This document shows positions 1 to 64,000 of a stretch of 64,000 bases of DNA, in pieces (within the stretch, counting starts at the first letter, position 1; the number at the start of each line of letters is the position of its first letter). A model generated the notes under the pieces. That model saw only the letters and a program-made list of their open reading frames with translations. It was not told where the DNA came from and searched no databases. The position numbers and the translations under genes are program-made. The stretch covers positions 197,925 to 261,924 of the forward strand of contig JBFWNW010000002.1 in NCBI GenBank assembly GCA_050250855.1. The letters run 5' to 3'. The stretch comes from Candidatus Babeliales bacterium (GTDB taxonomy: Bacteria; Babelota; Babeliae; Babelales; JACPOV01).

Positions 1-300
1 TTTGAAAATACTGCCGGTTTTGGTATGGATTTTGATATTCCTTTTGGTACCGATGCTTTTCGCTGGGTAACGTCATTTGAAGCATTTGATTTTAGAGGTC
101 GGCAGCGCATTGATGATAAACGCCCTCATTTTAAATGGGTCAATCGCTTATTTTTGTTCCGTAATCTTTACTTAGTGGCCGGTGCAGATGATTTTATGAG
201 CAAGCATAATGCAAACGGCTTTTTTGGAGGAGGATTACGTTTGTGTGATGATGATTTTAAATACTTCTTTTCATTTATTGGCCTTGGCGGACTTACCTAA
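1..300 (+). CDS. C-terminal fragment of a hypothetical protein (5' end upstream of window)
   Basis: Frame 1 is open from base 1 to the stop at 298-300; track ORF 25..300 is only its Met-initiated tail. Gly/Asp/Phe-rich tail (AGADDFMSKHNANGFFGGGLRLCDDDFKYF) that I cannot assign to a family. Confidence 0.5.
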   Translation, partial: FENTAGFGMDFDIPFGTDAFRWVTSFEAFDFRGRQRIDDKRPHFKWVNRLFLFRNLYLVAGADDFMSKHNANGFFGGGLRLCDDDFKYFFSFIGLGGLT

Positions 301-353
301 ATTCTTGCGTAGGTAATTACTCATACAGTATCTTTTATAAAAAAGGGGATACT

Positions 354-2081
354 ATGAAAAAATTATTATTTTTTCTATTTTTATTTCTATCTATTCAAGC
401 GCCTTTGCAGAGCTCTGAAAAAAAAGAACCATGCAAGCAAGACCCTTATAATTTTAATACATTTTACCTTAAAATTTTTTTAGATACGAAACAGGCCCAT
501 CCTCAAGAAAATTCTGAATATATAAAAAAAGAAGTTTTAGACTGTTTTTATAATCTTTTGGGAGATCAATTAGCTCTTTTATCCGCGGTTAATCTTTATA
601 AGTCTTATTATGAAGCTCTGCTTAAAGCGAAGGAGGATTATAAGCAAAGTTTGGAGGCAGTTGGTGTTAAACCTACTACCCACGGTCTTTATGAAATGAA
701 ATTTTCTCCTTCCTTTGAAGAGCTAAGCTTTATAATGACTAACAGATTATTATTTAAAACACAGATACTCTCTACCAGAGAAAAAATACATATACAAGCC
801 TTGGCTATAGAAAAAGGAAAAGATCCTGTACTCAAGCCTTTGATTACTATTTTAATGAAGAAAAGTGAGTATGATGAAAAGCATAATGATATTCTGGCAT
901 TAGTAGCAACAATTTTAAAAAATGCCGAAAAAATAGAAAATCCTCGCTGCTGGACTTTTATAGAAAAATATACGGGACAAAATCCCTTTAACTATGCAAA
1001 TTCCATACTAGAGATATACAAAGAATGGATTGCTTCATATGCAAAAGATGCTTTATCTAAAAAAGAGTTTGGTGATATAAGCCCTGAGTTATTAAAAACA
1101 TATCTTCAAGCATCATCTATGCACTTGGTTAACATAGAAATTTCTTTTAAGTTTAACGTTCTTATCAATGAAGATTTTTCTAAAGCAGATTATGCTTTTC
1201 TAGAAGATTTTATGTCTGTAATACAAGAATATCAAAAAGATGAAAAAAACATTGCTTGTTTTTCAGACTATCTTAAGAATTTTTTGATAAACAAAGGCTA
1301 TATAAAAAAAGAAGAAGGATGGTCTTTACCATCGCTAAAAGACTCACAAGAAATATTTTTAAAGCAACAGGAATTAAAAAAAGAAGTTGTTATAAAACAG
1401 CTAGAGGAGCATGAAAAGGAAAAAAGATTAGAGCAAAAAGAACAAGAAAAAAAAGGGAAAAAGAAGCAGTCGGCAGTAACTGCAGCACCAGCATTTCTCG
1501 ATGCTTCATGGATTAATAAAAATTATAAAGTTTCAGATAAAAGCATCGTTAGATCAATAAAGGGAGATCAGGTTATTATCGATGACCAAAAAAATAATAT
1601 GCTTATTACGTTGATAATCCCCGATAAAGAGATTTTACGTCCAACAACTATTCCTGCCATAAAATTTGATGAACGAGTAGAGCGCTGGTTTAAAAATCCT
1701 GAAAAAACGTTACATGAAATAGGTTCACTAACACCAGACGAAGAATTAGGAAAGCTGCAGGCTGAAAAGCTTCATCAAAAAAAGCTTGAAATAAAGCGGC
1801 ATAATTTTGCACAGATGGTGGATCCATTTATTATGCTCTTTGGTGCCGATAGTATTCATATTGATAAAAAACAAAATAAAATTCCTAATAAAACGTTGGT
1901 AGGGCAGTTGGAAGATAAAAATACGCATGAAAAATTTGTTGGTGTTTTTGGCTATGCACAAAACCCTAAAACAGGCACCTGGTACCATAGATTTTTTAGC
2001 ACCAAAAAACCACAAGAAATTGCGCAAACCTATTTTAAAGGTGCTACGTTTGATCTAGAGTACCCTCCTCTTGGAGAGTGA
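354..2081 (+). CDS. Secreted hypothetical protein, twin paralogue A (575 aa)
   Basis: Signal peptide MKKLLFFLFLFLSIQAPLQS, purine-rich RBS (AAAAGGGGATACT) before the ATG, K/E-rich linker. The C-terminal ~195 aa are nearly identical to the next gene. Confidence 0.85.
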   Translation: MKKLLFFLFLFLSIQAPLQSSEKKEPCKQDPYNFNTFYLKIFLDTKQAHPQENSEYIKKEVLDCFYNLLGDQLALLSAVNLYKSYYEALLKAKEDYKQSLEAVGVKPTTHGLYEMKFSPSFEELSFIMTNRLLFKTQILSTREKIHIQALAIEKGKDPVLKPLITILMKKSEYDEKHNDILALVATILKNAEKIENPRCWTFIEKYTGQNPFNYANSILEIYKEWIASYAKDALSKKEFGDISPELLKTYLQASSMHLVNIEISFKFNVLINEDFSKADYAFLEDFMSVIQEYQKDEKNIACFSDYLKNFLINKGYIKKEEGWSLPSLKDSQEIFLKQQELKKEVVIKQLEEHEKEKRLEQKEQEKKGKKKQSAVTAAPAFLDASWINKNYKVSDKSIVRSIKGDQVIIDDQKNNMLITLIIPDKEILRPTTIPAIKFDERVERWFKNPEKTLHEIGSLTPDEELGKLQAEKLHQKKLEIKRHNFAQMVDPFIMLFGADSIHIDKKQNKIPNKTLVGQLEDKNTHEKFVGVFGYAQNPKTGTWYHRFFSTKKPQEIAQTYFKGATFDLEYPPLGE

Positions 2082-2095
2082 TGCAGCGTAATTGC
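1490..2095. repeat. Near-identical ~600 bp block, copy 1 (3' part of twin gene A plus ~14 nt past the stop)
   Basis: Aligns without indels to 3285-3890 at a constant offset of 1795 nt. I count roughly a dozen mismatches by eye across 1531-2081. Confidence 0.9.
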
Positions 2096-2148
2096 TTTGG
2101 TATTTAAATCAATATTTTAATATAAAAAAGAGTAAAAAAGAGGATACT

Positions 2149-3876
2149 ATGAAAAAATTATTATTCTTTCTATTTTTATTTCTATCTCAAGCGCCTTTGC
2201 GGAGCTCAGAAAAAAAAGAATCATGCAGCCAAGATTCTTATAATTTTAATAAATTTTATCTAGATATTTTTATGAAAGCAAAAGAGAATTTCCCTCAACA
2301 AAAACCTGAAAACGTTTTATTTTCTTTTGTTGAGCTTTTGGCAGATCAACTTTATCTTTTATCTGCTTTTGATTATTATACAGATTGGCATTCTAAGATG
2401 GCCGTCGCTCATCTTGATTATTTGTATAGTTTGGGCCTCGTGGGAGCTGTAGTAGTCGATGATTATTATTTTTTTGACAAAGCAGTAGTAACTTCTCTTG
2501 AAGAATTAAATTTTATTTTGCATAACAAGTCATTATTTCTAAAAAATAATTTTACTGAAAATGATAAAGCGGAGATTATTGCTTTAGATATAAATGAAAA
2601 AAATAAATCCCTCAGGCCTTGGATTAATATTCTTCTCAAAAAAAATGAATACCAGGAGCAGTATACGAGAGTTATAGCTACTATTTCACTTATTTTAATA
2701 AGGCTCATGGAGGTTGAGAGGAACCCTTATTGGGCATTTATACGTGATGAAACACAAAGCAGTCCCTTTATTTTTTTAAAGCAGATGCTACATACTTTGA
2801 AACAATGGGCTACTGCATATGCTGAGTTTATAGTGGATACTTCTGAAAAAGAACCTGAGAGGTTTACTAAAGAAGAGATTGAAAGAGGACGTATTTGCAA
2901 AGAAGTTTCTTCCGGAATATTGCAACCGGCTCAGCAAGCTTTAATGGTTGAAATGATGTCTAGAAACAAATTTACAGAATCTGAGATTCCTTATTTTAAT
3001 GAATTTTCTTCCATAGTTAATAAATATAAAATGCGTGAAAGTTGTGTTACTAATTTTGCAGAATCTCTTAGTAAGACATTGTTTAGTAAGAAGCTTGTAA
3101 AAAAAGGATTTTTTTTAAAAAATTTTGAACAAACAAAACAAGAATTGCTAAAGAATCTTATAGCAACAAAAGAAGAGCTTGAAAGGCGAGAAGTAGTATC
3201 TGAAAAAAAGGTCTTGCAAGCGCAAAAAAAACAAGAAAAACAAGAGAAAAAGAAGAAGTCAAAAGGCAAGCAGCCAATAGTACCAGCAGCCCTCGATGTT
3301 GCATGGATTAATAAGAGCTATAACGTTTCAGATAAAAGCATCGTTAGCTCAATAAAGGATGATCAGGTTATTATCGATGACCAAAAAAATAATATGCTTA
3401 TTACGTTGATAATCCCCGATAAAGAGATTTTACGTCCAACAACTATTCCTGCCATAAAATTTGATGAACGAGTAGAGCGTTGGTTTAAAAATCCTGAAAA
3501 AACGTTACATGAAATAGGTTCACTAACACCAGACGAAGAATTAGGAAAGCTGCAGGCTGAAAAGCTTCATCAAAAAAAGCTTGAAATAAAGCGGCATAAT
3601 TTTGCACAGATGGTGGATCCGTTTATTATGCTCTTTGGTGCCGATAGTATTCATATTGATAAGAAACAAAATAAAATTCCTAATAAAACGTTGGTAGGGC
3701 AGTTGGAAGATAAAAATACGCATGAAAAGCTTATTGGTGTTTTTGGCTATGCACAAAACCCTAAAACAGGCACTTGGTACCATAGATTTTTTAGTACCAA
3801 AAAACCACAAGAAATTGCGCAAACCTATTTTAAAGGTGCTACGTTTGATCTAGAGTATCCTCCTCTTGGAGAGTGA
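2149..3876 (+). CDS. Secreted hypothetical protein, twin paralogue B (575 aa)
   Basis: Start moved from the track's TTG (2092) to the ATG at 2149, which reproduces the same RBS and MKKLLFFLFLFLS signal peptide as gene A. The N-terminal ~380 aa are homologous to A but strongly diverged; the C-terminal ~195 aa are nearly identical. Confidence 0.85.
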   Translation: MKKLLFFLFLFLSQAPLRSSEKKESCSQDSYNFNKFYLDIFMKAKENFPQQKPENVLFSFVELLADQLYLLSAFDYYTDWHSKMAVAHLDYLYSLGLVGAVVVDDYYFFDKAVVTSLEELNFILHNKSLFLKNNFTENDKAEIIALDINEKNKSLRPWINILLKKNEYQEQYTRVIATISLILIRLMEVERNPYWAFIRDETQSSPFIFLKQMLHTLKQWATAYAEFIVDTSEKEPERFTKEEIERGRICKEVSSGILQPAQQALMVEMMSRNKFTESEIPYFNEFSSIVNKYKMRESCVTNFAESLSKTLFSKKLVKKGFFLKNFEQTKQELLKNLIATKEELERREVVSEKKVLQAQKKQEKQEKKKKSKGKQPIVPAALDVAWINKSYNVSDKSIVSSIKDDQVIIDDQKNNMLITLIIPDKEILRPTTIPAIKFDERVERWFKNPEKTLHEIGSLTPDEELGKLQAEKLHQKKLEIKRHNFAQMVDPFIMLFGADSIHIDKKQNKIPNKTLVGQLEDKNTHEKLIGVFGYAQNPKTGTWYHRFFSTKKPQEIAQTYFKGATFDLEYPPLGE

Positions 3877-3890
3877 TGCGGCGCAATTGT
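3285..3890. repeat. Near-identical ~600 bp block, copy 2
   Basis: See 1490-2095. Similarity continues a few nt beyond the stop (TGATGCGGCGCAATTG vs TGATGCAGCGTAATTG). Confidence 0.9.
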
Positions 3891-4264
3891 TCAGGGCATG
3901 TTAGGCGTATAAGAATATCAGCGGCATAGCGGGCAACTGCTATTTTGCAAAGTGCAACTGCAATGGTATAAAAACAACCTGAATAAGCAGATGTAGTTTG
4001 CCACCATGCATATGGCTTTTGCCATAGATAAGGAGCTTCAATCGAACGCAGCTGCTCTTGTAATACTGTATAGCTTATAATTACGGTGTAGCCGCAATAA
4101 AGCATGGCAGCTTTATGCAGCGTATGTGCCATAAAACAAAGAGGCAATAAGGAATGCCATGGTTTTTCTTGGTGGTATGCAATATAATCTTTTTGAAAAT
4201 ATTCTGATTGTATATTTGAATGTATTGTAAATAAAAGTATTATATATAAAGAGATTTTGTACAT
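3839..4264 (-). CDS. Hypothetical small exported/membrane protein
   Basis: Start taken at the internal Met (MYKISLYIILLFTIHSNIQS, signal-like). Trp/Tyr-rich with no recognisable domain. The 3' end overlaps twin gene B by 38 nt, and the start is only ~19 nt from the divergent gene at 4284, so the call is uncertain. Confidence 0.35.
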   Translation of the reverse strand: MYKISLYIILLFTIHSNIQSEYFQKDYIAYHQEKPWHSLLPLCFMAHTLHKAAMLYCGYTVIISYTVLQEQLRSIEAPYLWQKPYAWWQTTSAYSGCFYTIAVALCKIAVARYAADILIRLTCPEQLRRITLQEEDTLDQT

Positions 4265-4283
4265 ATTATTAGTATGCGGTGTT

Positions 4284-5456
4284 ATGAAAAAAAATATATT
4301 CATAGTTTTTATACTAACTCATTTTTTACAAGGTATGGAGAGATTATTTATTCCGTACCTGGCAAATCTTGCACAATCTGCGCAACAAAGGCCGGAAAAC
4401 GATCTTTTAAAGCAGTCATTTAATAACCTTATGTGTGACCATCATGAAACTATAGCACAGGAATTTAAGCTTACTTCTGTGTTTCAAGCAGCATATAGTG
4501 GCAATACAAAAGAAGTTAAAGAATGGATTTCTTTAATACCGGTATTAGAAAATGCTAAAAATGATCTTGGCAAAACAGCGTATGATATTATTAACCAAAA
4601 AAAACAGCAAGTACAGGATTGGAAAAAACATGCAAATTTTGCAAAGCAAAAAAAAAGAACATCGATTTTTCAAGCAGCACAAAATGGCTCATTGCCAGAA
4701 GTGCAACAATGGGTAAAAGAACATTCTGCTTTAATATGGGCACGAGACGCAGAGGGTAAAACCGTGCTTGATAGAGCATGTTTTTCTCAGCAGCCAGCTT
4801 CAATGTATGTTTTTAATAGCGGTAGCCATGCAAAGCTTATAGAATTTATACAAGAAGAACGTATAAAAAATTACCAATTAGATCCCTCAGTAGATGTTAT
4901 TGCCAATCATGAACGCATAGCGGAAGAAATTGCGTGTCCATCTCTTTTTCAAGCAGTTACTTATGGGCAGCTCTCTTTATTAAAAGCGTGGATAGAAAGG
5001 CATCCATCGTTAGTTTGGTCAAAAAGTATCTATGGCAATGAAACGGCACTTGATAGAGCGTGTTATATCCAGCAATATGGATATTACTCTCCTATCAATG
5101 AAGATATTGTTACACTTTTACAAGAAAAACGTATAGAAAACTATAATTCTAAAAAAAACATAGATCCTATTGCTCAGCATGAAGAAATTGCTCGTGTTAT
5201 TTCATGTCCATCTTTATTTCAAGCGGTATGGGATGGTAATTTGCCATTAGTTAAAGCATGGATAAAAAAGCATCCACAATTACGCTATGCTACTTGTAAA
5301 TCTAAAGATACGGCATTGACTATAGCTTTTTGTTTAGATGAAAATGCAAAGATGGAAAAAAAAGACGAAGATAAATGGGCTCCTATTCTTAACTATTTGA
5401 ACCAAGAGAAAAATGAGTTCCTAAAACAGGATGAGAAATCTTCCTTGATCGAGTAA
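4284..5456 (+). CDS. Exported protein with four dispersed ankyrin-like modules
   Basis: Start at the ATG giving MKKNIFIVFILTHFLQG. Four copies of a module of the form S[IL]FQA..G....[VL][KQ].W[IV]..HP.L.....G.TALDRAC, separated by conserved linkers (QEERIKNY / QEKRIENY ... IA.HE.IA). Confidence 0.75.
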   Translation: MKKNIFIVFILTHFLQGMERLFIPYLANLAQSAQQRPENDLLKQSFNNLMCDHHETIAQEFKLTSVFQAAYSGNTKEVKEWISLIPVLENAKNDLGKTAYDIINQKKQQVQDWKKHANFAKQKKRTSIFQAAQNGSLPEVQQWVKEHSALIWARDAEGKTVLDRACFSQQPASMYVFNSGSHAKLIEFIQEERIKNYQLDPSVDVIANHERIAEEIACPSLFQAVTYGQLSLLKAWIERHPSLVWSKSIYGNETALDRACYIQQYGYYSPINEDIVTLLQEKRIENYNSKKNIDPIAQHEEIARVISCPSLFQAVWDGNLPLVKAWIKKHPQLRYATCKSKDTALTIAFCLDENAKMEKKDEDKWAPILNYLNQEKNEFLKQDEKSSLIE

Positions 5457-6219
5457 TCGGTGTATTGAGTGCCAATTTATAATCAGTTACCCAACGGATA
5501 AAGACTGCTTTTAAATAGTTAAGGCGTTTTGCTTTTTCTTGTGCACAAGCAACCAGTTTTATTTGTTTGGGAAATAACCAGGTTATATGGAGCGTACTCA
5601 GCCAATCGTGCATACGGATAAAACTTGTCAGTTGTTTATGCTCTTTATCAACATCCTGTAAAAACATCATTAAAGGTGATAATAAATCATGCAAGGTATC
5701 TGCTGTTTGATATTGTTGCTGCGCTGCTACAATGAGCTCTTTACCTAATTCTTGTTCGGGCATAATACTTAATACATCAAAAGGAATACTTTGCTTCCAG
5801 CATGACCACGTATCATCTCTTAAAATTAAATGTGCATGATACAATAATTTCAGCCACACTGCGCCGTATACAAGGCCGCATGCTTTAAGCCCAAGAGAAT
5901 ATTTATTAGAAATCACATATTCTTTACAAAAATCAGTTATATCAAAAAACTGTTTGCGAGCTTCTTGTGCAAACGGCTGTACGCTTTGCAACGAAAAATT
6001 TTGCAACCATTGATGTGCATATGCTTTATTTTCATTGTGCTGATCAATGTGATGTTCATTATTAACGTTAACGTTAACATCAAGATGTTTTAAGGTAATT
6101 TGATGTCCTTCAGCGGCAGCAAGCGTTATTTTTTGTTCTTTTTTTTCTACCGTTGGTTGCGTTGTTACTTCTGCTTGTGCTGATACATAAAGAAGGAATA
6201 TAAGGTAATGATGCTTCAT
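5389..6219 (-). CDS. Hypothetical exported protein
   Basis: Signal peptide MKHHYLIFLLYVSAQAEV and one internal hydrophobic segment; no recognisable domain. Its 3' end overlaps the convergent gene by ~68 nt. Confidence 0.55.
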   Translation of the reverse strand: MKHHYLIFLLYVSAQAEVTTQPTVEKKEQKITLAAAEGHQITLKHLDVNVNVNNEHHIDQHNENKAYAHQWLQNFSLQSVQPFAQEARKQFFDITDFCKEYVISNKYSLGLKACGLVYGAVWLKLLYHAHLILRDDTWSCWKQSIPFDVLSIMPEQELGKELIVAAQQQYQTADTLHDLLSPLMMFLQDVDKEHKQLTSFIRMHDWLSTLHITWLFPKQIKLVACAQEKAKRLNYLKAVFIRWVTDYKLALNTPITRSRKISHPVLGTHFSLGSNS

Positions 6220-6307
6220 TAAAAAAAACTATTTTTAGATTAATGATATTTTTTTATTAAGTTTAATGGAATAGTTGGTTAAGTAAAATAAATATTTTTT
6301 ATAGTAT

Positions 6308-6756
6308 TATTTTGTTTATTATATTTTTAACAATTCATTATCTCACAGTCCCTCTCCGGGACGGGACCAGCCCCTTTTGCTTGTACAAAAGGGCTGGACA
6401 AAAATACACCAACATGCTGTTGGATTGCACTCTCGCTCAGACATCAACCACTCACTCTTCGGGTTTTCAACCCTCGATTTCAGGTCGATGATTCGCTACC
6501 GGCGTGAATGTATAAAAAATAGTTTAATGCACCGGTACGCTCATCTGTTTGAGAGCTTCTCAGTTTTCTTGCCCGGCGTAGCTTGATGCGAAGCCTGGGT
6601 AAAAAACTGGAAGCCGAGTTATGACCCTTCGATACAATTTCGATTTCATCGAAATCACTCAGGATGAGCGAAAGCCCTTGCGTGCCCGTCTGGGTGTTAA
6701 GGGTATTGGGCACGCAATACCTTTGTGCCCTGCACCCGGCATGAGGGTGCCATAAG
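6308..6756. repeat. Mosaic GC-rich intergenic element (M-type), copy 1
   Basis: Shares an AT-rich lead-in and module A (CTCACAGTCCCTCTCCGGGACGGGACCAGCCCCTTTT) with 21165-21241. Its right end (GTGTTAAGGGTATTGGGCACGCAATACC...GGCATGAGGGTGCCATAAG) is the reverse complement of 29990-30060. Contains the hairpin CCAGCCCCTTTTG-N-CAAAAGGGCTGG. Confidence 0.9.
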
Positions 6757-6778
6757 ATAATATAGAGAAAAGTAGTTT

Positions 6779-7240
6779 TTATTTAAGAGAAGTATTTAAT
6801 TTCTTTAATAAAAATAGTTCCTTCTTATGCATCACCTTATAATCTTCATCTTTAATATGGTCATAACCAAGTAAATGACAAATGCCATGTACCAAAAGAA
6901 CTTGCATGCGCTTGTAAAAAGGCACACCAAGTTCTTTTGCAGCTTTTTGTACATATTCTAAAGAGATGATAAGATCACCTAAATTTTTTTCATCAGCTGC
7001 GCTTGCATGGATGCGTTCACCAGCTTTAAGCTCAGGATAAAAAGGAAATGACAAAATATCGGTTGGTTTATCTTTGTGCCGATATTCTTTATTGTAATGG
7101 TGAATAGTTTTATTCGTTGTCAGCCAAATACCAAGATCAAAATCACTATAATCAAGTGCATGCAAAATGGTTTGTGCATCATCTTTAAGTTTTTTAAGAT
7201 CAAGGGATATGGAGCGTTGTGTATTTTTTATGGTGATCAT
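6779..7240 (-). CDS. ybeY: Endoribonuclease YbeY (rRNA maturation)
   Basis: HGICHLLGYDH zinc-binding motif; size (153 aa) and overall pattern are typical of YbeY. Confidence 0.9.
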   Translation of the reverse strand: MITIKNTQRSISLDLKKLKDDAQTILHALDYSDFDLGIWLTTNKTIHHYNKEYRHKDKPTDILSFPFYPELKAGERIHASAADEKNLGDLIISLEYVQKAAKELGVPFYKRMQVLLVHGICHLLGYDHIKDEDYKVMHKKELFLLKKLNTSLK

Positions 7241-7266
7241 ATTAAACGAGTTTAAAAGAATTTTTA

Positions 7267-7352
7267 GTTCGCACCCTTCGACAAGCTCAGGGCGAACGAA
7301 GATAAAAGTTTTGATATAACCGTTCGTGCTGAGCTTGTCGAAGCATACGAAC
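7267..7352. repeat. Palindromic GC-rich intergenic element (P-type)
   Basis: Left arm GTTCGCACCCTTCGACAAGCTCAGGGCGAACG (7267-7298). The right arm (7321-7352) reverse-complements to GTTCGTATGCTTCGACAAGCTCAGCACGAACG. The arm recurs at five other loci. Confidence 0.9.
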
Positions 7353-7372
7353 AGGTATATTACCTTATAAAT

Positions 7373-8224
7373 TTAAACAATAATACAGCAAGTAGCTTTT
7401 TGTTGTTCAACTGGTTGTTCTGTAGGATTTTTAGCTTCTTTTGTTTTTTCTTCAATAAAGCTGAATCCTTCTTGATAGCTTTCATAATCTTTTTTGCCTT
7501 CTACTGATTGCAAAAGCTGAGCCATTCTTTTTTGTGCAACAACAAGCGGCGTTTCACCTTGTTTGTTTTTTTGCAAAAATGCTTTAGCTGGTATTTGTTT
7601 TAAGCAGTCCAGAACTTTTTTGTTAGGATTCATCGCAAAATGATGCAAAACTGTATTTTCTTGCTCATCCAACTTTTCAGCATAAGGAATTATAGTATAT
7701 TTTAGGGCAAACCTTAGATCGTCTTGCGTAGCAGAAGGTGCAAACGTTGGCAATGGATTATGATATTTACGTAAAATTTGCTTGCAAGCAATCAGTTGGT
7801 TAAAAAGTTTAAGTTTTGCTGGATCAAAATTTAAATCATCATCAGAAAATGCAGTTTCACTGGTGAAAAGTTCTTTTACTTGGCTATTGATAATGACAAA
7901 AGCGTTTTCTTTGCTTTTATTTTCTTTATTAAAGAGATCTGCGCTGCAGAATGACGCAACTACTTCAAGCATTTCCGGGTCAGCCTTCTGTGCAAAGGTA
8001 TGCAAAAGTGTATTGCCATCTTTATCTTGTTCTGTTAAAGAAAGTGTATTCAATTGCAGAGCAGTTCTTAAATTTTCAGCGCGATTATTTGCCGTAGATT
8101 CAGTGATCCATTGCTGTACCTGCTGTTGATTGCCGTTGTGCAAATGAGGAAATTCAGTTTGCTGTTCTGTTGCGTAAAGAGAACATAGGCAAAGAGCTGC
8201 TGAAACTATTACTAACTTTTTCAT
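7373..8224 (-). CDS. Ankyrin-repeat protein with signal peptide and C-terminal CaaX-like CIIV
   Basis: MKKLVIVSAALCLCSLYA signal; ANK-like units (DKDGNTLLHTFAQ..., ENTVLHHFAMN..., GETPLVVAQ). The last residues ...ATCCIIV-stop were verified codon by codon. Confidence 0.8.
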   Translation of the reverse strand: MKKLVIVSAALCLCSLYATEQQTEFPHLHNGNQQQVQQWITESTANNRAENLRTALQLNTLSLTEQDKDGNTLLHTFAQKADPEMLEVVASFCSADLFNKENKSKENAFVIINSQVKELFTSETAFSDDDLNFDPAKLKLFNQLIACKQILRKYHNPLPTFAPSATQDDLRFALKYTIIPYAEKLDEQENTVLHHFAMNPNKKVLDCLKQIPAKAFLQKNKQGETPLVVAQKRMAQLLQSVEGKKDYESYQEGFSFIEEKTKEAKNPTEQPVEQQKATCCIIV

Positions 8225-8240
8225 AGAAAACCTTTCTTTT

Positions 8241-10712
8241 TTATACTACCACGTAAGCTTTATACAACTCACCCTCTTGGGTCAGTGTTTCTTTGTCTAC
8301 CTTTTTTTCAGTAAATTTTAGAGCCTGTGCACGGGTAATGCCTTGCAATAAAGCTTGTTCTTTTGCCAAGCTATCACATATTTTTTTATCAGTGCAAGAA
8401 ATGGTCAACAAGGCAAGATCCGTTTTTAATGAAAGTTGCTGTTCACTTTTGAGTTTGCGTACTTGTGCAACAAGGTCAATTATTTTTTGGCCCAATTCAG
8501 CGCTTGCAATATTTTCTATCTTTTTTTGTACAGCAGCAAATTTAGTTTCATGCACTGAAGATGTTTGCAAACTATCCTTATACACTTCTTGAAAAATTGC
8601 TTCTGTTATATGCGGAATATAGGGAGCATAGAGTTGCAAAATACGTAAACCAACCGTAAAGAGCGTATACCTAGTTCCCTCAATTTCTTGAGCGCTATAT
8701 GAGCCAGGGTTAAAGAGCTGATCTTTTATGATCTCTAAATAGTTATCGCAAAAATCATGCCAGAAAAACTTTTCCGCCGTATCAAGCGCAAGGTTAAATT
8801 CATACGCATCAAGATATTTTTTGTAGGTAGCAAATGTTGTACTTGCTTGGTGCAATAACCATTCATTCATTAAGCCAAGTTGTGCAGGCACTTGCGCAGG
8901 AGCTTTATACTCTTGTATATGGCTGCTAATAAAAATAAAAGCATTCCACAATTTAGTGAGCAATTTTTGCCCAATTTTTAATTGCGTTTCAGAAAATGCT
9001 ACATCTTGTCCCAAGCTTGCAGATGCCGTCCAGTAGCGAATAGCGTCAGCGGGGAATGTTTGCAGTAAATGTTCAGGTGCAATTTTTTTCTGTTCTTTAG
9101 ATTTTGAAAGTTTTTCTTTGCCATCACTCAATACGTGGCCAGAAATAACAATATCACGCCATGGAATGGTATCATGATGCATCCAGGCTTTAATGATAGT
9201 ATAAAAAGCCCACGTGCGGATAATGTCATGCGCTTGAGGACGCATGCTCATGGGTAAAAATTCTTTAATGCCAGGATCTTCAAACGCAGAAACCATCTTT
9301 TTATCATAAACGCCGTAACAAATATACGGTGTTAATGAAGAAGTATTCCACGTATCCATAACATCAGTATCTGGCTTAATATCACTGCTACCACAAGCAG
9401 AACATGTTTTGCCAGGATAGGTTGTTTCTTGCGGATCGATTGGTAAATCTTTAATGTCCGGCAATAAAATTTCGTTACACTTTAGACAATGCCATACAGG
9501 AAATGGAATACCATAAAACCGTTGGCGCGATAAACACCAATCCCATGAAATATTTTCTACCCAATTTTTATAGCGGGATTTCATGTAAGCAGGGTGCCAA
9601 TTAATGGTATCTGCCAAATCTAAAAACTTTTGTTTGTACTCTAAAATTTTTAAAAACCACTGAGAAAGCGTTATATATTCAATCTCTTTTTTGCAGCGTT
9701 CATGAACGTTGACTGCATGCGTAATAGCTTTTTGTGCTTTGAGCAAGCCTTGCTCGTTAAGCAGTTCAAGTACCTTTTTGCGTGCATCATGTACTTTAAG
9801 CCCAGCAAGTGGCCCCGTATGTTCAAGCCATTTACCGTCATGGCCTAACGAAAGATTTTGTGGCAAATTATGTTTTTTTATCCACATAATGTCAGTTTTA
9901 TCCCCAAATGCACAGCACATAACAAGGCCTGTTCCTTTTTCAGGGTTTACCAGTTCATCAGGCATGATAGGAACTTCAAGGCCAAATAAGGGAACAACCG
10001 CCTTTTTGCCTTTTAATGCTTGATAGCGTGCATCATTGGGATGATAAAAAACGGCAACACAGGAAGGTAATAATTCTGGGCGTGTTGTGCCAATAATAAG
10101 CTCTTGGCCATCGGTTGCTTTAAAAATAATATCATTAAAATGAGAAGGTTTTTCCATGTCATCAAGCTCTGCTTGTGCAACAGAGGTGCGGCAGGTAGTA
10201 CAATATAAAGCGGGTTCAAATTTACGGTAGACAAAGCCTTTTTTATATAAACGAATAAATGATTCTTGAGATATTTTTCTGGTGCTCGCAGAAATAGTAG
10301 AATAGGTTTCTTGCCAGTTAGCAGAAATACCCATGCGTTGCCACAAATCAGCAAATTGTTGCTCGACTTCGTGCGTTACTTCAAGGCATAGATCAATAAA
10401 CTTTGAGCGGCCGACCTGGTGCGGTGCTACTTCAAGCTTTTTTTCTACATAACGCTCAGTTGGCAATCCGTTATCATCAAAGCCAAAAGGATAAAATACC
10501 GAAAAACCATCCATACGCTTGTAGCGGGCAATAATATCAGTTTGGGTATAAGAAAAAATATGCCCAATATGGAGCGAACCAGAAACTGTTGGCGGTGGCG
10601 TGTCCACGCTAAACAGTTTGCCAGGATGTTTTGAGCGGTTATATGTTTGTTCCGCTTGCCATTTTTCTTGAACTTTTTTTTCTTCGTGCAGGTGTTCGTA
10701 TCGTTTTTCCAT
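8241..10712 (-). CDS. valS: Valine--tRNA ligase
   Basis: Class I signatures PPPTVSGSLHIGH and KLSKSK; FGFDDNGLPTERYVE as in the shorter ValRS type; 823 aa. Confidence 0.85.
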   Translation of the reverse strand: MEKRYEHLHEEKKVQEKWQAEQTYNRSKHPGKLFSVDTPPPTVSGSLHIGHIFSYTQTDIIARYKRMDGFSVFYPFGFDDNGLPTERYVEKKLEVAPHQVGRSKFIDLCLEVTHEVEQQFADLWQRMGISANWQETYSTISASTRKISQESFIRLYKKGFVYRKFEPALYCTTCRTSVAQAELDDMEKPSHFNDIIFKATDGQELIIGTTRPELLPSCVAVFYHPNDARYQALKGKKAVVPLFGLEVPIMPDELVNPEKGTGLVMCCAFGDKTDIMWIKKHNLPQNLSLGHDGKWLEHTGPLAGLKVHDARKKVLELLNEQGLLKAQKAITHAVNVHERCKKEIEYITLSQWFLKILEYKQKFLDLADTINWHPAYMKSRYKNWVENISWDWCLSRQRFYGIPFPVWHCLKCNEILLPDIKDLPIDPQETTYPGKTCSACGSSDIKPDTDVMDTWNTSSLTPYICYGVYDKKMVSAFEDPGIKEFLPMSMRPQAHDIIRTWAFYTIIKAWMHHDTIPWRDIVISGHVLSDGKEKLSKSKEQKKIAPEHLLQTFPADAIRYWTASASLGQDVAFSETQLKIGQKLLTKLWNAFIFISSHIQEYKAPAQVPAQLGLMNEWLLHQASTTFATYKKYLDAYEFNLALDTAEKFFWHDFCDNYLEIIKDQLFNPGSYSAQEIEGTRYTLFTVGLRILQLYAPYIPHITEAIFQEVYKDSLQTSSVHETKFAAVQKKIENIASAELGQKIIDLVAQVRKLKSEQQLSLKTDLALLTISCTDKKICDSLAKEQALLQGITRAQALKFTEKKVDKETLTQEGELYKAYVVV

Positions 10713-10731
10713 AATTTTTTATCTAGGTTGT

Positions 10732-10807
10732 GTTCGTACCCTTCGACAAGCTCAGGGCGACTGAATAATCGGTCATACTGAGCGAGGGTTAACCCGAGTC
10801 GAAGTAT
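10732..10807. repeat. P-type element (variant)
   Basis: Starts GTTCGTACCCTTCGACAAGCTCAGGGCGA. Its right half (GGTCATACTGAGCGAGGGTTAACCCGAGTCGAAGTAT) is the reverse complement of 31556-31592. Confidence 0.85.
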
Positions 10808-10905
10808 AAAATAATAAAATTTAAGATAAGTCGCTAAAATTAAGTATAGCCGCTTACACTCTTTTTTCAAAGTGCAAGCGGCTATTTCAAGGGGCTATCG
10901 TTATA

Positions 10906-13167
10906 TTACGCTGCCAGGCGGGGATATTTTTGCTTAAGTTGAGCGAGTGATCCCTGTGCAGCTTCACGTAAAGAAGCAGGCATTTTTTCATTTTTCACAA
11001 AAAGCTCGAGCATATCTTTTGCTTCAGTAGGTCTGCCAACGCGCTCAAGGCATGCAATCATGCGTAGTTCTAATTGAGGAACATTAAGGTTGAGGCGTTG
11101 TGCTTTTTCATACTGTTCCAGTGCGGCATCATGCTGCCCTAAGTTCATATAACATTCGCCAAGGTTATAGCAATGAATACCGCTTGACGGTTGTACTTGT
11201 GCTAAGCGCTTGAAGTAGCCAGCTGCTTCTTGGTAGTTTTTGCTGAGCAGTAATACGTTGGCCATTTTATTTACATAATCAAGAGAGCCAGGATTAAACA
11301 TTAAAAGCTTTTGCATAGCAAAAAGAGCTTCATCATATTTTTTCATAGCAATAGCAGCATTTGCATAAACCTGGAATCCTGCTTCATTATCAAGGTCACA
11401 ACGCGTACAAGCAGTTCTGAAATGTTCAAGCGCAAGTTCATTATTACCGCGTTCCAGCGCAATCTTGCCAAGATTGTAATAGGCTTTGCCATAATGTGGG
11501 CGCAGTTGAACGGCGATGCCAAGTACTTTTTCAGCTTTTTCGAGTTCTTTTTGTTGAATAAAGAATGAAGCCAAATTATTATACGCCTCAGGATAATACG
11601 GATGAATTCTAATAGCTTGTTGGAGCGTTTCAATAGCAAGCGTTAACTTATTGGTCATAGAATATGCAACAGCCAAATTATTCCATGGATCTGGGTAGTT
11701 GCGGTCCATTTGAATAGCTTTTTTATATAAAGGAATAGAGCCTTGCAAATCTCCTTTTTCTGATAATGCTACGGCCAAGTTATTATAAGCGCGCGCTTTG
11801 CCAGGTGCATTTTCAATAATATTACTCCAAAATTCTTCACTTGAACGCCATACTTTATTGCGATCATACGTACTAAAACCCATAGGAAGTGCAAGAAGCA
11901 TAATAGCAGCATACTGCGTTTGTGCATGCGTGAGCATTGGTTCTAATGCCATAATTTTAGGACTTACCATGGTAATAAGTTTTACAATACCGCAGGCAAT
12001 AACAAATAAGATTCCCACTGAAGCAAGATATGTTTTGTAATCTGCTAACAACTCAGAAGACGGGATAATGCTTGAGCGTGGCAGCACCGCAACAAAGAAC
12101 CATAAAATACCAAATGCAATGATATTTGTTCTATTTTTACGCAATAAATAAATAGTAACCGCTGCAATGGCAAGTAATACGCATAATGGTAAAATGCAAT
12201 CTGGTGCAAAAAAGTGTGTAACGAGTTTCCAATCATATTCAACACTAATAGTAAATGGCCAGAAAAACATGAATATATAATGGAGCATTACTTTAAATTG
12301 TGAAATGAAAAAGTGTAATGGATAAATTTTTTGACCAGGTTCTTCTGTTAATAAATTACCAATGTTGTTGCGTGCTTCTAGTTTAAGGCCAATTAAATTA
12401 GTAAAAAAGCTTGGTTTATAAAAATGAATAAAAATTACAAAAATTATCAATGCAACGCCGGCATGTATTAAAAGACGCTTTTTAAGATCTGCAAAATCTC
12501 CTTGGGCAACAAAAAACCAATCAATCATTAATAAAAGTAGTGGCGCTACAATAAAAATTTCTTTAGTGCCGGTTGCAAAAAAGGTAAGTACATATAATAA
12601 TGCCGTGAGCAAAGCACGTGTTGTGCTTGATGTTACTTGGGTAAGCCATAAAAAGCACAAGCTCATAGCAACAACAAAAAGTCCTGCCAACCCTTCAAGG
12701 CGCCCTTGAATAATGTAGCTGATGGTTTGTGTTTGCACGGGATGAAGCATAAAAAGTGCTGCTGTGCAGAATGCGATAGCAAAATCATACTGCTTGAAGA
12801 ATGAATCTTTTTTAACTAAGTGAAGCAAGCTATATATTAAATAAAAAACCAAGATGCCGGCTATAATATGGAAGCTAATATTAAATAAGCGATAATAAAA
12901 AGGCTTAAACATACCCAAGCGATAATTAACGGCATTAAGCCAAAAGGGGATCCAGCGCGTGCTGGTGAAAAATGCTTGGTCAAACGTTAAGTGGCGAATG
13001 GAGAAATACTTTTGAATATTTGCTACATCATCAAACTGGAAATTATAATTGAGCGAAGGATAATAAAAAAGTCCTGTTAAAAAAGAAAGCACAACGGGAG
13101 GAATAATCCAATAAAGCCATGATGAAATTTTACCCGAACTGCTTTGTAGAATAGTTGTTTTTTCCAT
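10906..13167 (-). CDS. Polytopic membrane protein with C-terminal TPR array (TMTC/PMT-like glycosyltransferase architecture)
   Basis: N-terminal ~430 aa are multi-pass hydrophobic, with FQFDDVANI near the first loop. The C-terminal ~300 aa carry repeated TPR units (AYNNLAVAL..., PWNNLAVAY..., AYNNLASFF..., AYYNLGKIA...). Confidence 0.75.
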   Translation of the reverse strand: MEKTTILQSSSGKISSWLYWIIPPVVLSFLTGLFYYPSLNYNFQFDDVANIQKYFSIRHLTFDQAFFTSTRWIPFWLNAVNYRLGMFKPFYYRLFNISFHIIAGILVFYLIYSLLHLVKKDSFFKQYDFAIAFCTAALFMLHPVQTQTISYIIQGRLEGLAGLFVVAMSLCFLWLTQVTSSTTRALLTALLYVLTFFATGTKEIFIVAPLLLLMIDWFFVAQGDFADLKKRLLIHAGVALIIFVIFIHFYKPSFFTNLIGLKLEARNNIGNLLTEEPGQKIYPLHFFISQFKVMLHYIFMFFWPFTISVEYDWKLVTHFFAPDCILPLCVLLAIAAVTIYLLRKNRTNIIAFGILWFFVAVLPRSSIIPSSELLADYKTYLASVGILFVIACGIVKLITMVSPKIMALEPMLTHAQTQYAAIMLLALPMGFSTYDRNKVWRSSEEFWSNIIENAPGKARAYNNLAVALSEKGDLQGSIPLYKKAIQMDRNYPDPWNNLAVAYSMTNKLTLAIETLQQAIRIHPYYPEAYNNLASFFIQQKELEKAEKVLGIAVQLRPHYGKAYYNLGKIALERGNNELALEHFRTACTRCDLDNEAGFQVYANAAIAMKKYDEALFAMQKLLMFNPGSLDYVNKMANVLLLSKNYQEAAGYFKRLAQVQPSSGIHCYNLGECYMNLGQHDAALEQYEKAQRLNLNVPQLELRMIACLERVGRPTEAKDMLELFVKNEKMPASLREAAQGSLAQLKQKYPRLAA

Positions 13168-13266
13168 TGCATCTCCTTTTTGAGAATATGGATTATGTTT
13201 TTCTAATAGCTAAAGCTTAGTCTACTGAACTCATCAATCTTGTCGAGCTCTTTTTTTATAGCGCGT

Positions 13267-13295
13267 TTGACCTGAATGGTTCTTTGTTTTACACT
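13267..13295 (+). promoter_or_regulatory. Candidate sigma70-type promoter
   Basis: TTGACC (13267-13272), 17 nt spacer, TACACT (13290-13295), ~28 nt upstream of the ATG at 13324. Confidence 0.4.
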
Positions 13296-13323
13296 AAAAG
13301 AAGTTTTTTAAGGAATAAAAATT

Positions 13324-14025
13324 ATGATAAATCTTCGTTTAATTCAAGACGTTAATTGGTTGATCGCCGTTTTACTTGCCTACACTTTTAGCGCTACAAC
13401 GGCCGGATATTTTCAAGCATGGGCTGCACGTAAACTGGGTGATTCTGCTCCAGAACAAGAAGGATTTTTGACCTGGTCACCTTTGGTGCACATAGATCCT
13501 CTTGGCGCATTCTGTTTATTATTTTTTGGCATAGGGTGGGGCAAATTTATGCCACTCCATCCAGAGCATCTGCGCAGTAAATTTCGCGTATTGTTGCTAT
13601 TTTTAGCAAAGCCTGCTGCGTATATGGGTATTGCATTTTTTGCATTACTTTCCTTATTGCGCTTTTTTGGACTCCATGCATTATCAGTTGTTTTATATAT
13701 GATTAGCGCAGAATCAATGTCTCTGCGTCCCTTGGCAGAGTTGTATCCAACACATTCTTCATTTACATTAGCACTAGCGCTTATTCTTTTTATGTTGGTC
13801 TACATAGGGATTCTATTTGCAGTTCTTAATTTAATTATAGGATGTTTGCGTTTTTTAACCTTTACTTCACTCGAGCGCTATTTTAATCTACAGGAAGGTG
13901 ATTTTGCTTCCTTACTTCTTTCTTTTTTGTTAATTTTATTATTAGCGCGTCCCTTAAAATTACTGGTTGTTTATACAATCTATACACTGGCTTATTATGG
14001 AGCCCCTTTTATAGGAGCAATGTAA
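13324..14025 (+). CDS. Site-2 protease (M50)-like membrane protein lacking the HExxH motif
   Basis: AWAARKLGDSAPEQEGFLTWSPLVHIDPLGAF...GWGK matches the conserved block that follows HExxH in small M50 proteins (H-E-x-x-H-A-x-x-A-x-x-L-G-D ... L-N-P-x-x-H-I-D-P-x-G). The HExxH position reads AGYFQ. Confidence 0.7.
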   Translation: MINLRLIQDVNWLIAVLLAYTFSATTAGYFQAWAARKLGDSAPEQEGFLTWSPLVHIDPLGAFCLLFFGIGWGKFMPLHPEHLRSKFRVLLLFLAKPAAYMGIAFFALLSLLRFFGLHALSVVLYMISAESMSLRPLAELYPTHSSFTLALALILFMLVYIGILFAVLNLIIGCLRFLTFTSLERYFNLQEGDFASLLLSFLLILLLARPLKLLVVYTIYTLAYYGAPFIGAM

Positions 14026-14026
14026 C

Positions 14027-15223
14027 GTGACTGACTATGAAAAGCAGTTTCAAACATTAAAAGCTGGCACTGCGCAGGTAGTTCCAGAAACTGAATTTTT
14101 GAAAAAATTAAAAAAAGGTAAAAAATTACGTATAAAACTTGGCATGGATCCCACAGCGCCAGATTTGCATTTGGGCCATGCAGTTGTGCTTTCTAAAATG
14201 CGTGAGTTTCAAGATTTAGGACATGAAGTAATTTTTTTAATTGGTGATTTTACAGCGCGTATCGGTGACCCAACAGGAAAATCAAAAACGCGTCCTCCTT
14301 TAACCGAAGAAGAAATTGCACGTAATACTGCCACCTATTTTGAACAAGTAAGTCGCATTTTAGATCCTAAAAAAGTTTCTATTCGCTTTAATGCAGAATG
14401 GCTTGATAAACTTTCTGCAAAAGATATTATCAACATAACTTCAAAAATTACGGTAGCGCAGCTTATTGAGCGTGAAGATTTTGCTAATCGTATCAAAAAG
14501 CATGAGCCTATTAGTTTTCATGAACTGTTGTATCCTCTTTGCCAGGCGTATGATTCTGTAGAATTAAAAGCAGATGTTGAACTTGGTGGTACTGACCAAA
14601 CATTTAATTTATTAATGGGGCGCGATTTGCAAGAACGCTTTGGGCAAGAGGGGCAAGTTATTATGACGCTGCCAATTTTAGAGGGGCTTGATGGCGTACA
14701 AAAAATGTCAAAATCATTGGGCAATTATGTTGGTCTTGCAGAACAGGCTTCACAAGCATTTGGTAAATTGATGTCAATGCCCGATAGTATAATGTGGCGT
14801 TATTTAAAATTGTTACTTGCAATGCCAGATGCAGAAGTTAGCCGCTTGCAAGAGCAAGTTGCTGCTGGTACTACGCATCCCATGGCACTCAAAAAGAAAA
14901 TGGCGCATGATATTATTGCAAAATTTTGGTCACCAGATCAGGCAGTTGAAGCTGAACGCCAATTTGAAGCGGTATTTCAGCAGCGTGATTATTCAAAAGC
15001 AACAGAATTTGTTATGCCGGCAGATTCACCAAACCCGATCTGGATTATTGAGCTTATGAAACTACTCGGCACTATAGATTCATCTTCACAAGGCCGCCGA
15101 TTAGTGCAAGAAGGTGCTGTAAAAATTGATGAGAAAAAAGTAGCTGATGTACAAGAAAAAATTCATTGGCGCACTGGCATGCAGGTAAAGATTGGGAAAC
15201 ATCATATTTTTAAACTGATGTGA
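14027..15223 (+). CDS. tyrS: Tyrosine--tRNA ligase
   Basis: GTG start; HLGH and KMSKS signatures; GDFTARIGDPTGK; C-terminal S4-like domain (GRRLVQEGAVKIDEKKV). Confidence 0.9.
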   Translation: MTDYEKQFQTLKAGTAQVVPETEFLKKLKKGKKLRIKLGMDPTAPDLHLGHAVVLSKMREFQDLGHEVIFLIGDFTARIGDPTGKSKTRPPLTEEEIARNTATYFEQVSRILDPKKVSIRFNAEWLDKLSAKDIINITSKITVAQLIEREDFANRIKKHEPISFHELLYPLCQAYDSVELKADVELGGTDQTFNLLMGRDLQERFGQEGQVIMTLPILEGLDGVQKMSKSLGNYVGLAEQASQAFGKLMSMPDSIMWRYLKLLLAMPDAEVSRLQEQVAAGTTHPMALKKKMAHDIIAKFWSPDQAVEAERQFEAVFQQRDYSKATEFVMPADSPNPIWIIELMKLLGTIDSSSQGRRLVQEGAVKIDEKKVADVQEKIHWRTGMQVKIGKHHIFKLM

Positions 15224-15226
15224 TTC

Positions 15227-15256
15227 TTGCTACTTTTTTTTAATTCATGCTAGGAT
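15227..15256 (+). promoter_or_regulatory. Candidate extended -10 promoter (duplicated at 16154-16183)
   Basis: TTGCTA, 18 nt spacer, TGcTAGGAT, followed by a conserved leader and the AAAGGAGA RBS. The whole block is repeated upstream of the next paralogue. Confidence 0.4.
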
Positions 15257-15299
15257 GACAAAGATAGTTTCACACTCATAACCCAAAGGAGATAGTGTT

Positions 15300-16022
15300 A
15301 TGAAATTTTTCCGTAGTTTATCCTTTATTGCCTTTTTGGCAGTAGCTTGTGTTCATGCAGGAGAAGCACAAAGACTTTCTGGTGAATTAAAACAATTGGA
15401 TATGCAACTTGATGGCTTGACCCAGTCTCTTAATAAATTGGGAGAGGTGAAGTCAGAGCCTAAGAAAGCACCAAGAAATGTTTTTGAGCCTAAGCAACAA
15501 GTTATATTAAATGTAGAAAAACTACATTATATAATTTCATCTGAAGCTACTAAGTCATTGCTTGATGTTTTCCGTCAAGGATTAGCTGTGAATCCAATGC
15601 TAGCTTGGACTGATTTAAATAACATTCAAGCATCTGATAATTATGAAAAACCTATTGTTTTGATTCAAGCAATGGGAGATAAAAATGCATTATTTACACC
15701 TGCGCATAGTGGTGGATATTCTGCTATAACAGAAAAAATATTAGATGTTAATCATAAGACAAAAAAACCTATTTTTATTATTTTGTCATCTAAAATTCCT
15801 GCAATTCAATCTAATGTTGAATGGTTTAAAAAAACACTTGCAGATCAGCTTAACGAACAAGATCATAAGAGCTTTGTAGCGAATGGAGGCACTATTTACT
15901 TCTTTACAACTAATGATGCTTTTTCAGAAATAATTAATTTTATGGATAATAACAGTTTCACAGATTATAATCAAAAGCAATTTAATGAAATTCATCAGCA
16001 GCTTAAATCAGAAGTATTATAA
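15300..16022 (+). CDS. Secreted protein, family S member 1
   Basis: Signal peptide MKFFRSLSFIAFLAVACVHA, then a heptad-like LSGELKQLDMQLDGLTQSLNKLG, a linker and an alpha/beta-looking C-terminal domain. N-terminus nearly identical to 16228. Confidence 0.8.
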   Translation: MKFFRSLSFIAFLAVACVHAGEAQRLSGELKQLDMQLDGLTQSLNKLGEVKSEPKKAPRNVFEPKQQVILNVEKLHYIISSEATKSLLDVFRQGLAVNPMLAWTDLNNIQASDNYEKPIVLIQAMGDKNALFTPAHSGGYSAITEKILDVNHKTKKPIFIILSSKIPAIQSNVEWFKKTLADQLNEQDHKSFVANGGTIYFFTTNDAFSEIINFMDNNSFTDYNQKQFNEIHQQLKSEVL

Positions 16023-16047
16023 AATTAAGATCTTTTATTTTATGTCA

Positions 16048-16079
16048 ATGGGACCCCTACTAGGTCCCATTTTTTTTTC
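16048..16079 (+). terminator. Rho-independent terminator
   Basis: ATGGGACC-CCTACTA-GGTCCCAT (8 bp stem) followed by a T9 run. Confidence 0.8.
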
Positions 16080-16153
16080 TAGATAAAGGTTCTTTTTTCA
16101 TTTTTTGTATTAAAACTTACCAGAGATTTTTATAGCAGGAATTGATGTGATTC

Positions 16154-16183
16154 TTGCAACTTTTTTTTAATTCATGCTAGGAT
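16154..16183 (+). promoter_or_regulatory. Candidate extended -10 promoter, second copy
   Basis: TTGCAA, 18 nt spacer, TGcTAGGAT. It lies inside the duplicated block that starts at 16144. Confidence 0.4.
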
Positions 16184-16227
16184 GACAAAAGATAGTTTCA
16201 CACTCATAACCCAAAGGAGATAGTGTT

Positions 16228-16968
16228 ATGAAATTTTTCCGTAGTTTATCTTTTATTGTTTTTCTGGCAACTGCCTGCGCTCATGCTGGTGAAGCACAAA
16301 GACTTTCTGGTGAATTAAAAAATTTAAATATGCAATTGGATGGCTTGAATGATTCTCTTGGCAAATTAGGTATGATGCCAACTAGAACGCCAAAAGAAGA
16401 GCCAAAAGAAAAGTCTGCATATGAACGACAAATGGAGCTAGAAAGAGAGAGAGAAGAAAGAGAAAGTAAAAAAGAAGTGGCAGTTTTGGCTACACAAGCA
16501 GATCAACAATCAGCAACCGATATTGTTAAACAATTGCCGGATTTAAAAATTCAATTTAACGCATCTCCTAAATCTGTAATACCTCCTCATCTTGCTAATA
16601 ATAAAGATTATGCTTTAGTTTTTTTATTTGATAAAGATGTTCCGTATATTCAAGAAGAAGAACATGAACAACAAAAAGCAACTATTGCAGCTGTAGTTGA
16701 ACATTTTAAAAAGAATTATAAAGATTTGATAGAGAAATCTGCAAGTAGTATAACAAATCCTATATATGTTTTCTTTAGTGACAGAGTTTCTCAGCTCTAT
16801 TCTTCAAATCTAGAAAGAGCATTGAAGAATGATTTAGAATTAGGAAAAATATTTACTCCAAAAAGACTAGAGCATTTTCAAATAATTACCCCAGAAGGGG
16901 GCAATTATAAGCTTAGTCAAAATGCGGTGCAAACTATATACAGTTTTGTACAGCAGTTTGAAAAATAA
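16228..16968 (+). CDS. Secreted protein, family S member 2
   Basis: MKFFRSLSFIVFLATACAHAGEAQRLSGELKNLNMQLDGL..., an E/R/K-rich linker and a divergent C-terminal domain. Confidence 0.8.
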   Translation: MKFFRSLSFIVFLATACAHAGEAQRLSGELKNLNMQLDGLNDSLGKLGMMPTRTPKEEPKEKSAYERQMELEREREERESKKEVAVLATQADQQSATDIVKQLPDLKIQFNASPKSVIPPHLANNKDYALVFLFDKDVPYIQEEEHEQQKATIAAVVEHFKKNYKDLIEKSASSITNPIYVFFSDRVSQLYSSNLERALKNDLELGKIFTPKRLEHFQIITPEGGNYKLSQNAVQTIYSFVQQFEK

Positions 16969-17032
16969 AATTAATTTTTATTTTTACTAAAAGGAGCCTA
17001 TACAGGCCCCTTTTAACCTCTAGGGGAATAGT

Positions 17033-18154
17033 ATGAAAAAACTTCTTCTCTTTTTATCAATAACTTCTCTTTATGCAGCGGAAATGCCGGATATTTCTGG
17101 TTTGCAGCAAGAACTGAATACATTAAATAATGAACTTGGAAATTTATCACAAAAATTGCAAGTAACGCAGCAATCACGGTTTGCTCCACCTCCAATAATT
17201 CAACCAGCGCCAACTGGTGGTTCTGAAAAACCAGCGCCAAGCGGCCAACCTGGCCCGCAAAGAGGGGGGCAGCAGCAAGCGATGCCGGTTATTTATAATG
17301 ATGAGAGTTATTTTAACCAAAAATTTCCTGAGTTAGCACAACAAGTTGGATTGCAAAACTATACAGGCTATAATATTACCAATATAGCAAATGTTCCTAA
17401 TTCAGATAAAGCAATAATACTTATTAATGCACAGAACAATTATGCTGTAGGATCTGCACTTACTAAACAAGTAGTTGCAGAGATTACGAAAAAAATCAAA
17501 TATCCTATTGCTATCGGTATTTCAAATCAATCTTTTGACCCAGCTTGGTTATCAGACCGCATAAAAGAAGGAAAAGTCCTTATCGTTGATACAAACAATT
17601 TTAGCCAAGATAATAAAAATGAAATTTCTTATTATGTTCACAAACCATTAGTATCTACAGGCTCAATTCCCGTTTATTTTTCGTTTCTTGGAGAGTATGA
17701 AGCTATGAAAATATTAAAACAATTAGTGCCGGGTATTGAGAAAAATTTGGGAAATTTTGTTGAAATAGAATCAGGAACAAAAGCGCCAGCTGTAAACTTT
17801 ACTCAAGCACAAAAAGGTATTTATATTGGAAAGATTAGAACTCGCGGCGCTGACCATGCGCTACATACTAATACCCCAAGCAGATTAAATAACTTTATTA
17901 ATGCATATCAAACACCAATTGCTATTGTTATATACGCCGGAGCAGGTGAATTTAATGTTGAACTAGGTAATATTAAAGATATAGCAAAGAAAATATTAGA
18001 AGAAGGTCTTAAAGCAAAAGGAATCCTATCTATAACTCAAAATTTCGAAAACTTTCATGGTTTTGCTTTTGAATTAGACAAGGGCAATGTAGTAACAAGT
18101 CCTTCATATGCTAAAACAAGAATTGAAGAGCTCAAAAAACTTTTGGGTAACTAA
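17033..18154 (+). CDS. Secreted protein, family S member 3 (apparently two C-terminal domain copies)
   Basis: MKKLLLFLSITSLYAAEMPDISGLQQELNTLNNELGNLSQKLQ, a P/Q/G linker, then two units with the pattern K[AG]II[LY]I... and [YQ][PT]IAI[GV]I. Confidence 0.8.
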   Translation: MKKLLLFLSITSLYAAEMPDISGLQQELNTLNNELGNLSQKLQVTQQSRFAPPPIIQPAPTGGSEKPAPSGQPGPQRGGQQQAMPVIYNDESYFNQKFPELAQQVGLQNYTGYNITNIANVPNSDKAIILINAQNNYAVGSALTKQVVAEITKKIKYPIAIGISNQSFDPAWLSDRIKEGKVLIVDTNNFSQDNKNEISYYVHKPLVSTGSIPVYFSFLGEYEAMKILKQLVPGIEKNLGNFVEIESGTKAPAVNFTQAQKGIYIGKIRTRGADHALHTNTPSRLNNFINAYQTPIAIVIYAGAGEFNVELGNIKDIAKKILEEGLKAKGILSITQNFENFHGFAFELDKGNVVTSPSYAKTRIEELKKLLGN

Positions 18155-18214
18155 TTTCTAGAGAGGGATGAAGAAGCCTTTTTTCATCCCCCCGCCATTT
18201 TTTGAAAGGTACGT

Positions 18215-18913
18215 ATGAAAAAACTTTTGCTTTTCTTTTCTCTTTTTTCTTTGCATGCAGCAGAAATGCCGAATATTTCTGGTTTGCAGCAAGAGCTGAA
18301 TACATTAAATAATGAACTTGGAAAATTATCAAAAAAATTAGAGGCAACGCAGCATCCGCAGGTTACTCCGCCGCCAACAGGTCACCTAGGTCCTAAAGGA
18401 GGTCAGCAGCAAAAAATTCAAGTGCTGTTTCACGGCACCGATATAAATAATGCTCAAACATTTTTTAACCAGTTTGGCTTGCAGGGTAACTTTGAGTTTC
18501 TAAAATTACAAGATAATCTTAATATTATACAACCTGCACAAAAGGGTATTATATTGGTAAATTTTTCGGCAGGAAGGCAAAGAAATGTATTACCTTTAGA
18601 GCAAGATTTAAAAAAGAGTATAGATTTCTTTGATCAGCCTATTATTATTATGGTAAAACCAGGAACTGCTCAAAATCTGCAGCCATACGATGGCCCTGTG
18701 GCAAAAATTGCACAAGAAAAGATTGCGGATACTGATAGCTCAAAATATTCTGACCAAGAAAATAAAAAAAGAATGGAAGAGGCATTAAAAAATCCAAAAG
18801 TAGCAAATATTAAAGGCTTTGGCTTTTGGTATACTCCTGACTTTACTATAATCAAGCAAGAAGATGATGCATATCAAAATAAAATCGATCAGCTCAAAAA
18901 ACTTCTGCAGTAA
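18215..18913 (+). CDS. Secreted protein, family S member 4
   Basis: MKKLLLFFSLFSLHAAEMPNISGLQQELNTLNNELGKLSKKLE. The 5' ~130 nt are highly similar to 17033-17160. Confidence 0.8.
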   Translation: MKKLLLFFSLFSLHAAEMPNISGLQQELNTLNNELGKLSKKLEATQHPQVTPPPTGHLGPKGGQQQKIQVLFHGTDINNAQTFFNQFGLQGNFEFLKLQDNLNIIQPAQKGIILVNFSAGRQRNVLPLEQDLKKSIDFFDQPIIIMVKPGTAQNLQPYDGPVAKIAQEKIADTDSSKYSDQENKKRMEEALKNPKVANIKGFGFWYTPDFTIIKQEDDAYQNKIDQLKKLLQ

Positions 18914-19592
18914 TCTCTGAATGATTTTTTGTAGCCTGCGTTATGTGCAAAAAATTCTCCACCGCATCCATATGTTTTTTTAATTCTTGCGCATCCGTTT
19001 CAAACTCTTTATTGCAATCAAGTACTAAAACAGGAACTTCTTTTAATTCTGGTAAAATTCCCGATTTTTCTATTAAAAAGCTTTCATGATGCTCATGAAT
19101 TTGCTGCAAATAGGCAAAGGTAATCTTTTTTTCTGCCAGGCGGTTACGCTTTTTAATGCGCTTGTAAGCAACTTCCGGGTCTGTCTGTAAATAAATAAAT
19201 CCCTGCGGCGCTTTGCATTTTTGTGGAATTAAAAAATTGAACCACTGGTTATACAGTTCCCATTCAAGATCACTCATAAAACCATGTTTGTAACCATTGA
19301 GCGAAAAGCAATAATGCCCAGAATAGATAGAACGTTCAATAACATGGTGAGGATTGGGATGTTCTTGATCTTTTAAGTGCTCTTTAACGCGGCACATCAT
19401 GGCAAATGTTTCTAAACTATAAGACCAGCGTTGTGGGTTTTGATAAAAATTAGCAAGCAACGATTGCCCGTATACTTTTTTCTGCCAATTATGCAGCGGC
19501 TCTTGCGCAATATTTACATAAGGAAGATGCTGTGCAATAAGGTTCAAAAATGTTGATTTTCCCGCGCCAATGTTGCCTTCAAGAATATACAT
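18894..19592 (-). CDS. Deoxynucleoside kinase
   Basis: P-loop EGNIGAGKST, ERSIYS motif and Arg-rich lid RIKKRNRLAEK; size typical of the dNK/dCK family. Confidence 0.85.
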   Translation of the reverse strand: MYILEGNIGAGKSTFLNLIAQHLPYVNIAQEPLHNWQKKVYGQSLLANFYQNPQRWSYSLETFAMMCRVKEHLKDQEHPNPHHVIERSIYSGHYCFSLNGYKHGFMSDLEWELYNQWFNFLIPQKCKAPQGFIYLQTDPEVAYKRIKKRNRLAEKKITFAYLQQIHEHHESFLIEKSGILPELKEVPVLVLDCNKEFETDAQELKKHMDAVENFLHITQATKNHSEITAEVF

Positions 19593-19663
19593 AAAAATCC
19601 CTGGAGTTTAATATTTAAGTGTTTTTAGTATAAGGATTTTTAAAGAATTGTTAATGAAAAATG

Positions 19664-20218
19664 TTACTTTTTTACCACCGCAATGCGTTGCTCAATTTTT
19701 TTTGGCTCTGCCTTCTGAAAAGTAATAGTTAAGGTATCATGCTCATATTCTGCTTTGATATCCTCAAACTGAATTTCTGCTGGTAAAGCTTGGCGTACTA
19801 CTGATGAGCCGTAGCTGTAATAGCTTGCAACCTGTTTTCCATCTTCAGTCTTTTCTTCTTTTTGTTCATGCTTACGTTCATACGCGATGGTAAAAGGGGT
19901 TACTACTATTTCTAAAAAACCATGTGCTCCAGGTACCGTAATACGAACATATTCCTCTTTTTGTTCGAGTACTTTTTTAATGTCTATTTTTTCATGGTCA
20001 ATGTCGGGAGCTTTAATACTTAAAGAAAGCGTTGCGTCATCAAGGCGAATGTACGGAGCATTATCTGCTTTTGGTTGTGTAAAAAGATCTTTCATAAGAT
20101 CTTCAATTTCATGATGAATGCGCATGCAGCGTGTATTAAAACTATCAAAATCATGAGCACAGGTTACTGATGGTGCTAAAAAAAGAAAAGCAAATACAGA
20201 AAGGCTTTGTTTGAGCAT
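19664..20218 (-). CDS. Hsp20/alpha-crystallin-like protein with signal peptide
   Basis: The C-terminal LPAEIQFEDIKAEYEHDTLTITFQK resembles the ACD beta8-9 signature. N-terminal MLKQSLSVFAFLFLAPSVTCA is signal-like. Confidence 0.55.
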   Translation of the reverse strand: MLKQSLSVFAFLFLAPSVTCAHDFDSFNTRCMRIHHEIEDLMKDLFTQPKADNAPYIRLDDATLSLSIKAPDIDHEKIDIKKVLEQKEEYVRITVPGAHGFLEIVVTPFTIAYERKHEQKEEKTEDGKQVASYYSYGSSVVRQALPAEIQFEDIKAEYEHDTLTITFQKAEPKKIEQRIAVVKK

Positions 20219-20360
20219 AAAAGGCCTCCGGTTTTAGATATATTAGATTAATCGTTTATAGTTCGATTATAGTGAAAATAGTGCTATATTTCAATAGTTT
20301 TTGGTTTCTTATTATTGCATTCTCCTCTATACTATTTGTAAACCTTTAGAGAGGAATAGC

Positions 20361-21098
20361 ATGGCAAAAAAATTAGATAAAAATACGGAAGTTATATACG
20401 GAGCGCATCCTATTATAGAGTTGCTTAAAGCAAAAAAGCGACGTCTTTTAGAGTTATATACCAGCAAGCCGGTTCCAAAAGCTTTTAAAAAAATTGAATC
20501 TTTGTTGCCAAAAGGGTTGCCAGTTTCTTATGTTAATCGAGATAGATTAACTGCTTTGGCTGGTACTACAGAGCATCAAGGTGTCGTTGGTCTAACAACG
20601 CCTTGCATTATAAGAAAAAAATTTTTTGAACCAGACAAGCAACCGTTTTTACTTATGCTTGATGGTATTCAAGATCCTCGTAATCTTGGTGGCATTTTGC
20701 GTTCTGCCTATTGCACGGGTGTTGATGGTGTTATTATTACGCAAAAAGCAAGTGCACCACTTAATGCAGCAGCATTTAAAGCTTCAGCTGGGTTAGCTGA
20801 GTATTTAGATATTTATTATGCGCCTTCGGCAAAAGCTGCGGTGTTGCAGTTAAAGCAAGTCGGTTATGCAATATATCTTTCCATGCTTTCTGATAAAGCA
20901 AAAACTGTTACCGATGTTACTTTTAAACAACCACTTTGTATTGTTATTGGTAGCGAAGAAATGGGAATTTCTTCTGATATTAAAGCAGATGGCCAGGCAA
21001 TTATTGTACCGCAAAAAAAGGCGGATATTTCTTATAATGCTTCGGTTGCTTCTGGTATTTTGTTGTTTTTAGCTGCTACGCAGTTGGAGCGGATATAG
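20361..21098 (+). CDS. rlmB: SpoU/TrmH-family rRNA 2'-O-methyltransferase (RlmB-like)
   Basis: Start moved to the ATG at 20361 (MAKKLDKN...). Motifs DGIQDPRNLGGILRSA, IVIGSEEMGIS and YNASVASGILLF; N-terminal substrate-binding domain IYGAHPIIELL. Confidence 0.8.
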   Translation: MAKKLDKNTEVIYGAHPIIELLKAKKRRLLELYTSKPVPKAFKKIESLLPKGLPVSYVNRDRLTALAGTTEHQGVVGLTTPCIIRKKFFEPDKQPFLLMLDGIQDPRNLGGILRSAYCTGVDGVIITQKASAPLNAAAFKASAGLAEYLDIYYAPSAKAAVLQLKQVGYAIYLSMLSDKAKTVTDVTFKQPLCIVIGSEEMGISSDIKADGQAIIVPQKKADISYNASVASGILLFLAATQLERI

Positions 21099-21164
21099 GT
21101 ATATATTGATTTATTTTTAGATATATTTTTGAGTTTCACGGTTTTTATGCGGGCCATTTTTTTT

Positions 21165-21690
21165 GTTAATTTTGTTTATTATATTTTTTTAAGTATTTAA
21201 TTATCTCATGGCCCTTACCCAGGGCGGGGCCAGCCCCTTTTGCTTGTACAAAAGGGCTGGACAAAAATACACCAACATGCTGTTGGATCCGCTTGCTCGC
21301 TCAGACATCAACCACTCATCCTTCGGCTTCAGGTCGATGATTCGCTACCGGAGTGAATGTATAAAAAATAGTTTAATGCACCTTGACCCTTCGATACAAT
21401 TTCGATTTCATCGAAATCACTCCCTTCGACAAGCTCAGGACAGGCAGGGTGAGCGCACAGAACTATACTTAGTATCAAAAATAAGAAATTTACATAAATG
21501 AATTCATTATAACGCGCTCATCTTGAGTGTTTTTCCGTTAGGAAAAATGTATCAGCCTGCCCGGCGAAGCTTTTTAGTCCGAAGAAGTTTTTAACGAAGG
21601 CGGATTATGCGAAGCCTGGGAAAGATAAAGCGCTTGAAAAGAGGCTGGTCCCGTCCCGGAGAGGGACTGGTAAGATATACAAAAAACAAA
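21165..21690. repeat. Composite mosaic element (M-type) bounded by inverted A modules
   Basis: Left A module at 21205-21241. The right A module (21637-21676) reverse-complements to ATCTTACCAGTCCCTCTCCGGGACGGGACCAGCCTCTTTT. Internal modules are shared with 6308-6756, 24974-25055 and 30339-30423, and there is a P-type arm fragment at 21421-21444. Confidence 0.9.
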
Positions 21691-21841
21691 ATGATTATTA
21701 AATTCCCTTAAAACCAAATTTACCTTAAAAAATGAACACAACTTCTGAGCTTTCTTTAATATTATTGACTCCTTAAGCACAAAACTGTTATGAACATGGT
21801 AGCAGACTATAAAAAGAGGGGCTTTAAAAAAGGGATAGTCA

Positions 21842-22549
21842 ATGAAGCGCATACGCAGTTGCATAGCGCCAGCTATTATTATCTGTTCATCATTACTGTT
21901 GCTACGCTCGGGATATCAGTATATACAAGCGCCGGGAGAGGTATATATTTCTTTTGATACTGTTCTTTCTTGCAAAGCTGCTCAAGAATTTTCTGATTAT
22001 TGTACTGCTACTTTTCCTACGGTTGATCGTGCTACGTTTTGTAAAGTGGCACAAGAACATTTTCCTTATATAAAAGATATAGAAGTGCACCATCGTATGC
22101 TGGGCAAAGATAGACTAAAGGTGGCAGCTTATTATCCATGCTATCGCATTAATGAGCAAAAAATTCTTTTAGAATCAGGATCTTTTATTGATCAAGATTA
22201 TTTTAATACAGAATGTAGAGAGGATTTATTTCATCTTTCTTGTACGCAGGACATTGTATTTTCATCCTCGGCAAGGAATTGGTTGCAAGAATATGAAGAT
22301 ATTATTTTTGACTCTTTTTATGTAGCATTTAAAAATCCAACAGAGATTATATTAACAGATAAAAAAGATAGTTCTTTTAAAGTTGTTTGTTCAGAAAAAA
22401 CAAGAATAGAACAAAAAGCTCTGGATTCGTATGCACAGATAAAAGAAATGATGAAGCGTTCTGGGCGTTTAAAAAAAGGGATATATTGCAAAGCAGATTT
22501 TCGCTTTAAAAATCAGATAATCGTGTCTTGCAAAAAGGGGGAGTCATGA
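21842..22549 (+). CDS. FtsQ-like cell division protein (by position)
   Basis: Single N-terminal TM segment (APAIIICSSLLLLRSG); lies immediately upstream of, and overlapping, ftsA. No strong motif recognised. Confidence 0.5.
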   Translation: MKRIRSCIAPAIIICSSLLLLRSGYQYIQAPGEVYISFDTVLSCKAAQEFSDYCTATFPTVDRATFCKVAQEHFPYIKDIEVHHRMLGKDRLKVAAYYPCYRINEQKILLESGSFIDQDYFNTECREDLFHLSCTQDIVFSSSARNWLQEYEDIIFDSFYVAFKNPTEIILTDKKDSSFKVVCSEKTRIEQKALDSYAQIKEMMKRSGRLKKGIYCKADFRFKNQIIVSCKKGES

Positions 22550-23784
22550 AAGGGAAACTATTTTCGCATGAGCCGCTTATTGCTATTGATGTTGGCACAA
22601 CCAAAATTTGTGTGCTGGTAGCACAACAAACGGGAGCTGAATCAATAGAATTGATAGGTGTTGGCAAAGCACCATCCGATGGTTTATCAAAGGGTGTTGT
22701 TGTTGATATTAATAAAACTATTCGTTCCATAAAAAAAGCAAAAGAAGAAGCTGAATTAATGGCGGGAATTAGTATAGAATCAGCATGTATAGGTATTTCT
22801 GGAAGCCATATTCATTCTATAAACTCACAAGGCGTAGTGCCCATAAAAAGAAAAGAAGTAACGCATGAAGATATTAAGCATGTTTTAGAGTCTGCAAAAG
22901 CGGTGGCACTACCAGAGGGGCAGCAAATTCTCCATGTATTACCGCAGTACTATATTATTGATGGGCAAGATAAAGTGCGTGATCCTCTAGGTATGCATGG
23001 TGTACGTTTGGAAGCGCAAGTGCATATTATTACGGGCTCAATTTCTTCAGTACAAAATTTAGTAAAATGCTGCGAGCAGGCTGACATAAAAGTAACAGAT
23101 ATTGTACTTGAACAGTTAGCATCTGCCCTAGCGGTGCTCAGTCCAGATGAGCGCACCTTAGGCGTAGGTATTTTAGATATTGGTGGCGGGACGTCTGATT
23201 TTGCGTTGTATCATAATAATAGCATTATACATACCATGGTTTTACCTATCGCGGGAAATCACTTTACGAATGATTTGGCATTAGGGTTACGTATTACTTT
23301 AGAAGATGCCGAATGTATTAAAAAAACATGCGGCTTTGCTTATCAGCATGATTTTCAAGAAGGAATTGTACAAGTTGAATCCGTGCAAGGAGGCGTGCAT
23401 AAGCAAGTAACCTTGAGCGCATTGGGTTCAATTTTAATGCCCCGTGCAGAAGAGTTATTTTTACTTATTAATAAAGAATTAAAAAAATATTCTTTCAAGC
23501 CATTAATGCCGGCAGGTCTTGTTTTGACTGGTGGTGGTGCGTTGCTTGAAGGTATGCAAGAATTGGCAGAGAAGATTTTTGAAATGCCTGTTCGCATAGG
23601 AAGACCTCGTGCTGATAATAAATTGTTATTAGAATCACTTGATCATCCAAAATATGCTACTGGTTATGGACTTTTATTACATGTAATTGCGCACAATAAA
23701 GATTCATCATTACATGCGCTACAAGGGGCATTATTGCAGCGCCTTGCAGCTCGCATGAAAACATGGGTATCAGATTTTTTTTAA
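22546..23784 (+). CDS. ftsA: Cell division protein FtsA
   Basis: Start at the ATG at 22546, preceded by AAGGGGGAG. Actin-fold phosphate motifs IDVGTTKICVLVA and LDIGGGTSDFALY. Confidence 0.9.
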   Translation: MKGKLFSHEPLIAIDVGTTKICVLVAQQTGAESIELIGVGKAPSDGLSKGVVVDINKTIRSIKKAKEEAELMAGISIESACIGISGSHIHSINSQGVVPIKRKEVTHEDIKHVLESAKAVALPEGQQILHVLPQYYIIDGQDKVRDPLGMHGVRLEAQVHIITGSISSVQNLVKCCEQADIKVTDIVLEQLASALAVLSPDERTLGVGILDIGGGTSDFALYHNNSIIHTMVLPIAGNHFTNDLALGLRITLEDAECIKKTCGFAYQHDFQEGIVQVESVQGGVHKQVTLSALGSILMPRAEELFLLINKELKKYSFKPLMPAGLVLTGGGALLEGMQELAEKIFEMPVRIGRPRADNKLLLESLDHPKYATGYGLLLHVIAHNKDSSLHALQGALLQRLAARMKTWVSDFF

Positions 23785-23808
23785 GAAAGAACCAATAAAG
23801 GGGGAGCT

Positions 23809-24972
23809 ATGATCGATTTTGTTGAAGAAAAAAAAGAGTTCAGCGCAGGAGTTTCTATTAAAGTTTTAGGAATTGGCGGTGCTGGCGGTAATACCGTAAA
23901 CAGTATGATTGATGCTGGTTTTGAAGGTATTGATTTTATTGTAGCAAATACTGATGCACAAGCATTACACTTATCAAAGGCACGCAATAAAATTCAGCTT
24001 GGCGTAAAATCAACCAAAGGCCTGGGTACTGGTGCAAATCCAGAACTGGGAAAACGAGCTGCAGAAGAAGATCTTGAAAAAGTAATGGAAGCTTTAGAAG
24101 ATGCAGATATTGTATTTTTGACTGGCGGCATGGGCGGCGGCACAGGATCTGGCGCATTGCCCGTTGTAGCGCATGCACTTAAAGAAAAAGGTATTTTATC
24201 AATTGCTGTTGTTACCAAGCCGTTTGTTTTTGAAGGAAAACGCCGTGCGCAAGTAGCAGAGAATTCTTTAGAACTTCTGAAAAAAGAAATTGATACGTTA
24301 ATTATTATGCCGAATCAAAAACTACTTGATGTTGTTGATAAACATGTTTCTATGATTGATGCTTTTGCCATGATTAATGAAGTTTTAAATAGATCCGTTA
24401 AAGGTATTGCTGATATTATTGCAAAAACAGGGCATATGAATGTTGATTTTGCAGACGTTCGCACTATCATGAAAGATATGGGACTTGCTGTTATGGGAAC
24501 GGGCAGAGCAAGCGGCGAAGACCGTGCAGAACTTGCTGCAATGGAAGCAATCGAATCGCCATTGCTTGAGAATATGAGCATTGCTGGAGCGCGTGGCGTA
24601 TTGCTTAATATTACGGGCGGCAAAAACTTAGGGCTCCATGAAATCAGACAAGCGGCGAATATTATTTATGAACAAGCTGATGAAAACGCCAATATTATTC
24701 TAGGTTCTGTTATTGATGATTCGTTAACTGATGAAGTAATTGTTACCGTTATTGCAACGGGCTTTGAATCAAAAAATGCTCAAGAATGCAAAAAACAAGA
24801 AGAGCCAATGCCGGTTAAAGCTACTATTAAAGATGGTTCAATGCAGTATGAAAAAGTAATGCCAGACTATAAAAAAGAAGAAGCAAAGAAATATGAATTG
24901 AGCTCTGTTGATGATCTTGATATTCCAACATTTATGCGTAAAAAAGAAGGCACAACAGGAAGAATTGACTAG
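23809..24972 (+). CDS. ftsZ: Cell division protein FtsZ
   Basis: GIGGAGGNTVN, GGMGGGTGSGALPVVA, C-terminal DDLDIPTFMRKK. Confidence 0.95.
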   Translation: MIDFVEEKKEFSAGVSIKVLGIGGAGGNTVNSMIDAGFEGIDFIVANTDAQALHLSKARNKIQLGVKSTKGLGTGANPELGKRAAEEDLEKVMEALEDADIVFLTGGMGGGTGSGALPVVAHALKEKGILSIAVVTKPFVFEGKRRAQVAENSLELLKKEIDTLIIMPNQKLLDVVDKHVSMIDAFAMINEVLNRSVKGIADIIAKTGHMNVDFADVRTIMKDMGLAVMGTGRASGEDRAELAAMEAIESPLLENMSIAGARGVLLNITGGKNLGLHEIRQAANIIYEQADENANIILGSVIDDSLTDEVIVTVIATGFESKNAQECKKQEEPMPVKATIKDGSMQYEKVMPDYKKEEAKKYELSSVDDLDIPTFMRKKEGTTGRID

Positions 24973-25120
24973 AGCTTTATCCTTCCCAGGCTTCGCATAA
25001 TCCGCCTTCGTTAAAACTTCTTCGGACTAAAGAGCTTCGCCGGGCAAGCTGATACAATTTTCTACGCAAATCACTCAGGATGAGCGTATATTTTTATGCG
25101 CTCATCTTGTCTGTTTTTTT
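24973..25120. repeat. Mosaic element (M-type), short copy
   Basis: 24974-25055 is the reverse complement of module H at 21549-21633 and 30339-30423. It ends in the AGGATGAGCG...CGCTCATCTT hairpin. Confidence 0.9.
25077..25120 (+). terminator. Candidate terminator formed by the repeat's terminal hairpin
   Basis: AGGATGAGCG (25077-25086) pairs with CGCTCATCTT (25099-25108), a 10 bp stem with one G-T pair, followed 5 nt later by T7. It lies downstream of ftsZ. Confidence 0.5.
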
Positions 25121-25174
25121 CTTCGTAGTACGCTAACAAATGATTTTAATAAAAAAATATACGGAGAGAAATGT

Positions 25175-26605
25175 ATGATTTCACTTAAAAAAAAGAGTAC
25201 TCTAGAAGTAGTATTTGGCGTAACAGCTTTCATTATATTATTGATGATAGGATCACATTTCCTGAGCAAAAGATCATTACAAGAAAAATATATTGCCGCG
25301 GTTATCACCTCATTTAATAATGCACCATGGGTAGAAAAAAATTTAGATTCTATTTTTGCACAAGATTATAAAAATTTTCATATTTTTTATATAGACGATT
25401 GTTCAACTGATGGTACTGCAGACAAGGTGCAGGAGTATATACAAAAAAGAAATTTAGAAAACTACTTAACGCTTATTAAAAATGAAACACGCTCAGTAAA
25501 AATGCTTAATTTATATAAAATATATCATCAACTTGATGATTGGGCTCTTGTTGCTCAAATTGATGGTGATGATTGGTTGGAAAATAAGCATGTTTTTAAA
25601 ACTATCAATGAAGCGTATGCTAAAGATATATGGCTTGCTTATACGCAATTTTCTATGACAACGGGTGGTAAAGGTTCAAATGCAGTGCCACCAGCATGGG
25701 TGCAGTGGCAGGGTGCTTTTAGAAAATATAAGTCGACATGGTTTATGTATAGTCATTTAAAAACTTTTTATGCATGGCTTTTCAAGCAGATAAAACTACA
25801 AGATTTTATTGATGATGCTACCGGTAAATTTTTACCAAGTAATGATGACGTACTTATGATGTATCCTATGCTTGAGATGGCGCGCAATAATTTTTCATTT
25901 ATTCCAAAAAGCTGTTATGTATGGAATGTTTCACCTGGCTTTAGACCGGAGCTACGCTTGCAGAGTAATCCAGATTTTCAAGAACAGTTTTTTAAAAAAC
26001 CTGCATATCAAGCGTTTGAAAAAAATCTTTTGAAAAAAATGAATCAAGGCGATTACAAAGTAGATATTATACTGTTGGCTTTGCGTGGTGGAGCGGATAT
26101 AGAGCAGTGTATTGATGCTCTTAAAAAAAATGTTTCTGGTTTTACAAAAATTATAGTACTTACACATAAGCTAGAACATGTGCAAGCTATCAAGCAGGAT
26201 GATACAATTTCAGTGGCATTACTAGATTCATATAATATAGGGAAAAATCAGCTGAGTGATTATTTCTTGATTATTGATGATGAATATGCATTTTCTGAAA
26301 AAATATCATTACAAGAATGGGCTCAAGAATTAGAAAAAACGAAAGCGGATGCTTTTTATTGCAAGCAGGCACAGGAGCTTTCTTCGTGCTATCAGCCGTT
26401 ATATAATTCTTTGTGTGCATGGAAGTATGGTTTTAAAAAATCTGAAGACATTGATTTGAGTAATTATTTTGGACTGTATAGAAAACAGGCAGCAGATGAT
26501 ATAGTGCAAAAAATAGTATATAATAAAGAATTATATAATCATGATAACTCGGTAGTTGGTTTAGCGTACGAAAAACCTTTACTCAAAAAAATTGAACATA
26601 TATGA
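25175..26605 (+). CDS. Family 2 glycosyltransferase with N-terminal membrane anchor and long C-terminal extension
   Basis: VITSFNNAPWVEKNLDSIFAQDYKNFHIFYIDDCSTDGT and DGDDW (DxD). N-terminal TM segment VVFGVTAFIILLMIG. Confidence 0.8.
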   Translation: MISLKKKSTLEVVFGVTAFIILLMIGSHFLSKRSLQEKYIAAVITSFNNAPWVEKNLDSIFAQDYKNFHIFYIDDCSTDGTADKVQEYIQKRNLENYLTLIKNETRSVKMLNLYKIYHQLDDWALVAQIDGDDWLENKHVFKTINEAYAKDIWLAYTQFSMTTGGKGSNAVPPAWVQWQGAFRKYKSTWFMYSHLKTFYAWLFKQIKLQDFIDDATGKFLPSNDDVLMMYPMLEMARNNFSFIPKSCYVWNVSPGFRPELRLQSNPDFQEQFFKKPAYQAFEKNLLKKMNQGDYKVDIILLALRGGADIEQCIDALKKNVSGFTKIIVLTHKLEHVQAIKQDDTISVALLDSYNIGKNQLSDYFLIIDDEYAFSEKISLQEWAQELEKTKADAFYCKQAQELSSCYQPLYNSLCAWKYGFKKSEDIDLSNYFGLYRKQAADDIVQKIVYNKELYNHDNSVVGLAYEKPLLKKIEHI

Positions 26606-27318
26606 TTTATCACGCAGAAGGGCTTTTTCAGATTGCATTTGGTAATGCCTCCTTTTCTTTTAATCCGAAAAAAATTAAAGAAAAAAATTTATTACAGCAA
26701 ATTCCTTTTGAAAAACTTAATCCTATTATGAAGTTGCGTCATCTTGTTTTTCTGCATCAAATTCATGGCAAGGATGGCTTAGCACTCAAATCATTACCTC
26801 AGGTGCGCACTATTAAACCATTTTCAATAGATGGTGATTTTTTAGTAACGCAACTTTCTCATGTCGGGTTGGCAATTGCAACAGCAGATTGTTTACCGAT
26901 TATTTTATTTTGTCCACGAACACTTACGGTTGCCTTGATACATGCTGGTTGGCGCGGCGCGGTGCAAAAAGTTGCCGCTGCAGCTTTAGAATATATGGAG
27001 CGACTGTATCAGGTAAACCCTACGCAAGTACGGGTATTTTTTGGCCCCAGTGCTAAAAGTTGTTGCTATGCTGTTGGCAGTGAAGTTATAGACTCTCTTA
27101 ATGCCTTTAGCTATAAAGATGATGTTTTGAAAACAAGGGGTACAGAGACCTTTTTTGACCTTCCCCGTTTTAATATGATACAGCTTCAAGATGCGGGTAT
27201 TCCTATAGCCTCATGTAACACTACGTATAATATATGCACCATTTGTGATCCTTCATTTTGCTCATATCGGCGGGATAAGAATGTACAACGGCAGATGACC
27301 GTTGTGGCATTAAGGTAA
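26602..27318 (+). CDS. pgeF: YfiH/PgeF (DUF152) family protein
   Basis: HAGWRG motif, ATADCLPI and C-terminal C..CDPSFCSYRRD. ATGA start/stop overlap with the upstream GT2 gene. Confidence 0.85.
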   Translation: MIYHAEGLFQIAFGNASFSFNPKKIKEKNLLQQIPFEKLNPIMKLRHLVFLHQIHGKDGLALKSLPQVRTIKPFSIDGDFLVTQLSHVGLAIATADCLPIILFCPRTLTVALIHAGWRGAVQKVAAAALEYMERLYQVNPTQVRVFFGPSAKSCCYAVGSEVIDSLNAFSYKDDVLKTRGTETFFDLPRFNMIQLQDAGIPIASCNTTYNICTICDPSFCSYRRDKNVQRQMTVVALR

Positions 27319-27394
27319 GAATAAAAGCATAGTTGTTGAGGCAATTGCTGATCTGTGCTAGATTAAAGAAAAAATATTATCTTAGGAATTGATT

Positions 27395-29929
27395 ATGATA
27401 GCACGTATTTTATCTCTTATTTTGGGCACCAATAATGCCCGCCAATTACGCAAATTAGAGCCGATAGTAAAACAAATTAATGCTCTAGAGCCTTCAATGA
27501 AAGCTTTATCTGATGAACAGCTAGCGGCAAAAACAGTAGAATTTCGCCAGCAACTTGCACAGGGTAAAAAGCTTGATGATATTTTACCAGAAGCATTTGC
27601 CGTAGTCCGTGAAGCATCGCGCCGTATCTTAGGCCAGCGTCATTATGACGTACAGCTTATGGGTGGTATGATTTTGCATCAAGGAAAAATTTCTGAAATG
27701 AAAACAGGCGAAGGAAAAACGCTTACGGCAACACTTCCTTTATACTTGAATGCTCTTGAAGGTAAAGGTGCTCACTTAGTGACCGTGAACGATTATTTAG
27801 CACGTCGAGATGCTGCCTGGATGAGTCCTGTATTTGAATTTTTAGGCTTAACCGTTGGCGTTATACAAAACCAGATGTCAGATGAAGATCGTAAAAAAGC
27901 GTATCAATGTGATATTTTGTATGCTACCAATAATGAGTTAGGTTTTGATTATTTAAAAGATAATATGAAATTTCGCTTAGAAGATTATGTGCAGCGTGAT
28001 TTGAACTATGCAATCGTTGATGAGGTTGACTCAATTTTAATTGATGAAGCGCGAACGCCCCTTATTATTTCCGGTTCTTCTGAAGAAAAAAGTCATTTAT
28101 ATGTTCAAATTGATAAAGTAATTCCTCGTTTAAAAAAAGATGAAGATTACGAAGTTGATGAAAAACAACGTACGGTTCAATTAACTGAATCGGGTAATGA
28201 TAAAGTTGAAGCAGCACTTGGTCTTGAGAATATTTACGATATTAAAAATTTAAATACTCTGCATCATGTCAATCAGGCATTACGCGCGCATGTACTTTTT
28301 AAGCGTGACGTTGATTATGTTGTCAAAGATGGAGAAGTTTTAATTGTTGATGAATTTACCGGACGTATTTTGCCAGGTCGCCGTTATAGTGACGGTTTGC
28401 ATCAAGCAATTGAAGCAAAAGAAGGAGTTAAGGTTGAACGTGAAAGCCAAACATTAGCTTCAATTACTTTGCAAAACTTTTTCAGACTTTATAAAAAATT
28501 GGCTGGTATGACCGGTACGGCAGTAACCGAAGCTGAAGAGTTTCATCGTATCTATAAATTGGATGTAGTGACTGTTCCTACTAATAAACCAATGATTCGT
28601 CTTGATAAGCCAGATGTTATTTATCTTACTAAGAATGCAAAATACAAAGCAATTGCAGAAGATATTGAGGAGCGTCATAAAAAAGGGCAACCGGTTTTAA
28701 TTGGTACCATTGCTATTGAAACCTCTGAACTTATTAGTAATGTTTTAGAAAAACATGGCATTCCTCATGACGTTTTAAATGCAAAGCAGCATGCACGTGA
28801 GGCAGATATTGTTGCCAATGCTGGTCAAGCTGGGCGTGTTACTATTGCAACAAACATGGCTGGTCGTGGTACTGATATTAAGCTAACGCCAGAAGCGGTA
28901 GATGCAGGAGGTCTTTATATTCTAGGAACAGAGCGTCATGAAAGTAGACGCATAGATAACCAGTTACGCGGACGTTCTGGGCGCCAAGGAGATCCGGGTG
29001 AATCTCGCTTTTATATTTCATTAGAAGATGACCTCATTCGTATTTTTTCTGGTGGCGGTGATTCTCTGAAAAAAAATATGGAACGTGTTGGTATGACTGA
29101 AGATGAGGCGATTGAATCAAAATTCATGTCAAAAACTATTGAACGTTCTCAAGAAAAAGTTGAAAAACATAATTTTGAAATGCGTAAGCATTTACTTGAA
29201 TATGATGACGTACTTAATCAACAACGTATGGTTATTTACCGTTATCGCCGTGAAGTCCTTGAAGGTTCTCAACAGATTCAAGACCTTTTCTTTGATATGC
29301 TTGTTGGCGTGGTCCAAGATATTTTAGAGCGTTTGGCACCAAAAGGAGTTATTACTAAAGAGCGTTTTGAAGAGATGCTCAAAATTATTCATGCACTTTC
29401 TGGTATGCCGCTAGAAATACTTAAACAAGCAAACTTTAACTATAGTTCACAAGGCACACTTTCTCGTGATGTTATTGCATTCTTAATGAAGCATTATGAA
29501 GAGCAACGTCGTGCTAAGGATGCTGCAAGAATTCATGATGCAGAAAAATGGCTCATGCTTGAAATGATTGATCAAGCATGGAAGCAGCATATGCTTAATC
29601 TTGATCATTTAAAAGAGGGTATCGGCTTGCGAGGTTGGGGCCAGAAGAATCCTTTGATTGAATACAAACGAGAAGCATTCTATATGTTCCAGGATATGAT
29701 GCGCGCGATCAGATTTGACGTTGTGTATAATGTTTTCCATCTTAATCTTGAGCATTTTAATAAACAAGATTTAGAAAAAAAGCGTGAAGCTGAACTTGCT
29801 GAACTTCATATGGCTGCGAGTGCTCAAGAAGAACCAAAGCAAATGGTACGCGAAGGTGATAAAGTTGGGCGCAACGATCCTTGCACATGTGGGTCTGGTA
29901 AGAAATATAAAAAATGCTGCATGAAGTAA
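27395..29929 (+). CDS. secA: Preprotein translocase ATPase SecA
   Basis: MKTGEGKTL (Walker A), DEVDSILIDEARTPLIIS, TNMAGRGTDI and the C-terminal zinc finger CTCGSGKKYKKCC. ATG at 27395 preferred over the TTG at 27389. Confidence 0.95.
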   Translation: MIARILSLILGTNNARQLRKLEPIVKQINALEPSMKALSDEQLAAKTVEFRQQLAQGKKLDDILPEAFAVVREASRRILGQRHYDVQLMGGMILHQGKISEMKTGEGKTLTATLPLYLNALEGKGAHLVTVNDYLARRDAAWMSPVFEFLGLTVGVIQNQMSDEDRKKAYQCDILYATNNELGFDYLKDNMKFRLEDYVQRDLNYAIVDEVDSILIDEARTPLIISGSSEEKSHLYVQIDKVIPRLKKDEDYEVDEKQRTVQLTESGNDKVEAALGLENIYDIKNLNTLHHVNQALRAHVLFKRDVDYVVKDGEVLIVDEFTGRILPGRRYSDGLHQAIEAKEGVKVERESQTLASITLQNFFRLYKKLAGMTGTAVTEAEEFHRIYKLDVVTVPTNKPMIRLDKPDVIYLTKNAKYKAIAEDIEERHKKGQPVLIGTIAIETSELISNVLEKHGIPHDVLNAKQHAREADIVANAGQAGRVTIATNMAGRGTDIKLTPEAVDAGGLYILGTERHESRRIDNQLRGRSGRQGDPGESRFYISLEDDLIRIFSGGGDSLKKNMERVGMTEDEAIESKFMSKTIERSQEKVEKHNFEMRKHLLEYDDVLNQQRMVIYRYRREVLEGSQQIQDLFFDMLVGVVQDILERLAPKGVITKERFEEMLKIIHALSGMPLEILKQANFNYSSQGTLSRDVIAFLMKHYEEQRRAKDAARIHDAEKWLMLEMIDQAWKQHMLNLDHLKEGIGLRGWGQKNPLIEYKREAFYMFQDMMRAIRFDVVYNVFHLNLEHFNKQDLEKKREAELAELHMAASAQEEPKQMVREGDKVGRNDPCTCGSGKKYKKCCMK

Positions 29930-29989
29930 CAGTTTTAAAAACTTTTGAGTTTTATTTTAAGATTAACGATTTTTTTTGCTTTCATAAAT

Positions 29990-30500
29990 CTTACGGCGCC
30001 TTCATGCCAGGCGCAGGGCATAAGGGTATTGCGTGCCCAATACCCTTAACACAAGGGCACATAAGAGAAGATCTCTTATGTATCTCTCTGCACTCATAAC
30101 TCGGCTTCCAGATTTTTTCCAAAAATCTGAGAAGCTCTCAAACCTATGAGCTTTCAAGGTGCATAAAATTAAATTGACTCTTCGATACAATTTACTACGT
30201 AAATCTTTCAGAGTGAAAGCGGAATAAAGATAGAAATTATATTTATGCGCTCATCTTGCCTGTCCTGCCGTGCCCGACGTAGCTTTTATGCGAAGTCTGG
30301 GAGTTTATCGAAGGGAGTGTTTTTCCGCTAGGAAAAATGTATCAGCCTGCCCGGCGAAGCTCTTTAGTCCGAAGAAGTTTTAACGAAGGCGGATTATGCG
30401 AAAGCCTGGGAAAGATAAAGCGCCTGAAAAGGGGCTGGCTCTGTTCCGAATAGGGCCATGAGTAATTTTAAATACAAAGTAATATTTTAAAACTTCAATT
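29990..30500. repeat. Mosaic element (M-type), inverted relative to 6308-6756
   Basis: 29990-30060 is the reverse complement of the right end of 6308-6756. 30430-30465 is an inverted A module (revcomp CTCATGGCCCTATTCGGAACAGAGCCAGCCCCTTTT). Module H lies at 30339-30423. The AT-rich lead-in abuts the galE stop. Confidence 0.9.
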
Positions 30501-31494
30501 CCTGGCTAATTCTATTACTATTAAGCTCAGTATGCTCAAAGGCAAGAGCAGAACTAATAATAAATTCCAGCTCAGAGTACTTTGGTTGCCATTGCAAAAT
30601 GGTTTGAGCTTTAGTTGGATCAGCAACCAAAATGGCTGGATCACCAGCGCGGCGTTTTTCCCACTGTATTTTAATTGGCATTTTAGTTATAGCCTCTACC
30701 GTTTGTACCATTTGTTTGACCGATGTTCCTTTGCCGGTACCTAAATTAAAATAATCAGACTGCTTTCCTTGCTCTAAATGCTTAAGTGCTGCCACATGTG
30801 CATGCGCTATATCAAGAACATGCAAATAATCACGTATTGCGGTACCATCTTTTGTTTCATAATCATTGCCAAATACAGAAAATGGTGTTTGTTTGCGCGC
30901 AGCTTGCAAAAGGAGGGGGATAATATGTGTTTCCGGTTTGTGCTGTTCACCCAAACCTTCTTGTGCTAATGCACCGGCAGCATTAAAATAACGCAAGCAT
31001 ATTGAGCGTATGCCGTACGCGTGTCCAACGTCTTGCAAGATCGCCTCCACCATAGCTTTTGTTTTGCCGTAGGGCGAAATTGGGTTATGTGGATGATCTT
31101 CGGTTAAAGGGATTTTTTGTGGCGTGCCATAGACTGCGCAGCTTGAAGAAAAAATAATCTGTTGAATTTGGTGTGCGCGTAAGATATTAAGTAAGGCTAT
31201 AGTTTTGCTGACATTATTTTCATAAAATTTCAGGGGATGTTTTACTGATTCACCAACTTCTATGCAAGCAGCAAAATGCATTACGGCTTTAATAGGATAA
31301 GTTGTTAGCACTTTAGTAAGAACTGTTTCATCTGCATAATCTGCACGAATAATAGTAGCCCAGGAAGGGTTACAATATTGGTTATGTACAAAGGAATCAA
31401 TAATAACAGGATGATAACCAGATTTTGCCAAAAGATACGCGGTATGAGATCCTATGTATCCTGCACCGCCTAAAACTAATACTGCTTGTTGCAT
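30487..31494 (-). CDS. galE: UDP-glucose 4-epimerase
   Basis: GGAGYIGSH Rossmann motif, YGKTK catalytic motif, RYFNAAGA, GTAIRDYLHV. Confidence 0.9.
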   Translation of the reverse strand: MQQAVLVLGGAGYIGSHTAYLLAKSGYHPVIIDSFVHNQYCNPSWATIIRADYADETVLTKVLTTYPIKAVMHFAACIEVGESVKHPLKFYENNVSKTIALLNILRAHQIQQIIFSSSCAVYGTPQKIPLTEDHPHNPISPYGKTKAMVEAILQDVGHAYGIRSICLRYFNAAGALAQEGLGEQHKPETHIIPLLLQAARKQTPFSVFGNDYETKDGTAIRDYLHVLDIAHAHVAALKHLEQGKQSDYFNLGTGKGTSVKQMVQTVEAITKMPIKIQWEKRRAGDPAILVADPTKAQTILQWQPKYSELEFIISSALAFEHTELNSNRISQELKF

Positions 31495-31515
31495 ACTAAA
31501 ACCTTTTTTTAAATT

Positions 31516-31684
31516 AGAGCTTATCGCAAAATTAAAAAACTTTTGCAGTTTTATACTTCGACTCGGGTAAAAACCCTCGCTCAGTATGACCGGGTTCTCT
31601 GTCTCCCTGCCTGTCCTGAGTATTCGCGAAGGGAGCGAGCAGAGTGAGTCGAAGGGTAAATTTATGATTTTTGCGATAAGCTCT
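31516..31684. repeat. P-type element nested between a perfect 16 bp inverted repeat
   Basis: AGAGCTTATCGCAAAA (31516-31531) and TTTTGCGATAAGCTCT (31669-31684) flank the GC-rich core at 31555-31657 (ACTTCGACTCGGG...GAGTCGAAGGG). Confidence 0.85.
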
Positions 31685-31730
31685 TATTACTTTTGAATTA
31701 CTGTAATGAAAAATAAGGTTTTTGTATAGA

Positions 31731-31763
31731 AAAGAAAAGGCCTGAATATCTCAGGCCTTTTTT
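31731..31763 (-). terminator. Bidirectional hairpin terminator
   Basis: GGCCTGA-ATATC-TCAGGCC flanked by A and T runs. It lies just downstream of the minus-strand gene 31784..32332. Confidence 0.7.
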
Positions 31764-31783
31764 AGATAATGATTTTACTATCT

Positions 31784-32332
31784 TTATTTACCTGCTTTGA
31801 TGATAGGTCTTGAAAGAAGTTCTTTTGCAGCTTCACTTAAATTTGTGTCTTTAGATTTTGAAGCTTTAATTAAATAAGATTTTAAATTATTAGTATAGTT
31901 ATACATATCAGTTACTAATTTTTCTATAGGTGTTGTTGGATTTTGTATTTTTATTTCCTGATATAATCTTAAAGGATTGCTTCCTATATTAACTATAGCT
32001 ATTCCTAGAGCTCTATCTTTTCTTGGCAAATTTCTTGCAATTTCTTGAGCCTTTTCTAGAAAATCTTTTGTTTTTACAGCTAGTCGATAGGTGCCCTTTG
32101 TTAGTCCAGTATCATATTGCTGTCCTTGAGTTGGCTGCATAGGCTGTTGAACGGGTCTAGTAGGTTGCATAGGCTGTTGAACTGGCTGCATAGGTTGCTG
32201 AACGGGTCTAGTAGGCTGCATAGGCTGTTGAACTGGCTGAGTAGTAGGTTTTTTTCTGCCTCTGAGTTCTTGAAAAGAAAAAGTATAAGCGGGCATTCCT
32301 AAAAAAATAAGTACAAGCAGATGGCGTTTCAT
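31784..32332 (-). CDS. Secreted protein with Pro/Gln-rich tandem repeats
   Basis: Signal peptide MKRHLLVLIFLGMPAYT, then PVQQPMQ units with PTR spacers and a C-terminal non-repetitive domain. Confidence 0.75.
   Translation of the reverse strand: MKRHLLVLIFLGMPAYTFSFQELRGRKKPTTQPVQQPMQPTRPVQQPMQPVQQPMQPTRPVQQPMQPTQGQQYDTGLTKGTYRLAVKTKDFLEKAQEIARNLPRKDRALGIAIVNIGSNPLRLYQEIKIQNPTTPIEKLVTDMYNYTNNLKSYLIKASKSKDTNLSEAAKELLSRPIIKAGK
32125..32235. repeat. In-frame tandem DNA repeat encoding PVQQPMQ(PTR) units
   Basis: CTGCATAGG[CT]TG[TC]TGAAC units alternating with GGGTCTAGTAGG on the plus strand; four heptapeptide copies in the minus-strand protein. Confidence 0.85.
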
Positions 32333-32364
32333 AATTATGTCTCCCTCTTTTTTAATTAACTGTG

Positions 32365-32401
32365 TAAAAAAAGCTATGGTTTTTAGCCATAGCTTTTTTT
32401 A
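32365..32401 (-). terminator. Bidirectional hairpin terminator
   Basis: A7-AGCTATGG-TTTTTAG-CCATAGCT-T7, downstream of the minus-strand gene 32425..33984. Confidence 0.75.
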
Positions 32402-32424
32402 CTAATTACTATTTAGTTAATCTA

Positions 32425-33984
32425 TCATAGTGATAGTATGAATTTACCCCAAACAGTGTAGCGGCTTACCGCACCTTTATCTGAAGAGATTTCATAAGAA
32501 CCACCAACGTTCAATGCAACTGGGTAGCACCAGTTATCCCAGCGCCAGCCAAGTGAACCGTAGATAGTATTAGTTACTGCGCATGGAGATGCTGCAGTTT
32601 CTAAATCTAAATCTTCAGCTTGGATTGCTGCAGCTGTACGATAGGGATGAGCCACACCAGTAAAAATTTCTTTAATAGTTATTGCACGGTTTAAATTGTT
32701 ATCAGCAGTACCATCGTTATTTATGTTTGCAAATGCTGGTCCAACTTCCCAAGGTCTGTCAAGTTTGATATGTTCACTTGCTTTTGCCCAGAAGTTCCAA
32801 CCAATCTCACCTTGGAAGCGGCAGTGTGTATAGACAAACGCTGTGTTAATATCTTTTTGGAAGCGAGGGTTTACTTGAACTTTACGAGTGAAGAAGTTAA
32901 TACCATTAGTCACTGCTAGAGAAGCTGTATCAGCTGCCGATGGATATACTAATTGGTAACGGCTCCATGGTTTACCTTTTACGTCAAATGAACGTCTTTG
33001 AGTATTTTTGAAAAGGTAACGACCATTTGTTGCCATTTCAAAGTGCAAGTAGCGATCGCAACCGCTCCACACTTCCCAACCCCAGTAGCCGCCATACATG
33101 ATGCCGCCATGGAAGTTGTTACCAACTATTGGTTCAAATACGTACTCACCTTTAGGTTTGTTACCCGTTGGAATCAAGCCACCGATATAACCTTCTGCAT
33201 GGCACATATCTTCACAAAGGTAATCATAACCAATTTTTACTTCGATATCAGCTGCACGGAATTTAGAATGTGAGCCTTTAATTTTGCCATATTTCCACTC
33301 AGAACCAGTTACAACAAGTTGACCACCGATAGCGTTAACTTGACCCTTAAGACCTTTGAACGCTTCTACCATGCTTGTATTTACAAGATCGCTGCCGTTT
33401 ATTGGATCAAATGTTCTTGTAGAAGTTTCTTTTAAGTTTACCGAGTTTTTAACCCACTCAAGAGGCGTGGAGATTTGGAACCACCATTTTTTCTCGCACG
33501 CATCACGGCGATGCATATATTGTTTGTAGTCAAGACCAACACCCGCAAAGCTTTGGCGAGGGCGGAATTGAATAGTGCTAACAAAATCATTATCTTGTGT
33601 GAAGATATTGAAGTTATTAGCATTAACATCGCGCAAGTTAGGATTGTAATTAGGAGCGAAAGGCTCAAGAGCCCCATTGAAAGCATCGCCTTCAGCTACA
33701 ACTAACTCAGATTTGTTGCAGAACATGAAATACTTAGCAAGATCCTTAGCATTTCGCGTTTGGCCACCAAAAGGCACGATTTGGAACGCACCGCTTATAC
33801 CGCAATCACGCGCAAGCGCAGCGTCACGCCAAAAGCCACTTACCTTTTCAGGCATAGCAGTTTGGAATGGAGGGCGAACCCATAGGAACGTATGGGAATT
33901 GTTAGGACCGTCACCGGTACCATCAGCTCGTGCAGCACCTACTGCACAGAAAAGAAGAAGAGAAACTTTAAGATGTTTTCTCAT
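32425..33984 (-). CDS. Putative outer-membrane beta-barrel / porin-like protein, Cys-containing
   Basis: Start moved to the ATG at 33984 (AAAAAGGAGTGACC-ATG) giving MRKHLKVSLLLFCAVGAARA. Aromatic/Gly-rich alternating pattern throughout; family not recognised. Confidence 0.6.
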   Translation of the reverse strand: MRKHLKVSLLLFCAVGAARADGTGDGPNNSHTFLWVRPPFQTAMPEKVSGFWRDAALARDCGISGAFQIVPFGGQTRNAKDLAKYFMFCNKSELVVAEGDAFNGALEPFAPNYNPNLRDVNANNFNIFTQDNDFVSTIQFRPRQSFAGVGLDYKQYMHRRDACEKKWWFQISTPLEWVKNSVNLKETSTRTFDPINGSDLVNTSMVEAFKGLKGQVNAIGGQLVVTGSEWKYGKIKGSHSKFRAADIEVKIGYDYLCEDMCHAEGYIGGLIPTGNKPKGEYVFEPIVGNNFHGGIMYGGYWGWEVWSGCDRYLHFEMATNGRYLFKNTQRRSFDVKGKPWSRYQLVYPSAADTASLAVTNGINFFTRKVQVNPRFQKDINTAFVYTHCRFQGEIGWNFWAKASEHIKLDRPWEVGPAFANINNDGTADNNLNRAITIKEIFTGVAHPYRTAAAIQAEDLDLETAASPCAVTNTIYGSLGWRWDNWCYPVALNVGGSYEISSDKGAVSRYTVWGKFILSL

Positions 33985-34369
33985 GGTCACTCCTTTTTTG
34001 GAAGTGTTATACATTACTAGACACTCCGGACACTAATTAAATTTCTACCAATTTTTTTATAGATTAGTCAATCTTTTTATAATTTTTTTTTAATTTTTCT
34101 TCATCACGCCATACGTACCTCCTTCATCATGTAACAGTGGATCGCTATTTTGCTACAATCATTCGGGGTAATTTTTTAAACCCATGCAAGAATGATTTTT
34201 ATTCTCTACTGATCTTCCCCTATGTTGTATCATCATATGGAAAGAAAAGTCAACTATTTTTAAAAAATAATGTAAAAGTTTTTTACGAATGTGATAAGCT
34301 ATATGTAAATTTTTTATGGAAGTTGCTGCTGTTTTTGTCGATGAGGACATAATTTTAAAGGCCCTAATT

Positions 34370-35620
34370 ATGCTTAATAAAGTCAGAGGAACTCAAGATT
34401 TTCTCAACCTTGCTCTATTCAATTTTATTATTAATACCACGCGCGCATACCTTGAGTGCCATCATTTTTCAGAGATTGCAACACCTATTTTAGAACACAC
34501 CGATCTTTTTAAGCGGTCTTTAGGTTTGCATACTGATGTTGTCACCAAGCAGATGTTTACCATAGCAACGGCAGATGAAGGGGAAAGCATTTGTTTGCGG
34601 CCAGAGGCAACAGCTTCAACGATGCGTGCATTTGTAGAAAATCATATTCTGGAAAGACCATGGAAAGTTTTTTCCTGGGGGCCTATGTTTCGGTACGAAC
34701 GGCCGCAAAAAGGGCGTTTTAGACAGTTTCATCAAATTAATCTAGAAATGATCGATGCCGCATCCATACAGTATGATGCTTATTTAATTATGCTGCTGGA
34801 TCGTTTATTTTCTCAAACCTTTTTGCTTGAAAATTATGCATTAATGATTAATTTTCTTGGTTGCAGTGCTGATCGCCAAGCATTTAAGAAAATTTTAGAT
34901 ACCTTTTTAGCCTCAGTTGTTACGCATTTGTGTGCTACATGCAAAGAGCGTAAAGAAAAAAATGCTATGCGTGTTTTTGATTGTAAAAATGAACAATGCC
35001 AAGAACAGTACCGCAAAGCACCGCATATGACCGATCATTTATGTTCGGGCTGTAAGCAAGAATGGCAAACAGTGCAAGACAGTTTACAAATGCTTTCCGT
35101 TACCTTTAGCCATGCGCCAAGTTTAGTTCGTGGCCTTGATTATTACAATAAAACAGTCTTTGAATTTGTCAGCACAGATTTGGGTGCGCAATCTGCTTTT
35201 TGTGGCGGTGGGCGCTATGATCATTTACTTACGTATATGGGCGGCAAAAAAGATTATCCTGCTATTGGCGCTTCTATTGGTGTTGAGCGTTTGATGTTAT
35301 TGCTCGAACCATTGCAAGACAAACTACCTTTGCCACAGCACAAGAGTTTACATTGTATACTGCCACTGGAGCCTGAGCAACAAACATTAGCGTTGTTCTT
35401 GGCAGATGAACTTTTTGCGCAGGGGTTATGCGTTGATGTTTTTCTTGATAATGATTCACTCAAAAGTATGATGCGCAAAGCAAATAAGCTTGGTGCGCAG
35501 TATGTACTTATTGTTGGCCCCGATGAGCAGGCAAAAGGGGAGGTTGTTGTTAAAAATATGCAGACCGGTGCAGAAGAACGTATTAAGCAAACGGATGTTG
35601 CTGCTTATTTAAAGAAATAA
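34370..35620 (+). CDS. hisS: Histidine--tRNA ligase
   Basis: Start at the ATG at 34370 (MLNKVRGTQDF). Class II motifs FRYERPQKGRFRQFHQ and GGGRYD; C-terminal anticodon-binding domain. Confidence 0.9.
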   Translation: MLNKVRGTQDFLNLALFNFIINTTRAYLECHHFSEIATPILEHTDLFKRSLGLHTDVVTKQMFTIATADEGESICLRPEATASTMRAFVENHILERPWKVFSWGPMFRYERPQKGRFRQFHQINLEMIDAASIQYDAYLIMLLDRLFSQTFLLENYALMINFLGCSADRQAFKKILDTFLASVVTHLCATCKERKEKNAMRVFDCKNEQCQEQYRKAPHMTDHLCSGCKQEWQTVQDSLQMLSVTFSHAPSLVRGLDYYNKTVFEFVSTDLGAQSAFCGGGRYDHLLTYMGGKKDYPAIGASIGVERLMLLLEPLQDKLPLPQHKSLHCILPLEPEQQTLALFLADELFAQGLCVDVFLDNDSLKSMMRKANKLGAQYVLIVGPDEQAKGEVVVKNMQTGAEERIKQTDVAAYLKK

Positions 35621-35652
35621 AAAAGAGCCGGAAAATCTCCGGCCCTTTTTTT
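35621..35652 (+). terminator. Hairpin terminator (usable in both directions)
   Basis: GCCGGA-AAATC-TCCGGC followed by T7 and preceded by an A run. It lies between the convergent genes hisS and 35670..36938. Confidence 0.7.
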
Positions 35653-35669
35653 AAAATATGAGATAAGCT

Positions 35670-36938
35670 CTATTGATTTAAAAGAGATTTATACATATTT
35701 TTTCTTGCTATTTTTTCAGTAAGGTGCTTATGCCACTCTGGGTCATTCTCTTCTTGTAGTTTCATTTTTTCTTCCCAAGTAAGAGCAGCTTGTACCTTCA
35801 TATCTTGAGTATTTGTATAGCCAGCCAAAGCTTTTTTGGTTTCTTCCAGCGTAACAAGAGAAGAAGGAGTGGTAGTTTTATTTTCTTCTTTTTCTTTATT
35901 CATAAGATATGCATATGCAGAAGGTTCTTCATGCTCTACTTGTTTTTCAACCTGTTGAGTAGAAACATAAATTCCTTTTTCTTCTTGCATTACTGGCTTT
36001 TTCCACCATTGGTAAGTCTTATAAAGACCATAACCAATAAGAGGTGTAGCAACAGCAGCTGCCACTGCATAAGGATGGCATGAAACAAAATTCAATGCAG
36101 GAGTAGAAAGCTTAGTTGCTAATGCTGAAGCATTATTCCATGAAGCATTCTGCCACAGGTATGTTAACCCTGTTTTAGCGCTTGCTAGATTTTGTTTTAA
36201 GTTAATGCAACGAGCTAAAGAGTCTGGATTGTGTCTGCTAGCCCAAGTAAGTAATGATCCATAAGCCAAAGCAGTTGTTGTTACAACAGTATTTTCATTT
36301 TTACAAAAAGTAAGAATGCCATCTTTAACGCTGATTATGCCGTTTTTAACAACATCAGCAGCTTTTTTGATGTGGCCATTATTGTATACACAATATTCTA
36401 CAACGCCCGCTGCAACAGCTACTGCTACAACGCCTGTCAAATAAGGGTGTTCTTGAATAGCTTCTAAAGAAAGCTTAACAATTTCATAACCCTTGTTTTT
36501 GAAGTTTGAAGTTATAGTATTAACTTGTTGGTTTGATGTAGATTGCTCAGTTGTAGTTTCAACAACATGTCCCAACTGATGTTCAGTTGAACCTGCGATG
36601 AATTCTGGCTCTATAGCTTGTGTAGTTGCTTCAGGTTTAACTTCACCAAAAGAAAACCAGTTAGATAGTTTTTTAGGCAAAGAAACTGAAGCTTGAGCTG
36701 TTTTTGCAGGTACCGCAGTATAACTCCAATTAGATTTTTTTGGAGTTTCAGCTGGTATAACAAATTTTGTACCAAAGTGTTTCTCTTGGTCCATTTTGTA
36801 CTGCTCAGCGGCCTGTGCCTTTAGATTTTCTAAATACTGAGAGAAAGTTCCTACCGGTGCATAATTAGGTTTTGCGCAGATAGGGCCCATTGCTAACGCA
36901 GCAACGGCTATAAGTGAAAAATAACGAATAGTATTCAT
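35670..36938 (-). CDS. Membrane protein, MNTIRYF family member 1
   Basis: Signal peptide MNTIRYFSLIAVAALAMG (first ~75 nt identical to 36977..37378). Hydrophobic segments HPYLTGVVAVAVAAGVV and HPYAVAAAVATPLIGYGLYKTYQWWKK. Confidence 0.75.
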   Translation of the reverse strand: MNTIRYFSLIAVAALAMGPICAKPNYAPVGTFSQYLENLKAQAAEQYKMDQEKHFGTKFVIPAETPKKSNWSYTAVPAKTAQASVSLPKKLSNWFSFGEVKPEATTQAIEPEFIAGSTEHQLGHVVETTTEQSTSNQQVNTITSNFKNKGYEIVKLSLEAIQEHPYLTGVVAVAVAAGVVEYCVYNNGHIKKAADVVKNGIISVKDGILTFCKNENTVVTTTALAYGSLLTWASRHNPDSLARCINLKQNLASAKTGLTYLWQNASWNNASALATKLSTPALNFVSCHPYAVAAAVATPLIGYGLYKTYQWWKKPVMQEEKGIYVSTQQVEKQVEHEEPSAYAYLMNKEKEENKTTTPSSLVTLEETKKALAGYTNTQDMKVQAALTWEEKMKLQEENDPEWHKHLTEKIARKNMYKSLLNQ

Positions 36939-36976
36939 AAGAATACACCTCCATGTTAAAAGATTCGTTTATCTAT

Positions 36977-37378
36977 TTATTTTCCGTTTTTACAATATTG
37001 GTAAACTTTATAAAGACCATAAAAAATAACAGGAGTAGCAATTGCAGCTGCTGTTATGTAAGGATTATTCTTTATAAATTCTGGTGTCCAGCTAGAAGCA
37101 GTAGAATATACCGTTTCTTTACTCGGCAAAATACTGTTAAAGTAGTTATATCCCGGCACCATTTTTAAATAGTTCAGCTGTTTTTCAGTTGAATCTATAG
37201 CCAATTGTGATTGTGCAGTTGATTCAGGTTGAATTTGACTGAGTGGTTTTATTCGTATATTAAAACGACTTCCATCATCATTAATAAATGTAGGATATCT
37301 GGGCTCAGGAACAGCAAAAGATTGGCCCATTGCTAACGCAGCAACGGCTATAAGTGAAAAATAACGAATAGTATTCAT
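36977..37378 (-). CDS. Membrane protein, MNTIRYF family member 2
   Basis: Same signal peptide and GGAGG RBS. C-terminal anchor NPYITAAAIATPVIFYGLYKVYQYCK. Confidence 0.75.
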   Translation of the reverse strand: MNTIRYFSLIAVAALAMGQSFAVPEPRYPTFINDDGSRFNIRIKPLSQIQPESTAQSQLAIDSTEKQLNYLKMVPGYNYFNSILPSKETVYSTASSWTPEFIKNNPYITAAAIATPVIFYGLYKVYQYCKNGK

Positions 37379-37526
37379 AATTATACCTCCATAGATTTAC
37401 TTACTTCTATCCCTATTTATAACCATTTTATAGGGTAGATAGTACTCTCATTTAATTCCAGGTTCTCATATAAAAAAGGCTTTGTCAAAGGGGTTTGCAT
37501 GTTTTTTATTCTAATATGCATTAAAA

Positions 37527-38204
37527 TCATTGCTTTTTAATCTGGCCTTCAGGTTTGGGTTTAAAAAGCTGATTCAAAAATTGTTGTTCTTGTATCTCTT
37601 GAGTTAGTTTTAAGAGCTTTCTTTGTAAGCTCAAATTATCTGCATAAATATTTAGTTCTTCTTGTAATGAATTTTTTTCATCTAAATTTTCTTGAGAATG
37701 CTCTCTGTCACTTTCTGTTTTTTCTTGTGAATTTGCAGAAGAATAGCTTTGAGAAGATTCCTCTCCTCTCTGTGCTTCAGGCCTTTTTTCATTTTTTTTC
37801 TTAGCAAACCATGCTTTAAAGGTAGTTAGAATGCAATCTTTATAGGTATACAAGCCATAGCACAATAATCCTATACCAGTAATAACTACAGCAGTAATCA
37901 CTATAGGTTTAGAGAAAAAAAATTCAGGGTGTTCTTGTAGATCTTTGTCTAGTTCTGGGAGTGCGACATCAATACAATTTTTTTGTTCTAGTGATTGTTC
38001 TACCTGGGCGCTAACTGTTTGAACGGCGGGGGTAAAGCTTTCTACAGCAAAAGAAGGGGTATTATTAAAATCTTTAACTACAGCTTGTTCTCTGTTTTGG
38101 AAGGCAAAAAGACCCACAGACCAGTAGCCAGCAGTCATATCAGCCCAAAGAGGTTGTGCGGATAGAGAAACAGATAAAAATAGTAATATATAACGTATAT
38201 TCAT
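37527..38204 (-). CDS. Membrane protein related to the MNTIRYF family
   Basis: Start moved to the ATG at 38204 (GGAG RBS; MNIRYILLFLSVSLSAQPLWA). TM segment ITAVVITGIGLLCYGLYTYKDC followed by a charged tail. Confidence 0.65.
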   Translation of the reverse strand: MNIRYILLFLSVSLSAQPLWADMTAGYWSVGLFAFQNREQAVVKDFNNTPSFAVESFTPAVQTVSAQVEQSLEQKNCIDVALPELDKDLQEHPEFFFSKPIVITAVVITGIGLLCYGLYTYKDCILTTFKAWFAKKKNEKRPEAQRGEESSQSYSSANSQEKTESDREHSQENLDEKNSLQEELNIYADNLSLQRKLLKLTQEIQEQQFLNQLFKPKPEGQIKKQ

Positions 38205-38242
38205 AATAACACTCCATTTAATGTTCATATTTCTATTATGCA

Positions 38243-38896
38243 TTAATGGAGGAATAGTGCAAGTGGCTTAGCCAAAAATGACTGTAGCACGTAAAAAAGG
38301 GGGATTAGGGCTATAATTGAATCAAAACGATCTAGAAGGCCGCCATGGCCAGGTAGAAGGGTGCCCGCATCTTTGCGCTGAGCACAGCGTTTGAGCCACG
38401 ATTCAAAGAGGTCGCCTCCTGTGGCCACGAGCGCAATCAGGATGCTCAGAGCAGCAAAATAAGCATTTGATAGAGCCCAAGGCTTGAATGCAAGAAGTAC
38501 TATAAAAACAGCTATAAGCCCCCCTAAAAACCCTTCCCAGGTTTTTTTAGGGCTTAAAGAAGGAGCAAGAAGGTGCTTACCTATTAAATTTCCAACCAGG
38601 TAGGCAGCAGTATCATGGCAAAAAGCTATAACAAAAAGAAGCTGTACCAGCTTGATATTTTGGTAGGCCATATAAGCAAGGAGCGCAAAGGGGACGCCAA
38701 GGTAGCAGGTTGCAAGAATAAGGTAATTTTGTGCTGAACGTGAAAGCTGCGGCAATTCTGTGCAAAGGATAAGAAAAAGAATCGTAGCCAAAAGAGTATA
38801 AAAAATCCAAAAAGGAAGAAAAAAGAGTGATGCCAAAATGATGAAAGAAAAGAGAAGGCCTGTAATGCTCCGTGTTAAAAATTCTTGAAAGTTCAT
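38243..38896 (-). CDS. cdsA: Phosphatidate cytidylyltransferase
   Basis: SWLKRCAQRKDAGTLLPGHGGLLDRFDS signature; polytopic. Confidence 0.85.
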   Translation of the reverse strand: MNFQEFLTRSITGLLFSFIILASLFFLPFWIFYTLLATILFLILCTELPQLSRSAQNYLILATCYLGVPFALLAYMAYQNIKLVQLLFVIAFCHDTAAYLVGNLIGKHLLAPSLSPKKTWEGFLGGLIAVFIVLLAFKPWALSNAYFAALSILIALVATGGDLFESWLKRCAQRKDAGTLLPGHGGLLDRFDSIIALIPLFYVLQSFLAKPLALFLH

Positions 38897-38936
38897 AAGT
38901 TAACTTTTTTGTATTTCTATAAATTTTTAGTTATTC

Positions 38937-39038
38937 CGTTCGCCCTGACCCCTCGTCAGCTTTGCAGCCGCTCGGGACTAAAGGCAATTCGAGGGGAGCA
39001 TGCCCTGAGCTTGTCGAATGGGTCGAAGGGTGCGAACG
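38937..39038. repeat. P-type palindromic element flanking the 3' side of the GIY-YIG gene
   Basis: CGTTCGCCCTGACCCCTCG...CGAGGGG...CCCTGAGCTTGTCGAATGGGTCGAAGGGTGCGAACG, with terminal and internal inverted symmetry. Confidence 0.9.
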
Positions 39039-39049
39039 ATTTATAATAT

Positions 39050-39325
39050 TTATTTGTTGCTTAACTCTATTATTTTAGTCCAATTGCCATTAATTAAAGC
39101 GTTTTTCTTTTCTCGTGACCATTCTTTAATTTTTTGTTCAGCAATTAGTGCATCAACTCTTTCCTCAAATTTTTCTAAAAATACTAATTCTATAGGGAGG
39201 CGAGTTGATGTATAGCTTGCATATTTTTTATCATTATGTTCAGCTAATCTCTTTTCAATATTATCTGTATGCCCAGTATAATATGAGTTGTCTGAACATT
39301 TTAGTATATAAACATAAAAATTCAT
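39050..39325 (-). CDS. Small stand-alone GIY-YIG nuclease family protein
   Basis: MNFYVYILKCSDNSYYTGHTDNIEKRLAEHN matches the GIY-YIG/URI signature; 91 aa. Confidence 0.85.
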   Translation of the reverse strand: MNFYVYILKCSDNSYYTGHTDNIEKRLAEHNDKKYASYTSTRLPIELVFLEKFEERVDALIAEQKIKEWSREKKNALINGNWTKIIELSNK

Positions 39326-39330
39326 TATGA

Positions 39331-39425
39331 GTTCGTATCCTTCGACAAGCTCAGGACGAATGGAGTGAAGTGCTGAGCGAAGCGTTTACTACTGAGTATT
39401 AATCGAAGTATCAGGATGAACGGAG
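39331..39425. repeat. P-type palindromic element flanking the 5' side of the GIY-YIG gene
   Basis: GTTCGTATCCTTCGACAAGCTCAGGACGAA...CTGAGTATTAATCGAAGTATCAGGATGAACGG. Translating through it gives the PFVLSLSKD peptide seen in track ORF 39325..39519. Confidence 0.9.
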
Positions 39426-39430
39426 AATAA

Positions 39431-39790
39431 TTAACCATACCTCTCCTGCTTAGTGAATGCATTAGGAATATACTGTAATGAATTTTCATTAACTGCTCCC
39501 TGAATGAGCGCAACATCAAAACGGAAGACTTTATTGGTAAGCTGCTTTGAGGCTATATAATGCTGTGCTGCTTTAATTATTTTTTTTTGTTTTCCATAAG
39601 TAATAACTTCAGAAAGATTATACTGATGTGTTGTGCGGGTTTTGACTTCTACAAAGATGACAAGATCTTCTTTCTTTGCAATAATATCAACTTCACCATA
39701 GAATTTTTTATAGTTGCGTTCAAGAATGGTAAAGCCTTGTTTTTGTATAAACTGAGCAACCAGACTTTCTCCCTGTGTTCCTAAGTTCAT
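39431..39790 (-). CDS. yraN: YraN (UPF0102) family endonuclease-like protein
   Basis: GEVDIIAKKEDLVIFVEVKTR core typical of UPF0102; 119 aa. Confidence 0.8.
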   Translation of the reverse strand: MNLGTQGESLVAQFIQKQGFTILERNYKKFYGEVDIIAKKEDLVIFVEVKTRTTHQYNLSEVITYGKQKKIIKAAQHYIASKQLTNKVFRFDVALIQGAVNENSLQYIPNAFTKQERYG

Positions 39791-39791
39791 A

Positions 39792-40784
39792 TTAAATCCA
39801 AGCTCGAATGCCTTTTTTAGGTTTCATTTCTGCAAGCAAGGTAGAAGGCTTGTAATCAGGAAAGCGCTCAGTAAGTTCATCAAGCTTTTTAGCAACAATT
39901 TTATCTTTACCTTGTTTTTGTGCAACCAAACCTTCGAGCTCAAGAAGCTTAGGCTCAATATCTTTCATAATAGGCAAGAATTCTTCTTTTATTGCTTCAA
40001 GACGTGTTTGCGCGGCAACAAAACGGTGCAAATTAATATATTGATTAAAAATATCCATTTCATAATCATAGAGATCTTTAAAGCATTGATCGCGCATAGA
40101 AGCAACATCATCGACGTGTTTTTTATCAATATCAGATCTGTTTAAATAGAGGTTTGCAAAGGTAATAGTTTTGCGCGTTTTACTTTGATCGTGCGGTGGA
40201 CGTAAGCGTGCATAGAAGCGGCATAAAATGCCCTTATATTCAGCATAATCCCGTTGTTCACCAATAAGCCCTTTGTTGCCGCCAGGATAAAATTCTACAT
40301 ACTTTTGATAAAGCTTGCTTGCTTTTTTATATTCGGCTTTGTCAAAGTAAAGATCAGCTTGTTCAAGATGCAAGAGGCGTTGTAGCTCTTCATTAGTATT
40401 GAGCACAATCATGCGCTCAAGGTAGGTTATGGCCAGATCTTTATTGCCAACCGATTTTGAATAGTCTTTTACTTTTATTAATTCATCAAGAGTTAAATCG
40501 CGGGTATTCTTTTTAAGAAGAGCTTCAATCTCAGCATCTTTGACAATAACAGGTTTTTTAGGGACGATTATTTTTTTAGGGACAAAGAGCTTAGGGTAAC
40601 GAGGCTTTACTTTGCGGTTAAACTTGGTAGGTATTCTGAGCTCTTTTTTAACTTTATAACGAAAGGTTTTTGTGCTCGGTTCAGCAACAGGAGTGTCATC
40701 TGTTTTAATGTATGAACAAAATGATGCAAGTATGATTGATAGGGTAATATAAATACAGTAACGAACTATTTTCATGGTACGCAC
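39792..40784 (-). CDS. TPR-like envelope protein, possibly BamD-like
   Basis: N-terminal hydrophobic signal/anchor ending in Cys (ILASFCS). Helical-repeat pattern with ADLYFDKAEYKKASKLYQKYVEFYP. An alternative ATG start exists at 40775. Confidence 0.4.
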   Translation of the reverse strand: MRTMKIVRYCIYITLSIILASFCSYIKTDDTPVAEPSTKTFRYKVKKELRIPTKFNRKVKPRYPKLFVPKKIIVPKKPVIVKDAEIEALLKKNTRDLTLDELIKVKDYSKSVGNKDLAITYLERMIVLNTNEELQRLLHLEQADLYFDKAEYKKASKLYQKYVEFYPGGNKGLIGEQRDYAEYKGILCRFYARLRPPHDQSKTRKTITFANLYLNRSDIDKKHVDDVASMRDQCFKDLYDYEMDIFNQYINLHRFVAAQTRLEAIKEEFLPIMKDIEPKLLELEGLVAQKQGKDKIVAKKLDELTERFPDYKPSTLLAEMKPKKGIRAWI

Positions 40785-40917
40785 ATTTTCTTTTTAGTAG
40801 TAAGATGCTACATTATGAGTAAAAATTATTTTTCAAAATAGCATATCTTGTGCTCATTAGCAAATCATTCTGGACTCTAGAGCATAAGAACGGTATGGTA
40901 AAGGGGAGGAGATTTTT

Positions 40918-42627
40918 ATGATAAAACATGATATTGGCGAACTTTTAGTAGCTCAGCAGAAAATAACACATGAGCAGCTTCAAGAGTGTTATGCATATTG
41001 TAAGCAAACCGGTATTTCTTTAGCTGAGTGCTTGCGTGAGAAAAAATTAGTCTCAAATGAAGACATAGCACGCGCTTTTACTGAGCTTTTTTCATTGCTG
41101 TATATTGAAAAAATTACTGAAAAAATGGCGGATCCCGCCTTGCTTGCTAAAGTTCCCCTACGTTTTTTGCGCCAAAATAGCATTATACCTATCATGCTTG
41201 AAGGTCGCATTACCCTCGTTACCACCAATCCTCGCGCTTTTCAGCCCCTTGATGAACTTAATATGCTGCTTGGCTCTGATACTGATACTGCTGTTTCAAC
41301 ACAAGAAGTTATTATTGATGCAATAAATCGTTACTATCCGCTTGAAGGGACCAAGCAGATGATCGAGGAGCTTGAAGAAGAAAAGGGAGCTCCAGAAACT
41401 ATTGAACTTGCTGAGATTGAAGAAAAAGATATTTTAGCAATGGCAGCAGAGGCGCCAATTATTAAATTGGTGAATCATATTTTGGTGCAAGCAGTAAAAC
41501 GTGATGCCTCTGATATTCATATTGAACCGTATGAAAAAGAAGTACGCGTGCGTTATCGTATTGATGGTGTTATGTCTGAAGCGTTTAACCCGCCAAAACG
41601 TGTACAAGCGGCTCTTATTTCTCGTATCAAAATTATGGCAAATTTAAACATTGCAGAAAAACGTATTCCGCAAGATGGTCGTATAGAAATTAAAGTTGCT
41701 GACAAAGCATTTGATATTCGTGTTTCTGTATTGCCAACCACCTTTGGTGAGCGGGTAGTAATGCGTCTTTTAGATAAAACAAAAGCATTTAAAGAGATTA
41801 AAAATTTAGGATTCAGTCCTCGCGATCTAAAGACAGTGGAACAAAATATTGCACGCCCTAACGGTATAATTTTTGTTTCAGGTCCTACCGGTTCTGGTAA
41901 AACATCTACGCTTTATTCCATTTTAGTGCAACTTAATAAACCAGATGTAAATATCGTAACGGTTGAAGATCCGGTTGAGTATCAAATGAAGGGCATCGGC
42001 CAAGTTCAGGTAAAAGAAAAAATAGGGCTTACCTTTGCAGCAGCATTACGTTCTATTTTGCGTCAAGACCCCGATATTATTATGATTGGTGAAACGCGCG
42101 ATCAAGAAACAGCACAAATTGCTATCCAAGCAGCACTTACCGGTCACTTGGTTTTAAGTACCATTCACACGAATAATGCGCCTGCTACCATAACGCGTTT
42201 AATTGATATGGGTATAGAACCATTCTTAATTGCTTCATCAGTAGTATGTATCATTGCACAGCGTTTGATTCGTACCTTATGTCCTTTATGCAAACAAGTA
42301 TATAAACCAACGCAAGAAGAATTAAGAAGCATTGGTATTACTCAAAGAGAAGCAGAAGGTATTACGTTCTATAAAGCAGTTGGTTGTCCTGAATGTGGCG
42401 GCACCGGTTATAAAGGCCGTATGGCAATTTTTGAAGTTATGGAAATGACGAATGATATCGCTAATCTTACTATGAGCAAAGCAGATGCTTCCGTTATAAG
42501 AAAACAGGCGTTAGCTGATGGCATGACGTTGTTAGTTGCTGATGGCTTACGTAAGATCAAAGAAGGTATTACCACTATTTCTGAAGTTGCACGTGTTGCA
42601 GCGGTTGAGGAAGAAGAGTTTTCATGA
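40918..42627 (+). CDS. gspE: GspE/PilB-family secretion ATPase
   Basis: Walker A GPTGSGKTS, Asp/His boxes (MIGETRD, LVLSTIHTN), tetracysteine CPLC...CPEC and an N-terminal GSPII-type domain. Confidence 0.9.
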   Translation: MIKHDIGELLVAQQKITHEQLQECYAYCKQTGISLAECLREKKLVSNEDIARAFTELFSLLYIEKITEKMADPALLAKVPLRFLRQNSIIPIMLEGRITLVTTNPRAFQPLDELNMLLGSDTDTAVSTQEVIIDAINRYYPLEGTKQMIEELEEEKGAPETIELAEIEEKDILAMAAEAPIIKLVNHILVQAVKRDASDIHIEPYEKEVRVRYRIDGVMSEAFNPPKRVQAALISRIKIMANLNIAEKRIPQDGRIEIKVADKAFDIRVSVLPTTFGERVVMRLLDKTKAFKEIKNLGFSPRDLKTVEQNIARPNGIIFVSGPTGSGKTSTLYSILVQLNKPDVNIVTVEDPVEYQMKGIGQVQVKEKIGLTFAAALRSILRQDPDIIMIGETRDQETAQIAIQAALTGHLVLSTIHTNNAPATITRLIDMGIEPFLIASSVVCIIAQRLIRTLCPLCKQVYKPTQEELRSIGITQREAEGITFYKAVGCPECGGTGYKGRMAIFEVMEMTNDIANLTMSKADASVIRKQALADGMTLLVADGLRKIKEGITTISEVARVAAVEEEEFS

Positions 42628-43133
42628 TGCGCTCTCAGGAGCAAGGATCATTATTACTTAACATAGCACTGGTGCTCAGTATACTTCTTGTGCTCATGAG
42701 TATAGCAATTCCTCGGTTGCCTTTTATGCAACGTATGGTACTTCGTTTAGAGCTTGAAAAGATGCACAGCTTTTTTCATTATATGCAGCAACGTGCACTT
42801 GCTTTACATGAAGATCTTACTATTACTTTTGATCCCATTCATAATAGGTATTATGCTGATACGTATAAAGAATCGTTAGCGCCCGGTGTTCAATTTGGCG
42901 TACTTTTAGGGTCTTCAGGTCCTCCTTCAAAACCTTCTGGCCAAATTCTTTCTCCTATTACGTTTAAAAATAATAAAGCTGTTTTTTATAAAGATGGCAC
43001 GATTGCAGCGGGTACCGTGTATATAACTGATCATAGTAAACATTATTTATATGCACTCAGTAGCCCTGTTTCACAAATTTCTTATTTGCGTATGTATTCT
43101 TATGCTCGCAATCGCTGGATTCCTCTGCAATGA
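42624..43133 (+). CDS. GspH/FimT-like pseudopilin candidate with degenerate prepilin motif
   Basis: N-terminal QGSLLLNIALVLSILLVLMSIAI (Gly then a hydrophobic helix, but Asn where Glu+5 is expected). C-terminal F.KDGTIAAGTVYIT resembles GspH-fold minor pilins. ATGA overlaps on both sides. Confidence 0.45.
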   Translation: MMRSQEQGSLLLNIALVLSILLVLMSIAIPRLPFMQRMVLRLELEKMHSFFHYMQQRALALHEDLTITFDPIHNRYYADTYKESLAPGVQFGVLLGSSGPPSKPSGQILSPITFKNNKAVFYKDGTIAAGTVYITDHSKHYLYALSSPVSQISYLRMYSYARNRWIPLQ

Positions 43134-45823
43134 GATTACTGATAAAAATGTCGGCAGCTCTTCTGATAGGCCTAGGCCTTACCCTTGCTATTTTGCAGCA
43201 TGAGGAAAGTTTTAAGCAGGCTTTTCATGGACGTTTGAAAAATCTTTTTGAAGCAACCTTTAATTGTGAAGTTTCTTATGAACTTGCATCGATTAATTTT
43301 TTTTCAGGGCGCTTAGTTGCGCATCATGTTTTTGTGAAAGCTCTTGATAAGAAATGGTCTTGGCATGCAGATACGTTTACCTTATCACTCGCGCCAAGTT
43401 TATTATTTATAGCAGGAAAATGTGGCCTTGATGTAGTGATTGAAAACATGCAGGCAGAATCTTTAATGGATAATGGAATTCCTGCCATTTATGAACATAT
43501 AGTAAGTTTTATCTATGGTGCTACTGATATTCCTTTTACGCTCAAGCGCTTAATGATTCGGCGAGGAAGTCTTGCCATAACCGATGCAGCACATTTTTTA
43601 AAAGGAGAGTTTAATTTTTCAAGTGAAATTGTCATGCAGCTTCATCGAATTCTTTCATCATTTTATTTGACGCATGCACATGTTTCATTATGGGATATTC
43701 CTTGCTTGCAGGGCGCTCATGTACGCATGAGTTTAGAAAAAGTAGGCAATAAAGCATTGAGTATTACTGCGCAAGGAAAACTGACGCTTGATAAAGATTT
43801 GCAGGATGAGGCAGATTGTTACCTTTCTGCAAACTATGATGGAAGGCAGGGTTGGGTGTATTGTAACAATAAAGATAATTCATTACAGCAGCAAATTAGA
43901 ATTCATCCTGATAGTTGGTGTAGTATAGAAGGTATTTTTCCCGTGGCGTTATTTAATAAATTTTTCTTTGTATCATTTCACGATCTTTCTGGTGTAGGTA
44001 AAAATTCCCTTAAATTTTTTTATCATGATGATTATAAAATGCAGGGCATGCTAGTGCTTGATAATGCGTATTATAAAGGTATTCCATTGGGTACGATACG
44101 GAGCTTTTTAAATAAAGATAATGCGTTGTGGGATGGTACGCTTTTATTTGATCATGATGCATGGGGAGCATTACAAGGAGCTTGGCATTGGCATGAAGAA
44201 AAGCATGAAGGTGAAATTTTTTTAAAAAATTCAAAAACATTACAATCGCCCCTTACCTATTTTACGATCAATCCCGGCAATGTTGATATCCGCTGTTCAT
44301 ACACTAAAGATACGATACTTGGTCGCTATGCTCTTGTTGCGCATCACAGAATTTTGCAAACTATGCTCCAAACAGGAGGAACGTTTGCGCTAGCAGATGA
44401 TGCAATTGTTGCAAAAGGTATATTTGATAAAGATTCTTATAGCCTTGTTGGTCGTTTTAATCCTTCGCTAATGCTTACGCATTTTATGTACCAGGATAGC
44501 GATAAAAATACGCTTTTTAGTGTGGCATCTAATCCGCACGCTTGTAATGAACTGCAGGCATTTTTAGATTATCGATGCATACAGAGAATATTAAAAGAAA
44601 TATATAATATTGAAATGAGAGGGCAGGGGCATCTTGCTGTTCATGGAACGCTCAAGGATGACTTGTTAGTTACTGGCTCTCTTTCATTACATGACGGGCA
44701 CATTCAGGTTCCTTATACGTATAATTTTATACAAAATTTAGAAGGATCTTTTAATCTTGATATTAAACAGAAATCTCTGTGGTTGCATGATTTGTTATTA
44801 AAATTACACAAAGGAGCTATTGCAGCGCCACGAGCTACTTTTTGTTGGGATGAATATAAAGAATCTTTTTTCATGCATATGCCGCTTTTTTTTGAAAAGT
44901 TATTTTTAAATATGCAAAAAGATATATTCACTGAATGTTCTGGTGCCGTAAGGGTGCACAAAGAAGAACAAGAAAAAATTATACTTAAGGGAGGAATATC
45001 GTTAGATGGTGGTGAATGTAAAAAAAATATTTTTTCATCAGCATTACAAAAAAATAGTATTCCTGCTTTATATGGTAGTGGCAAATTAGGTATAGAATGT
45101 GATTTGTATATAAAAAGTAAAAAACCATTACGCATACAAACCTCTTTTTTAAATACTGATATTGCACTTGATATAGCTATAAAAGAAAAATTGTATAATC
45201 CATCTTTTACTGGTACTATTACGCTTCAAGGAGGATCACTTTTGTTTCCCTATCGCCCCTTGCATATTACGCGTGGCTTGATTTATTTTCTGCCTCATCA
45301 ACTCGATGATCCTGTTATTGAGCTGATTGCAAAAGGAAAAGTTAAAAAATATCACGTTACGTTGCGTACGAGTGGTTCATTGCGCAAACCGCATATTAGC
45401 TTGGAATCAACACCTCCTTTAACAGAAGAACAAATCTTAACATTACTACTTGCAGGCTCAGAAGAAGGATCAGTAGCGCTGGTTATGCCAACGGTTATTA
45501 TGCAAAATATGGAGCAACTTCTTTTTGGTCCTGAACAATCATATTCAAAGCTTGAGACCTATTTTAAAAATCTATTGGGGCCACTAAAACATGTACGCTT
45601 TGTTCCTACTTTTTTTGATCAAACAGCACGAGGTGGCTTTAGAGGAACTATTTTAGTTGATGTTTCTGAACGTCTTCATGGTTTAATTCAAAAGAATTTT
45701 AGCTTGCCAGAAGATACTAAAATAGAGATAGAATATCTTCTATCTGATGATGTCACTTTGCGTGCATTAAAAGATCAGCGTGGAGACGTTGGTGGCGAAG
45801 TTGAAATGCGGTGGAAATTTTAG
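43130..45823 (+). CDS. tamB: TamB-like (DUF490/AsmA-superfamily) translocation and assembly protein
   Basis: N-terminal anchor MSAALLIGLGLTLAIL. C-terminal block ...ISLESTPPLTEEQILTLLLAGSEEG... ending ...GGEVEMRWKF is typical of DUF490. Confidence 0.7.
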   Translation: MRLLIKMSAALLIGLGLTLAILQHEESFKQAFHGRLKNLFEATFNCEVSYELASINFFSGRLVAHHVFVKALDKKWSWHADTFTLSLAPSLLFIAGKCGLDVVIENMQAESLMDNGIPAIYEHIVSFIYGATDIPFTLKRLMIRRGSLAITDAAHFLKGEFNFSSEIVMQLHRILSSFYLTHAHVSLWDIPCLQGAHVRMSLEKVGNKALSITAQGKLTLDKDLQDEADCYLSANYDGRQGWVYCNNKDNSLQQQIRIHPDSWCSIEGIFPVALFNKFFFVSFHDLSGVGKNSLKFFYHDDYKMQGMLVLDNAYYKGIPLGTIRSFLNKDNALWDGTLLFDHDAWGALQGAWHWHEEKHEGEIFLKNSKTLQSPLTYFTINPGNVDIRCSYTKDTILGRYALVAHHRILQTMLQTGGTFALADDAIVAKGIFDKDSYSLVGRFNPSLMLTHFMYQDSDKNTLFSVASNPHACNELQAFLDYRCIQRILKEIYNIEMRGQGHLAVHGTLKDDLLVTGSLSLHDGHIQVPYTYNFIQNLEGSFNLDIKQKSLWLHDLLLKLHKGAIAAPRATFCWDEYKESFFMHMPLFFEKLFLNMQKDIFTECSGAVRVHKEEQEKIILKGGISLDGGECKKNIFSSALQKNSIPALYGSGKLGIECDLYIKSKKPLRIQTSFLNTDIALDIAIKEKLYNPSFTGTITLQGGSLLFPYRPLHITRGLIYFLPHQLDDPVIELIAKGKVKKYHVTLRTSGSLRKPHISLESTPPLTEEQILTLLLAGSEEGSVALVMPTVIMQNMEQLLFGPEQSYSKLETYFKNLLGPLKHVRFVPTFFDQTARGGFRGTILVDVSERLHGLIQKNFSLPEDTKIEIEYLLSDDVTLRALKDQRGDVGGEVEMRWKF

Positions 45824-45862
45824 TATGGTGATGAAAATATTTTTTATAAAAAAGTAAGTAGC

Positions 45863-46552
45863 ATGAAGATATATACAAAAATAATTTTTCTTTCTTTTCT
45901 TTTTTTTACCTCTCTTCAAGCGAATTTTTTTGCTGATTCTATTCTCTATGCGCAGAGAATTTTAACAAAACCATCTTCACGCAAAATTTTTAAATCTTTA
46001 TTTGTCCCGTACAAAGAGCCTGATGCAAAAAAAGTTTTATGTGGTCTTATTGATAATGAAAAAAAATCTATCTCTTTTGCGCAATATGTTTTAAGTGATA
46101 AAGAAATTACTGAGGCTTTATCTCAAGCTCATGCGCGAGGCGTAAAGATACAGGGAATCGTTGATCATTCGGCATTGCATCATGGTAATGAAAAAGTGAC
46201 TGATTTGGTGCAGCAGGGTATTGATATTCTTGTTTATAAAAAGCCGTATTCAATTATGCATAATAAATATTATGTTTTTGAAGAAAATTTTTTTGGAAAA
46301 CCAGTCGTTTTTATGGGTTCTGCTAATGCTAGTTTTTCTGGTTTTAGAAAAAATAAAGAAAGCATCATGGTATTTAACAACAAAGCATGTTGCCAAACGT
46401 ATAAAAAAGAGTTTAGAGCCTTGCAAAAAGAAGTACAAGCACAAAAAATGTATAGCACTCAGAAACAAAGAGAACAGCAAACAGCATTTTATATGCTTTT
46501 AAAAACTTTTAGGGAATTCAAGCGGCTTATATTTTTAGGAAATTTGTTATAA
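45863..46552 (+). CDS. Exported single-HKD phospholipase D / Nuc-like protein
   Basis: Signal peptide MKIYTKIIFLSFLFFTSLQA; HKD motif MHNKYYVF...VFMGSANASFSG. Confidence 0.8.
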   Translation: MKIYTKIIFLSFLFFTSLQANFFADSILYAQRILTKPSSRKIFKSLFVPYKEPDAKKVLCGLIDNEKKSISFAQYVLSDKEITEALSQAHARGVKIQGIVDHSALHHGNEKVTDLVQQGIDILVYKKPYSIMHNKYYVFEENFFGKPVVFMGSANASFSGFRKNKESIMVFNNKACCQTYKKEFRALQKEVQAQKMYSTQKQREQQTAFYMLLKTFREFKRLIFLGNLL

Positions 46553-46676
46553 AAAAGAGACGAAAGTGGTCAAAAGAAGCTTCTTTTTTTATTGAAGGCT
46601 TCATTACTACAATTCCTTCTTAGCTGGCATCATCGTATGCCGCTTTTTAAAAAAAAGCAAGAAAATTTTATGCGCT

Positions 46677-47633
46677 TTATTTTTCTTCTAAAAGAGGGAG
46701 TTTTTTTAAAAGATGATCTATATCTTCAGGAAGTGCTGACTTAAATGAGTATGCTGTACCATCAAAAGTAAAGTTCAATTGTGCAGCATGAAGAGCTTGA
46801 CGTTTAATATGAGCCGATTCTTTACCATAGGTTCCATCACCAAGAAGGGGATGACCGAGCGTTTTAAAATGTACACGGATTTGATGGGTGCGTCCTGTCA
46901 AAATAGTTACTTCTACCAAGGCAGCATTTTCAAAATAAGTAATTACTTTATATTTTGTTTGTGCTGACCGTGCTTGAATACCATTAACCGTCATTTGATT
47001 GCGTATATGAGGATTTCGGCCGACAGGAAGATCAATAAGACCTTCTTTGTCAGGATGTCCATGCACGACAGCCAAATATGTTTTTTGAATGCTACGTTCT
47101 TTAAAAAGCTTAGTAAAATACTGATGAGCATAATTAGTGCGAGCAATAATAATAATTCCTGAAGTATCCTTATCAAGGCGATGCACAATGCCTGGCCTTT
47201 CAGGACTACCAACTTCAGAAAGTTTTTGATCATTATGCATAAGCCAATCAATTAAGGTCATAGCTTTTTTGTTTGGTGAGGTGCGATGTACTAATAAACC
47301 AGCAGGTTTTTCAAGAATAAAAAAGTGCTTATCTTCATGCATAACATTCACCTTAAGATCTGCAAGAAGTTGACGTTCTTCTGGCAAGAAATCTTGAGCA
47401 TACAGAGGTTCTTGGTTTGGAATTGTAAGCGCAATAAGGTCGCCCTTCTTTAAAGAGCAGCTTGATTTTACCTGTTTGCCATTGACCGTAACCTGATGTT
47501 GGCTGATCAGTTTTTGGACAAAAGAACGAGAATACTCAGGCAGCTTATCACTGATAAAGTGATCAAGGCGGCCAGTATTGGCTTCCTGTTGTACCTGAAA
47601 TGTATGGGTGATCGGTGAAAAAATACGCTCCAT
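46677..47633 (-). CDS. rluD: RluA-family 23S rRNA pseudouridine synthase (RluD-like)
   Basis: N-terminal S4 domain (RLDHFISDKL...VTVNGK); catalytic HRLDKDTSG. Confidence 0.85.
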   Translation of the reverse strand: MERIFSPITHTFQVQQEANTGRLDHFISDKLPEYSRSFVQKLISQHQVTVNGKQVKSSCSLKKGDLIALTIPNQEPLYAQDFLPEERQLLADLKVNVMHEDKHFFILEKPAGLLVHRTSPNKKAMTLIDWLMHNDQKLSEVGSPERPGIVHRLDKDTSGIIIIARTNYAHQYFTKLFKERSIQKTYLAVVHGHPDKEGLIDLPVGRNPHIRNQMTVNGIQARSAQTKYKVITYFENAALVEVTILTGRTHQIRVHFKTLGHPLLGDGTYGKESAHIKRQALHAAQLNFTFDGTAYSFKSALPEDIDHLLKKLPLLEEK

Positions 47634-47822
47634 TTTATTCCTTTGCTCTCTGCTATTAGCTGTTTTACCTGAAAAATTTTATAAAAAATAATAGGTATAA
47701 TTAAAGGGTAAAAGAAATATTATTAAAGTCAAATGGACAAGCAAGATTTGATGCGTTATGCTGAGCAAATAAGGGTATTTTTCAGGTGTAACGGGTAATT
47801 ACTTTTGGCAAGGAGTAGGGGT

Positions 47823-49196
47823 ATGTCTACTGAGAAAAAAGAAAAAAAAGCTATTATTGCGGAATTAGCAGCGTCAGTTAATCTTTTGGTTTCTCATGAC
47901 ACACCAGAAGGAGTTCTTGTATGGGAGCAGCTTATTGACCTTCATCCTGCCGATATTGCTGATTTTTTCTCTTTGATCGATCATGATGAAATTAAAAGTA
48001 TTTTTATACAATTTACTCCCGACTTACAGCTAGAAGTTTTTAGTCATGTATCAGATTCCATGAAGGTCTTTTTGCTTTCTTGTCTTGATGATGTGCATAA
48101 AGCTTCATTACTTGCCAAAACTCCCATTGATGAATTGACCGATTTATTTGATTCGCTTTCCGATCAAGAACTCAAAAAATACCTTATTCTTTTAAGTACG
48201 CAGGATCGCCAAAAGGTTCTTTCTTTAATGAAATTTGATCCAGAATCTGCCGGTGGTATCATGGATACCGATGTACTTACTTTTTTGCAAAGTTTTACGG
48301 TGGAAAAAAGTATTCAAATTTTACAGCGCTTACAGCCGCGTCGTGAGCTCCATCAACAAATGTATGTTACCGATCAAGATAATATTTTAGTTGGTTATAT
48401 TAATTTAGAAGATTTAGTATTGCAATCACCAAAAGAGCGCTTATCAAATTTCTTGCATGAAGTAGAGCTTATTGTTGACGTACAAGAAGATCGTGAAGAA
48501 GTAGCAAAAAAGATGGTGCACTATGAACTTATGACAGCGCCCGTTGTTGGTGAAAATAACTATTTCTTGGGTGTTATTTCAAGTGATATTTTGGTTGAGG
48601 TTTTGGTAGAAGAAGCGGGGGAAGACGTTACCCGCATGGCTTCATTGCCTACCATTAAAGAGCCCTATTTTGAACTTTCTTTTGCAAAACTTCTTTATTT
48701 ACGCGGTTATGTTTTGTTGGCGCTTTTAATAGCCGAATCTTTTTCTGGTAATATTATTCGTGCGTATGAAGCAACAATGACCGGTATTCTAATTTCATTT
48801 ATTCCTATGCTCACAAGCGCTGGCGGTAACACCGGTAGCCAAACATCTGCGGTTGTTATTCAAGGTATGGCTTCAGGAGAAATTGGTTTTTTTAATATGG
48901 CTCGTTTTTTGCGCCGTGAATTTTATGTTTCATTAACTATTGCACTTATCATGGCAGTTTATTCATTTGCGCGCAGTTATTCCGTTGGCGGTACCGTGCC
49001 GGAGAGTTTGGCAATTTGCAGTGCACTTGGTGCTATTGTATTTATTTCTGCAATGCTTGGTAGCGTTATTCCTTTTGTATTGCGCAGATTTAATATAGAC
49101 CCTGCATTTTCAGCAGGGCCTTTTTTGGCAACATTAATGGATATTCTTGGGATTGTCATCTACTGTTATATTAGCAAACTTATTCTTTTTTCTTAG
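47823..49196 (+). CDS. mgtE: Magnesium transporter MgtE
   Basis: ATG at 47823 preceded by AGGAG. N-domain, CBS pair and TM domain with SAGGNTGSQTSAVVIQG. Confidence 0.9.
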   Translation: MSTEKKEKKAIIAELAASVNLLVSHDTPEGVLVWEQLIDLHPADIADFFSLIDHDEIKSIFIQFTPDLQLEVFSHVSDSMKVFLLSCLDDVHKASLLAKTPIDELTDLFDSLSDQELKKYLILLSTQDRQKVLSLMKFDPESAGGIMDTDVLTFLQSFTVEKSIQILQRLQPRRELHQQMYVTDQDNILVGYINLEDLVLQSPKERLSNFLHEVELIVDVQEDREEVAKKMVHYELMTAPVVGENNYFLGVISSDILVEVLVEEAGEDVTRMASLPTIKEPYFELSFAKLLYLRGYVLLALLIAESFSGNIIRAYEATMTGILISFIPMLTSAGGNTGSQTSAVVIQGMASGEIGFFNMARFLRREFYVSLTIALIMAVYSFARSYSVGGTVPESLAICSALGAIVFISAMLGSVIPFVLRRFNIDPAFSAGPFLATLMDILGIVIYCYISKLILFS

Positions 49197-49878
49197 CGGT
49201 AGGTAATGAGTCCAGTAAAGAGCGAGTTTTTTCAGGGTGATCTTGTCGAATGGCATTGATTAATTCTTGATGAGCTTTTTCATACATTTTCCATGCAAAA
49301 TTACCCCCGCTGATTATTTGAATCGATTTTTTATATTCATTTTTATCTGTAGTTGCTTTTTCTATGAATGGAATTTGTTGCGCAATCTCTATAAGTTTAG
49401 TTGGATTAAATATAATAGGTTTTGGTGAGCTTTGCTCTTGTTGCCCTTTTTTTATTAAGCTGAGTGAAAAAGAGAAGAATTCATTTTCTGTTGGTGCAAA
49501 TAAAAGATCGGTAACAAAAGTAGCAGTTTGGGGTTGTGTATTTTCAGGAAAAGAGTTTGAAATATCAGTAACTTCTTTATCGATTTCTCTTAATTTTTGA
49601 CATGTATGTTGATAAAGATCTTGAATGATTTGCGATTGATCTTTAAGCGAAGATTTGTGTTTCTCATTATTATAAAAAATTCTACTGAAAGCTGCACGTT
49701 TTTCACTATTAATAAGCAAATAAATTACTGTCGGTTCTTCATTTTCCTCACAAAACCTTGCTTTTTTTTCTTCCATAGCAAAATTATTGATGATACATGT
49801 TACATTAAAAATAAGGAAAAAAGTTTTTTTCACAGAAGTTTCCTTGATGTACTGTTGCATTGCGTATGAGTATAGCAA
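49180..49878 (-). CDS. Hypothetical exported protein (paralogue of 49895..50383)
   Basis: Hydrophobic N-terminus. Shares IP[FY]IEK, FSLSLI / LSLSIL and other short blocks with the upstream gene. Start uncertain (Met at 49878 or 49863). Confidence 0.6.
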   Translation of the reverse strand: MLYSYAMQQYIKETSVKKTFFLIFNVTCIINNFAMEEKKARFCEENEEPTVIYLLINSEKRAAFSRIFYNNEKHKSSLKDQSQIIQDLYQHTCQKLREIDKEVTDISNSFPENTQPQTATFVTDLLFAPTENEFFSFSLSLIKKGQQEQSSPKPIIFNPTKLIEIAQQIPFIEKATTDKNEYKKSIQIISGGNFAWKMYEKAHQELINAIRQDHPEKTRSLLDSLPTAKKKE

Positions 49879-49894
49879 TGTTCAAGTGAGAGGT

Positions 49895-50383
49895 CTATTT
49901 TATATGGCTTTCAAACTCTTCTTGGGTAAATATTTTTTCAATATACGGAATTTGTAAAATTACTTTTTCTATGCTGGATTTATCAAGTTTTTCTTCAGAT
50001 TCATGTGTTCCAAACTTTAATTGAAATGAATGCCAATGGAGGATGCTTAAGGATAGTTTTAAATATTCTTGTTCATTATGAATCATGTATTCTCGGGCTA
50101 ATACACCAAAATAAGTTCCCCATTTTGATTTTTCATTAAATTGAGCTATAAGTTCTTTGTTATAAGAAGCTAGATTCTTAAGGGCATCATTGCATGTTTC
50201 TAAGAATTTTTGGTCTTCTTGATCTGATAAGGTTAAATCAAAAAGGGATAGTTTTTGATAGCGAGTATACTGCTCATTGAGTTTGCAATAAATATGTATA
50301 GAATTTTGTTGTTTTTCTTCCATGCTTATTATGGGATGGAAGAGAGATAAAAAGAAGAAGGGCAGGGATTTTAGAAGTTTCAT
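49895..50383 (-). CDS. Hypothetical exported protein
   Basis: Signal peptide MKLLKSLPFFFLSLFHPIISM; paralogous blocks with 49180..49878. Confidence 0.6.
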   Translation of the reverse strand: MKLLKSLPFFFLSLFHPIISMEEKQQNSIHIYCKLNEQYTRYQKLSLFDLTLSDQEDQKFLETCNDALKNLASYNKELIAQFNEKSKWGTYFGVLAREYMIHNEQEYLKLSLSILHWHSFQLKFGTHESEEKLDKSSIEKVILQIPYIEKIFTQEEFESHIK

Positions 50384-50499
50384 AGTAGTTCCTTATCTTA
50401 GAGGTTTTTATTATAGTAGGAGAGAACCGGGGCATATGCAAGAGGTTGTAATAATTTTTGCCTAGATACATTATTTTTTTATTTTTTTGAGGCTTTTTC

Positions 50500-50528
50500 T
50501 TGACAAGAAAGCTCTGAATTTATACCAT
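50500..50528 (+). promoter_or_regulatory. Candidate promoter for tRNA-Lys
   Basis: TTGACA (50500-50505), 17 nt spacer, TACCAT (50523-50528), ~20 nt before the tRNA 5' end. Confidence 0.45.
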
Positions 50529-50549
50529 TATAACATCTTTTGAAAGAAA

Positions 50550-50625
50550 GAGCCGGTAGCTCAGTTGGTAGAGCAACAGCCTTTTAAGCTGTGGGTCGAT
50601 GGTTCGAGTCCATCCCGGCTCACCA
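50550..50625 (+). tRNA. tRNA-Lys (anticodon UUU), CCA encoded
   Basis: Manual cloverleaf: acceptor GAGCCGG/CCGGCTC, D arm GCTC-AGTTGGTA-GAGC, anticodon arm ACAGC-CTTTTAA-GCTGT, T arm GATGG-TTCGAGT-CCATC, discriminator A, CCA. Confidence 0.95.
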
Positions 50626-50810
50626 GTCTTCGTTTATCCGGGCCTTCAGGCTTGGCAAACTTCGACTGGCTACGCCAGTTTTTTAAATAACTCAGGTGTA
50701 AAAAGAAATTTGAATTTAACGCAAAAGCTGTCCACCGTAGCCTTGTGCGAAGGCTGGACGTCATGCTATAAAAGTTGAAATTAATAAGCTTTAGGATACA
50801 CTGATCATAA
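50626..50810. repeat. GC-rich hairpin-rich spacer between the tRNAs (repeat-related)
   Basis: Contains CTGGC-TAC-GCCAG followed by T6 (50666-50684, a possible terminator) and GTCCACCGTAGCCTT-GTGCG-AAGGCTGGAC. The CTTCG/CGAAG-rich composition resembles the other elements. Track ORF 50561..50833 is a translation artefact. Confidence 0.55.
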
Positions 50811-50854
50811 TCAGTTTCTGATAATCTTATCAAAAGATCTTATCTGAAATGTTA

Positions 50855-50932
50855 GTCCCTGTCGTCTAGCCCGGTCTAGGACATCGCCCTTTCACGGCGA
50901 AAACATGGGTTCGAATCCCATCAGGGACGCCA
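50855..50932 (+). tRNA. tRNA-Glu (anticodon UUC), CCA encoded
   Basis: Manual cloverleaf: acceptor GTCCCTG/CAGGGAC, D arm GTCT-AGCCCGGTCTA-GGAC, anticodon arm TCGCC-CTTTCAC-GGCGA, T arm ATGGG-TTCGAAT-CCCAT, discriminator G, CCA. Confidence 0.95.
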
Positions 50933-51175
50933 TACTTCGCATAAAGCTTCGTATGGCAGGCCATTCTTTTTTAAAGGTTGGTAATAATAAGTGAAATAAA
51001 CTAAAAGAAATAAAAGCGAAGTATGCCCTTCGAAGCCTTGGCGTAGTAGGGCAATTTATAAACTATTCAATTTCGCTAACCTGTTCTTCGACTTGTCCGA
51101 AATAACTTGAAAAGCGACGGCGGAAGCTCGAAGAGCGTAGTAGAAAGCTTCGTATGGCAGGCCATTCTTTTAAAT
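50933..51175. repeat. Repeat-rich segment with a perfect 28 bp direct repeat
   Basis: AAAGCTTCGTATGGCAGGCCATTCTTTT occurs at 50943-50970 and 51144-51171. The inverted pair CATACTTCGC (50931-50940) / GCGAAGTATG (51015-51024) straddles the tRNA 3' end. Confidence 0.85.
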
Positions 51176-51338
51176 GAACAATGTTCTGATTTCCAATTAA
51201 AAGACCTTCTAAATTATTTCCCCCCCCCATGCTGTCATGATACAGACGTTCCTAGTACTTTCGAAGATATTTGTGCTACATTGAGATTTAAACTAGAGCT
51301 GCTTTAGCACAATTAAATTTTTTGAAAGGGTATATTAC

Positions 51339-51959
51339 ATGAAACGGCCAATAATTTTGTCTTTATTTATTATGCTTTTTGTGCCTTTTTTTAGTATGAC
51401 GAGTGAAGCTAATGAAGCTTTTGATTGCTATGGATTGGGCGACATGCTTTATGGTTTGACCAAAGATATTGGAAGAAATGATTTTCTTTATCTGGCACGC
51501 GCCAATTGGCTATGGTTTTTACAAAAAAAAATTAAATCACAAGAAAACATTGAAGATATTGATAAATACTATGTAGGGTATGGACGAACTATTGAAGGCG
51601 TTGATGCTTCTCTATATCATACACCGTTGCATGAAGCAGTAGGACGAGGCAATCTCCAGATAGTTAAATTGCTTTGTTCTGCTGGTGCTGATTTGTGTAA
51701 AACAGTTAAAAGTATCAAAGAATTAGATTCAAGCGAGCTTGCACAAGAATCATATCAAGTTATTCGTCTACGCTCATCGTGTATACTTCCTATTTCTGAA
51801 AGTGAAATTAATAAACAAATCGAACACTTTAAAAAAGATAATAATCATGGGCTTTCAGCGCTTGAATTAGCAGAGTACATGCTTGAGAATTCTCAAGATA
51901 AAAATTCTGAAAGGCAAGAGATTATGAATTTTTTAAGAATTCAGAGTAAAAAAGATTGA
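51339..51959 (+). CDS. Ankyrin-repeat protein with signal peptide
   Basis: MKRPIILSLFIMLFVPFFSM; canonical ANK unit TPLHEAVGRGNLQIVKLLCSAGADL and a weaker unit GLSALELAEYM. Confidence 0.8.
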   Translation: MKRPIILSLFIMLFVPFFSMTSEANEAFDCYGLGDMLYGLTKDIGRNDFLYLARANWLWFLQKKIKSQENIEDIDKYYVGYGRTIEGVDASLYHTPLHEAVGRGNLQIVKLLCSAGADLCKTVKSIKELDSSELAQESYQVIRLRSSCILPISESEINKQIEHFKKDNNHGLSALELAEYMLENSQDKNSERQEIMNFLRIQSKKD

Positions 51960-52012
51960 GCAACTTACTTTTATTGAATATAAATTGGGTATAAAGGCAG
52001 CGAAGGAATTGA

Positions 52013-52372
52013 ATGATGAATGGCATTAAATATTTATTGAAGATTGAAGAATTTTTTATGCTTTTGGGAAGTTTAATTTTATATAACTTTCTTGGTTATT
52101 CCTGGTTTGTTTTTTCTCTATTTCTTTTTTTACCTGATATTGGAATGATTGCATATTGGTTTGGCTCAAAAATAGGTGCTATCATTTACAATTTTTTTCA
52201 TAGTAGAATCATTGCAGTGTTGTTTTTAATTGCTGGCATATTGCTTTTTTATATTCCACTACAAATATTAGGAATTGCTTTTTTTTGTCACATCTGTCTT
52301 GATCGTATGTTAGGATATGGTTTAAAATATCAAGATTCTTTTTGGAATACGCATCTTGGTAGAATAAAATAA
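52013..52372 (+). CDS. Small polytopic membrane protein (DUF4260-like, from memory)
   Basis: Three to four hydrophobic helices, 119 aa. The family assignment is tentative. Confidence 0.6.
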   Translation: MMNGIKYLLKIEEFFMLLGSLILYNFLGYSWFVFSLFLFLPDIGMIAYWFGSKIGAIIYNFFHSRIIAVLFLIAGILLFYIPLQILGIAFFCHICLDRMLGYGLKYQDSFWNTHLGRIK

Positions 52373-52432
52373 AGAGACTTAACAAGCAAAATGTCTCAAG
52401 AATATAGTAAGATTTTTTAGGAGGAGTTTATC

Positions 52433-53266
52433 GTGAATAAATTTTTTTTATATGTATTGATTTTATTTAACCTCATTGAAAGTAATATGGTTTTTTCTAT
52501 GCACAAAAATCCTTTTTCCTATGATTTAGGAATTAAACTAATTGATAAAAATACTCATAAATCTGAGCTTACTTTATGTTGCCATGGATATGGCCATTCC
52601 AATGAAATTGTTGATGTAATTAATGCCATAAATATCTTTGATCACACATTAGTTGGTTTTAATTTTCCTGATTATGGCATTACCGATGAATCTGATCATA
52701 CAAAAGTTGCTTATGGCACTATTGATGAGGTTTTACCGTTGCTTTTTTTACTTAAGTTCTATGCGTGTGAGCAAGAAATTGAAACAATTAATCTTTATGG
52801 TTTTTCTGCTGGTGCCGGGGCAATTATAAATGCACTTTCAATACTCAATCAATATTCTCATCAAGAAAAATTGCAGCACGTTGGGATTACGCATGAACAT
52901 GCACAAAAAATAGTTACTGCTCTTGCAAAAGGCGTTATTATTCTTGAATGCCCCTTAAAATCGATGCAAGAGATTATCGATTTTCGCGGTGCTACGCAAA
53001 ATCTTACTTTGATTGCAAGTAACTATAATCGTAATAATTTGAATCCTATTGATGTAATTCCTTTGTTAAAAGGATTAACATTAACTTTTTTTGTTCATTT
53101 TGCTAAACCAGATGAAGTTACGAGCAATAGAGACGATCAAATATTTATTGACCGCTTAAAAAGTGCAAATAAAGGTGTCACTTATATTTCAACAACTATG
53201 CAGAGCAACCATGCAGGGTACCATCCAGAGCTTTGGCAGAGCTATAGAGAATATAAAAATTCATGA
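52433..53266 (+). CDS. Alpha/beta hydrolase with signal-like N-terminus
   Basis: AGGAGG RBS and GTG start. Nucleophile elbow LYGFSAGAG, an oxyanion-like CCHGYGHS, and a C-terminal His (SNHAGYH). Confidence 0.7.
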   Translation: MNKFFLYVLILFNLIESNMVFSMHKNPFSYDLGIKLIDKNTHKSELTLCCHGYGHSNEIVDVINAINIFDHTLVGFNFPDYGITDESDHTKVAYGTIDEVLPLLFLLKFYACEQEIETINLYGFSAGAGAIINALSILNQYSHQEKLQHVGITHEHAQKIVTALAKGVIILECPLKSMQEIIDFRGATQNLTLIASNYNRNNLNPIDVIPLLKGLTLTFFVHFAKPDEVTSNRDDQIFIDRLKSANKGVTYISTTMQSNHAGYHPELWQSYREYKNS

Positions 53267-53283
53267 AAAGATTTTAGCAAAAA

Positions 53284-53559
53284 ATGATTAAAAAATCAGA
53301 AAAACAAAGAATATTGGCAGAATTTCAGAAAATTCCAGGTGTTGGTAAATCAATAGCGCAAGATTTGTGGGATTTGGGATTGCGTTCCTTGGATGATTTA
53401 AAAAGAAAAGATCCTGACAACTTATACGAAGATCTTTGTCTGTTAAAGGGTTGTCACGTTGATCGTTGTATGCTGTATGTTTTTCGGTGTGCTATTTATT
53501 TTGTTTCAGAAAAAGAGCATGATCCAGAGCTTTTAAAGTGGTGGCATTGGAAGGATTAA
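53284..53559 (+). CDS. Helix-hairpin-helix domain protein
   Basis: FQKIPGVGKSIAQDLWDLGLRSLDDL HhH motif; 91 aa. Confidence 0.65.
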   Translation: MIKKSEKQRILAEFQKIPGVGKSIAQDLWDLGLRSLDDLKRKDPDNLYEDLCLLKGCHVDRCMLYVFRCAIYFVSEKEHDPELLKWWHWKD

Positions 53560-53578
53560 TATTAATTGAGGTGTGAAT

Positions 53579-54196
53579 ATGAGCATTACGCAAAAAGAAA
53601 AGCAAACATTAGCGTTTTATGATAAAACTCCTGAAAAATATATGGCAGGTTATGAAAAGGCGCCATCTTTCTGGAAGCAAGAACTTGATGAACTATCCAT
53701 GATGGTTCCTTCTGGTCGAGTTCTAGATATTGGCGTTGGTAAAGGCAAGGAAGCAGAGGTTTTTATTAGTGCAGGTTATGAATATAGCGGTATTGAGCCG
53801 GCAACAGGGTTGCGATTAGAGCTTGAAAAAAGATTTCCTAATCAGCAATTTATTTCTTCAACTATATATGATTGGAATCTAGCACCACATTCCTTTGACG
53901 CTTTTTGGTGCTCTGCTATGTTGCTTCATATTCCTAAAGAAAATATTGATTTTGCTCTACAGCAAATAAAAAAGGTTATGAAGCCATCTGCGATTGGTTT
54001 TATATCTCTTGCGCAAGGTAAAGATGAATATTTTGATAAAGATTCTGGCAGATATTTTTATTTGTATGAGGACCAGATATTTGCTGATATTTTACACAAA
54101 AATGGATTTGCTATAAAAAAACAAGGCCATAGAAGTATGGATACGCATAGGCAATGGTTGAGGTCTTGGCTAACGTACTTTGTTGAGATTGTATAA
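53579..54196 (+). CDS. Class I SAM-dependent methyltransferase
   Basis: ATG at 53579 preceded by GAGGTG. Motif I VLDIGVGKGKEA; post-I and motif II pattern (FDAFWCSAMLLHI). Confidence 0.8.
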   Translation: MSITQKEKQTLAFYDKTPEKYMAGYEKAPSFWKQELDELSMMVPSGRVLDIGVGKGKEAEVFISAGYEYSGIEPATGLRLELEKRFPNQQFISSTIYDWNLAPHSFDAFWCSAMLLHIPKENIDFALQQIKKVMKPSAIGFISLAQGKDEYFDKDSGRYFYLYEDQIFADILHKNGFAIKKQGHRSMDTHRQWLRSWLTYFVEIV

Positions 54197-54203
54197 ATTT
54201 TTG

Positions 54204-55538
54204 TTACCACCCAAACACTGTTTTAGTGAATGCATTTGAAAAGATTCCTGCAGGATCGAGCCTTTTGCGTGCTTGTAAGAATAAATCAAAGTTTTTGCCA
54301 TAGAGCCTTGAAGCATCTTGTTTAGTTATATAATTAATTTTCCCCCAATGAGGACGTCCATCAAAGGTGAGCATGAGTTTGTAAAAATCTTTATAAAACT
54401 CACTTTCTTGCGTTTGGGGCATGGATACATTTAAAAAAACGACATCCTGTCCGGCAGAAGGACTTAAAAGTGCATGAGTATCAGCTAGAACGAAACGGCA
54501 AATAATGCCATTAATGGCAATTCCTTTTTTATTGTAGTGCGCTATTAAATTTTTTAAAGCTTCAAGGGCTTCTGGGAGTTTTGAAACCGGTACAGCAACT
54601 TCTTCTTCAAGATAATAGGGACTTGGTTCTCCTGCAAGCGCTTTGTAAGAATAAGCGACACTGCTAGTAGGGATAGATAGTGGTGCTATTTTTTTTGTAT
54701 CGGGTAAAAATTGATTGATTACATGTACAACAAGCCAATTGTATACAGAAATTATTAATCGTTGTAAGTGAAAGCTTAATGACGATTCAGAAGTAGCCTC
54801 ATCAGTTATATCCCATACATCAACCGCTACAGAATCTTGATGTACATTATACATGAAGGTAAAAAAGTCATGGTTGTCATATAATTTTTTATAATTTTTT
54901 TTAATAAAATCGAATGTTGTGTGCCATTGTTCATGTTTAAGTTTATACAATGGAACGCATGAAAGAGTAACAGAATAGATAATGCCAAGCGAACCAATAT
55001 TGACAAGGGCAGCATTAAAAAAATGAGCATTTTCAGTAGATGAAAGAGTGTATAAAGTGCCATCTGCTGCAACAAGTTCCATATTAACAACAAAATTTGC
55101 CAGTGTACCAGTTTTGCCAGAGCCATGAGTTCCTGTTGCTAATGCTCCAGCTATTGTTTGCTTTGTAATAGAGGGTATGTTTGGTAATGTTAAAGTATGT
55201 TCTGCTAATGCATGAATTAATTTTTTTAAGGTGATACCTGCCTGTACTTTAATTATTTTATTTTTTACATCAAGAAAGAGTATTTTGTTTAACTCTTTTG
55301 TTTCGAGCAAATATCCTTCAGAGCAGAGGATAGGTCCCCAAGAATGTCCTGAGCCAACGGCACGAATAGTTTGTTTTGTTTGCAAAGCTTGTTTTATATA
55401 GAATTGAATTTCCTCTAGGCAAGAAACTGAAATTACATGCTCAGGATAACAAACATCTTTTTTTGACCAATTTTTCCAGCATAAGAGCGATGAATAAAGC
55501 ATGGTACTATATAAAAAAAGTATAGTTATTTTATTCAC
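54204..55538 (-). CDS. FAD-linked oxidase of the D-arabinono-1,4-lactone / L-gulonolactone oxidase type
   Basis: N-terminal W.NW...C.P, FAD-binding block IRAVGSGHSWGPI, and the C-terminal ALO hallmark DGRPHWGK...RLDPAGIFSN. Hydrophobic N-terminus. Confidence 0.8.
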   Translation of the reverse strand: MNKITILFLYSTMLYSSLLCWKNWSKKDVCYPEHVISVSCLEEIQFYIKQALQTKQTIRAVGSGHSWGPILCSEGYLLETKELNKILFLDVKNKIIKVQAGITLKKLIHALAEHTLTLPNIPSITKQTIAGALATGTHGSGKTGTLANFVVNMELVAADGTLYTLSSTENAHFFNAALVNIGSLGIIYSVTLSCVPLYKLKHEQWHTTFDFIKKNYKKLYDNHDFFTFMYNVHQDSVAVDVWDITDEATSESSLSFHLQRLIISVYNWLVVHVINQFLPDTKKIAPLSIPTSSVAYSYKALAGEPSPYYLEEEVAVPVSKLPEALEALKNLIAHYNKKGIAINGIICRFVLADTHALLSPSAGQDVVFLNVSMPQTQESEFYKDFYKLMLTFDGRPHWGKINYITKQDASRLYGKNFDLFLQARKRLDPAGIFSNAFTKTVFGW

Positions 55539-55620
55539 AGAGTTCCTATTGTTTTGCTATGGTTTTTAAGAAATTCTCTTTTCTTTTTTTAAAGATACTT
55601 TTTATTAAAGGTTAAAATCT

Positions 55621-56916
55621 ATGATTTTTTTGTTTTTTTTGGTAGTTCATACTGCTTTAAATTTTTGTACAAATCTTAGTGCGCATGAACATTTTTCTTC
55701 TGTGCAGCCACAATTAAAAGAAGTGACTTCTCATCATGAAATTATGAATCGTGGCATGTATGGTGCTTATCCTATGACGCGGGAAGCATCCGGCACTAGC
55801 TGGCTTCCTGAGTCAAGCCCCATGGAGGCAATACATCTTGTGCGTCAAGATTGGTCAATGATGTTTCATGGTTATTTCTATACTATTTTTGATCAGCAGC
55901 GAGGTAATCTTGGTGCTATAAAAACATTTGCTGAAAGTATGGGCATGTTTACGGTGCAGAAAAATTTACCGCGTGACACTTTTGCATTTAGAAGTATGTT
56001 TTCCACCGAGCCGTTTACTATAGGAAAGTGTGGTTATCCGTTGCTGTTTCAAACAGGAGAAACGTGTGATGGCGTTACGCCGCTGGTAAACCGGCAGCAT
56101 CCACATGATCTTTTTATGGAACTTTCTGTAGTTTATTCTCATATATTTCGTGATGATGCATCGTCAATGTTTTTTTATATTGGCTTGCCGGGAGAGCCCG
56201 CTCTAGGCCCTACGGTGTTTATGATGAGATTTTCAGGAGAATATAACCCTGAAGCTCCTTTAGGGCACCATTGGATGGATTCTACGCATATTACCTTTGG
56301 TGTTGCTACCGTTGGGGCAGTTTTGAAAAAAAATATTAAATTTGAAGTTTCAGCATTTAATGGCCGTGAGCCAGATCAGCATAGATACGATATTGAAAAG
56401 CCAAAGTTTGATTCTGGCAGTTTTCGTTTTTCATGGAACTGTAATGAAAATTGGTCAATCCAGGCAAGCTATGGGTATTTAAAAAGTCCTGAACAGCTAG
56501 AGCCAAATGTGCATGAACATCGTTGGATTGCCAGTGCCCAATATAATAAAGCATTTGAGCAGCATTCAAATCTTCAAGTGGTGGCTATTTTGGGAGTGAA
56601 AAAAAATAAACCAGGAAGAACACTGCCGGCATTTTTGCTTGAGGGGACGTACGAACATCAACAGCACCACTTATTCTTTTCGCGCTTTGAAACCTTGGTA
56701 AATGACGAACTTTTTTTTGATCCAAGTCCTTTGGCGAATAAAAAGCTTACCATTAATAAAGCTACCTTTGGCTATATTTTTGAATGGGTTAATAAGCCTA
56801 TAAAATGGGGTATAGGGGCACTTCTTGATTTCCCTATGGTGGGCTCAAGGCTTAATACAGCGTATGGCAGTTCGCTTGCCTCCTTTATGCTGTTTTTCCA
56901 GGTAAGAATTATCTAA
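55621..56916 (+). CDS. Hypothetical exported, probably outer-membrane beta-barrel, protein with His-rich N-terminus
   Basis: Signal-like N-terminus, then HEHFSS...SHHEIM and YPMTREASGTSWLPESSP, followed by alternating aromatic/Gly strands. Family not recognised. Confidence 0.55.
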   Translation: MIFLFFLVVHTALNFCTNLSAHEHFSSVQPQLKEVTSHHEIMNRGMYGAYPMTREASGTSWLPESSPMEAIHLVRQDWSMMFHGYFYTIFDQQRGNLGAIKTFAESMGMFTVQKNLPRDTFAFRSMFSTEPFTIGKCGYPLLFQTGETCDGVTPLVNRQHPHDLFMELSVVYSHIFRDDASSMFFYIGLPGEPALGPTVFMMRFSGEYNPEAPLGHHWMDSTHITFGVATVGAVLKKNIKFEVSAFNGREPDQHRYDIEKPKFDSGSFRFSWNCNENWSIQASYGYLKSPEQLEPNVHEHRWIASAQYNKAFEQHSNLQVVAILGVKKNKPGRTLPAFLLEGTYEHQQHHLFFSRFETLVNDELFFDPSPLANKKLTINKATFGYIFEWVNKPIKWGIGALLDFPMVGSRLNTAYGSSLASFMLFFQVRII

Positions 56917-57256
56917 TAGTCGTATCTATTGACTTTTTATTTTTATTATGTCATACTAGAAAGTGATGATTAATACTTATCATAAATCTCTTTATCAAAA
57001 CCCCCTCTTTTTAAAGAAATTTTCAAGGCTCTTACACGGTATAGTACTACTGAACATAAAGCGTACTTTTACTCTCAATTACGCGCATGCGGAAAATCAG
57101 GGTAGAAGTAAATGTCCATTAATTAACTATAAGTACTTATGCTGTTAAAGGGCCTTTTTTTTAATTCCTATCGCAAAAACATTCTTTTCCCCGATACATT
57201 TTGTTAAAATCATATGAGAATAATTTTGAAATTTGAAAAAAACAAATAAGGAATAA

Positions 57257-57913
57257 ATGAAATTTAAAACAATTATTTTTGATATGGATGGTACCATTAT
57301 TGATACCGTGCATCTCTGGCAAAAAGCAAATAGATTGCTTTTAGAGCAGTATGGTATTATGTGCAGTCAAGAAGAGCTCAATAAACGCCAAGAGCATATG
57401 CATGGGTTATCAACGGCAGAGCATTGCCTTTTTTTAAAAATGGAGTTTAATATTCCTACCGATGTTATGACTTTAGTTGAGCAAAAAAGTGCTCTTGCCA
57501 TGAAGTTATTTGAAAAAGAACTGCAGTTTGTGCATGGTTTTCAAGAGTTTCATCAGCGTGTTATTGATAAAGAGTTAAAAACTGGTATAGCAACGAATGC
57601 TAATAATCTTACTATTGCAACAACAGACAAAGCGCTGAATTTATCTTCTTATTTTGGTCAGCATATTTATGGTATCTCATGCGTCAAGCAAGGAAAACCT
57701 GATCCTGCAATTTTTTTACATACAGCAGAGCAATTAGAAGCTGAGCCGCGTGATTGTATTGTTATTGAAGATTCGCCACATGGTATTCAAGCAGCAAAAG
57801 CTGCCGGTATGACGTGCATTGGCATTAATACTGGAAAAAATAGAAAAGCATTAGAAGCCGCAGATCATATTATCGATTATTATCATGAAATTAATCTTGA
57901 TGAATTTATATAA
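57257..57913 (+). CDS. HAD-superfamily hydrolase (beta-phosphoglucomutase-like subfamily)
   Basis: Motif I FDMDGTIIDT, motif II ATNA, motif III GKPDP, motif IV EDSPHGIQAAKAAGM. Confidence 0.85.
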   Translation: MKFKTIIFDMDGTIIDTVHLWQKANRLLLEQYGIMCSQEELNKRQEHMHGLSTAEHCLFLKMEFNIPTDVMTLVEQKSALAMKLFEKELQFVHGFQEFHQRVIDKELKTGIATNANNLTIATTDKALNLSSYFGQHIYGISCVKQGKPDPAIFLHTAEQLEAEPRDCIVIEDSPHGIQAAKAAGMTCIGINTGKNRKALEAADHIIDYYHEINLDEFI

Positions 57914-57962
57914 ATTTTTATTCCTTATTATTTTTATAGTATATGCGGAGGCATACGATTGT

Positions 57963-58460
57963 ATGATACATTATCAACCTTGCGATCAGCAGAATTTTGC
58001 TGAAGCATTTTCTTTTTTGTGCTCTACTATAGTAGAATCTCAAAGTAGTTTTTTGACACCTGAACATGTTAAACAAGAAATCTCATTAAAAAAGAGTGTT
58101 ATAGAAGAGCGCATTAAAGCTGCACTAATTGATGATGATAAGTATGTAGGAATAGCTAAAAAAGATAATAAAATAGTTGGCTTTATCAGTGCGCGTGTTG
58201 TTGATGATGCTGTTTTTATTGATTATCTTTATGTTGATAAAAACCACAGAGGGCAGGGGATAGGTCCATTGCTTATCAAAGCGTGTATTGCTGAATTACG
58301 TGCATTAAATATTTTTTCTAAAATTAGACTTCAAGTTCATACAAAAAATCAACGAGCTATAGAAAAATATTATAAAGAAGGATTTAAACAAATCGGCTAC
58401 AAAGAGAAAGAAGATTGTAGGTATCTGATCATGGAAAGAGAAGTTGACAATTATAATTAA
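57963..58460 (+). CDS. GNAT-family N-acetyltransferase
   Basis: Acetyl-CoA motif HRGQGIGPLLIKAC. The start is uncertain: the track start at 57885 would add a hydrophobic leader and overlap the HAD gene by 29 nt, while the Met at 57963 gives a typical ~165 aa GNAT. Confidence 0.7.
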   Translation: MIHYQPCDQQNFAEAFSFLCSTIVESQSSFLTPEHVKQEISLKKSVIEERIKAALIDDDKYVGIAKKDNKIVGFISARVVDDAVFIDYLYVDKNHRGQGIGPLLIKACIAELRALNIFSKIRLQVHTKNQRAIEKYYKEGFKQIGYKEKEDCRYLIMEREVDNYN

Positions 58461-58474
58461 TCAGAGGATTATAG

Positions 58475-59524
58475 ATGAAAATTTTTATGCTTTCTTTTAT
58501 TTTCTATAGTTTTTTTTCATTAGCTCAAGAGCACCTTGTTTTAGAAACTATCTATGGTAAATATACTATTACTGAACCGGTATTAATAGAATTGCTTGAG
58601 CACCCCATGATGCAGCGGTTAAAAAAAGTTCGTCAATATGGCGTTAATCATTTTATGATCAAGCCAGAAGAGTATCACCGCTATGAGCATTCTATTGGGG
58701 TATTTTTATTGTTGCGTATGCACGGGGCAAGTTTGCATGAGCAAATTGCAGGATTGTTACATGATGTTTCCCATACCGTATTTTCCCACGTTGGCGATTG
58801 GGTGTTTCAACATGCTGATGGTCTTTTTTCGTACCAAGATACTATTCATGAAGATTTTTTATACAAAAGTGGTTTGCATGTAGTTCTTGAAAAACATGGT
58901 TTTGCACCATGCGACGTTGTACATAAAAATAAAGAGTTTAGCATGCTTGAGCAGGATTTACCTGATCTGTGTGCTGATCGTATAGAATATAATCTGCAGG
59001 GTGGTTTGCGTGAGCAGTTAATAACGCAAGAAGAATTTCAGGCATTACTTGAAAATTTACACTATCAAAATGGTCATTGGTTTTTTACTGACCAAAAACT
59101 TGCACGCAGCTTTGCAGAAATTTCTTTGTATCATACCAAGTATATATGGGGTTCATGTGAGGATCTTATCGTTTATATGCTCGCTGGCAAGATTTTAAAA
59201 GATGCGGTAGCAATTCATTATTTGACGTTAGATGATATTCATTTTGGTACGGATGATGATATTTGGCAGCGCTTATGCTCATGTACACATCCAGATATCG
59301 TTGCCGGTATGCATGAGCTCAAGCAGTACAAAGAACTGTATCAACCTACACAAGATTCTGAGCATGCTATAAAACTTTGTTCAAAGTTCCGTGGCGTTGA
59401 TCCCTATGTTAAAAAAGAGGGTAGATTATATCGCTTGACGGAGCTTGATGTAGAGTATAAGCAGCGTTATGATGCGTATAAAAAAGAGAAAACAACTGGC
59501 TGCTATTTTGTAAAACTATTGTAA
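58475..59524 (+). CDS. HD-domain phosphohydrolase of the SAMHD1/dNTPase-like type with signal-like N-terminus
   Basis: QRLKKVRQYG, HRYEHSIGV, GLLHDVSHTVFSH and LCADRIEYNL match the ordered conserved blocks of SAMHD1-like HD proteins. An extra N-terminal MKIFMLSFIFYSFFSLAQ is present. Confidence 0.75.
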   Translation: MKIFMLSFIFYSFFSLAQEHLVLETIYGKYTITEPVLIELLEHPMMQRLKKVRQYGVNHFMIKPEEYHRYEHSIGVFLLLRMHGASLHEQIAGLLHDVSHTVFSHVGDWVFQHADGLFSYQDTIHEDFLYKSGLHVVLEKHGFAPCDVVHKNKEFSMLEQDLPDLCADRIEYNLQGGLREQLITQEEFQALLENLHYQNGHWFFTDQKLARSFAEISLYHTKYIWGSCEDLIVYMLAGKILKDAVAIHYLTLDDIHFGTDDDIWQRLCSCTHPDIVAGMHELKQYKELYQPTQDSEHAIKLCSKFRGVDPYVKKEGRLYRLTELDVEYKQRYDAYKKEKTTGCYFVKLL

Positions 59525-59588
59525 TATGCTGTTTCTATTTCTTATTATAGTACGGGTATATTTTTTAATATTGTATTAAAGGAATAGT

Positions 59589-60338
59589 ATGAAATTTTTA
59601 AAATATGCACTCTGCATAGTGAATATAGCTTATGCAGCGCAAGAGCACGCAGCATTATCATTGTATAAAGAAACAGATCACTTTAAAATCTATTGTACTG
59701 ATGTTGATTGTGCTGTAGCAGATAATATTCTTGATGAAGCTGAAGTTTTTTTTGAACAATTAACATCTGATTTTAACCACAAATTCGAAGGTTCTAAAAT
59801 CTTGTTTAATATTTATCCAGATCTGGTATCTTTTCATAAAGCAATTGCTTGGGACGCTGCTCCTGATTGGGTTGTTGCTTTTCATGATAAAAATAGTACT
59901 ACCATGTGTTCTCCGTTAAATCCGGGACCGCATCACTCATATGCAAGTCTGATGAAATCAAGTAAAAATGGTTTGGTACAATTTTTTATACACGATACCT
60001 TTAAGGGGCAGACAATTCCTCGCTGGCTTTACCAAGGAGTTACTTTATATAAAACTAATTATTATTCAGATCAAAGTATTAATGAGCTTTTTTATGAAGA
60101 TGGATCATTACCACTTTTTGAACAATTAGAAAATGTAGAAGATACTTTGGCATTTGATAAGCTTAATGGATTTAGTGCTTCCTTTTGGATGGTGAGATTT
60201 CTTAATGAACGTTGGGGTTGGAATACTATTTTAGGATTGCTAGAAAATTATTCTAACTTTGAAGCTATTTTGGGCATAACAAAAAAAGAGTTTGGCGAAC
60301 ATTGGATTGAATTTATAAAAAACAAAAAAGAAAAATAG
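59589..60338 (+). CDS. Hypothetical exported protein
   Basis: Signal peptide MKFLKYALCIVNIAYAAQ; no catalytic motif recognised. Confidence 0.6.
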   Translation: MKFLKYALCIVNIAYAAQEHAALSLYKETDHFKIYCTDVDCAVADNILDEAEVFFEQLTSDFNHKFEGSKILFNIYPDLVSFHKAIAWDAAPDWVVAFHDKNSTTMCSPLNPGPHHSYASLMKSSKNGLVQFFIHDTFKGQTIPRWLYQGVTLYKTNYYSDQSINELFYEDGSLPLFEQLENVEDTLAFDKLNGFSASFWMVRFLNERWGWNTILGLLENYSNFEAILGITKKEFGEHWIEFIKNKKEK

Positions 60339-60345
60339 AGAAACT

Positions 60346-60810
60346 ATGACTTTCCTTATCTCACTTTTTATTGCACTACAAATTATTCTTTTTTTTGTTA
60401 TGACGTTTCATGACTGGGTGCATATACCACCGCTGACTGATATACGCGAACTTGAAAAGCATAGCACTAAAAAAGGGCGCTTTATTAATTCATTAATTTT
60501 TGCTCTTATTGTTGCCTATCCACTATATCTTACGTATGCATATAGAGATCATTATACGTTTGGCAGTATGCTTTCAATAGTTTTAGTCTATGGCCTTTTA
60601 ACGCTAGGCACCATTCTTTCTTGGTGGATTCCATATTTTTTTGGCAGTTATTCAGCAGCGCATAAAGAGGCTTTTGCAGAATATCGTACTACGCACCATT
60701 TTTTACCCCCGATTGGTGATAGCGTAGTTCCTAATACGTTTCATGTTCTCTTGCATCTTTTGATTTGGACCTGTTTTGGCATAGCGTTGTATCTTCTCTG
60801 TTCTTTCTAG
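60346..60810 (+). CDS. Hypothetical four-helix membrane protein
   Basis: Four hydrophobic segments, 154 aa; family unknown. Confidence 0.6.
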   Translation: MTFLISLFIALQIILFFVMTFHDWVHIPPLTDIRELEKHSTKKGRFINSLIFALIVAYPLYLTYAYRDHYTFGSMLSIVLVYGLLTLGTILSWWIPYFFGSYSAAHKEAFAEYRTTHHFLPPIGDSVVPNTFHVLLHLLIWTCFGIALYLLCSF

Positions 60811-60875
60811 AAAAATAACTTTTTGAATGGTATACTTCCCTGCAATAAAAACCTCATGTCATAAGGAAGTTAATT

Positions 60876-62039
60876 ATGAAGATAAAATTTTTATTATTTA
60901 TTGGTTTAAGCTTTCAATTTCTTTATTGCAAAAAAGAAGAGATTAAAGCAGGAATAACGTATGAACACGTGCAGCAAGAAAAACCTGATCGCCTTTCAAT
61001 GCATATAGTTACGCTTGATCTTAAAAAAGTAGATATTTCATTAGAGCGAGCTTTGGGTGGCAAGATGAATCGCGAAGAGCCTTCGTCGATTGCATCGCGA
61101 ACAGGCGCTGTTGTTGCTTGTAATGGTGCAAATTATAGACGAGGTGGTCGTTATAATGGCAATCAATTAAATCTTTGTTTAATGTATGGAAAAGTTTTTA
61201 ATGATCCTCAATTTGCGCGGGGTGTTATTGCGTGGAATAAAGCTGGTAGCGTGATAATAGAGCAGTTAAAGCTTAATTGGCATTGTAAAATTGGATCTTT
61301 AGAACTTCCTGTTGATAGAATTAATCAGCCAAAAGCGCTGCATGAAAAAATTCTTTATAATAGTACCTTTAATACGCATACATTAACTGATAAAAATAGT
61401 ACCGATATCGTTATAAAAGATGGTAAGGTTATTGCTCTTAAAAAAGGAGGTAATGCCAAAATTCCTTCACATGGCTATGTATACAGTTGTGATAGCGAGG
61501 ATACTCTTCTTGCAAAAATAACGGTTGGAGCACCAGTATCTGTTGATTTTACTTATAACTCTGCTGATACTGCAGATGAAATGTGGCGTAGTATGGATTT
61601 TATATTAGGTGGTGCTGGCCTTATTTTAAAACATGGTGAGGTTGTTACTAATTTTGATCAAGAGTTTACGAATGGAAAACAAATTTTGCATTCACATGAT
61701 GAGGCTGCAGCAGATTTTCACAATGATCAAGAACGTAATTGGCTTGTTAATAAGCGTCATCCTCGAACTGCATTAGGAATACAAGAAAATGGTACTATAG
61801 TGTTGGTGGTTGTGGATGGTAGAAAACCTGAACATAGCGTGGGAATGACGTTGCCCGAACTTGGTGCTTACATGAAATCCTTGGGATGCAAAGATGCATT
61901 AAACCTTGGAGGTGGGGGCTGCTCAGCTTTATATATTGTTGATAAAATTGTTAATGAAGTTTCTGGTAGCGAAATTCAAGGTTCATTTTCAGCCCAAGAG
62001 CGGCCAGTTTCTGAGGCTTTTATTGTTATGCCAAAATAG
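60876..62039 (+). CDS. Phosphodiester glycosidase (DUF2233 / NAGPA 'uncovering enzyme'-like) protein
   Basis: HPRTALGIQENGTIVLVVVDGR...GMTLPELGAYMKSLGCKDALNLGGGG is the characteristic C-terminal block of this family. Signal peptide present. Confidence 0.75.
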   Translation: MKIKFLLFIGLSFQFLYCKKEEIKAGITYEHVQQEKPDRLSMHIVTLDLKKVDISLERALGGKMNREEPSSIASRTGAVVACNGANYRRGGRYNGNQLNLCLMYGKVFNDPQFARGVIAWNKAGSVIIEQLKLNWHCKIGSLELPVDRINQPKALHEKILYNSTFNTHTLTDKNSTDIVIKDGKVIALKKGGNAKIPSHGYVYSCDSEDTLLAKITVGAPVSVDFTYNSADTADEMWRSMDFILGGAGLILKHGEVVTNFDQEFTNGKQILHSHDEAAADFHNDQERNWLVNKRHPRTALGIQENGTIVLVVVDGRKPEHSVGMTLPELGAYMKSLGCKDALNLGGGGCSALYIVDKIVNEVSGSEIQGSFSAQERPVSEAFIVMPK

Positions 62040-62059
62040 TAATCATAAAGGATTATGTT

Positions 62060-62593
62060 ATGAAAAATATTTTATATACGTTCATGTTTTTATCGTTTGC
62101 TGTTGCCAATGCACATGATGAGAATCAACCGTGCTATACTATTTCTGTAGTAATGCATTATAAGGATACTCTTGCTACAAAATGGCAAGAAGTAACTGAT
62201 CGTGTTGCTGCCGTAGTGCAACAGTTTGAGGATGAAGAACAAAATGAAAATACAGCAGAGAGTTTTTCTCAAGATTTAACAACGGTTGCTCAAACTATAA
62301 AAGCCCTCTATGAATTATGTGCCCCAGGTTTTTCTCACGTTGTAACAATTAATGTAGCAGATAAAGAAGAAAAAATTGATACAAATGAAAATTCTAAAGA
62401 TGTTTTAGTGCAGGTGATCTTTAAACTTTCTAAGGGCATTTCTCAAGAGCAAAGAGATGCGATAAGCTTCTTAGTGACTAACTTTAAATCACTATGTACA
62501 TCAAGCATAGAGGCTTCACTTGAAAAATTGGATGATATTTTTCAAGCTATTTTTGTTTGCGCTGAGGAAGGAAGAATTTTAATTAATACTTAA
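62060..62593 (+). CDS. Hypothetical exported protein
   Basis: Signal peptide MKNILYTFMFLSFAVANA; acidic; no recognised domain. Confidence 0.6.
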   Translation: MKNILYTFMFLSFAVANAHDENQPCYTISVVMHYKDTLATKWQEVTDRVAAVVQQFEDEEQNENTAESFSQDLTTVAQTIKALYELCAPGFSHVVTINVADKEEKIDTNENSKDVLVQVIFKLSKGISQEQRDAISFLVTNFKSLCTSSIEASLEKLDDIFQAIFVCAEEGRILINT

Positions 62594-62619
62594 TTAATCA
62601 AAGAGTGCTATTACCTATG

Positions 62620-63081
62620 AAAAATACAGTAACCCTTTTTGCTTTGCTTGGAGTTTTATCAAGTAGCGCAGAGCCAATTAAAATGCCAAGCAAAAAGATC
62701 TTAAGAAGTCGTTTAAAGCTTATTTCTGGTATTTTTAATTTTGATAAAATAACCAAGTTTTCCGATAACGTAGCCAATAAAAATATAGAGCCATTGGAGC
62801 TATCTAAATTAACTGAAGAGGCTGTTGAGTTTTATACGCTTAAGTTGACTGGTATGCTGGAGCATGATAAAAAAATGTTATCAAGGTTTATAGCTTCTCT
62901 TCCTATTAAAAGAGCTGAAGTGTTGGCTTGTTGTCTTAGAGATCATCCAAAAGCATTATTGCAGGTGTTAAAGCCTTGTGATGAAAAGACTATTACTACT
63001 GATTTTGTTGTAGAATATGATGATAGGGCTGCTGAAGGCCATATAAAATTTTTAAAAAAACTTATTAAATCCAAACTCTAA
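62620..63081 (+). CDS. Hypothetical exported protein
   Basis: Start taken at the ATG at 62620 (MKNTVTLFALLGVLSSSA); no recognised domain. Confidence 0.55.
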   Translation, partial: KNTVTLFALLGVLSSSAEPIKMPSKKILRSRLKLISGIFNFDKITKFSDNVANKNIEPLELSKLTEEAVEFYTLKLTGMLEHDKKMLSRFIASLPIKRAEVLACCLRDHPKALLQVLKPCDEKTITTDFVVEYDDRAAEGHIKFLKKLIKSKL

Positions 63082-63751
63082 TCTTTTTCCCAATAAAAAC
63101 TACTGAGCCCACATTCATGATCACCAGATGCTTGAGGAAGTTCGCATAAAATTTCCAGGCATTCTTGCTCCGAGTTAACAACAGTGATTATTTCAAGATG
63201 TTTTGTATGCAAAAGTTTGTGTTCTTGCATAACGTTGAATTGCTGTAATAAATGGCTCCAGTAACCTTCACTATTTACTATAATAATAGGCGTTTTTTGA
63301 TCAGTTCAAATTGACTGTGCACTAAAAAATCCATCAGTTCATGCAAAGTGCCATAGCCGCCAGGTAAGATAATAATGGCATCACTTGCATTATGAAATGC
63401 CGTTAATCTGTTATGCATGGTATCAACCCACAATAATTGATTTTCAGGAATTTTTTTATGCTGCGCATTATACGGCCTGAGCGCCTCTGGCATAATGCCA
63501 TATAAATAATCTAATGTTTGTGCGGTAGAACAATAGCCATCAGTAACTTCTTTCATTAACCCAGTTTGTGAGCCGCCGGTTACAAGGCCAAATCCATGCT
63601 TGCCGAGTAACGTTCCAAGGTTGTGAGCAAGTAGTTTAAAAGAGTCTGCAACCTTATTATCTGCACTACAAAAAACTGCAACGTTATAGGGTGTTTGGGA
63701 AAAGCTGTTCGGTAACCAAAAGGTTAGGATAAAAAATATAATTTTTTTCAT
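63078..63751 (-). pseudogene. LOG/TIGR00730-family (cytokinin riboside 5'-monophosphate phosphoribohydrolase-like) gene interrupted by a frameshift in a homopolymer
   Basis: Track ORF 63278..63751 carries GGSQTGLMKEV and PGGYGTLHEL, then stops. Shifting frame at the A6 run (plus-strand T6, 63293-63298) continues as PIIIVNSEGYWSHLLQQFNVMQEHKLL...VVNSEQECLEIL... to a stop at 63078-63080, which is the expected LOG C-terminus. Confidence 0.75.
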
Positions 63752-63768
63752 GGGTTCTCACAATAATA

Positions 63769-64000
63769 TTAAGGGATATCATCAAAGTCACAAGGCAGGT
63801 CACTGAAAGCTAACTCTGGGGCCGGTTTATTTAGGTTTATTTTTTTTTCTCCTTGCAAAGCTAAGAGTTCTTGTAAGGGTAATTCAAAAACTTCGTTATT
63901 AGGATCTTTAATGAATAATGATTTTTGTGTCAAGAAAAAATTTTCCTTAAGATATTTATTAAAAATAAGTTTAAGTTTTGCTTTTTGAGAAGGGCTTTGT
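63769..64000 (-). CDS. C-terminal fragment of a hypothetical protein (5' end beyond window)
   Basis: The minus-strand frame is open from the window edge to the stop at 63769-63771 (...ELPLQELLALQGEKKINLNKPAPELAFSDLPCDFDDIP). It is absent from the track because there is no start codon in the window. Confidence 0.35.
   Translation of the reverse strand, partial: QSPSQKAKLKLIFNKYLKENFFLTQKSLFIKDPNNEVFELPLQELLALQGEKKINLNKPAPELAFSDLPCDFDDIP

Follow-up and report, generated by a model that had tools for sequence, protein, structure and literature searches.

Tandem paralogues of a Babeliales bacterium with ends homogenised by gene conversion encode putatively exported proteins with a shared C-terminal domain

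Dependentiae (TM6)-type bacteria are obligate intracellular parasites of protists. They are widespread and almost uncultured, ORFans make up most of their large secretome, and almost nothing has been learned of their action on the host. In one cultured member of the Dependentiae, 44% of the coding sequences carry signal peptides and the secretome is rich in ORFans (PMC6561590); the type II secretion system (T2SS) belongs to the TM6 core (PMC4776705). The ankyrin and ORFan proteins of this secretome, from Chromulinavorax, Babela and others, are one of the two systems that come closest to the locus described here. The other is found in Helicobacter pylori, where BabA, BabB and BabC and the Hop, Sab and Hom paralogues have near-identical 5' and 3' regions around a divergent middle. 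Intragenomic gene conversion (concerted evolution) maintains this pattern, and specificity resides in the variable middle (PMC4552749, citing Pride and Blaser 2002).

The DNA analysed is a stretch of 64,000 nucleotides from a Candidatus Babeliales bacterium (the window), near the start of which two genes, A and B, follow each other on the same strand. The twins resemble the Bab genes in having near-identical ends and a divergent middle. However, the Bab proteins are outer-membrane adhesins with a beta-barrel C-terminal anchor and are encoded at dispersed loci, whereas the twins are in tandem, the model predicts for them a soluble alpha/beta tail that carries invariant His/Asp/His/Arg, and they have no sequence or fold relationship to Bab. 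A beta-barrel anchor of the Bab/Hop type was rejected on the alpha/beta model of the C-domain and on the C-termini, which read ...YPPLGE or ...FPALPKK and are not aromatic. With the Dependentiae secretome the twins share the phylum, a Sec signal peptide, duplication-driven expansion and a presumed role in host manipulation (PMC6561590), but they contain neither ankyrin nor any other known repeat or domain. Neither A nor B has a Pfam Ank match, though both flanking orphan-region genes do, and the class of ankyrin-repeat effectors was rejected. Polymorphic toxins were also rejected, as the polarity is reversed in the twins (variable N-terminus, conserved C-terminus) and the next gene is a paralogue, not an immunity gene, as were lipoproteins, since a lipobox is missing. 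The features of the locus are as follows.

25..300, + strand: 3' end of the MlaD-domain gene that closes the upstream GspF-GspG-pseudopilin-x-x-MlaD cluster (complete on MAG contig L001; gene calls, Pfam)
338..467, + strand: homogenised 5' tract, copy A, running from the ribosome-binding site through the start codon and signal peptide to about codon 38
354..2081, + strand: gene A, 575 aa, with signal peptide (aa 1-21), helical N-domain (~22-340), linker (~341-385) and C-domain (386-575)
417..1373, + strand: predicted all-helical variable N-domain of A, 32% identical to that of B
1374..1508, + strand: K/E-rich charged linker of A with the polybasic run KKGKKK
1497..2091, + strand: 3' gene-conversion tract, copy A (windowed identity, dS, breakpoint)
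1509..2078, + strand: predicted alpha/beta C-domain of A (family alignment A2, AlphaFold2 model)
1686-1688, 1800-1802, 1821-1823 and 1986-1991: codons of the invariant residues W445, H483, D490 and H545-R546 of A
2082..2148, + strand: intergenic spacer between A and B, ~30 nt of it unique, flanked by the closing part of the 3' tract and the opening part of the 5' tract
2133..2259, + strand: homogenised 5' tract, copy B, partner of 338..467 (repeat search, breakpoint)
2149..3876, + strand: gene B, 575 aa, architecture as in A, signal peptide 1 residue shorter
3292..3886, + strand: 3' gene-conversion tract, copy B, partner of 1497..2091
3304..3873, + strand: C-domain of B (translation, alignment A2)

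A first-pass annotation of the DNA had reported genes of 575 codons each, 1795 nt apart, and the ORF coordinates confirm both figures, with gene B starting at the ATG at 2149 within a longer TTG-started ORF (2092..3876). It had extended the locus to 3890; the similarity does reach ~3890, but gene B stops at 3876. The equal length of the proteins seems to be a coincidence because the paralogues of locus L019 measure 592, 578, 580 and 595 aa.

In 60-nt windows, the two copies agree at 55/60 and 49/60 positions across 354-473, at 21-43/60 through the middle and at 57-60/60 from 1530 to 2069. Mismatches make up 8% of positions up to nt 467, ~45% across the middle and 3% between nt 1497 and a point just beyond the stop codon, and the maximum chi-square method places breakpoints at nt 467 (from 8% to 46% mismatch, chi2 58) and nt 1497 (from 42% to 3%, chi2 286), the latter at the 3' edge of the linker of A. 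For the 3' tail the binomial P is ~1e-60; with the offset fixed at 1795, 1520-2081 contains 16 mismatches and 1566-2078 just 9, indels are absent, and the similarity ends ~10-15 nt beyond the stop codon. An independent repeat search paired 338-392 with 2133-2187 (96% identity), 395-518 with 2187-2310 (77%) and 1484-1783 with 3279-3578 (95%). At the protein level, identity is 53% overall, 32% over the first 380 aa and ~96-97% over the last 195 aa. The similar 5' leader and the homologous but strongly diverged centre noticed in the first-pass annotation are both evident in these figures. Its ~98% identity for the last ~600 nt, without indels, holds for 1566-2081 and not for the whole span, and the roughly one dozen mismatches that it gave for 1490-2095 are too few, ~24 being counted.

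Synonymous sites follow the same profile. The synonymous divergence dS is 0.94 in the N-domain, 0.18-0.28 in the leader and 0.07 in the C-domain, with 7 synonymous differences in 170 codons of the tail; dN in the N-domain is 0.67, giving a dN/dS of ~0.7, and its synonymous sites are near saturation. Judged from the sequences, A and B are true tandem paralogues, and their duplication is old, as the 32% identity and the near-saturated synonymous sites of the N-domains show. Since dS falls from 0.94 to 0.07 inside one gene pair, the cause of the near-identical ends is gene conversion and not protein-level selection. Selection without recombination, that is, an old duplication after which the C-domain was under very strong purifying selection and the N-domain under diversifying selection, would agree with the C-domain being the conserved part across the whole family, with true orthologues being 79% identical in the C-domain and 66% in the N-domain, and with the high dN/dS of the N-domain. 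However, the synonymous sites of the tail are near-identical too, the similarity runs beyond the stop codon and into the ribosome-binding site, and the tails of paralogues are more alike than those of orthologues. We give this explanation almost no credence and, on the dS contrast, regard it as effectively refuted.

By this conversion, the 3' ~560-600 bp encoding the C-domain have been overwritten through non-reciprocal homologous recombination between the neighbouring copies, and the 5' ~130 bp (ribosome-binding site, signal peptide and first residues) have been overwritten in the same way, apparently less recently than the 3' tract. The 3' tract halts at the boundary of linker and C-domain, presumably as the diverged N-domain DNA no longer supports heteroduplex formation.

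The same mosaic recurs on contig Ga0456318_000003, which carries four tandem family members. Genes g2 and g3 of this array have a protein identity of 37% in the N part and 96% in the C part and a dS of 1.9 (N) versus 0.15 (C), with the switch at codon ~383, and g3 and g4 have a 5' leader in common (82-89% at the nucleotide level). The N-domain of g3 is nearest to L005c2 of another genome (66%), whereas its C-domain is nearest to its own neighbour g2 (94.6%, against 79% to the orthologue L005c2), which we read as the signature of concerted evolution. Together with the dS contrast, this clustering of C-domains by genome and of N-domains by orthologue bears out the conversion of the ends that the earlier annotation had offered as an explanation. 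Replacement of both tails by recombination with a third genomic copy or another strain (a module swap) is an alternative that we consider unlikely. The C-domain is demonstrably modular and the window, at 64 kb, leaves room for family members elsewhere in the genome. However, no third copy was found in the window (tblastn), among the MAG proteins matched or in any collection, L019 has the same neighbour-to-neighbour pattern, and the mechanism would remain gene conversion. An orthologue of the twins themselves was likewise found in none of the collections searched. Conversion between neighbours, as preferred here, makes the twins and the four-gene array a clean, twice-replicated case of domain-bounded concerted evolution, in which the copies keep the 'business end' alike but drift apart in the putative specificity domain. 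Such domain-bounded conversion helps to understand how effector repertoires diversify in reduced genomes.

In an independent MAG of the same organism (GCA_050181685.1, Candidatus Babeliales) the contigs break exactly at the A/B repeat. Positions 1-1825 of the window equal 9648-11472 of MAG contig L001 at 100% identity; this contig stops together with a 140-nt run in which the copies are identical, 1 base short of a position where they differ as A/G, and the second MAG contig begins at 3494 of the window. The contig ends share a 127-nt overlap, the length expected from a k=127 graph where a repeat truly exists in two copies, and each contig has copy-specific SNPs linked to copy-specific flanks. 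An assembly artefact, in which the repeat was collapsed or duplicated or strain variants were joined in tandem, would fit with the public MAG assembly not passing through the region and with the junction piece 1826-3493 being present in the window only; the A-type 3' end of the C-domain and its B-type 5' part are also found only in the window's assembly. The artefact is nevertheless very improbable: the copies differ at 16 tail positions and completely across the middle 1 kb, the MAG contig ends fit a two-copy graph, and the same architecture, with up to four copies, is present on a 376-kb contig of another sample. The concern raised at the outset that the C-terminal block could be an artefact is answered by the MAG ends and by the recurrence of the pattern elsewhere. 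Homogenised tandem repeats of the A/B type explain why such loci break short-read assemblies.

An hmmsearch against 1.84 billion representatives gave 32 matches at E<1e-3, namely 30 distant relatives (E 6e-10 to 1e-3) besides the MAG's own A and B fragments. The relatives are proteins of 460-680 aa with the C-domain at the C-terminus. Across 27 sequences (alignment A2), W445, H483, D490 and H545 are invariant and R546 near-invariant, which defines a family signature of W, H-x6-D and H(R), also written W/HxF-x4-D/YHR; an HMM built from A2 recovers both twins at E 1e-61. The kinship extends beyond the C-domain, as P0013 and P0021 align to the twins over their full length and the N-domains of A and B match those of other members with an HHalign probability of 80.5% (E 1.3e-5). 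The twins thus have both an alignable C-domain with the invariant residues and the common architecture with a homologous N-domain. Signal peptides and K/R polybasic tracts are present in most members, and the ~30 distant relatives keep to the layout proposed in the first-pass annotation, with a signal peptide, a variable module, a K/E-rich linker and a common module. The C-domain is an autonomous module, since it is found alone behind a signal peptide in P0011 and P0017 and behind Sel1 repeats in P0005 and L010. One member, BDC35150.1, comes from the cultured strain Candidatus Dependentiae bacterium Noda2021, the DnaK adjoining P0011 is closest to Dependentiae/TM6, and contigs of other members are syntenic with the window; so far, the family appears to be confined to Dependentiae (TM6)-type bacteria.

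The family with its C-domain has no description in the libraries or literature searched and is unannotated in databases, in keeping with the earlier remark that the C-domain fits no known family. Pfam and NCBIfam returned only noise for A and B and DUF5511 at E 3e-4, which fails the cutoff; Pfam gave nothing consistent on 27 C-domains and 10 full-length relatives, apart from the Sel1 repeats of P0005, and PDB sequence and profile searches gave no match. A word-index homologue search found only the organism's own fragments and two relatives. Scans of genomes, metagenomes and viral contigs with the twins' own peptides, and of viral contigs (IMG/VR) with other family members, returned no match, and no database record matches the exact protein products of A and B. 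The twin locus reveals a putatively secreted family spread across the phylum and annotated by no database, which offers a confident C-domain model, a few invariant candidate active-site residues and a homologue in the cultured Noda2021.

Given nothing but the two full-length sequences, AlphaFold produced no usable model (pLDDT 39). The AlphaFold2 model of the C-domain (pLDDT 86.3, pTM 0.84) is a mixed alpha/beta globule of 7 strands and 5-6 helices. A Foldseek search of this model against the PDB gave nothing with E<0.03 or TM>0.25; VirB8-like OrfG, the OCP C-domain, SnoaL-like and cystatin-like chains lead the list weakly (E >= 0.03, TM <= 0.25), whereas an NTF2-like or VirB8-like alpha+beta cone would call for a TM of about 0.5 or more to NTF2, VirB8 or SnoaL structures. 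From the conserved residues, the C-domain most likely supplies a common activity through a His/Asp-based site, metal-dependent or two-histidine, that would be hydrolytic or ligand-binding; a catalytic role is possible on the basis of just four or five invariant polar or aromatic residues. LAS zinc peptidases use an H-x(3-6)-D motif and a distal His as zinc ligands, with a second motif of HxH or ExxH. Like these enzymes (VanX/VanY M15, the Hedgehog N-domain and lysostaphin M23), the C-domain has a LAS-like H-x6-D with a distal His ~55 residues on, which in the model lies on a strand of a four-stranded antiparallel sheet. The first motif is present as H483-x6-D490 plus H545, invariant in 27 sequences. 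LAS membership was rejected, as an HxH or ExxH second motif is missing, no LAS structure is among the Foldseek PDB matches (best TM <0.25) and Pfam M15/M23 do not match. An SH2 domain was also rejected: only the WYHR stretch matched the TXK SH2, at E 0.29, just ~30 residues follow the motif although an SH2 fold of about 100 aa begins with W-[YF]-H/F-G...R, the motif forms the last strand of the sheet in the model, and topology and length disagree.

Against BFVD, the only structural matches of the C-domain model are Mimiviridae 'ankyrin repeat proteins' (Foldseek E 6e-6 to 2e-4, probability 1.0; TM 0.42-0.55 over 174-191 columns, rmsd 7-11 A, sequence identity 12-19%), from Megavirus lba (L7Y3V4), Megavirus courdo11 (K7Z8W3), Bodo saltans virus (A0A2H4UWK3), Hyperionvirus (A0A3G5A7Q4) and Edafosvirus (A0A3G4ZT96). 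The likeness lies in the fold match of the C-domain, and both groups parasitise protists. We treat this model-based link as a lead, not as established homology; if confirmed, it would be a further case of toolkits common to bacterial and viral protist parasites. More speculatively, and with a rather low probability, the C-domain could be an undescribed enzymatic fold with a His-Asp-His(Arg) site that Dependentiae and Mimiviridae proteins came to share by horizontal exchange within protist hosts, mounted on interchangeable targeting modules (helical, Sel1, ankyrin). It would then be a common 'warhead' of these parasites. In the bacteria an NLS-like polybasic tract would stand in front of it, and in their arrays gene conversion would keep its copies uniform as the targeting domains diversify.

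By inspection, the signal peptide, MKKLLFFLFLFLSIQAPLQS/SEKK, has a basic n-region, a hydrophobic core of 11-12 residues and small residues before the likely cut. In a diderm, a Sec signal peptide is evidence of export no further than the periplasm. The GspF-GspG-pseudopilins-MlaD genes run in the same direction as the twins and end 54 nt upstream of them; other family members adjoin T2SSE/pseudopilin/TamB, and another adjoins a prepilin peptidase gene. This T2SS adjacency is partly one conserved syntenic block, in which T2SSE and the family genes lie on opposite strands. Around the twins and the upstream operon, scans for promoter and terminator consensus sequences performed no better than on shuffled sequences, and no call separates or joins the two.

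Paralogy, family membership, the domain model and conversion are demonstrated by the comparisons above. As a whole, it is reasonably probable that A and B are tandem paralogues homogenised by gene conversion that act on the host after export by Sec and the T2SS, with an activity common to their C-domains. Sec would export the twins and the T2SS encoded directly upstream would probably release them; the variable N-domain would give target specificity and the shared C-domain the common activity. Of the roles considered, the most likely is that the twins are exported by way of Sec and the T2SS to interact with the host, and that the C-terminal module they share may be catalytic.

Alternatively, the family could be an envelope or periplasmic component, such as a T2SS or type IV pilus accessory or an outer-membrane biogenesis factor, whose conserved C-domain docks to a fixed bacterial partner while the N-domain is surface-exposed and variable, as in adhesins or antigens. 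The neighbours are repeatedly envelope genes (GspF/G/pseudopilins and MlaD; T2SSE, pseudopilin and TamB; prepilin peptidase), and a conserved anchor, a variable exposed part and converted termini are the H. pylori Bab/Hop pattern (PMC4552749). However, the C-domain is predicted to be a soluble globule and not a beta-barrel, the proteins end in E or K, not in an aromatic residue, and the domain also occurs alone or behind Sel1 repeats. The invariant His/Asp/His/Arg suggest a site, not a docking surface. Further, copies per locus range from 1 to 4, and in the window's own genome no family gene occupies the syntenic site, both unusual for parts of a machinery. On balance, we hold an envelope role to be doubtful and prefer that of host-interaction proteins. 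The twins also have ankyrin proteins with signal peptides as neighbours, at 4287-5453 and 7376-8224.

The two genes for secreted-type proteins in the first 4 kb of the window, each with an N-domain, a K/E-rich polybasic linker and a C-domain, are co-directional, with start codons 1795 nt apart:

354..2081 (+): gene A, an open reading frame of 575 codons
2149..3876 (+): gene B, an open reading frame of 575 codons, its ATG lying inside a longer TTG-initiated ORF

The first-pass annotation had described this layout, its coordinates and three zones of identity accurately, apart from running the pair to 3890, where gene B ends at 3876. A global DNA alignment of A and B in 60-nt windows gave 55/60 and 49/60 identities over 354-473, 21-43/60 per window in the middle and 57-60/60 over 1530-2069. 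At a fixed offset of 1795, positions 1520-2081 contain 16 mismatches (nine synonymous) and no indels. The earlier count of roughly a dozen mismatches in a 3' block of about 600 nt becomes about two dozen over the full block, with only nine falling within 1566-2078. Maximum chi-square analysis placed the 5' breakpoint at nt 467 (mismatch rising from 8% to 46%) and the 3' breakpoint at nt 1497 (falling from 42% to 3%), and the likeness fades some 10-15 nt beyond the stop codon. A tail this clean would arise by chance with a probability of ~1e-60, and a repeat search of the window recovered the same blocks. The proteins share 53% identity overall, 32% in the first 380 aa and ~96-97% in the last 195. 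Converging on gene B, and overlapping its last 38 nt, is a 154-aa hydrophobic ORF (3839-4303, minus strand) that is also present in the annotation of the metagenome-assembled genome (MAG) discussed next and has no Pfam match.

A near-identical tail raises the concern of collapse or duplication during assembly. In the databases, A and B have close counterparts only in two partial proteins from one NCBI MAG, GCA_050181685.1 (Candidatus Babeliales). Contig 23 of this MAG matches window 1-1825 at 100% identity and ends one base short of an A/G difference between the copies that closes a 140-nt run identical in A and B. Contig 4 begins at window 3494 (equivalent to position 1699 in A) and from there downstream differs from the window at 2 positions in 3383 nt, so that the window derives from an assembly other than the MAG. 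Because contig 23 stops at 1825 and contig 4 starts at the copy-equivalent of 1699, their ends have exactly 127 nt in common, and each end bears the SNPs of its own copy. A k=127 assembly graph leaves just such an overlap at a genuine two-copy repeat. Further, the same gene architecture and the same mosaic identity are found again in an unrelated sample, on a contig of 376 kb. The A/B pattern is thus not an assembly artefact.

Divergence between genes A and B by segment (Nei-Gojobori estimates)
Leader, aa 1-40: dS 0.28, dN 0.089
N-domain, aa 41-340: dS 0.94, dN 0.67
Linker: dS 1.3, dN 0.55
C-domain, aa 406-575: dS 0.071, dN 0.005

Two causes had been offered for the discontinuity, conversion of the ends or diversifying selection on the middle, and the estimates decide for the former. 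Synonymous divergence drops thirteen-fold inside the pair, from 0.94 in the N-domain to 0.071 in the C-domain, and the likeness extends into the ribosome-binding site and past the stop codon, neither of which selection at the protein level could produce; the ends are alike through gene conversion. The same is seen in Ga0456318_000003, the 376-kb contig mentioned above, with four tandem members, g1-g4 (592, 578, 580 and 595 aa). Here g2 and g3 share 37% identity in the N part (dS 1.9) versus 96% in the C part (dS 0.15), and the switch at codon ~383 is the domain boundary also used in the window. For g3 and g4, nucleotide identity is 82% over the first 40 codons, and codons 446-530 form a tract of 94%. 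The N-domain of g3 is closest to L005c2, a member from another genome (66%, versus just 35-39% to its own neighbours), whereas its C-domain is closest to neighbouring g2 (94.6%, versus 79% to the L005c2 orthologue). The duplications therefore predate the species split and the tails were homogenised afterwards, and concerted evolution is limited to the C-domain, with the leader included less often. The loci L005, L013 and L010 have tandem or adjacent family pairs as well, but recent conversion is not universal, as the tail of the L005 pair has 75% nucleotide identity. The closest known parallel to the A/B mosaic is found in the Bab/Hop paralogues of H. pylori, in which N- and C-terminal regions are near-identical, the middle is divergent and gene conversion acts at both 5' and 3' ends (PMC4552749). 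The evolutionary phenomenon itself is of a known kind; the locus offers a clean, replicated example of concerted evolution bounded by a domain.

Two further tandem pairs of signal-peptide proteins lie at window 15213-16968 and 17031-18913:

15300..16022 with 16228..16968: further pair 1, signal-peptide proteins
17033..18154 with 18215..18913: further pair 2, signal-peptide proteins

Within each pair, nucleotide identity is 79-96% from the upstream region through the signal peptide to the first ~45-60 residues, and the remainder is diverged (likeness undetectable or 35% aa). All four proteins have a common coiled-coil-like motif, (S/N)G(E)L(K/Q)xLNxxL. Conserved leaders on diverged bodies therefore seem to be a general feature of this genome's secreted paralogues.

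An exhaustive HMMER search with an A+B profile against 1.84 billion cluster representatives (E<1e-3) found 32 proteins, the organism's own two fragments among them. The relatives are mostly 460-680 aa long and match profile positions ~380-593 with their C-terminus; P0013 and P0021 align over the full length. The twins form a highly divergent branch, with <=30% identity to any other member. As the first reading had supposed, the C-domain lies outside recognised families: A, B, 27 relatives' C-domains and 10 full-length relatives had no Pfam or NCBIfam match in this region, and a PDB sequence search had none for the A/B proteins or relatives. From the libraries and literature searched, the family and its C-domain are undescribed. 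Across 27 aligned C-domains, W445, H483, D490 and H545 (protein A numbering) are invariant and F446, F485, G497, G517, F532, Y534 and R546 near-invariant, with the consensus WF-NP--AL--QGY ... H-F---VD-Y ... G-F-Y-ID---G-WYHR-F ... [FY]P-L. Most full-length members open with a hydrophobic signal sequence and carry a K/R-dense tract (up to 10 basic in 12 residues) within 60 aa before the C-domain. The helical N-domains are barely alignable; in profile-profile comparison those of A+B match all others at equivalent positions with 80% probability (E 1e-5), and two other subgroups match one another at 97.7%. The C-domain occurs alone after a signal peptide (P0011, 219 aa; P0017, 198 aa) and after Sel1 repeats (P0005 and a 723-aa neighbour of P0011), and is therefore an autonomous module.

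Several members have peculiarities of their own. P0014 (229 aa) has a complete C-domain ending in FPPLG, followed by the start of a second beta-meander copy (DGSRVLEENDFIVRIADPKNKAEIVLYKVT) and then its end, which suggests either a single protein with tandem C-domains or two genes fused on a short contig. P0006 (1099 aa) has nine ~95-aa repeats, each with DEAYFRNPEKV...L..FL, which gave nine matches to the WF-NPEK helix of the profile (E 2e-8) with the rest of the C-domain absent; this is probably a common short helix motif and not homology. Main-clade N-termini (P0009, P0010, P0023-P0026, P0028 and g2-g4) have Met-(Glu/Asp)-x-Pro almost invariably after the predicted signal peptide (...SLNG/MDAPQ, ...SIVG/MEKEQ), and the gene calls of P0015 and P0019 begin at this Met; alternative initiation, with one isoform exported and the other not, is a possibility.

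An AlphaFold2 model of the C-domain, built with the 27-sequence alignment, is confident (pLDDT 86.3, pTM 0.84). A three-stranded beta-meander is followed by two short helices with the WF motif. A loop modelled at low confidence then leads to two helices that end in H483 and bear D490, and after these come a four-stranded antiparallel sheet with WYHR on its last strand, a C-terminal helix and the conserved, low-confidence [FY]PxL tail. A LAS-peptidase resemblance breaks down at the second motif and in the fold search, and an SH2 reading of the WYHR stretch on topology. Among PDB chains, none passed E 0.03 or TM 0.25 in Foldseek, the weak top matches being NTF2/VirB8/SnoaL-like. Among predicted viral structures, all seven of the best matches belonged to Mimiviridae (Megavirus, Bodo saltans virus, Hyperionvirus, Edafosvirus), mostly annotated as ankyrin-repeat proteins, with probability 0.97-1.0 and TM 0.34-0.55 (top five E 6e-6 to 2e-4; next two 2e-3 and 5e-3). 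The possible giant-virus echo in the model is an intriguing lead, unverified at the sequence level. The extreme C-terminal [FY]-P-x-L (YPPL, FPPL, FPAL, FPEL; LEYPPLGE at window 2055-2078 and 3850-3873) sits in the low-confidence tail, and its resemblance to eukaryotic YPxL-type short linear motifs is purely speculative.

Export of the twins' proteins would run via the signal peptide and Sec. A cluster of GspF, GspG, two pseudopilins, two unknown genes and MlaD precedes the twins in the MAG, on the same strand and 54 nt upstream. The genes next to other members are T2SSE/pseudopilin/TamB or one for a prepilin peptidase. TM6 has T2SS components in its core gene set (PMC4776705). In cultured Chromulinavorax 44% of CDS have signal peptides, and ORFans and presumed host manipulators are overrepresented in that secretome (PMC6561590). 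Taken together, these sequence features and precedents lead us to favour T2SS-released, host-directed proteins; a role of the family in the envelope or as an adhesin is less likely, though a serious rival. In a host-directed protein, specificity would reside in the N-domain, and the C-domain would contribute an activity common to the family. The invariant His/Asp/His, the near-invariant Arg and the conserved polybasic tract point to a putative hydrolytic or ligand-binding site for an anionic target, e.g. nucleic acid or phosphoinositide, with the residues acting perhaps as a two-histidine acid/base pair or an H-x6-D...H metal triad. The C-domain is a new candidate effector domain that lends itself to study, in a phylum still poorly understood.

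Every genomic context of the family that could be read is bacterial and low in GC, with ankyrin/LRR/Sel1-rich neighbours. BDC35150.1 of the cultured Candidatus Dependentiae bacterium Noda2021 is a member, and the DnaK adjoining P0011 is closest to Dependentiae/TM6 proteins. Main-clade loci are syntenic with the window's T2SSE-pseudopilin-TamB-PLD-RluA-MgtE block (T2SSE 72% identical), and in related genomes (L019, L005, L007-9, L021-22) the main-clade array of 1-4 family genes lies exactly between TamB/pseudopilin/T2SSE and PLD-RluA-MgtE. The window's equivalent site (45823-45863, between TamB at 43130..45823 and PLD at 45863..46552) is an empty 40-nt spacer; the twins lie elsewhere. T2SSE differs between two almost identical contigs of sister samples (L021 14829-15894 versus L022 14525-16126): the gene is intact in L022 (533 aa), but in L021 it is split, with ORFs of 216 and 151 aa, and a DDE transposase lies nearby. 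Ongoing pseudogenisation or an assembly error is possible.

Elsewhere in the window, a dispersed intergenic repeat family (50-240 nt, relatively GC-rich, 80-97% identical, both orientations) had no Rfam or tRNA match and may represent either a MITE/REP-like element or a family of small RNAs:

6295-6533 and 21158-21382: dispersed repeats
21525-21665 and 30315-30455: dispersed repeats
24971-25062: dispersed repeat, inverted
6694-6758 and 29988-30052: dispersed repeats, inverted

Finally, imperfect 30/21-nt tandem repeats (TGCATAGGCTGTTGAAC...) at 32126-32257, within the minus-strand ORF 31784..32332, would code for a short peptide repeat.

Follow-up and report, generated by a model that had tools for sequence, protein, structure and literature searches.

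The 64-kb stretch of DNA analysed here, called the window below, is part of a metagenome-assembled genome of Candidatus Babeliales (Dependentiae). On its minus strand, between the housekeeping genes yraN and cdsA, lies a very small GIY-YIG nuclease gene with inverted hairpin units on both sides, and further copies of the same unit stand elsewhere in the window without such a gene. A protein identical to the CdsA of the window is named at NCBI, from a Candidatus Babeliales MAG. The units were mapped with R1, a covariance model built from 140 units, and the bit scores given below are from that model.

39431–39790, minus strand: yraN (UPF0102), host gene upstream of the insertion (Pfam PF02021, E 3e-25)
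38897–39430, minus strand: inserted cassette of 534 bp, made of a hairpin doublet, the GIY-YIG gene, a hairpin doublet and a 40-nt AT-rich leader before cdsA
39380–39422, plus strand: distal upstream unit, a degenerate inverted partner that completes the doublet 39326–39425 (R1 15.7 bits, E 0.025)
39326–39366, minus strand: gene-proximal upstream unit (R1 40.8 bits, E 4e-10)
39050–39325, minus strand: single-domain GIY-YIG nuclease gene (Ssn-like/UPF0213-like), 91 aa (Pfam PF01541, E 9e-19)
38993–39033, plus strand: gene-proximal downstream unit, inverted relative to the upstream one (R1 24.2 bits, E 6e-5; core match at 39004–39020, minus strand, with 1 mismatch)
38937–38987, minus strand: distal downstream unit with a variant loop of the CCCGAG...CGAGGGG type, completing the doublet 38937–39038 (R1 18.8 bits, E 0.003, and fold)
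38243–38896, minus strand: cdsA (phosphatidate cytidylyltransferase, CTP_transf_1), host gene downstream of the insertion (Pfam PF01148, E 6.5e-44)
7262–7302, minus strand, and 7317–7357, plus strand: gene-less solo doublet of two inverted units (R1 42.5 and 39.1 bits; inverted repeat I13)
10727–10767, minus strand: solo unit with a degenerate partner reaching ~10807 (R1 38 bits; exact core at 10740)
21410–21450, minus strand: solo unit with a divergent 5′ tag (R1 33.6 bits; exact core at 21423)
31546–31593, minus strand, and 31604–31645, plus strand: weak doublet of longer-loop variant units (R1 8.9 and 15.6 bits)

In total R1 finds ~10 units at 6 sites in the 64 kb. The initial annotation had described the gene as bracketed by two palindromic elements of ~100 bp, at spacings of 11 nt (element up to 39038) and 5 nt (element from 39331), with arms recurring at 7267–7352, 10732–10807, 21421–21444 and 31555–31657. 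On re-check all of its coordinates, spacings and quoted arm sequences proved exact, including the 9-nt internal duplication (GTCGAATGG/GTCGAAGGG) within the unit 38993–39033, and the unit is present at the four other sites, more weakly at 31546–31645. The palindromes and the repeats are real; the description of the element is refined to a doublet of two inverted hairpin units of ~41 nt, each arm of the palindrome being a hairpin itself. A nested insertion, with one unit in the loop of another, was considered for the element 38937–39038 and dropped, as the covariance model reads a doublet. The arm core CCTTCGACAAGCTCAGG has six matches in the window at ≤3 mismatches (7275+, 7328−, 10740+, 21423+, 39004− and 39339+), versus 0.06 expected from shuffles.

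On the sense strand of the gene the proximal upstream unit reads CCATTCGTCC-TGAGCTTGTCGAA-GGATACGAAC and stops 6 nt short of the ATG, with its conserved 5′ tag directed away from the gene, a position and orientation shared with most homologue loci. The upstream pair (39326–39425) is predicted to fold into a long hairpin; in the solo doublet 7262–7357, with a hairpin MFE of −50.6 kcal/mol, the tags face one another over a 20-nt spacer. Inverted repeats I6 and I11 tie the weak doublet at 31546–31645 to 10753–10822. Inside the unit 38993–39033 two independent Logan assemblies of this organism come to an end, as expected of a repeat. Rfam gave nothing at the elements at the gathering threshold in a scan of the whole window, and an E-value search of 38800–39500 returned sub-threshold noise only.

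yraN and cdsA have been separated by insertion of the module. They are 534 bp apart in the window, whereas in related genomes that share its synteny (TamB-x-GspE-BamD-YraN-CdsA) they overlap by 14 nt (L323 and L324) or stand 11 nt apart (L326), so the earlier impression that the cassette looks inserted is confirmed by empty junctions in three relatives. L323 does carry a GIY-YIG homologue of 69% identity, located 205 kb away at a different locus with long-loop units on its flanks. A covariance model scan of the yraN/cdsA junction in the relatives gave no unit able to serve as a target, and neither a target-site duplication nor a defined insertion target is readable from the data. The 617-nt gene-free gap between yraN and cdsA in another related genome, L325, was considered as a decayed module and rejected: it holds no GIY-YIG ORF, and the model detects no unit across the locus.

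The 91-aa protein consists of the catalytic domain alone (PF01541 match over residues 3–74), and all of the 40 homologues compared have Y6, Y16, G18, R26, H30 and E63; the members of this clade share a C-terminal motif K-x-W-S-R-x-K-K...W. As had been noted at the outset, it is the single GIY-YIG copy of the window, no second such gene being found in the 64 kb. Its best PDB matches are UPF0213 BH0048 (E 5e-15) and then EF2693. Identity to the NTS-flanked GIY-YIG proteins of the Ssn type is 30–31% (pairwise E 2e-12) and to E. coli YhbQ 31%. With the single protein as query, BH0048 scores 60 bits and EF2693 51 bits versus 25–34 bits for Ssn types, and with a profile of the clade 81 and 68 bits versus 45–56 bits, so that protein scoring leans to a position outside the Ssn (cd10448) clade. 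NCBIfam gives no family or equivalog assignment; against TIGR01453, considered for homing endonucleases, the protein reaches 14.4 bits, the cut-off being 56. The gene has no match to Y1_Tnp. PADLOC yields marginal matches only and the protein is therefore not a catalogued defence protein. A scan of IMG/VR for the clade returned only 12 distant relatives at ≤48% identity, which leaves phage carriage unsupported as a route of spread. GIY-YIG proteins from unrelated phyla show 60–69% identity; for the neighbouring cdsA the value is no higher than 55% inside Babeliales itself, and this difference suggests horizontal spread of the nuclease gene.

The hairpin unit, 5′-CCGTTCGYCC-TGAGCTTGTCGAA-GGR, consists of a conserved 5′ tag CCGTTCGYCC, a stem and a 13-nt conserved core TGAGCTTGTCGAA; its full consensus is nnnCCGnTCGnCCTGAGCTTGTCGAAGGG and its ends are CCGTTCG and CGAACGG. 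The stem covaries: over the 140 units the covariation score is 0.323 versus 0.178 in shuffles and 0.10–0.18 when slid, and the pair 11–29, which is outside the searched 17-mer, is paired in 134/140 units with five pair types. The 5′ flank is conserved as such and the 3′ flank only as complementarity. On the tag strand G.T wobbles exceed A.C ones (157 vs 102), a modest bias in units that are not independent samples. The exact 17-mer occurs in >120 species from most phyla, and the hairpin core is near-identical to the nucleotide in Dependentiae, Chloroflexota, the candidate phyla radiation (CPR), Bacteroidota and Proteobacteria.

Our data show that the association of gene and hairpin holds across phyla in one fixed geometry, with the tag facing outward on each side. 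The homologue set comprises 83 genes from 80 metagenome loci with GC contents of 29–69%. Units occur at 11.3/kb in the 50 nt next to the gene and at 0.06–0.08/kb beyond 500 nt, an enrichment of ~150-fold over background, with a median gap between gene and unit of ~20 nt. Bracketing, which had been proposed as a check on other GIY-YIG copies, is common: a unit lies within 150 nt of 69 of the 83 homologues, and both sides are occupied in 46, 37 of these in the canonical inverted orientation. The remaining 14 carry no model-detected unit; most of them show, by eye and unscored, variant long-loop hairpins. Hairpin class changes with protein subclade, classes A–D clustering with subclades of the protein. 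Two contigs contain two copies of the module each, 97.7% identical over 513 bp in L202 and 87% identical over 431 bp in L197. The C-terminal tails of some homologues are translated units (e.g. LRQAQGER, PSTSSGRT). The same arrangement of gene and hairpin is found in an Eremiobacterota genome of 71% GC (L092), which also provided the one GIY-YIG gene among 120 genome stretches with the exact 17-mer; this fraction is uninformative on co-occurrence because each stretch spans ≤8 kb of its genome. A ratio of 1/120 between genes and repeat-bearing stretches is what a REP/RAYT-like system predicts.

Proteins of the Ssn family are site-specific ssDNA nucleases whose GIY-YIG genes are flanked by hairpin repeats, termed NTS/SRM (Chenal et al. 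2025, Nat Commun, PMC11893778). SsnA neither cuts dsDNA nor binds RNA, cleavage alone is reported for it, and nuclease restriction of hairpin-bearing ssDNA was demonstrated in Neisseria transformation (PMC11893778). By the published figure, SsnA is encoded in 81% of the genomes that have more than 200 SRMs. We consider the cassette to be an IS-like module of the Ssn type, with a tiny GIY-YIG gene between inverted cognate hairpins and gene-less single or doublet copies scattered in the genome, and we give this reading a probability of roughly 0.7. It keeps the REP/RAYT-like pairing of a GIY-YIG nuclease with a repeat family that the initial annotation had proposed and that the bracketed homologues and empty junctions support. 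If the protein acts as SsnA of Neisseria and Wolbachia does (PMC11893778), it would bind the hairpin only while the strand with the tag is exposed as ssDNA, for instance in replication, in transformation or on cruciform extrusion, and would place a nick a few nucleotides 5′ of the tag. To ascribe the ssDNA-specific activity to the window protein is an extrapolation, given its 30–31% identity to Ssn and higher UPF0213 scores. Since the tags of a doublet face each other, the central spacer would be the place where both strands are cut, and the two doublets that bound the gene segment would allow the release of either of its strands. More speculatively, such nicks might initiate recombination or copying by which units and module spread; host functions would then do the re-joining, as strand transfer is not a known activity of GIY-YIG enzymes. 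An alternative or additional role may be the restriction of incoming or exposed hairpin-bearing ssDNA, as in Neisseria transformation. That the nuclease generates or spreads the repeats is an inference, from the present data as from PMC11893778.

A stronger form of this explanation, rather than one opposed to it, is that the GIY-YIG protein is a true equivalent of a transposase, which excises and re-inserts units or the whole module via single-stranded intermediates and would define a new GIY-YIG-based class of prokaryotic transposon. The layout does resemble an IS with inverted ends, the site is empty and the gene lies at different loci in related genomes, near-identical modules share a single contig, gene-less 'tag-hairpin / hairpin-tag' pairs look like deletion derivatives, and the high protein identity between unrelated phyla relative to cdsA suggests horizontal spread. 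However, GIY-YIG enzymes are DNA hydrolases, not known to pass through covalent intermediates or to catalyse strand transfer, and no target-site duplication or defined target is seen at the locus. Cleavage is also the sole activity described for the characterised relatives (PMC11893778). We therefore regard this form as unlikely, while the other alternatives fare considerably worse.

One of these places the function at the RNA level, in which the hairpins, as 5′-UTR or terminator structures, control or stabilise the GIY-YIG transcript and reached their other sites by secondary copying. The upstream unit does lie in the expected 5′ UTR, it would fold in the sense transcript since the strand richer in G.T wobble is the sense strand there, and stabilisation of mRNA by REP-like elements is known (PMC3733652). 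The downstream unit, however, is inverted and thus has its tag strand antisense to the gene, no T-run follows the downstream hairpin, no Rfam family matches, the solo copies of the window lie in both orientations relative to neighbouring genes and SsnA shows no RNA binding (PMC11893778), which together make an RNA-level role improbable.

Slightly less probable still is a free-standing homing endonuclease that cuts dsDNA at the hairpin, the gene being copied in by recombinational repair and the arms representing halves of a split target. In its favour, the GIY-YIG fold is classically that of homing endonucleases, a palindromic sequence stands on either side of the gene as inverted halves, and related genomes have empty sites. 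Against this, the 91 residues lack a DNA-binding domain of the I-TevI type, each flank is a whole unit or doublet and not a half-site, the relatives' junction offers no target-capable unit, units far outnumber genes (1/120 unit-bearing stretches with a gene) and the nearest characterised relatives do not cut dsDNA (PMC11893778). Finally, a chance juxtaposition of an ordinary YhbQ/UPF0213-type housekeeping gene with repeats that accumulate in non-coding DNA, for which one may cite the closest scores to UPF0213 and an estimated ~0.5 adjacent pairs expected from ~6 repeat sites in ~60 intergenic gaps of the window, is very improbable in view of the ~150-fold enrichment in fixed orientation over phyla, the joint variation of hairpin class and protein subclade, the insertion of gene and repeats together, and E. 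coli yhbQ, a true UPF0213 gene without such flanks.

It should be noted that the principle of a GIY-YIG nuclease paired with a dispersed hairpin was published in 2025, together with the comparison to REP/RAYT and IS (Chenal et al. 2025, PMC11893778), so that the idea from which we started is a rediscovery and not a discovery; literature searches with the hairpin motif string and for GIY-YIG with REP or RAYT found nothing relevant, that paper coming from a broader one. What is added here is the nuclease/hairpin lifestyle in a clade ~30% identical to characterised Ssn and closer to UPF0213, and a wider set of small GIY-YIG proteins is thereby worth testing for hairpin-specific ssDNA cleavage. 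The published SRM pattern, HGTCWYN(0-2)YYVSBRHN(0-5)WNVSBRGN(0-2)RNCYNB, has 0 matches in the 64-kb window and in 0/85 gene flanks, and it did find the NTS positive control. Being a search tool derived from 29 genomes, it indicates by this mismatch a different class of hairpin rather than the absence of hairpins; as the window class escapes the pattern and yet is widely conserved, pattern-based censuses undercount the phenomenon. A clean pair of insertion and empty site in an obligate-symbiont lineage, along with the joint change of class and subclade, is as predicted for co-evolving pairs of nuclease and target, and such pairs have practical appeal as orthogonal sequence-specific ssDNA cutters.

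A broader proposition, which we hold to be rather unlikely, is that small GIY-YIG proteins include a second lineage, closer to UPF0213 than to Ssn, which lives as a mobile module of nuclease and hairpin, and that its class-A hairpin, missed by the SRM pattern, is among the most widely disseminated non-coding DNA elements of bacteria. Should the nuclease itself drive the spread of the hairpins, a GIY-YIG-based class of prokaryotic transposon would follow, with the further suggestion that hairpin-specific ssDNA nucleases are the ancestors of the long-uncharacterised UPF0213/YhbQ/SLX1-like radiation.

Among known systems an integron attC cassette was considered and rejected, as the unit ends are CCGTTCG/CGAACGG and not RYYYAAC/GTTRRRY, the cassette stands alone in a housekeeping operon and the other copies are solo. 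By sequence the closest proteins are those of the UPF0213/YhbQ/SLX1-like group (PDB 1ZG2 BH0048, 1YWL EF2693 and E. coli YhbQ), of the same size and with the same catalytic residues. BH0048 and EF2693, however, carry a G-x-G-A-K-Y-T stretch that is missing from the window clade, and E. coli yhbQ, whose annotation is that of a DNA-damage-response nuclease, fits closely between yhbP and yhbS and has no flanking hairpins, in contrast to the hairpin-flanked gene of the window. With IS200/IS605 'peel and paste' elements the module shares a very small protein and subterminal DNA hairpins that would be read on one strand as ssDNA, but the two end hairpins of IS200/IS605 share a strand and strand transfer is carried out by an HUH enzyme, whereas here each end has its hairpin on a different strand and a hydrolase is encoded.

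REP sequences are associated with RAYT (Y1) transposase genes that themselves lie between inverted REPs. The window module resembles such REPtrons in having one nuclease gene between inverted short hairpin repeats with gene-less copies far more numerous, and in repeats that, as in REPINs, often form inverted doublets whose single-stranded hairpin is the likely substrate. It differs in its enzyme, a GIY-YIG hydrolase where RAYT is an HUH/Y1 transposase of the IS200/IS605 type, in units without the GTAG tag and in a hairpin core nearly unchanged over many phyla; REP/RAYT pairs, by contrast, are described as long-persisting and vertically inherited within single lineages (10.1101/2021.07.10.451892). 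REPs tagged with CGTC, including Rickettsia palindromic elements, are likewise short tagged palindromic repeats spread over many phyla and were reported without a dedicated transposase (Di Nocera et al. 2013, PMC3733652). The CGTC tag is also found in the NTS/SRM class. The window tag, in contrast, is CCGTTCG with a different loop core, and the strings CGTTC, GTCGAA and TTCGAC are absent from the main text of PMC3733652.

The nearest parallel is the Ssn/SRM system itself, whose NTS-ssn-NTS layout we recovered independently in L257, L282 and L315. The two differ in the protein, which in the window is only 30–31% identical to the NTS-flanked ones and has higher scores against UPF0213, and in the hairpin, CCGTTCGYCC-TGAGCTTGTCGAA-GGR here and CGTCATTCCCGCG-MAV-GCGGGAATCYRG in NTS/SRM. 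They have in common a single-domain GIY-YIG protein of about 90–100 aa with intact catalytic residues, inverted hairpin repeats on both sides of the gene with the conserved 5′ flank outward, distinct protein lineages with distinct cognate hairpins, and symbionts and intracellular bacteria among their hosts; dispersal of the same hairpin through the genome is a probable further likeness.

The small GIY-YIG gene of this AT-rich window encodes a protein with intact catalytic residues and stands, together with its hairpin repeats, between yraN and cdsA. A Candidatus Babeliales (Dependentiae) MAG has proteins identical to the GIY-YIG and cdsA products. Mapping with R1, a covariance model of the hairpin units, resolves the repeats as follows.

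Hairpin units (R1) and genes of the cassette region
7262-7302 (-) and 7317-7357 (+): solo doublet
10727-10767 (-): solo unit
21410-21450 (-): solo unit
31546-31593 (-) and 31604-31645 (+): weak doublet
38243-38896 (-): cdsA, one flanking gene
38937-38987 (-) and 38993-39033 (+): doublet downstream of the GIY-YIG gene
39050-39325 (-): GIY-YIG ORF, 91 aa (Pfam GIY-YIG, E 9e-19)
39326-39366 (-) and 39380-39422 (+): doublet upstream of the GIY-YIG gene
39431-39790 (-): yraN/UPF0102, other flanking gene

The initial annotation had the gene bracketed by 100-bp palindromic elements at distances of 11 nt and 5 nt. The distances and arm sequences are exact on re-reading, and the elements are present, each being, on the R1 mapping, a doublet of inverted units whose tags face each other across a short spacer. 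Tags of the gene-proximal units are directed away from the gene. There is no second GIY-YIG gene or remnant in the 64-kb window.

The cassette is an insertion, as had been suspected from its surroundings. The order TamB - x - GspE - BamD(YfiO) - YraN - CdsA is kept in three related genomes in which the yraN/cdsA junction is closed, with an overlap of 14 nt in L323 and L324 and a gap of 11 nt in L326; the gap in the window is 534 bp, made up of doublet, gene and doublet. The L323 genome encodes a 69%-identical GIY-YIG protein (P0003) 205 kb off, where its gene lies beside a tRNA-synthetase gene and has long-loop variants of the unit on its flanks. The insertion is also contained in two independent Logan assemblies of the window's organism; both terminate within the downstream unit, because repeats cause such breaks. 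In L325, a related Babeliales genome, the junction holds a gene-free gap of 617 nt (3384-4000), in which neither GIY-YIG nor a unit of the window cassette's hairpin class (class A) was found; it has some GC-rich patches, e.g. CGAGAGACGAGCGTAGCGAGC, and may represent another insertion or a decayed one.

The unit of ∼41 nt reads 5'-CCGTTCGYCC / TGAGCTTGTCGAA / GGR...-3', each arm being one hairpin. Its arm core CCTTCGACAAGCTCAGG has six window matches at ≤3 mismatches versus 0.06 expected, and Rfam has no family over the window elements. Across 140 aligned units from 135 sources (A2) the G15-A16-G17 / C23-G24-A25 core is invariant, while columns 11-29, adjoining the searched word on the outside, are paired in 134 of 140 units by five pair types (CG 66, UA 44, UG 14, GC 9, AU 1) and covary (score 0.323 versus 0.178 for column shuffles and 0.10–0.18 with the partner column slid). 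Since the 5' flank is conserved (0.3–1.2 bits per column), the 3' flank past three pairs is not (≤0.2 bits per column), and G.T exceeds A.C on the tag-bearing strand (157 versus 102), the unit is oriented by its 5' tag. To judge from these patterns, selection seems to act on the single-stranded fold that one strand forms. From its sequence, the core could close via C-G, C-G, T-A, tandem G.A/A.G and G-C around a CTTGT loop. Partial tandem duplications inside the core, (GACAAGCTCAGGAC)n in L017 (5141-5420), GTCGAATGG/GTCGAAGGG in the window (39004-39030) and others in L040 (5458), L053, L080 (7458) and L113 (5341), suggest that the hairpin core undergoes slippage or repeated rounds of cleavage and repair.

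Are other GIY-YIG copies bracketed as well? An alignment of 40 homologues (A1) retrieved 80 metagenome loci with 83 genes (45–64% identity, GC 29–69%), and 69 of these have an R1 unit within 150 nt, 46 of them being flanked on both sides. Chance is a very unlikely reading of such proximity; unit density falls from 11.3/kb in the 50 nt next to the genes to 4.8/kb at 50–100 nt and 0.06–0.08/kb beyond 500 nt. The geometry is fixed across phyla: in 53 of 59 cases the first unit upstream of the gene is oriented as in the model, in 45 of 56 the first one downstream is inverted, the median gap to the gene is ∼20 nt, and an Eremiobacterota genome of 71% GC (L092) shows the same layout. In several homologues the reading frame runs on into the unit, so that the protein ends in a tail such as LRQAQGER or PSTSSGRT. 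Whole modules occur twice on a single contig in L197 (87% identical over 431 bp) and in L202 (97.7% over 513 bp; 1056-1325 and 3969-4238). At the ends of each L202 copy a 75-nt long-loop unit is repeated in direct orientation, with no simple inverted pair, so end architecture differs between lineages.

Hairpin class also co-varies with the protein, as a UPGMA tree groups the variant hairpins by protein subclade: GTTCGAGC..GTCGAGAAC, CCCGAGC..CGAGGG and the long-loop TGAGTG-[small hairpin]-TGTATCGAAGG. This is the pattern that cognate, co-evolving pairs would produce. The window has more GC-rich repeat families (D5, D11-D13, D17, I1-I5; 21500-21670, 24971-25062, 30233-30455, 6295-6533, 21158-21382, 6346-6378), several holding TGAGTG-[small hairpin]-TGTATC, which marks the long-loop units beside the GIY-YIG genes of L131, L197 and L327; these families may belong to the same superfamily, as variants or in decayed form. 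Other window repeats lie in genes. Adjacent ORFs 35670-36938 (-) and 36977-37378 (-) begin with the same N-terminus, MNTIRYFSLIAVAALAMG (63-nt repeat D14, 97%), are related over 79 nt at the C-terminal end (D10), and look like a recently duplicated or recombining pair of secreted or membrane proteins. A tandem duplication at 329-3578 with ∼1795-nt spacing (D1, 300 nt at 95%, plus D6, D8 and D15) takes in the start of a signal-peptide-like ORF (MKKLLFF...).

An exact 17-mer scan, one genome per species, gave at least 120 matches, against about 69 that we estimate for a random 17-mer in 596 Gb; the matches listed have common sequence and pairing beyond the 17-mer itself. Among them are Bacteroidota, Chloroflexota, candidate phyla radiation (CPR), Acidobacteriota, Cyanobacteria, Verrucomicrobiota, Planctomycetota, Actinomycetota and Alpha-, Beta- and Gammaproteobacteria, with GC of 31–72%. 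Only 1 of the 120 stretches listed has a GIY-YIG gene, so gene-less copies vastly outnumber genes. Gene-less 'tag-hairpin / short spacer / hairpin-tag' pairs (L009, L030, L037, L061, L100) have the phase of the gene module and coexist with the commoner tag-to-tag doublets; they could be deletion derivatives of modules. Class-A units adjoin tRNA genes in a CPR and a Vulcanimicrobiota genome (L018, 415; L069, 4485).

The REP/RAYT-like reading proposed initially is supported and right in kind, but previously published: Chenal et al. (2025, PMC11893778) likened NTS-ssnA-NTS to an insertion sequence and to the REP/RAYT system. In N. meningitidis, SsnA (94 aa, single GIY-YIG domain, cd10448) needs the NTS hairpin as ssDNA for binding, cleaves one strand upstream of it, is inactive on dsDNA and RNA, and modulates transformation (PMC11893778). 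Its homologues of many phyla have NTS-like 'SRM' hairpin flanks (at least one in 71%, both sides in 42%), and 81% of genomes with >200 SRMs encode a homologue (PMC11893778). By analogy, the window protein would recognise tag and hairpin on single-stranded DNA and nick 5' of the tag. A doublet would be cut on both strands within its spacer, given that its two tags point towards each other, and doublets at both ends could permit release of either strand of the gene segment. Such nicks might, more speculatively, seed recombination or copying and so spread units and modules, with joining left to host enzymes. A true transposase would be a less likely reading. A dsDNA homing endonuclease and RNA-level regulation are unlikely alternatives, to be set beside the ssDNA specificity of SsnA. 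The nuclease might also, speculatively, restrict hairpin-carrying ssDNA.

The window-type hairpins escape the published SRM pattern, which has no match in the window or in the flanks of 85 genes, the NTS control being found. In IMG/VR viral contigs (L203-L322) the Neisseria-type NTS motif (CGTCATTCCCGCGNNNGCGGGAATC) has at least 120 matches, sometimes in arrays (13 copies in L212), and six stretches among the matches listed carry an NTS-flanked GIY-YIG gene (L257, L282, L295, L315, L280, L204). These share the layout of the window module, tag outward, yet their proteins are only 30–31% identical to the window protein (E 2e–12). All-against-all phmmer gives the latter 25–34 bits with them versus 60 with BH0048 and 51 with EF2693, both UPF0213 structures, and the clade profile 45–56 versus 81 and 68, so that the protein leans away from cd10448. 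Within UPF0213, E. coli yhbQ (31% identity) has yhbP and yhbS as close neighbours and lacks hairpins. CGTC-tagged REPs were catalogued as lacking a transposase by Di Nocera et al. (2013, PMC3733652). The window cassette is a variant of the known Ssn/SRM kind, with another nuclease clade and another hairpin class, one that is extremely widespread and overlooked by current search patterns.
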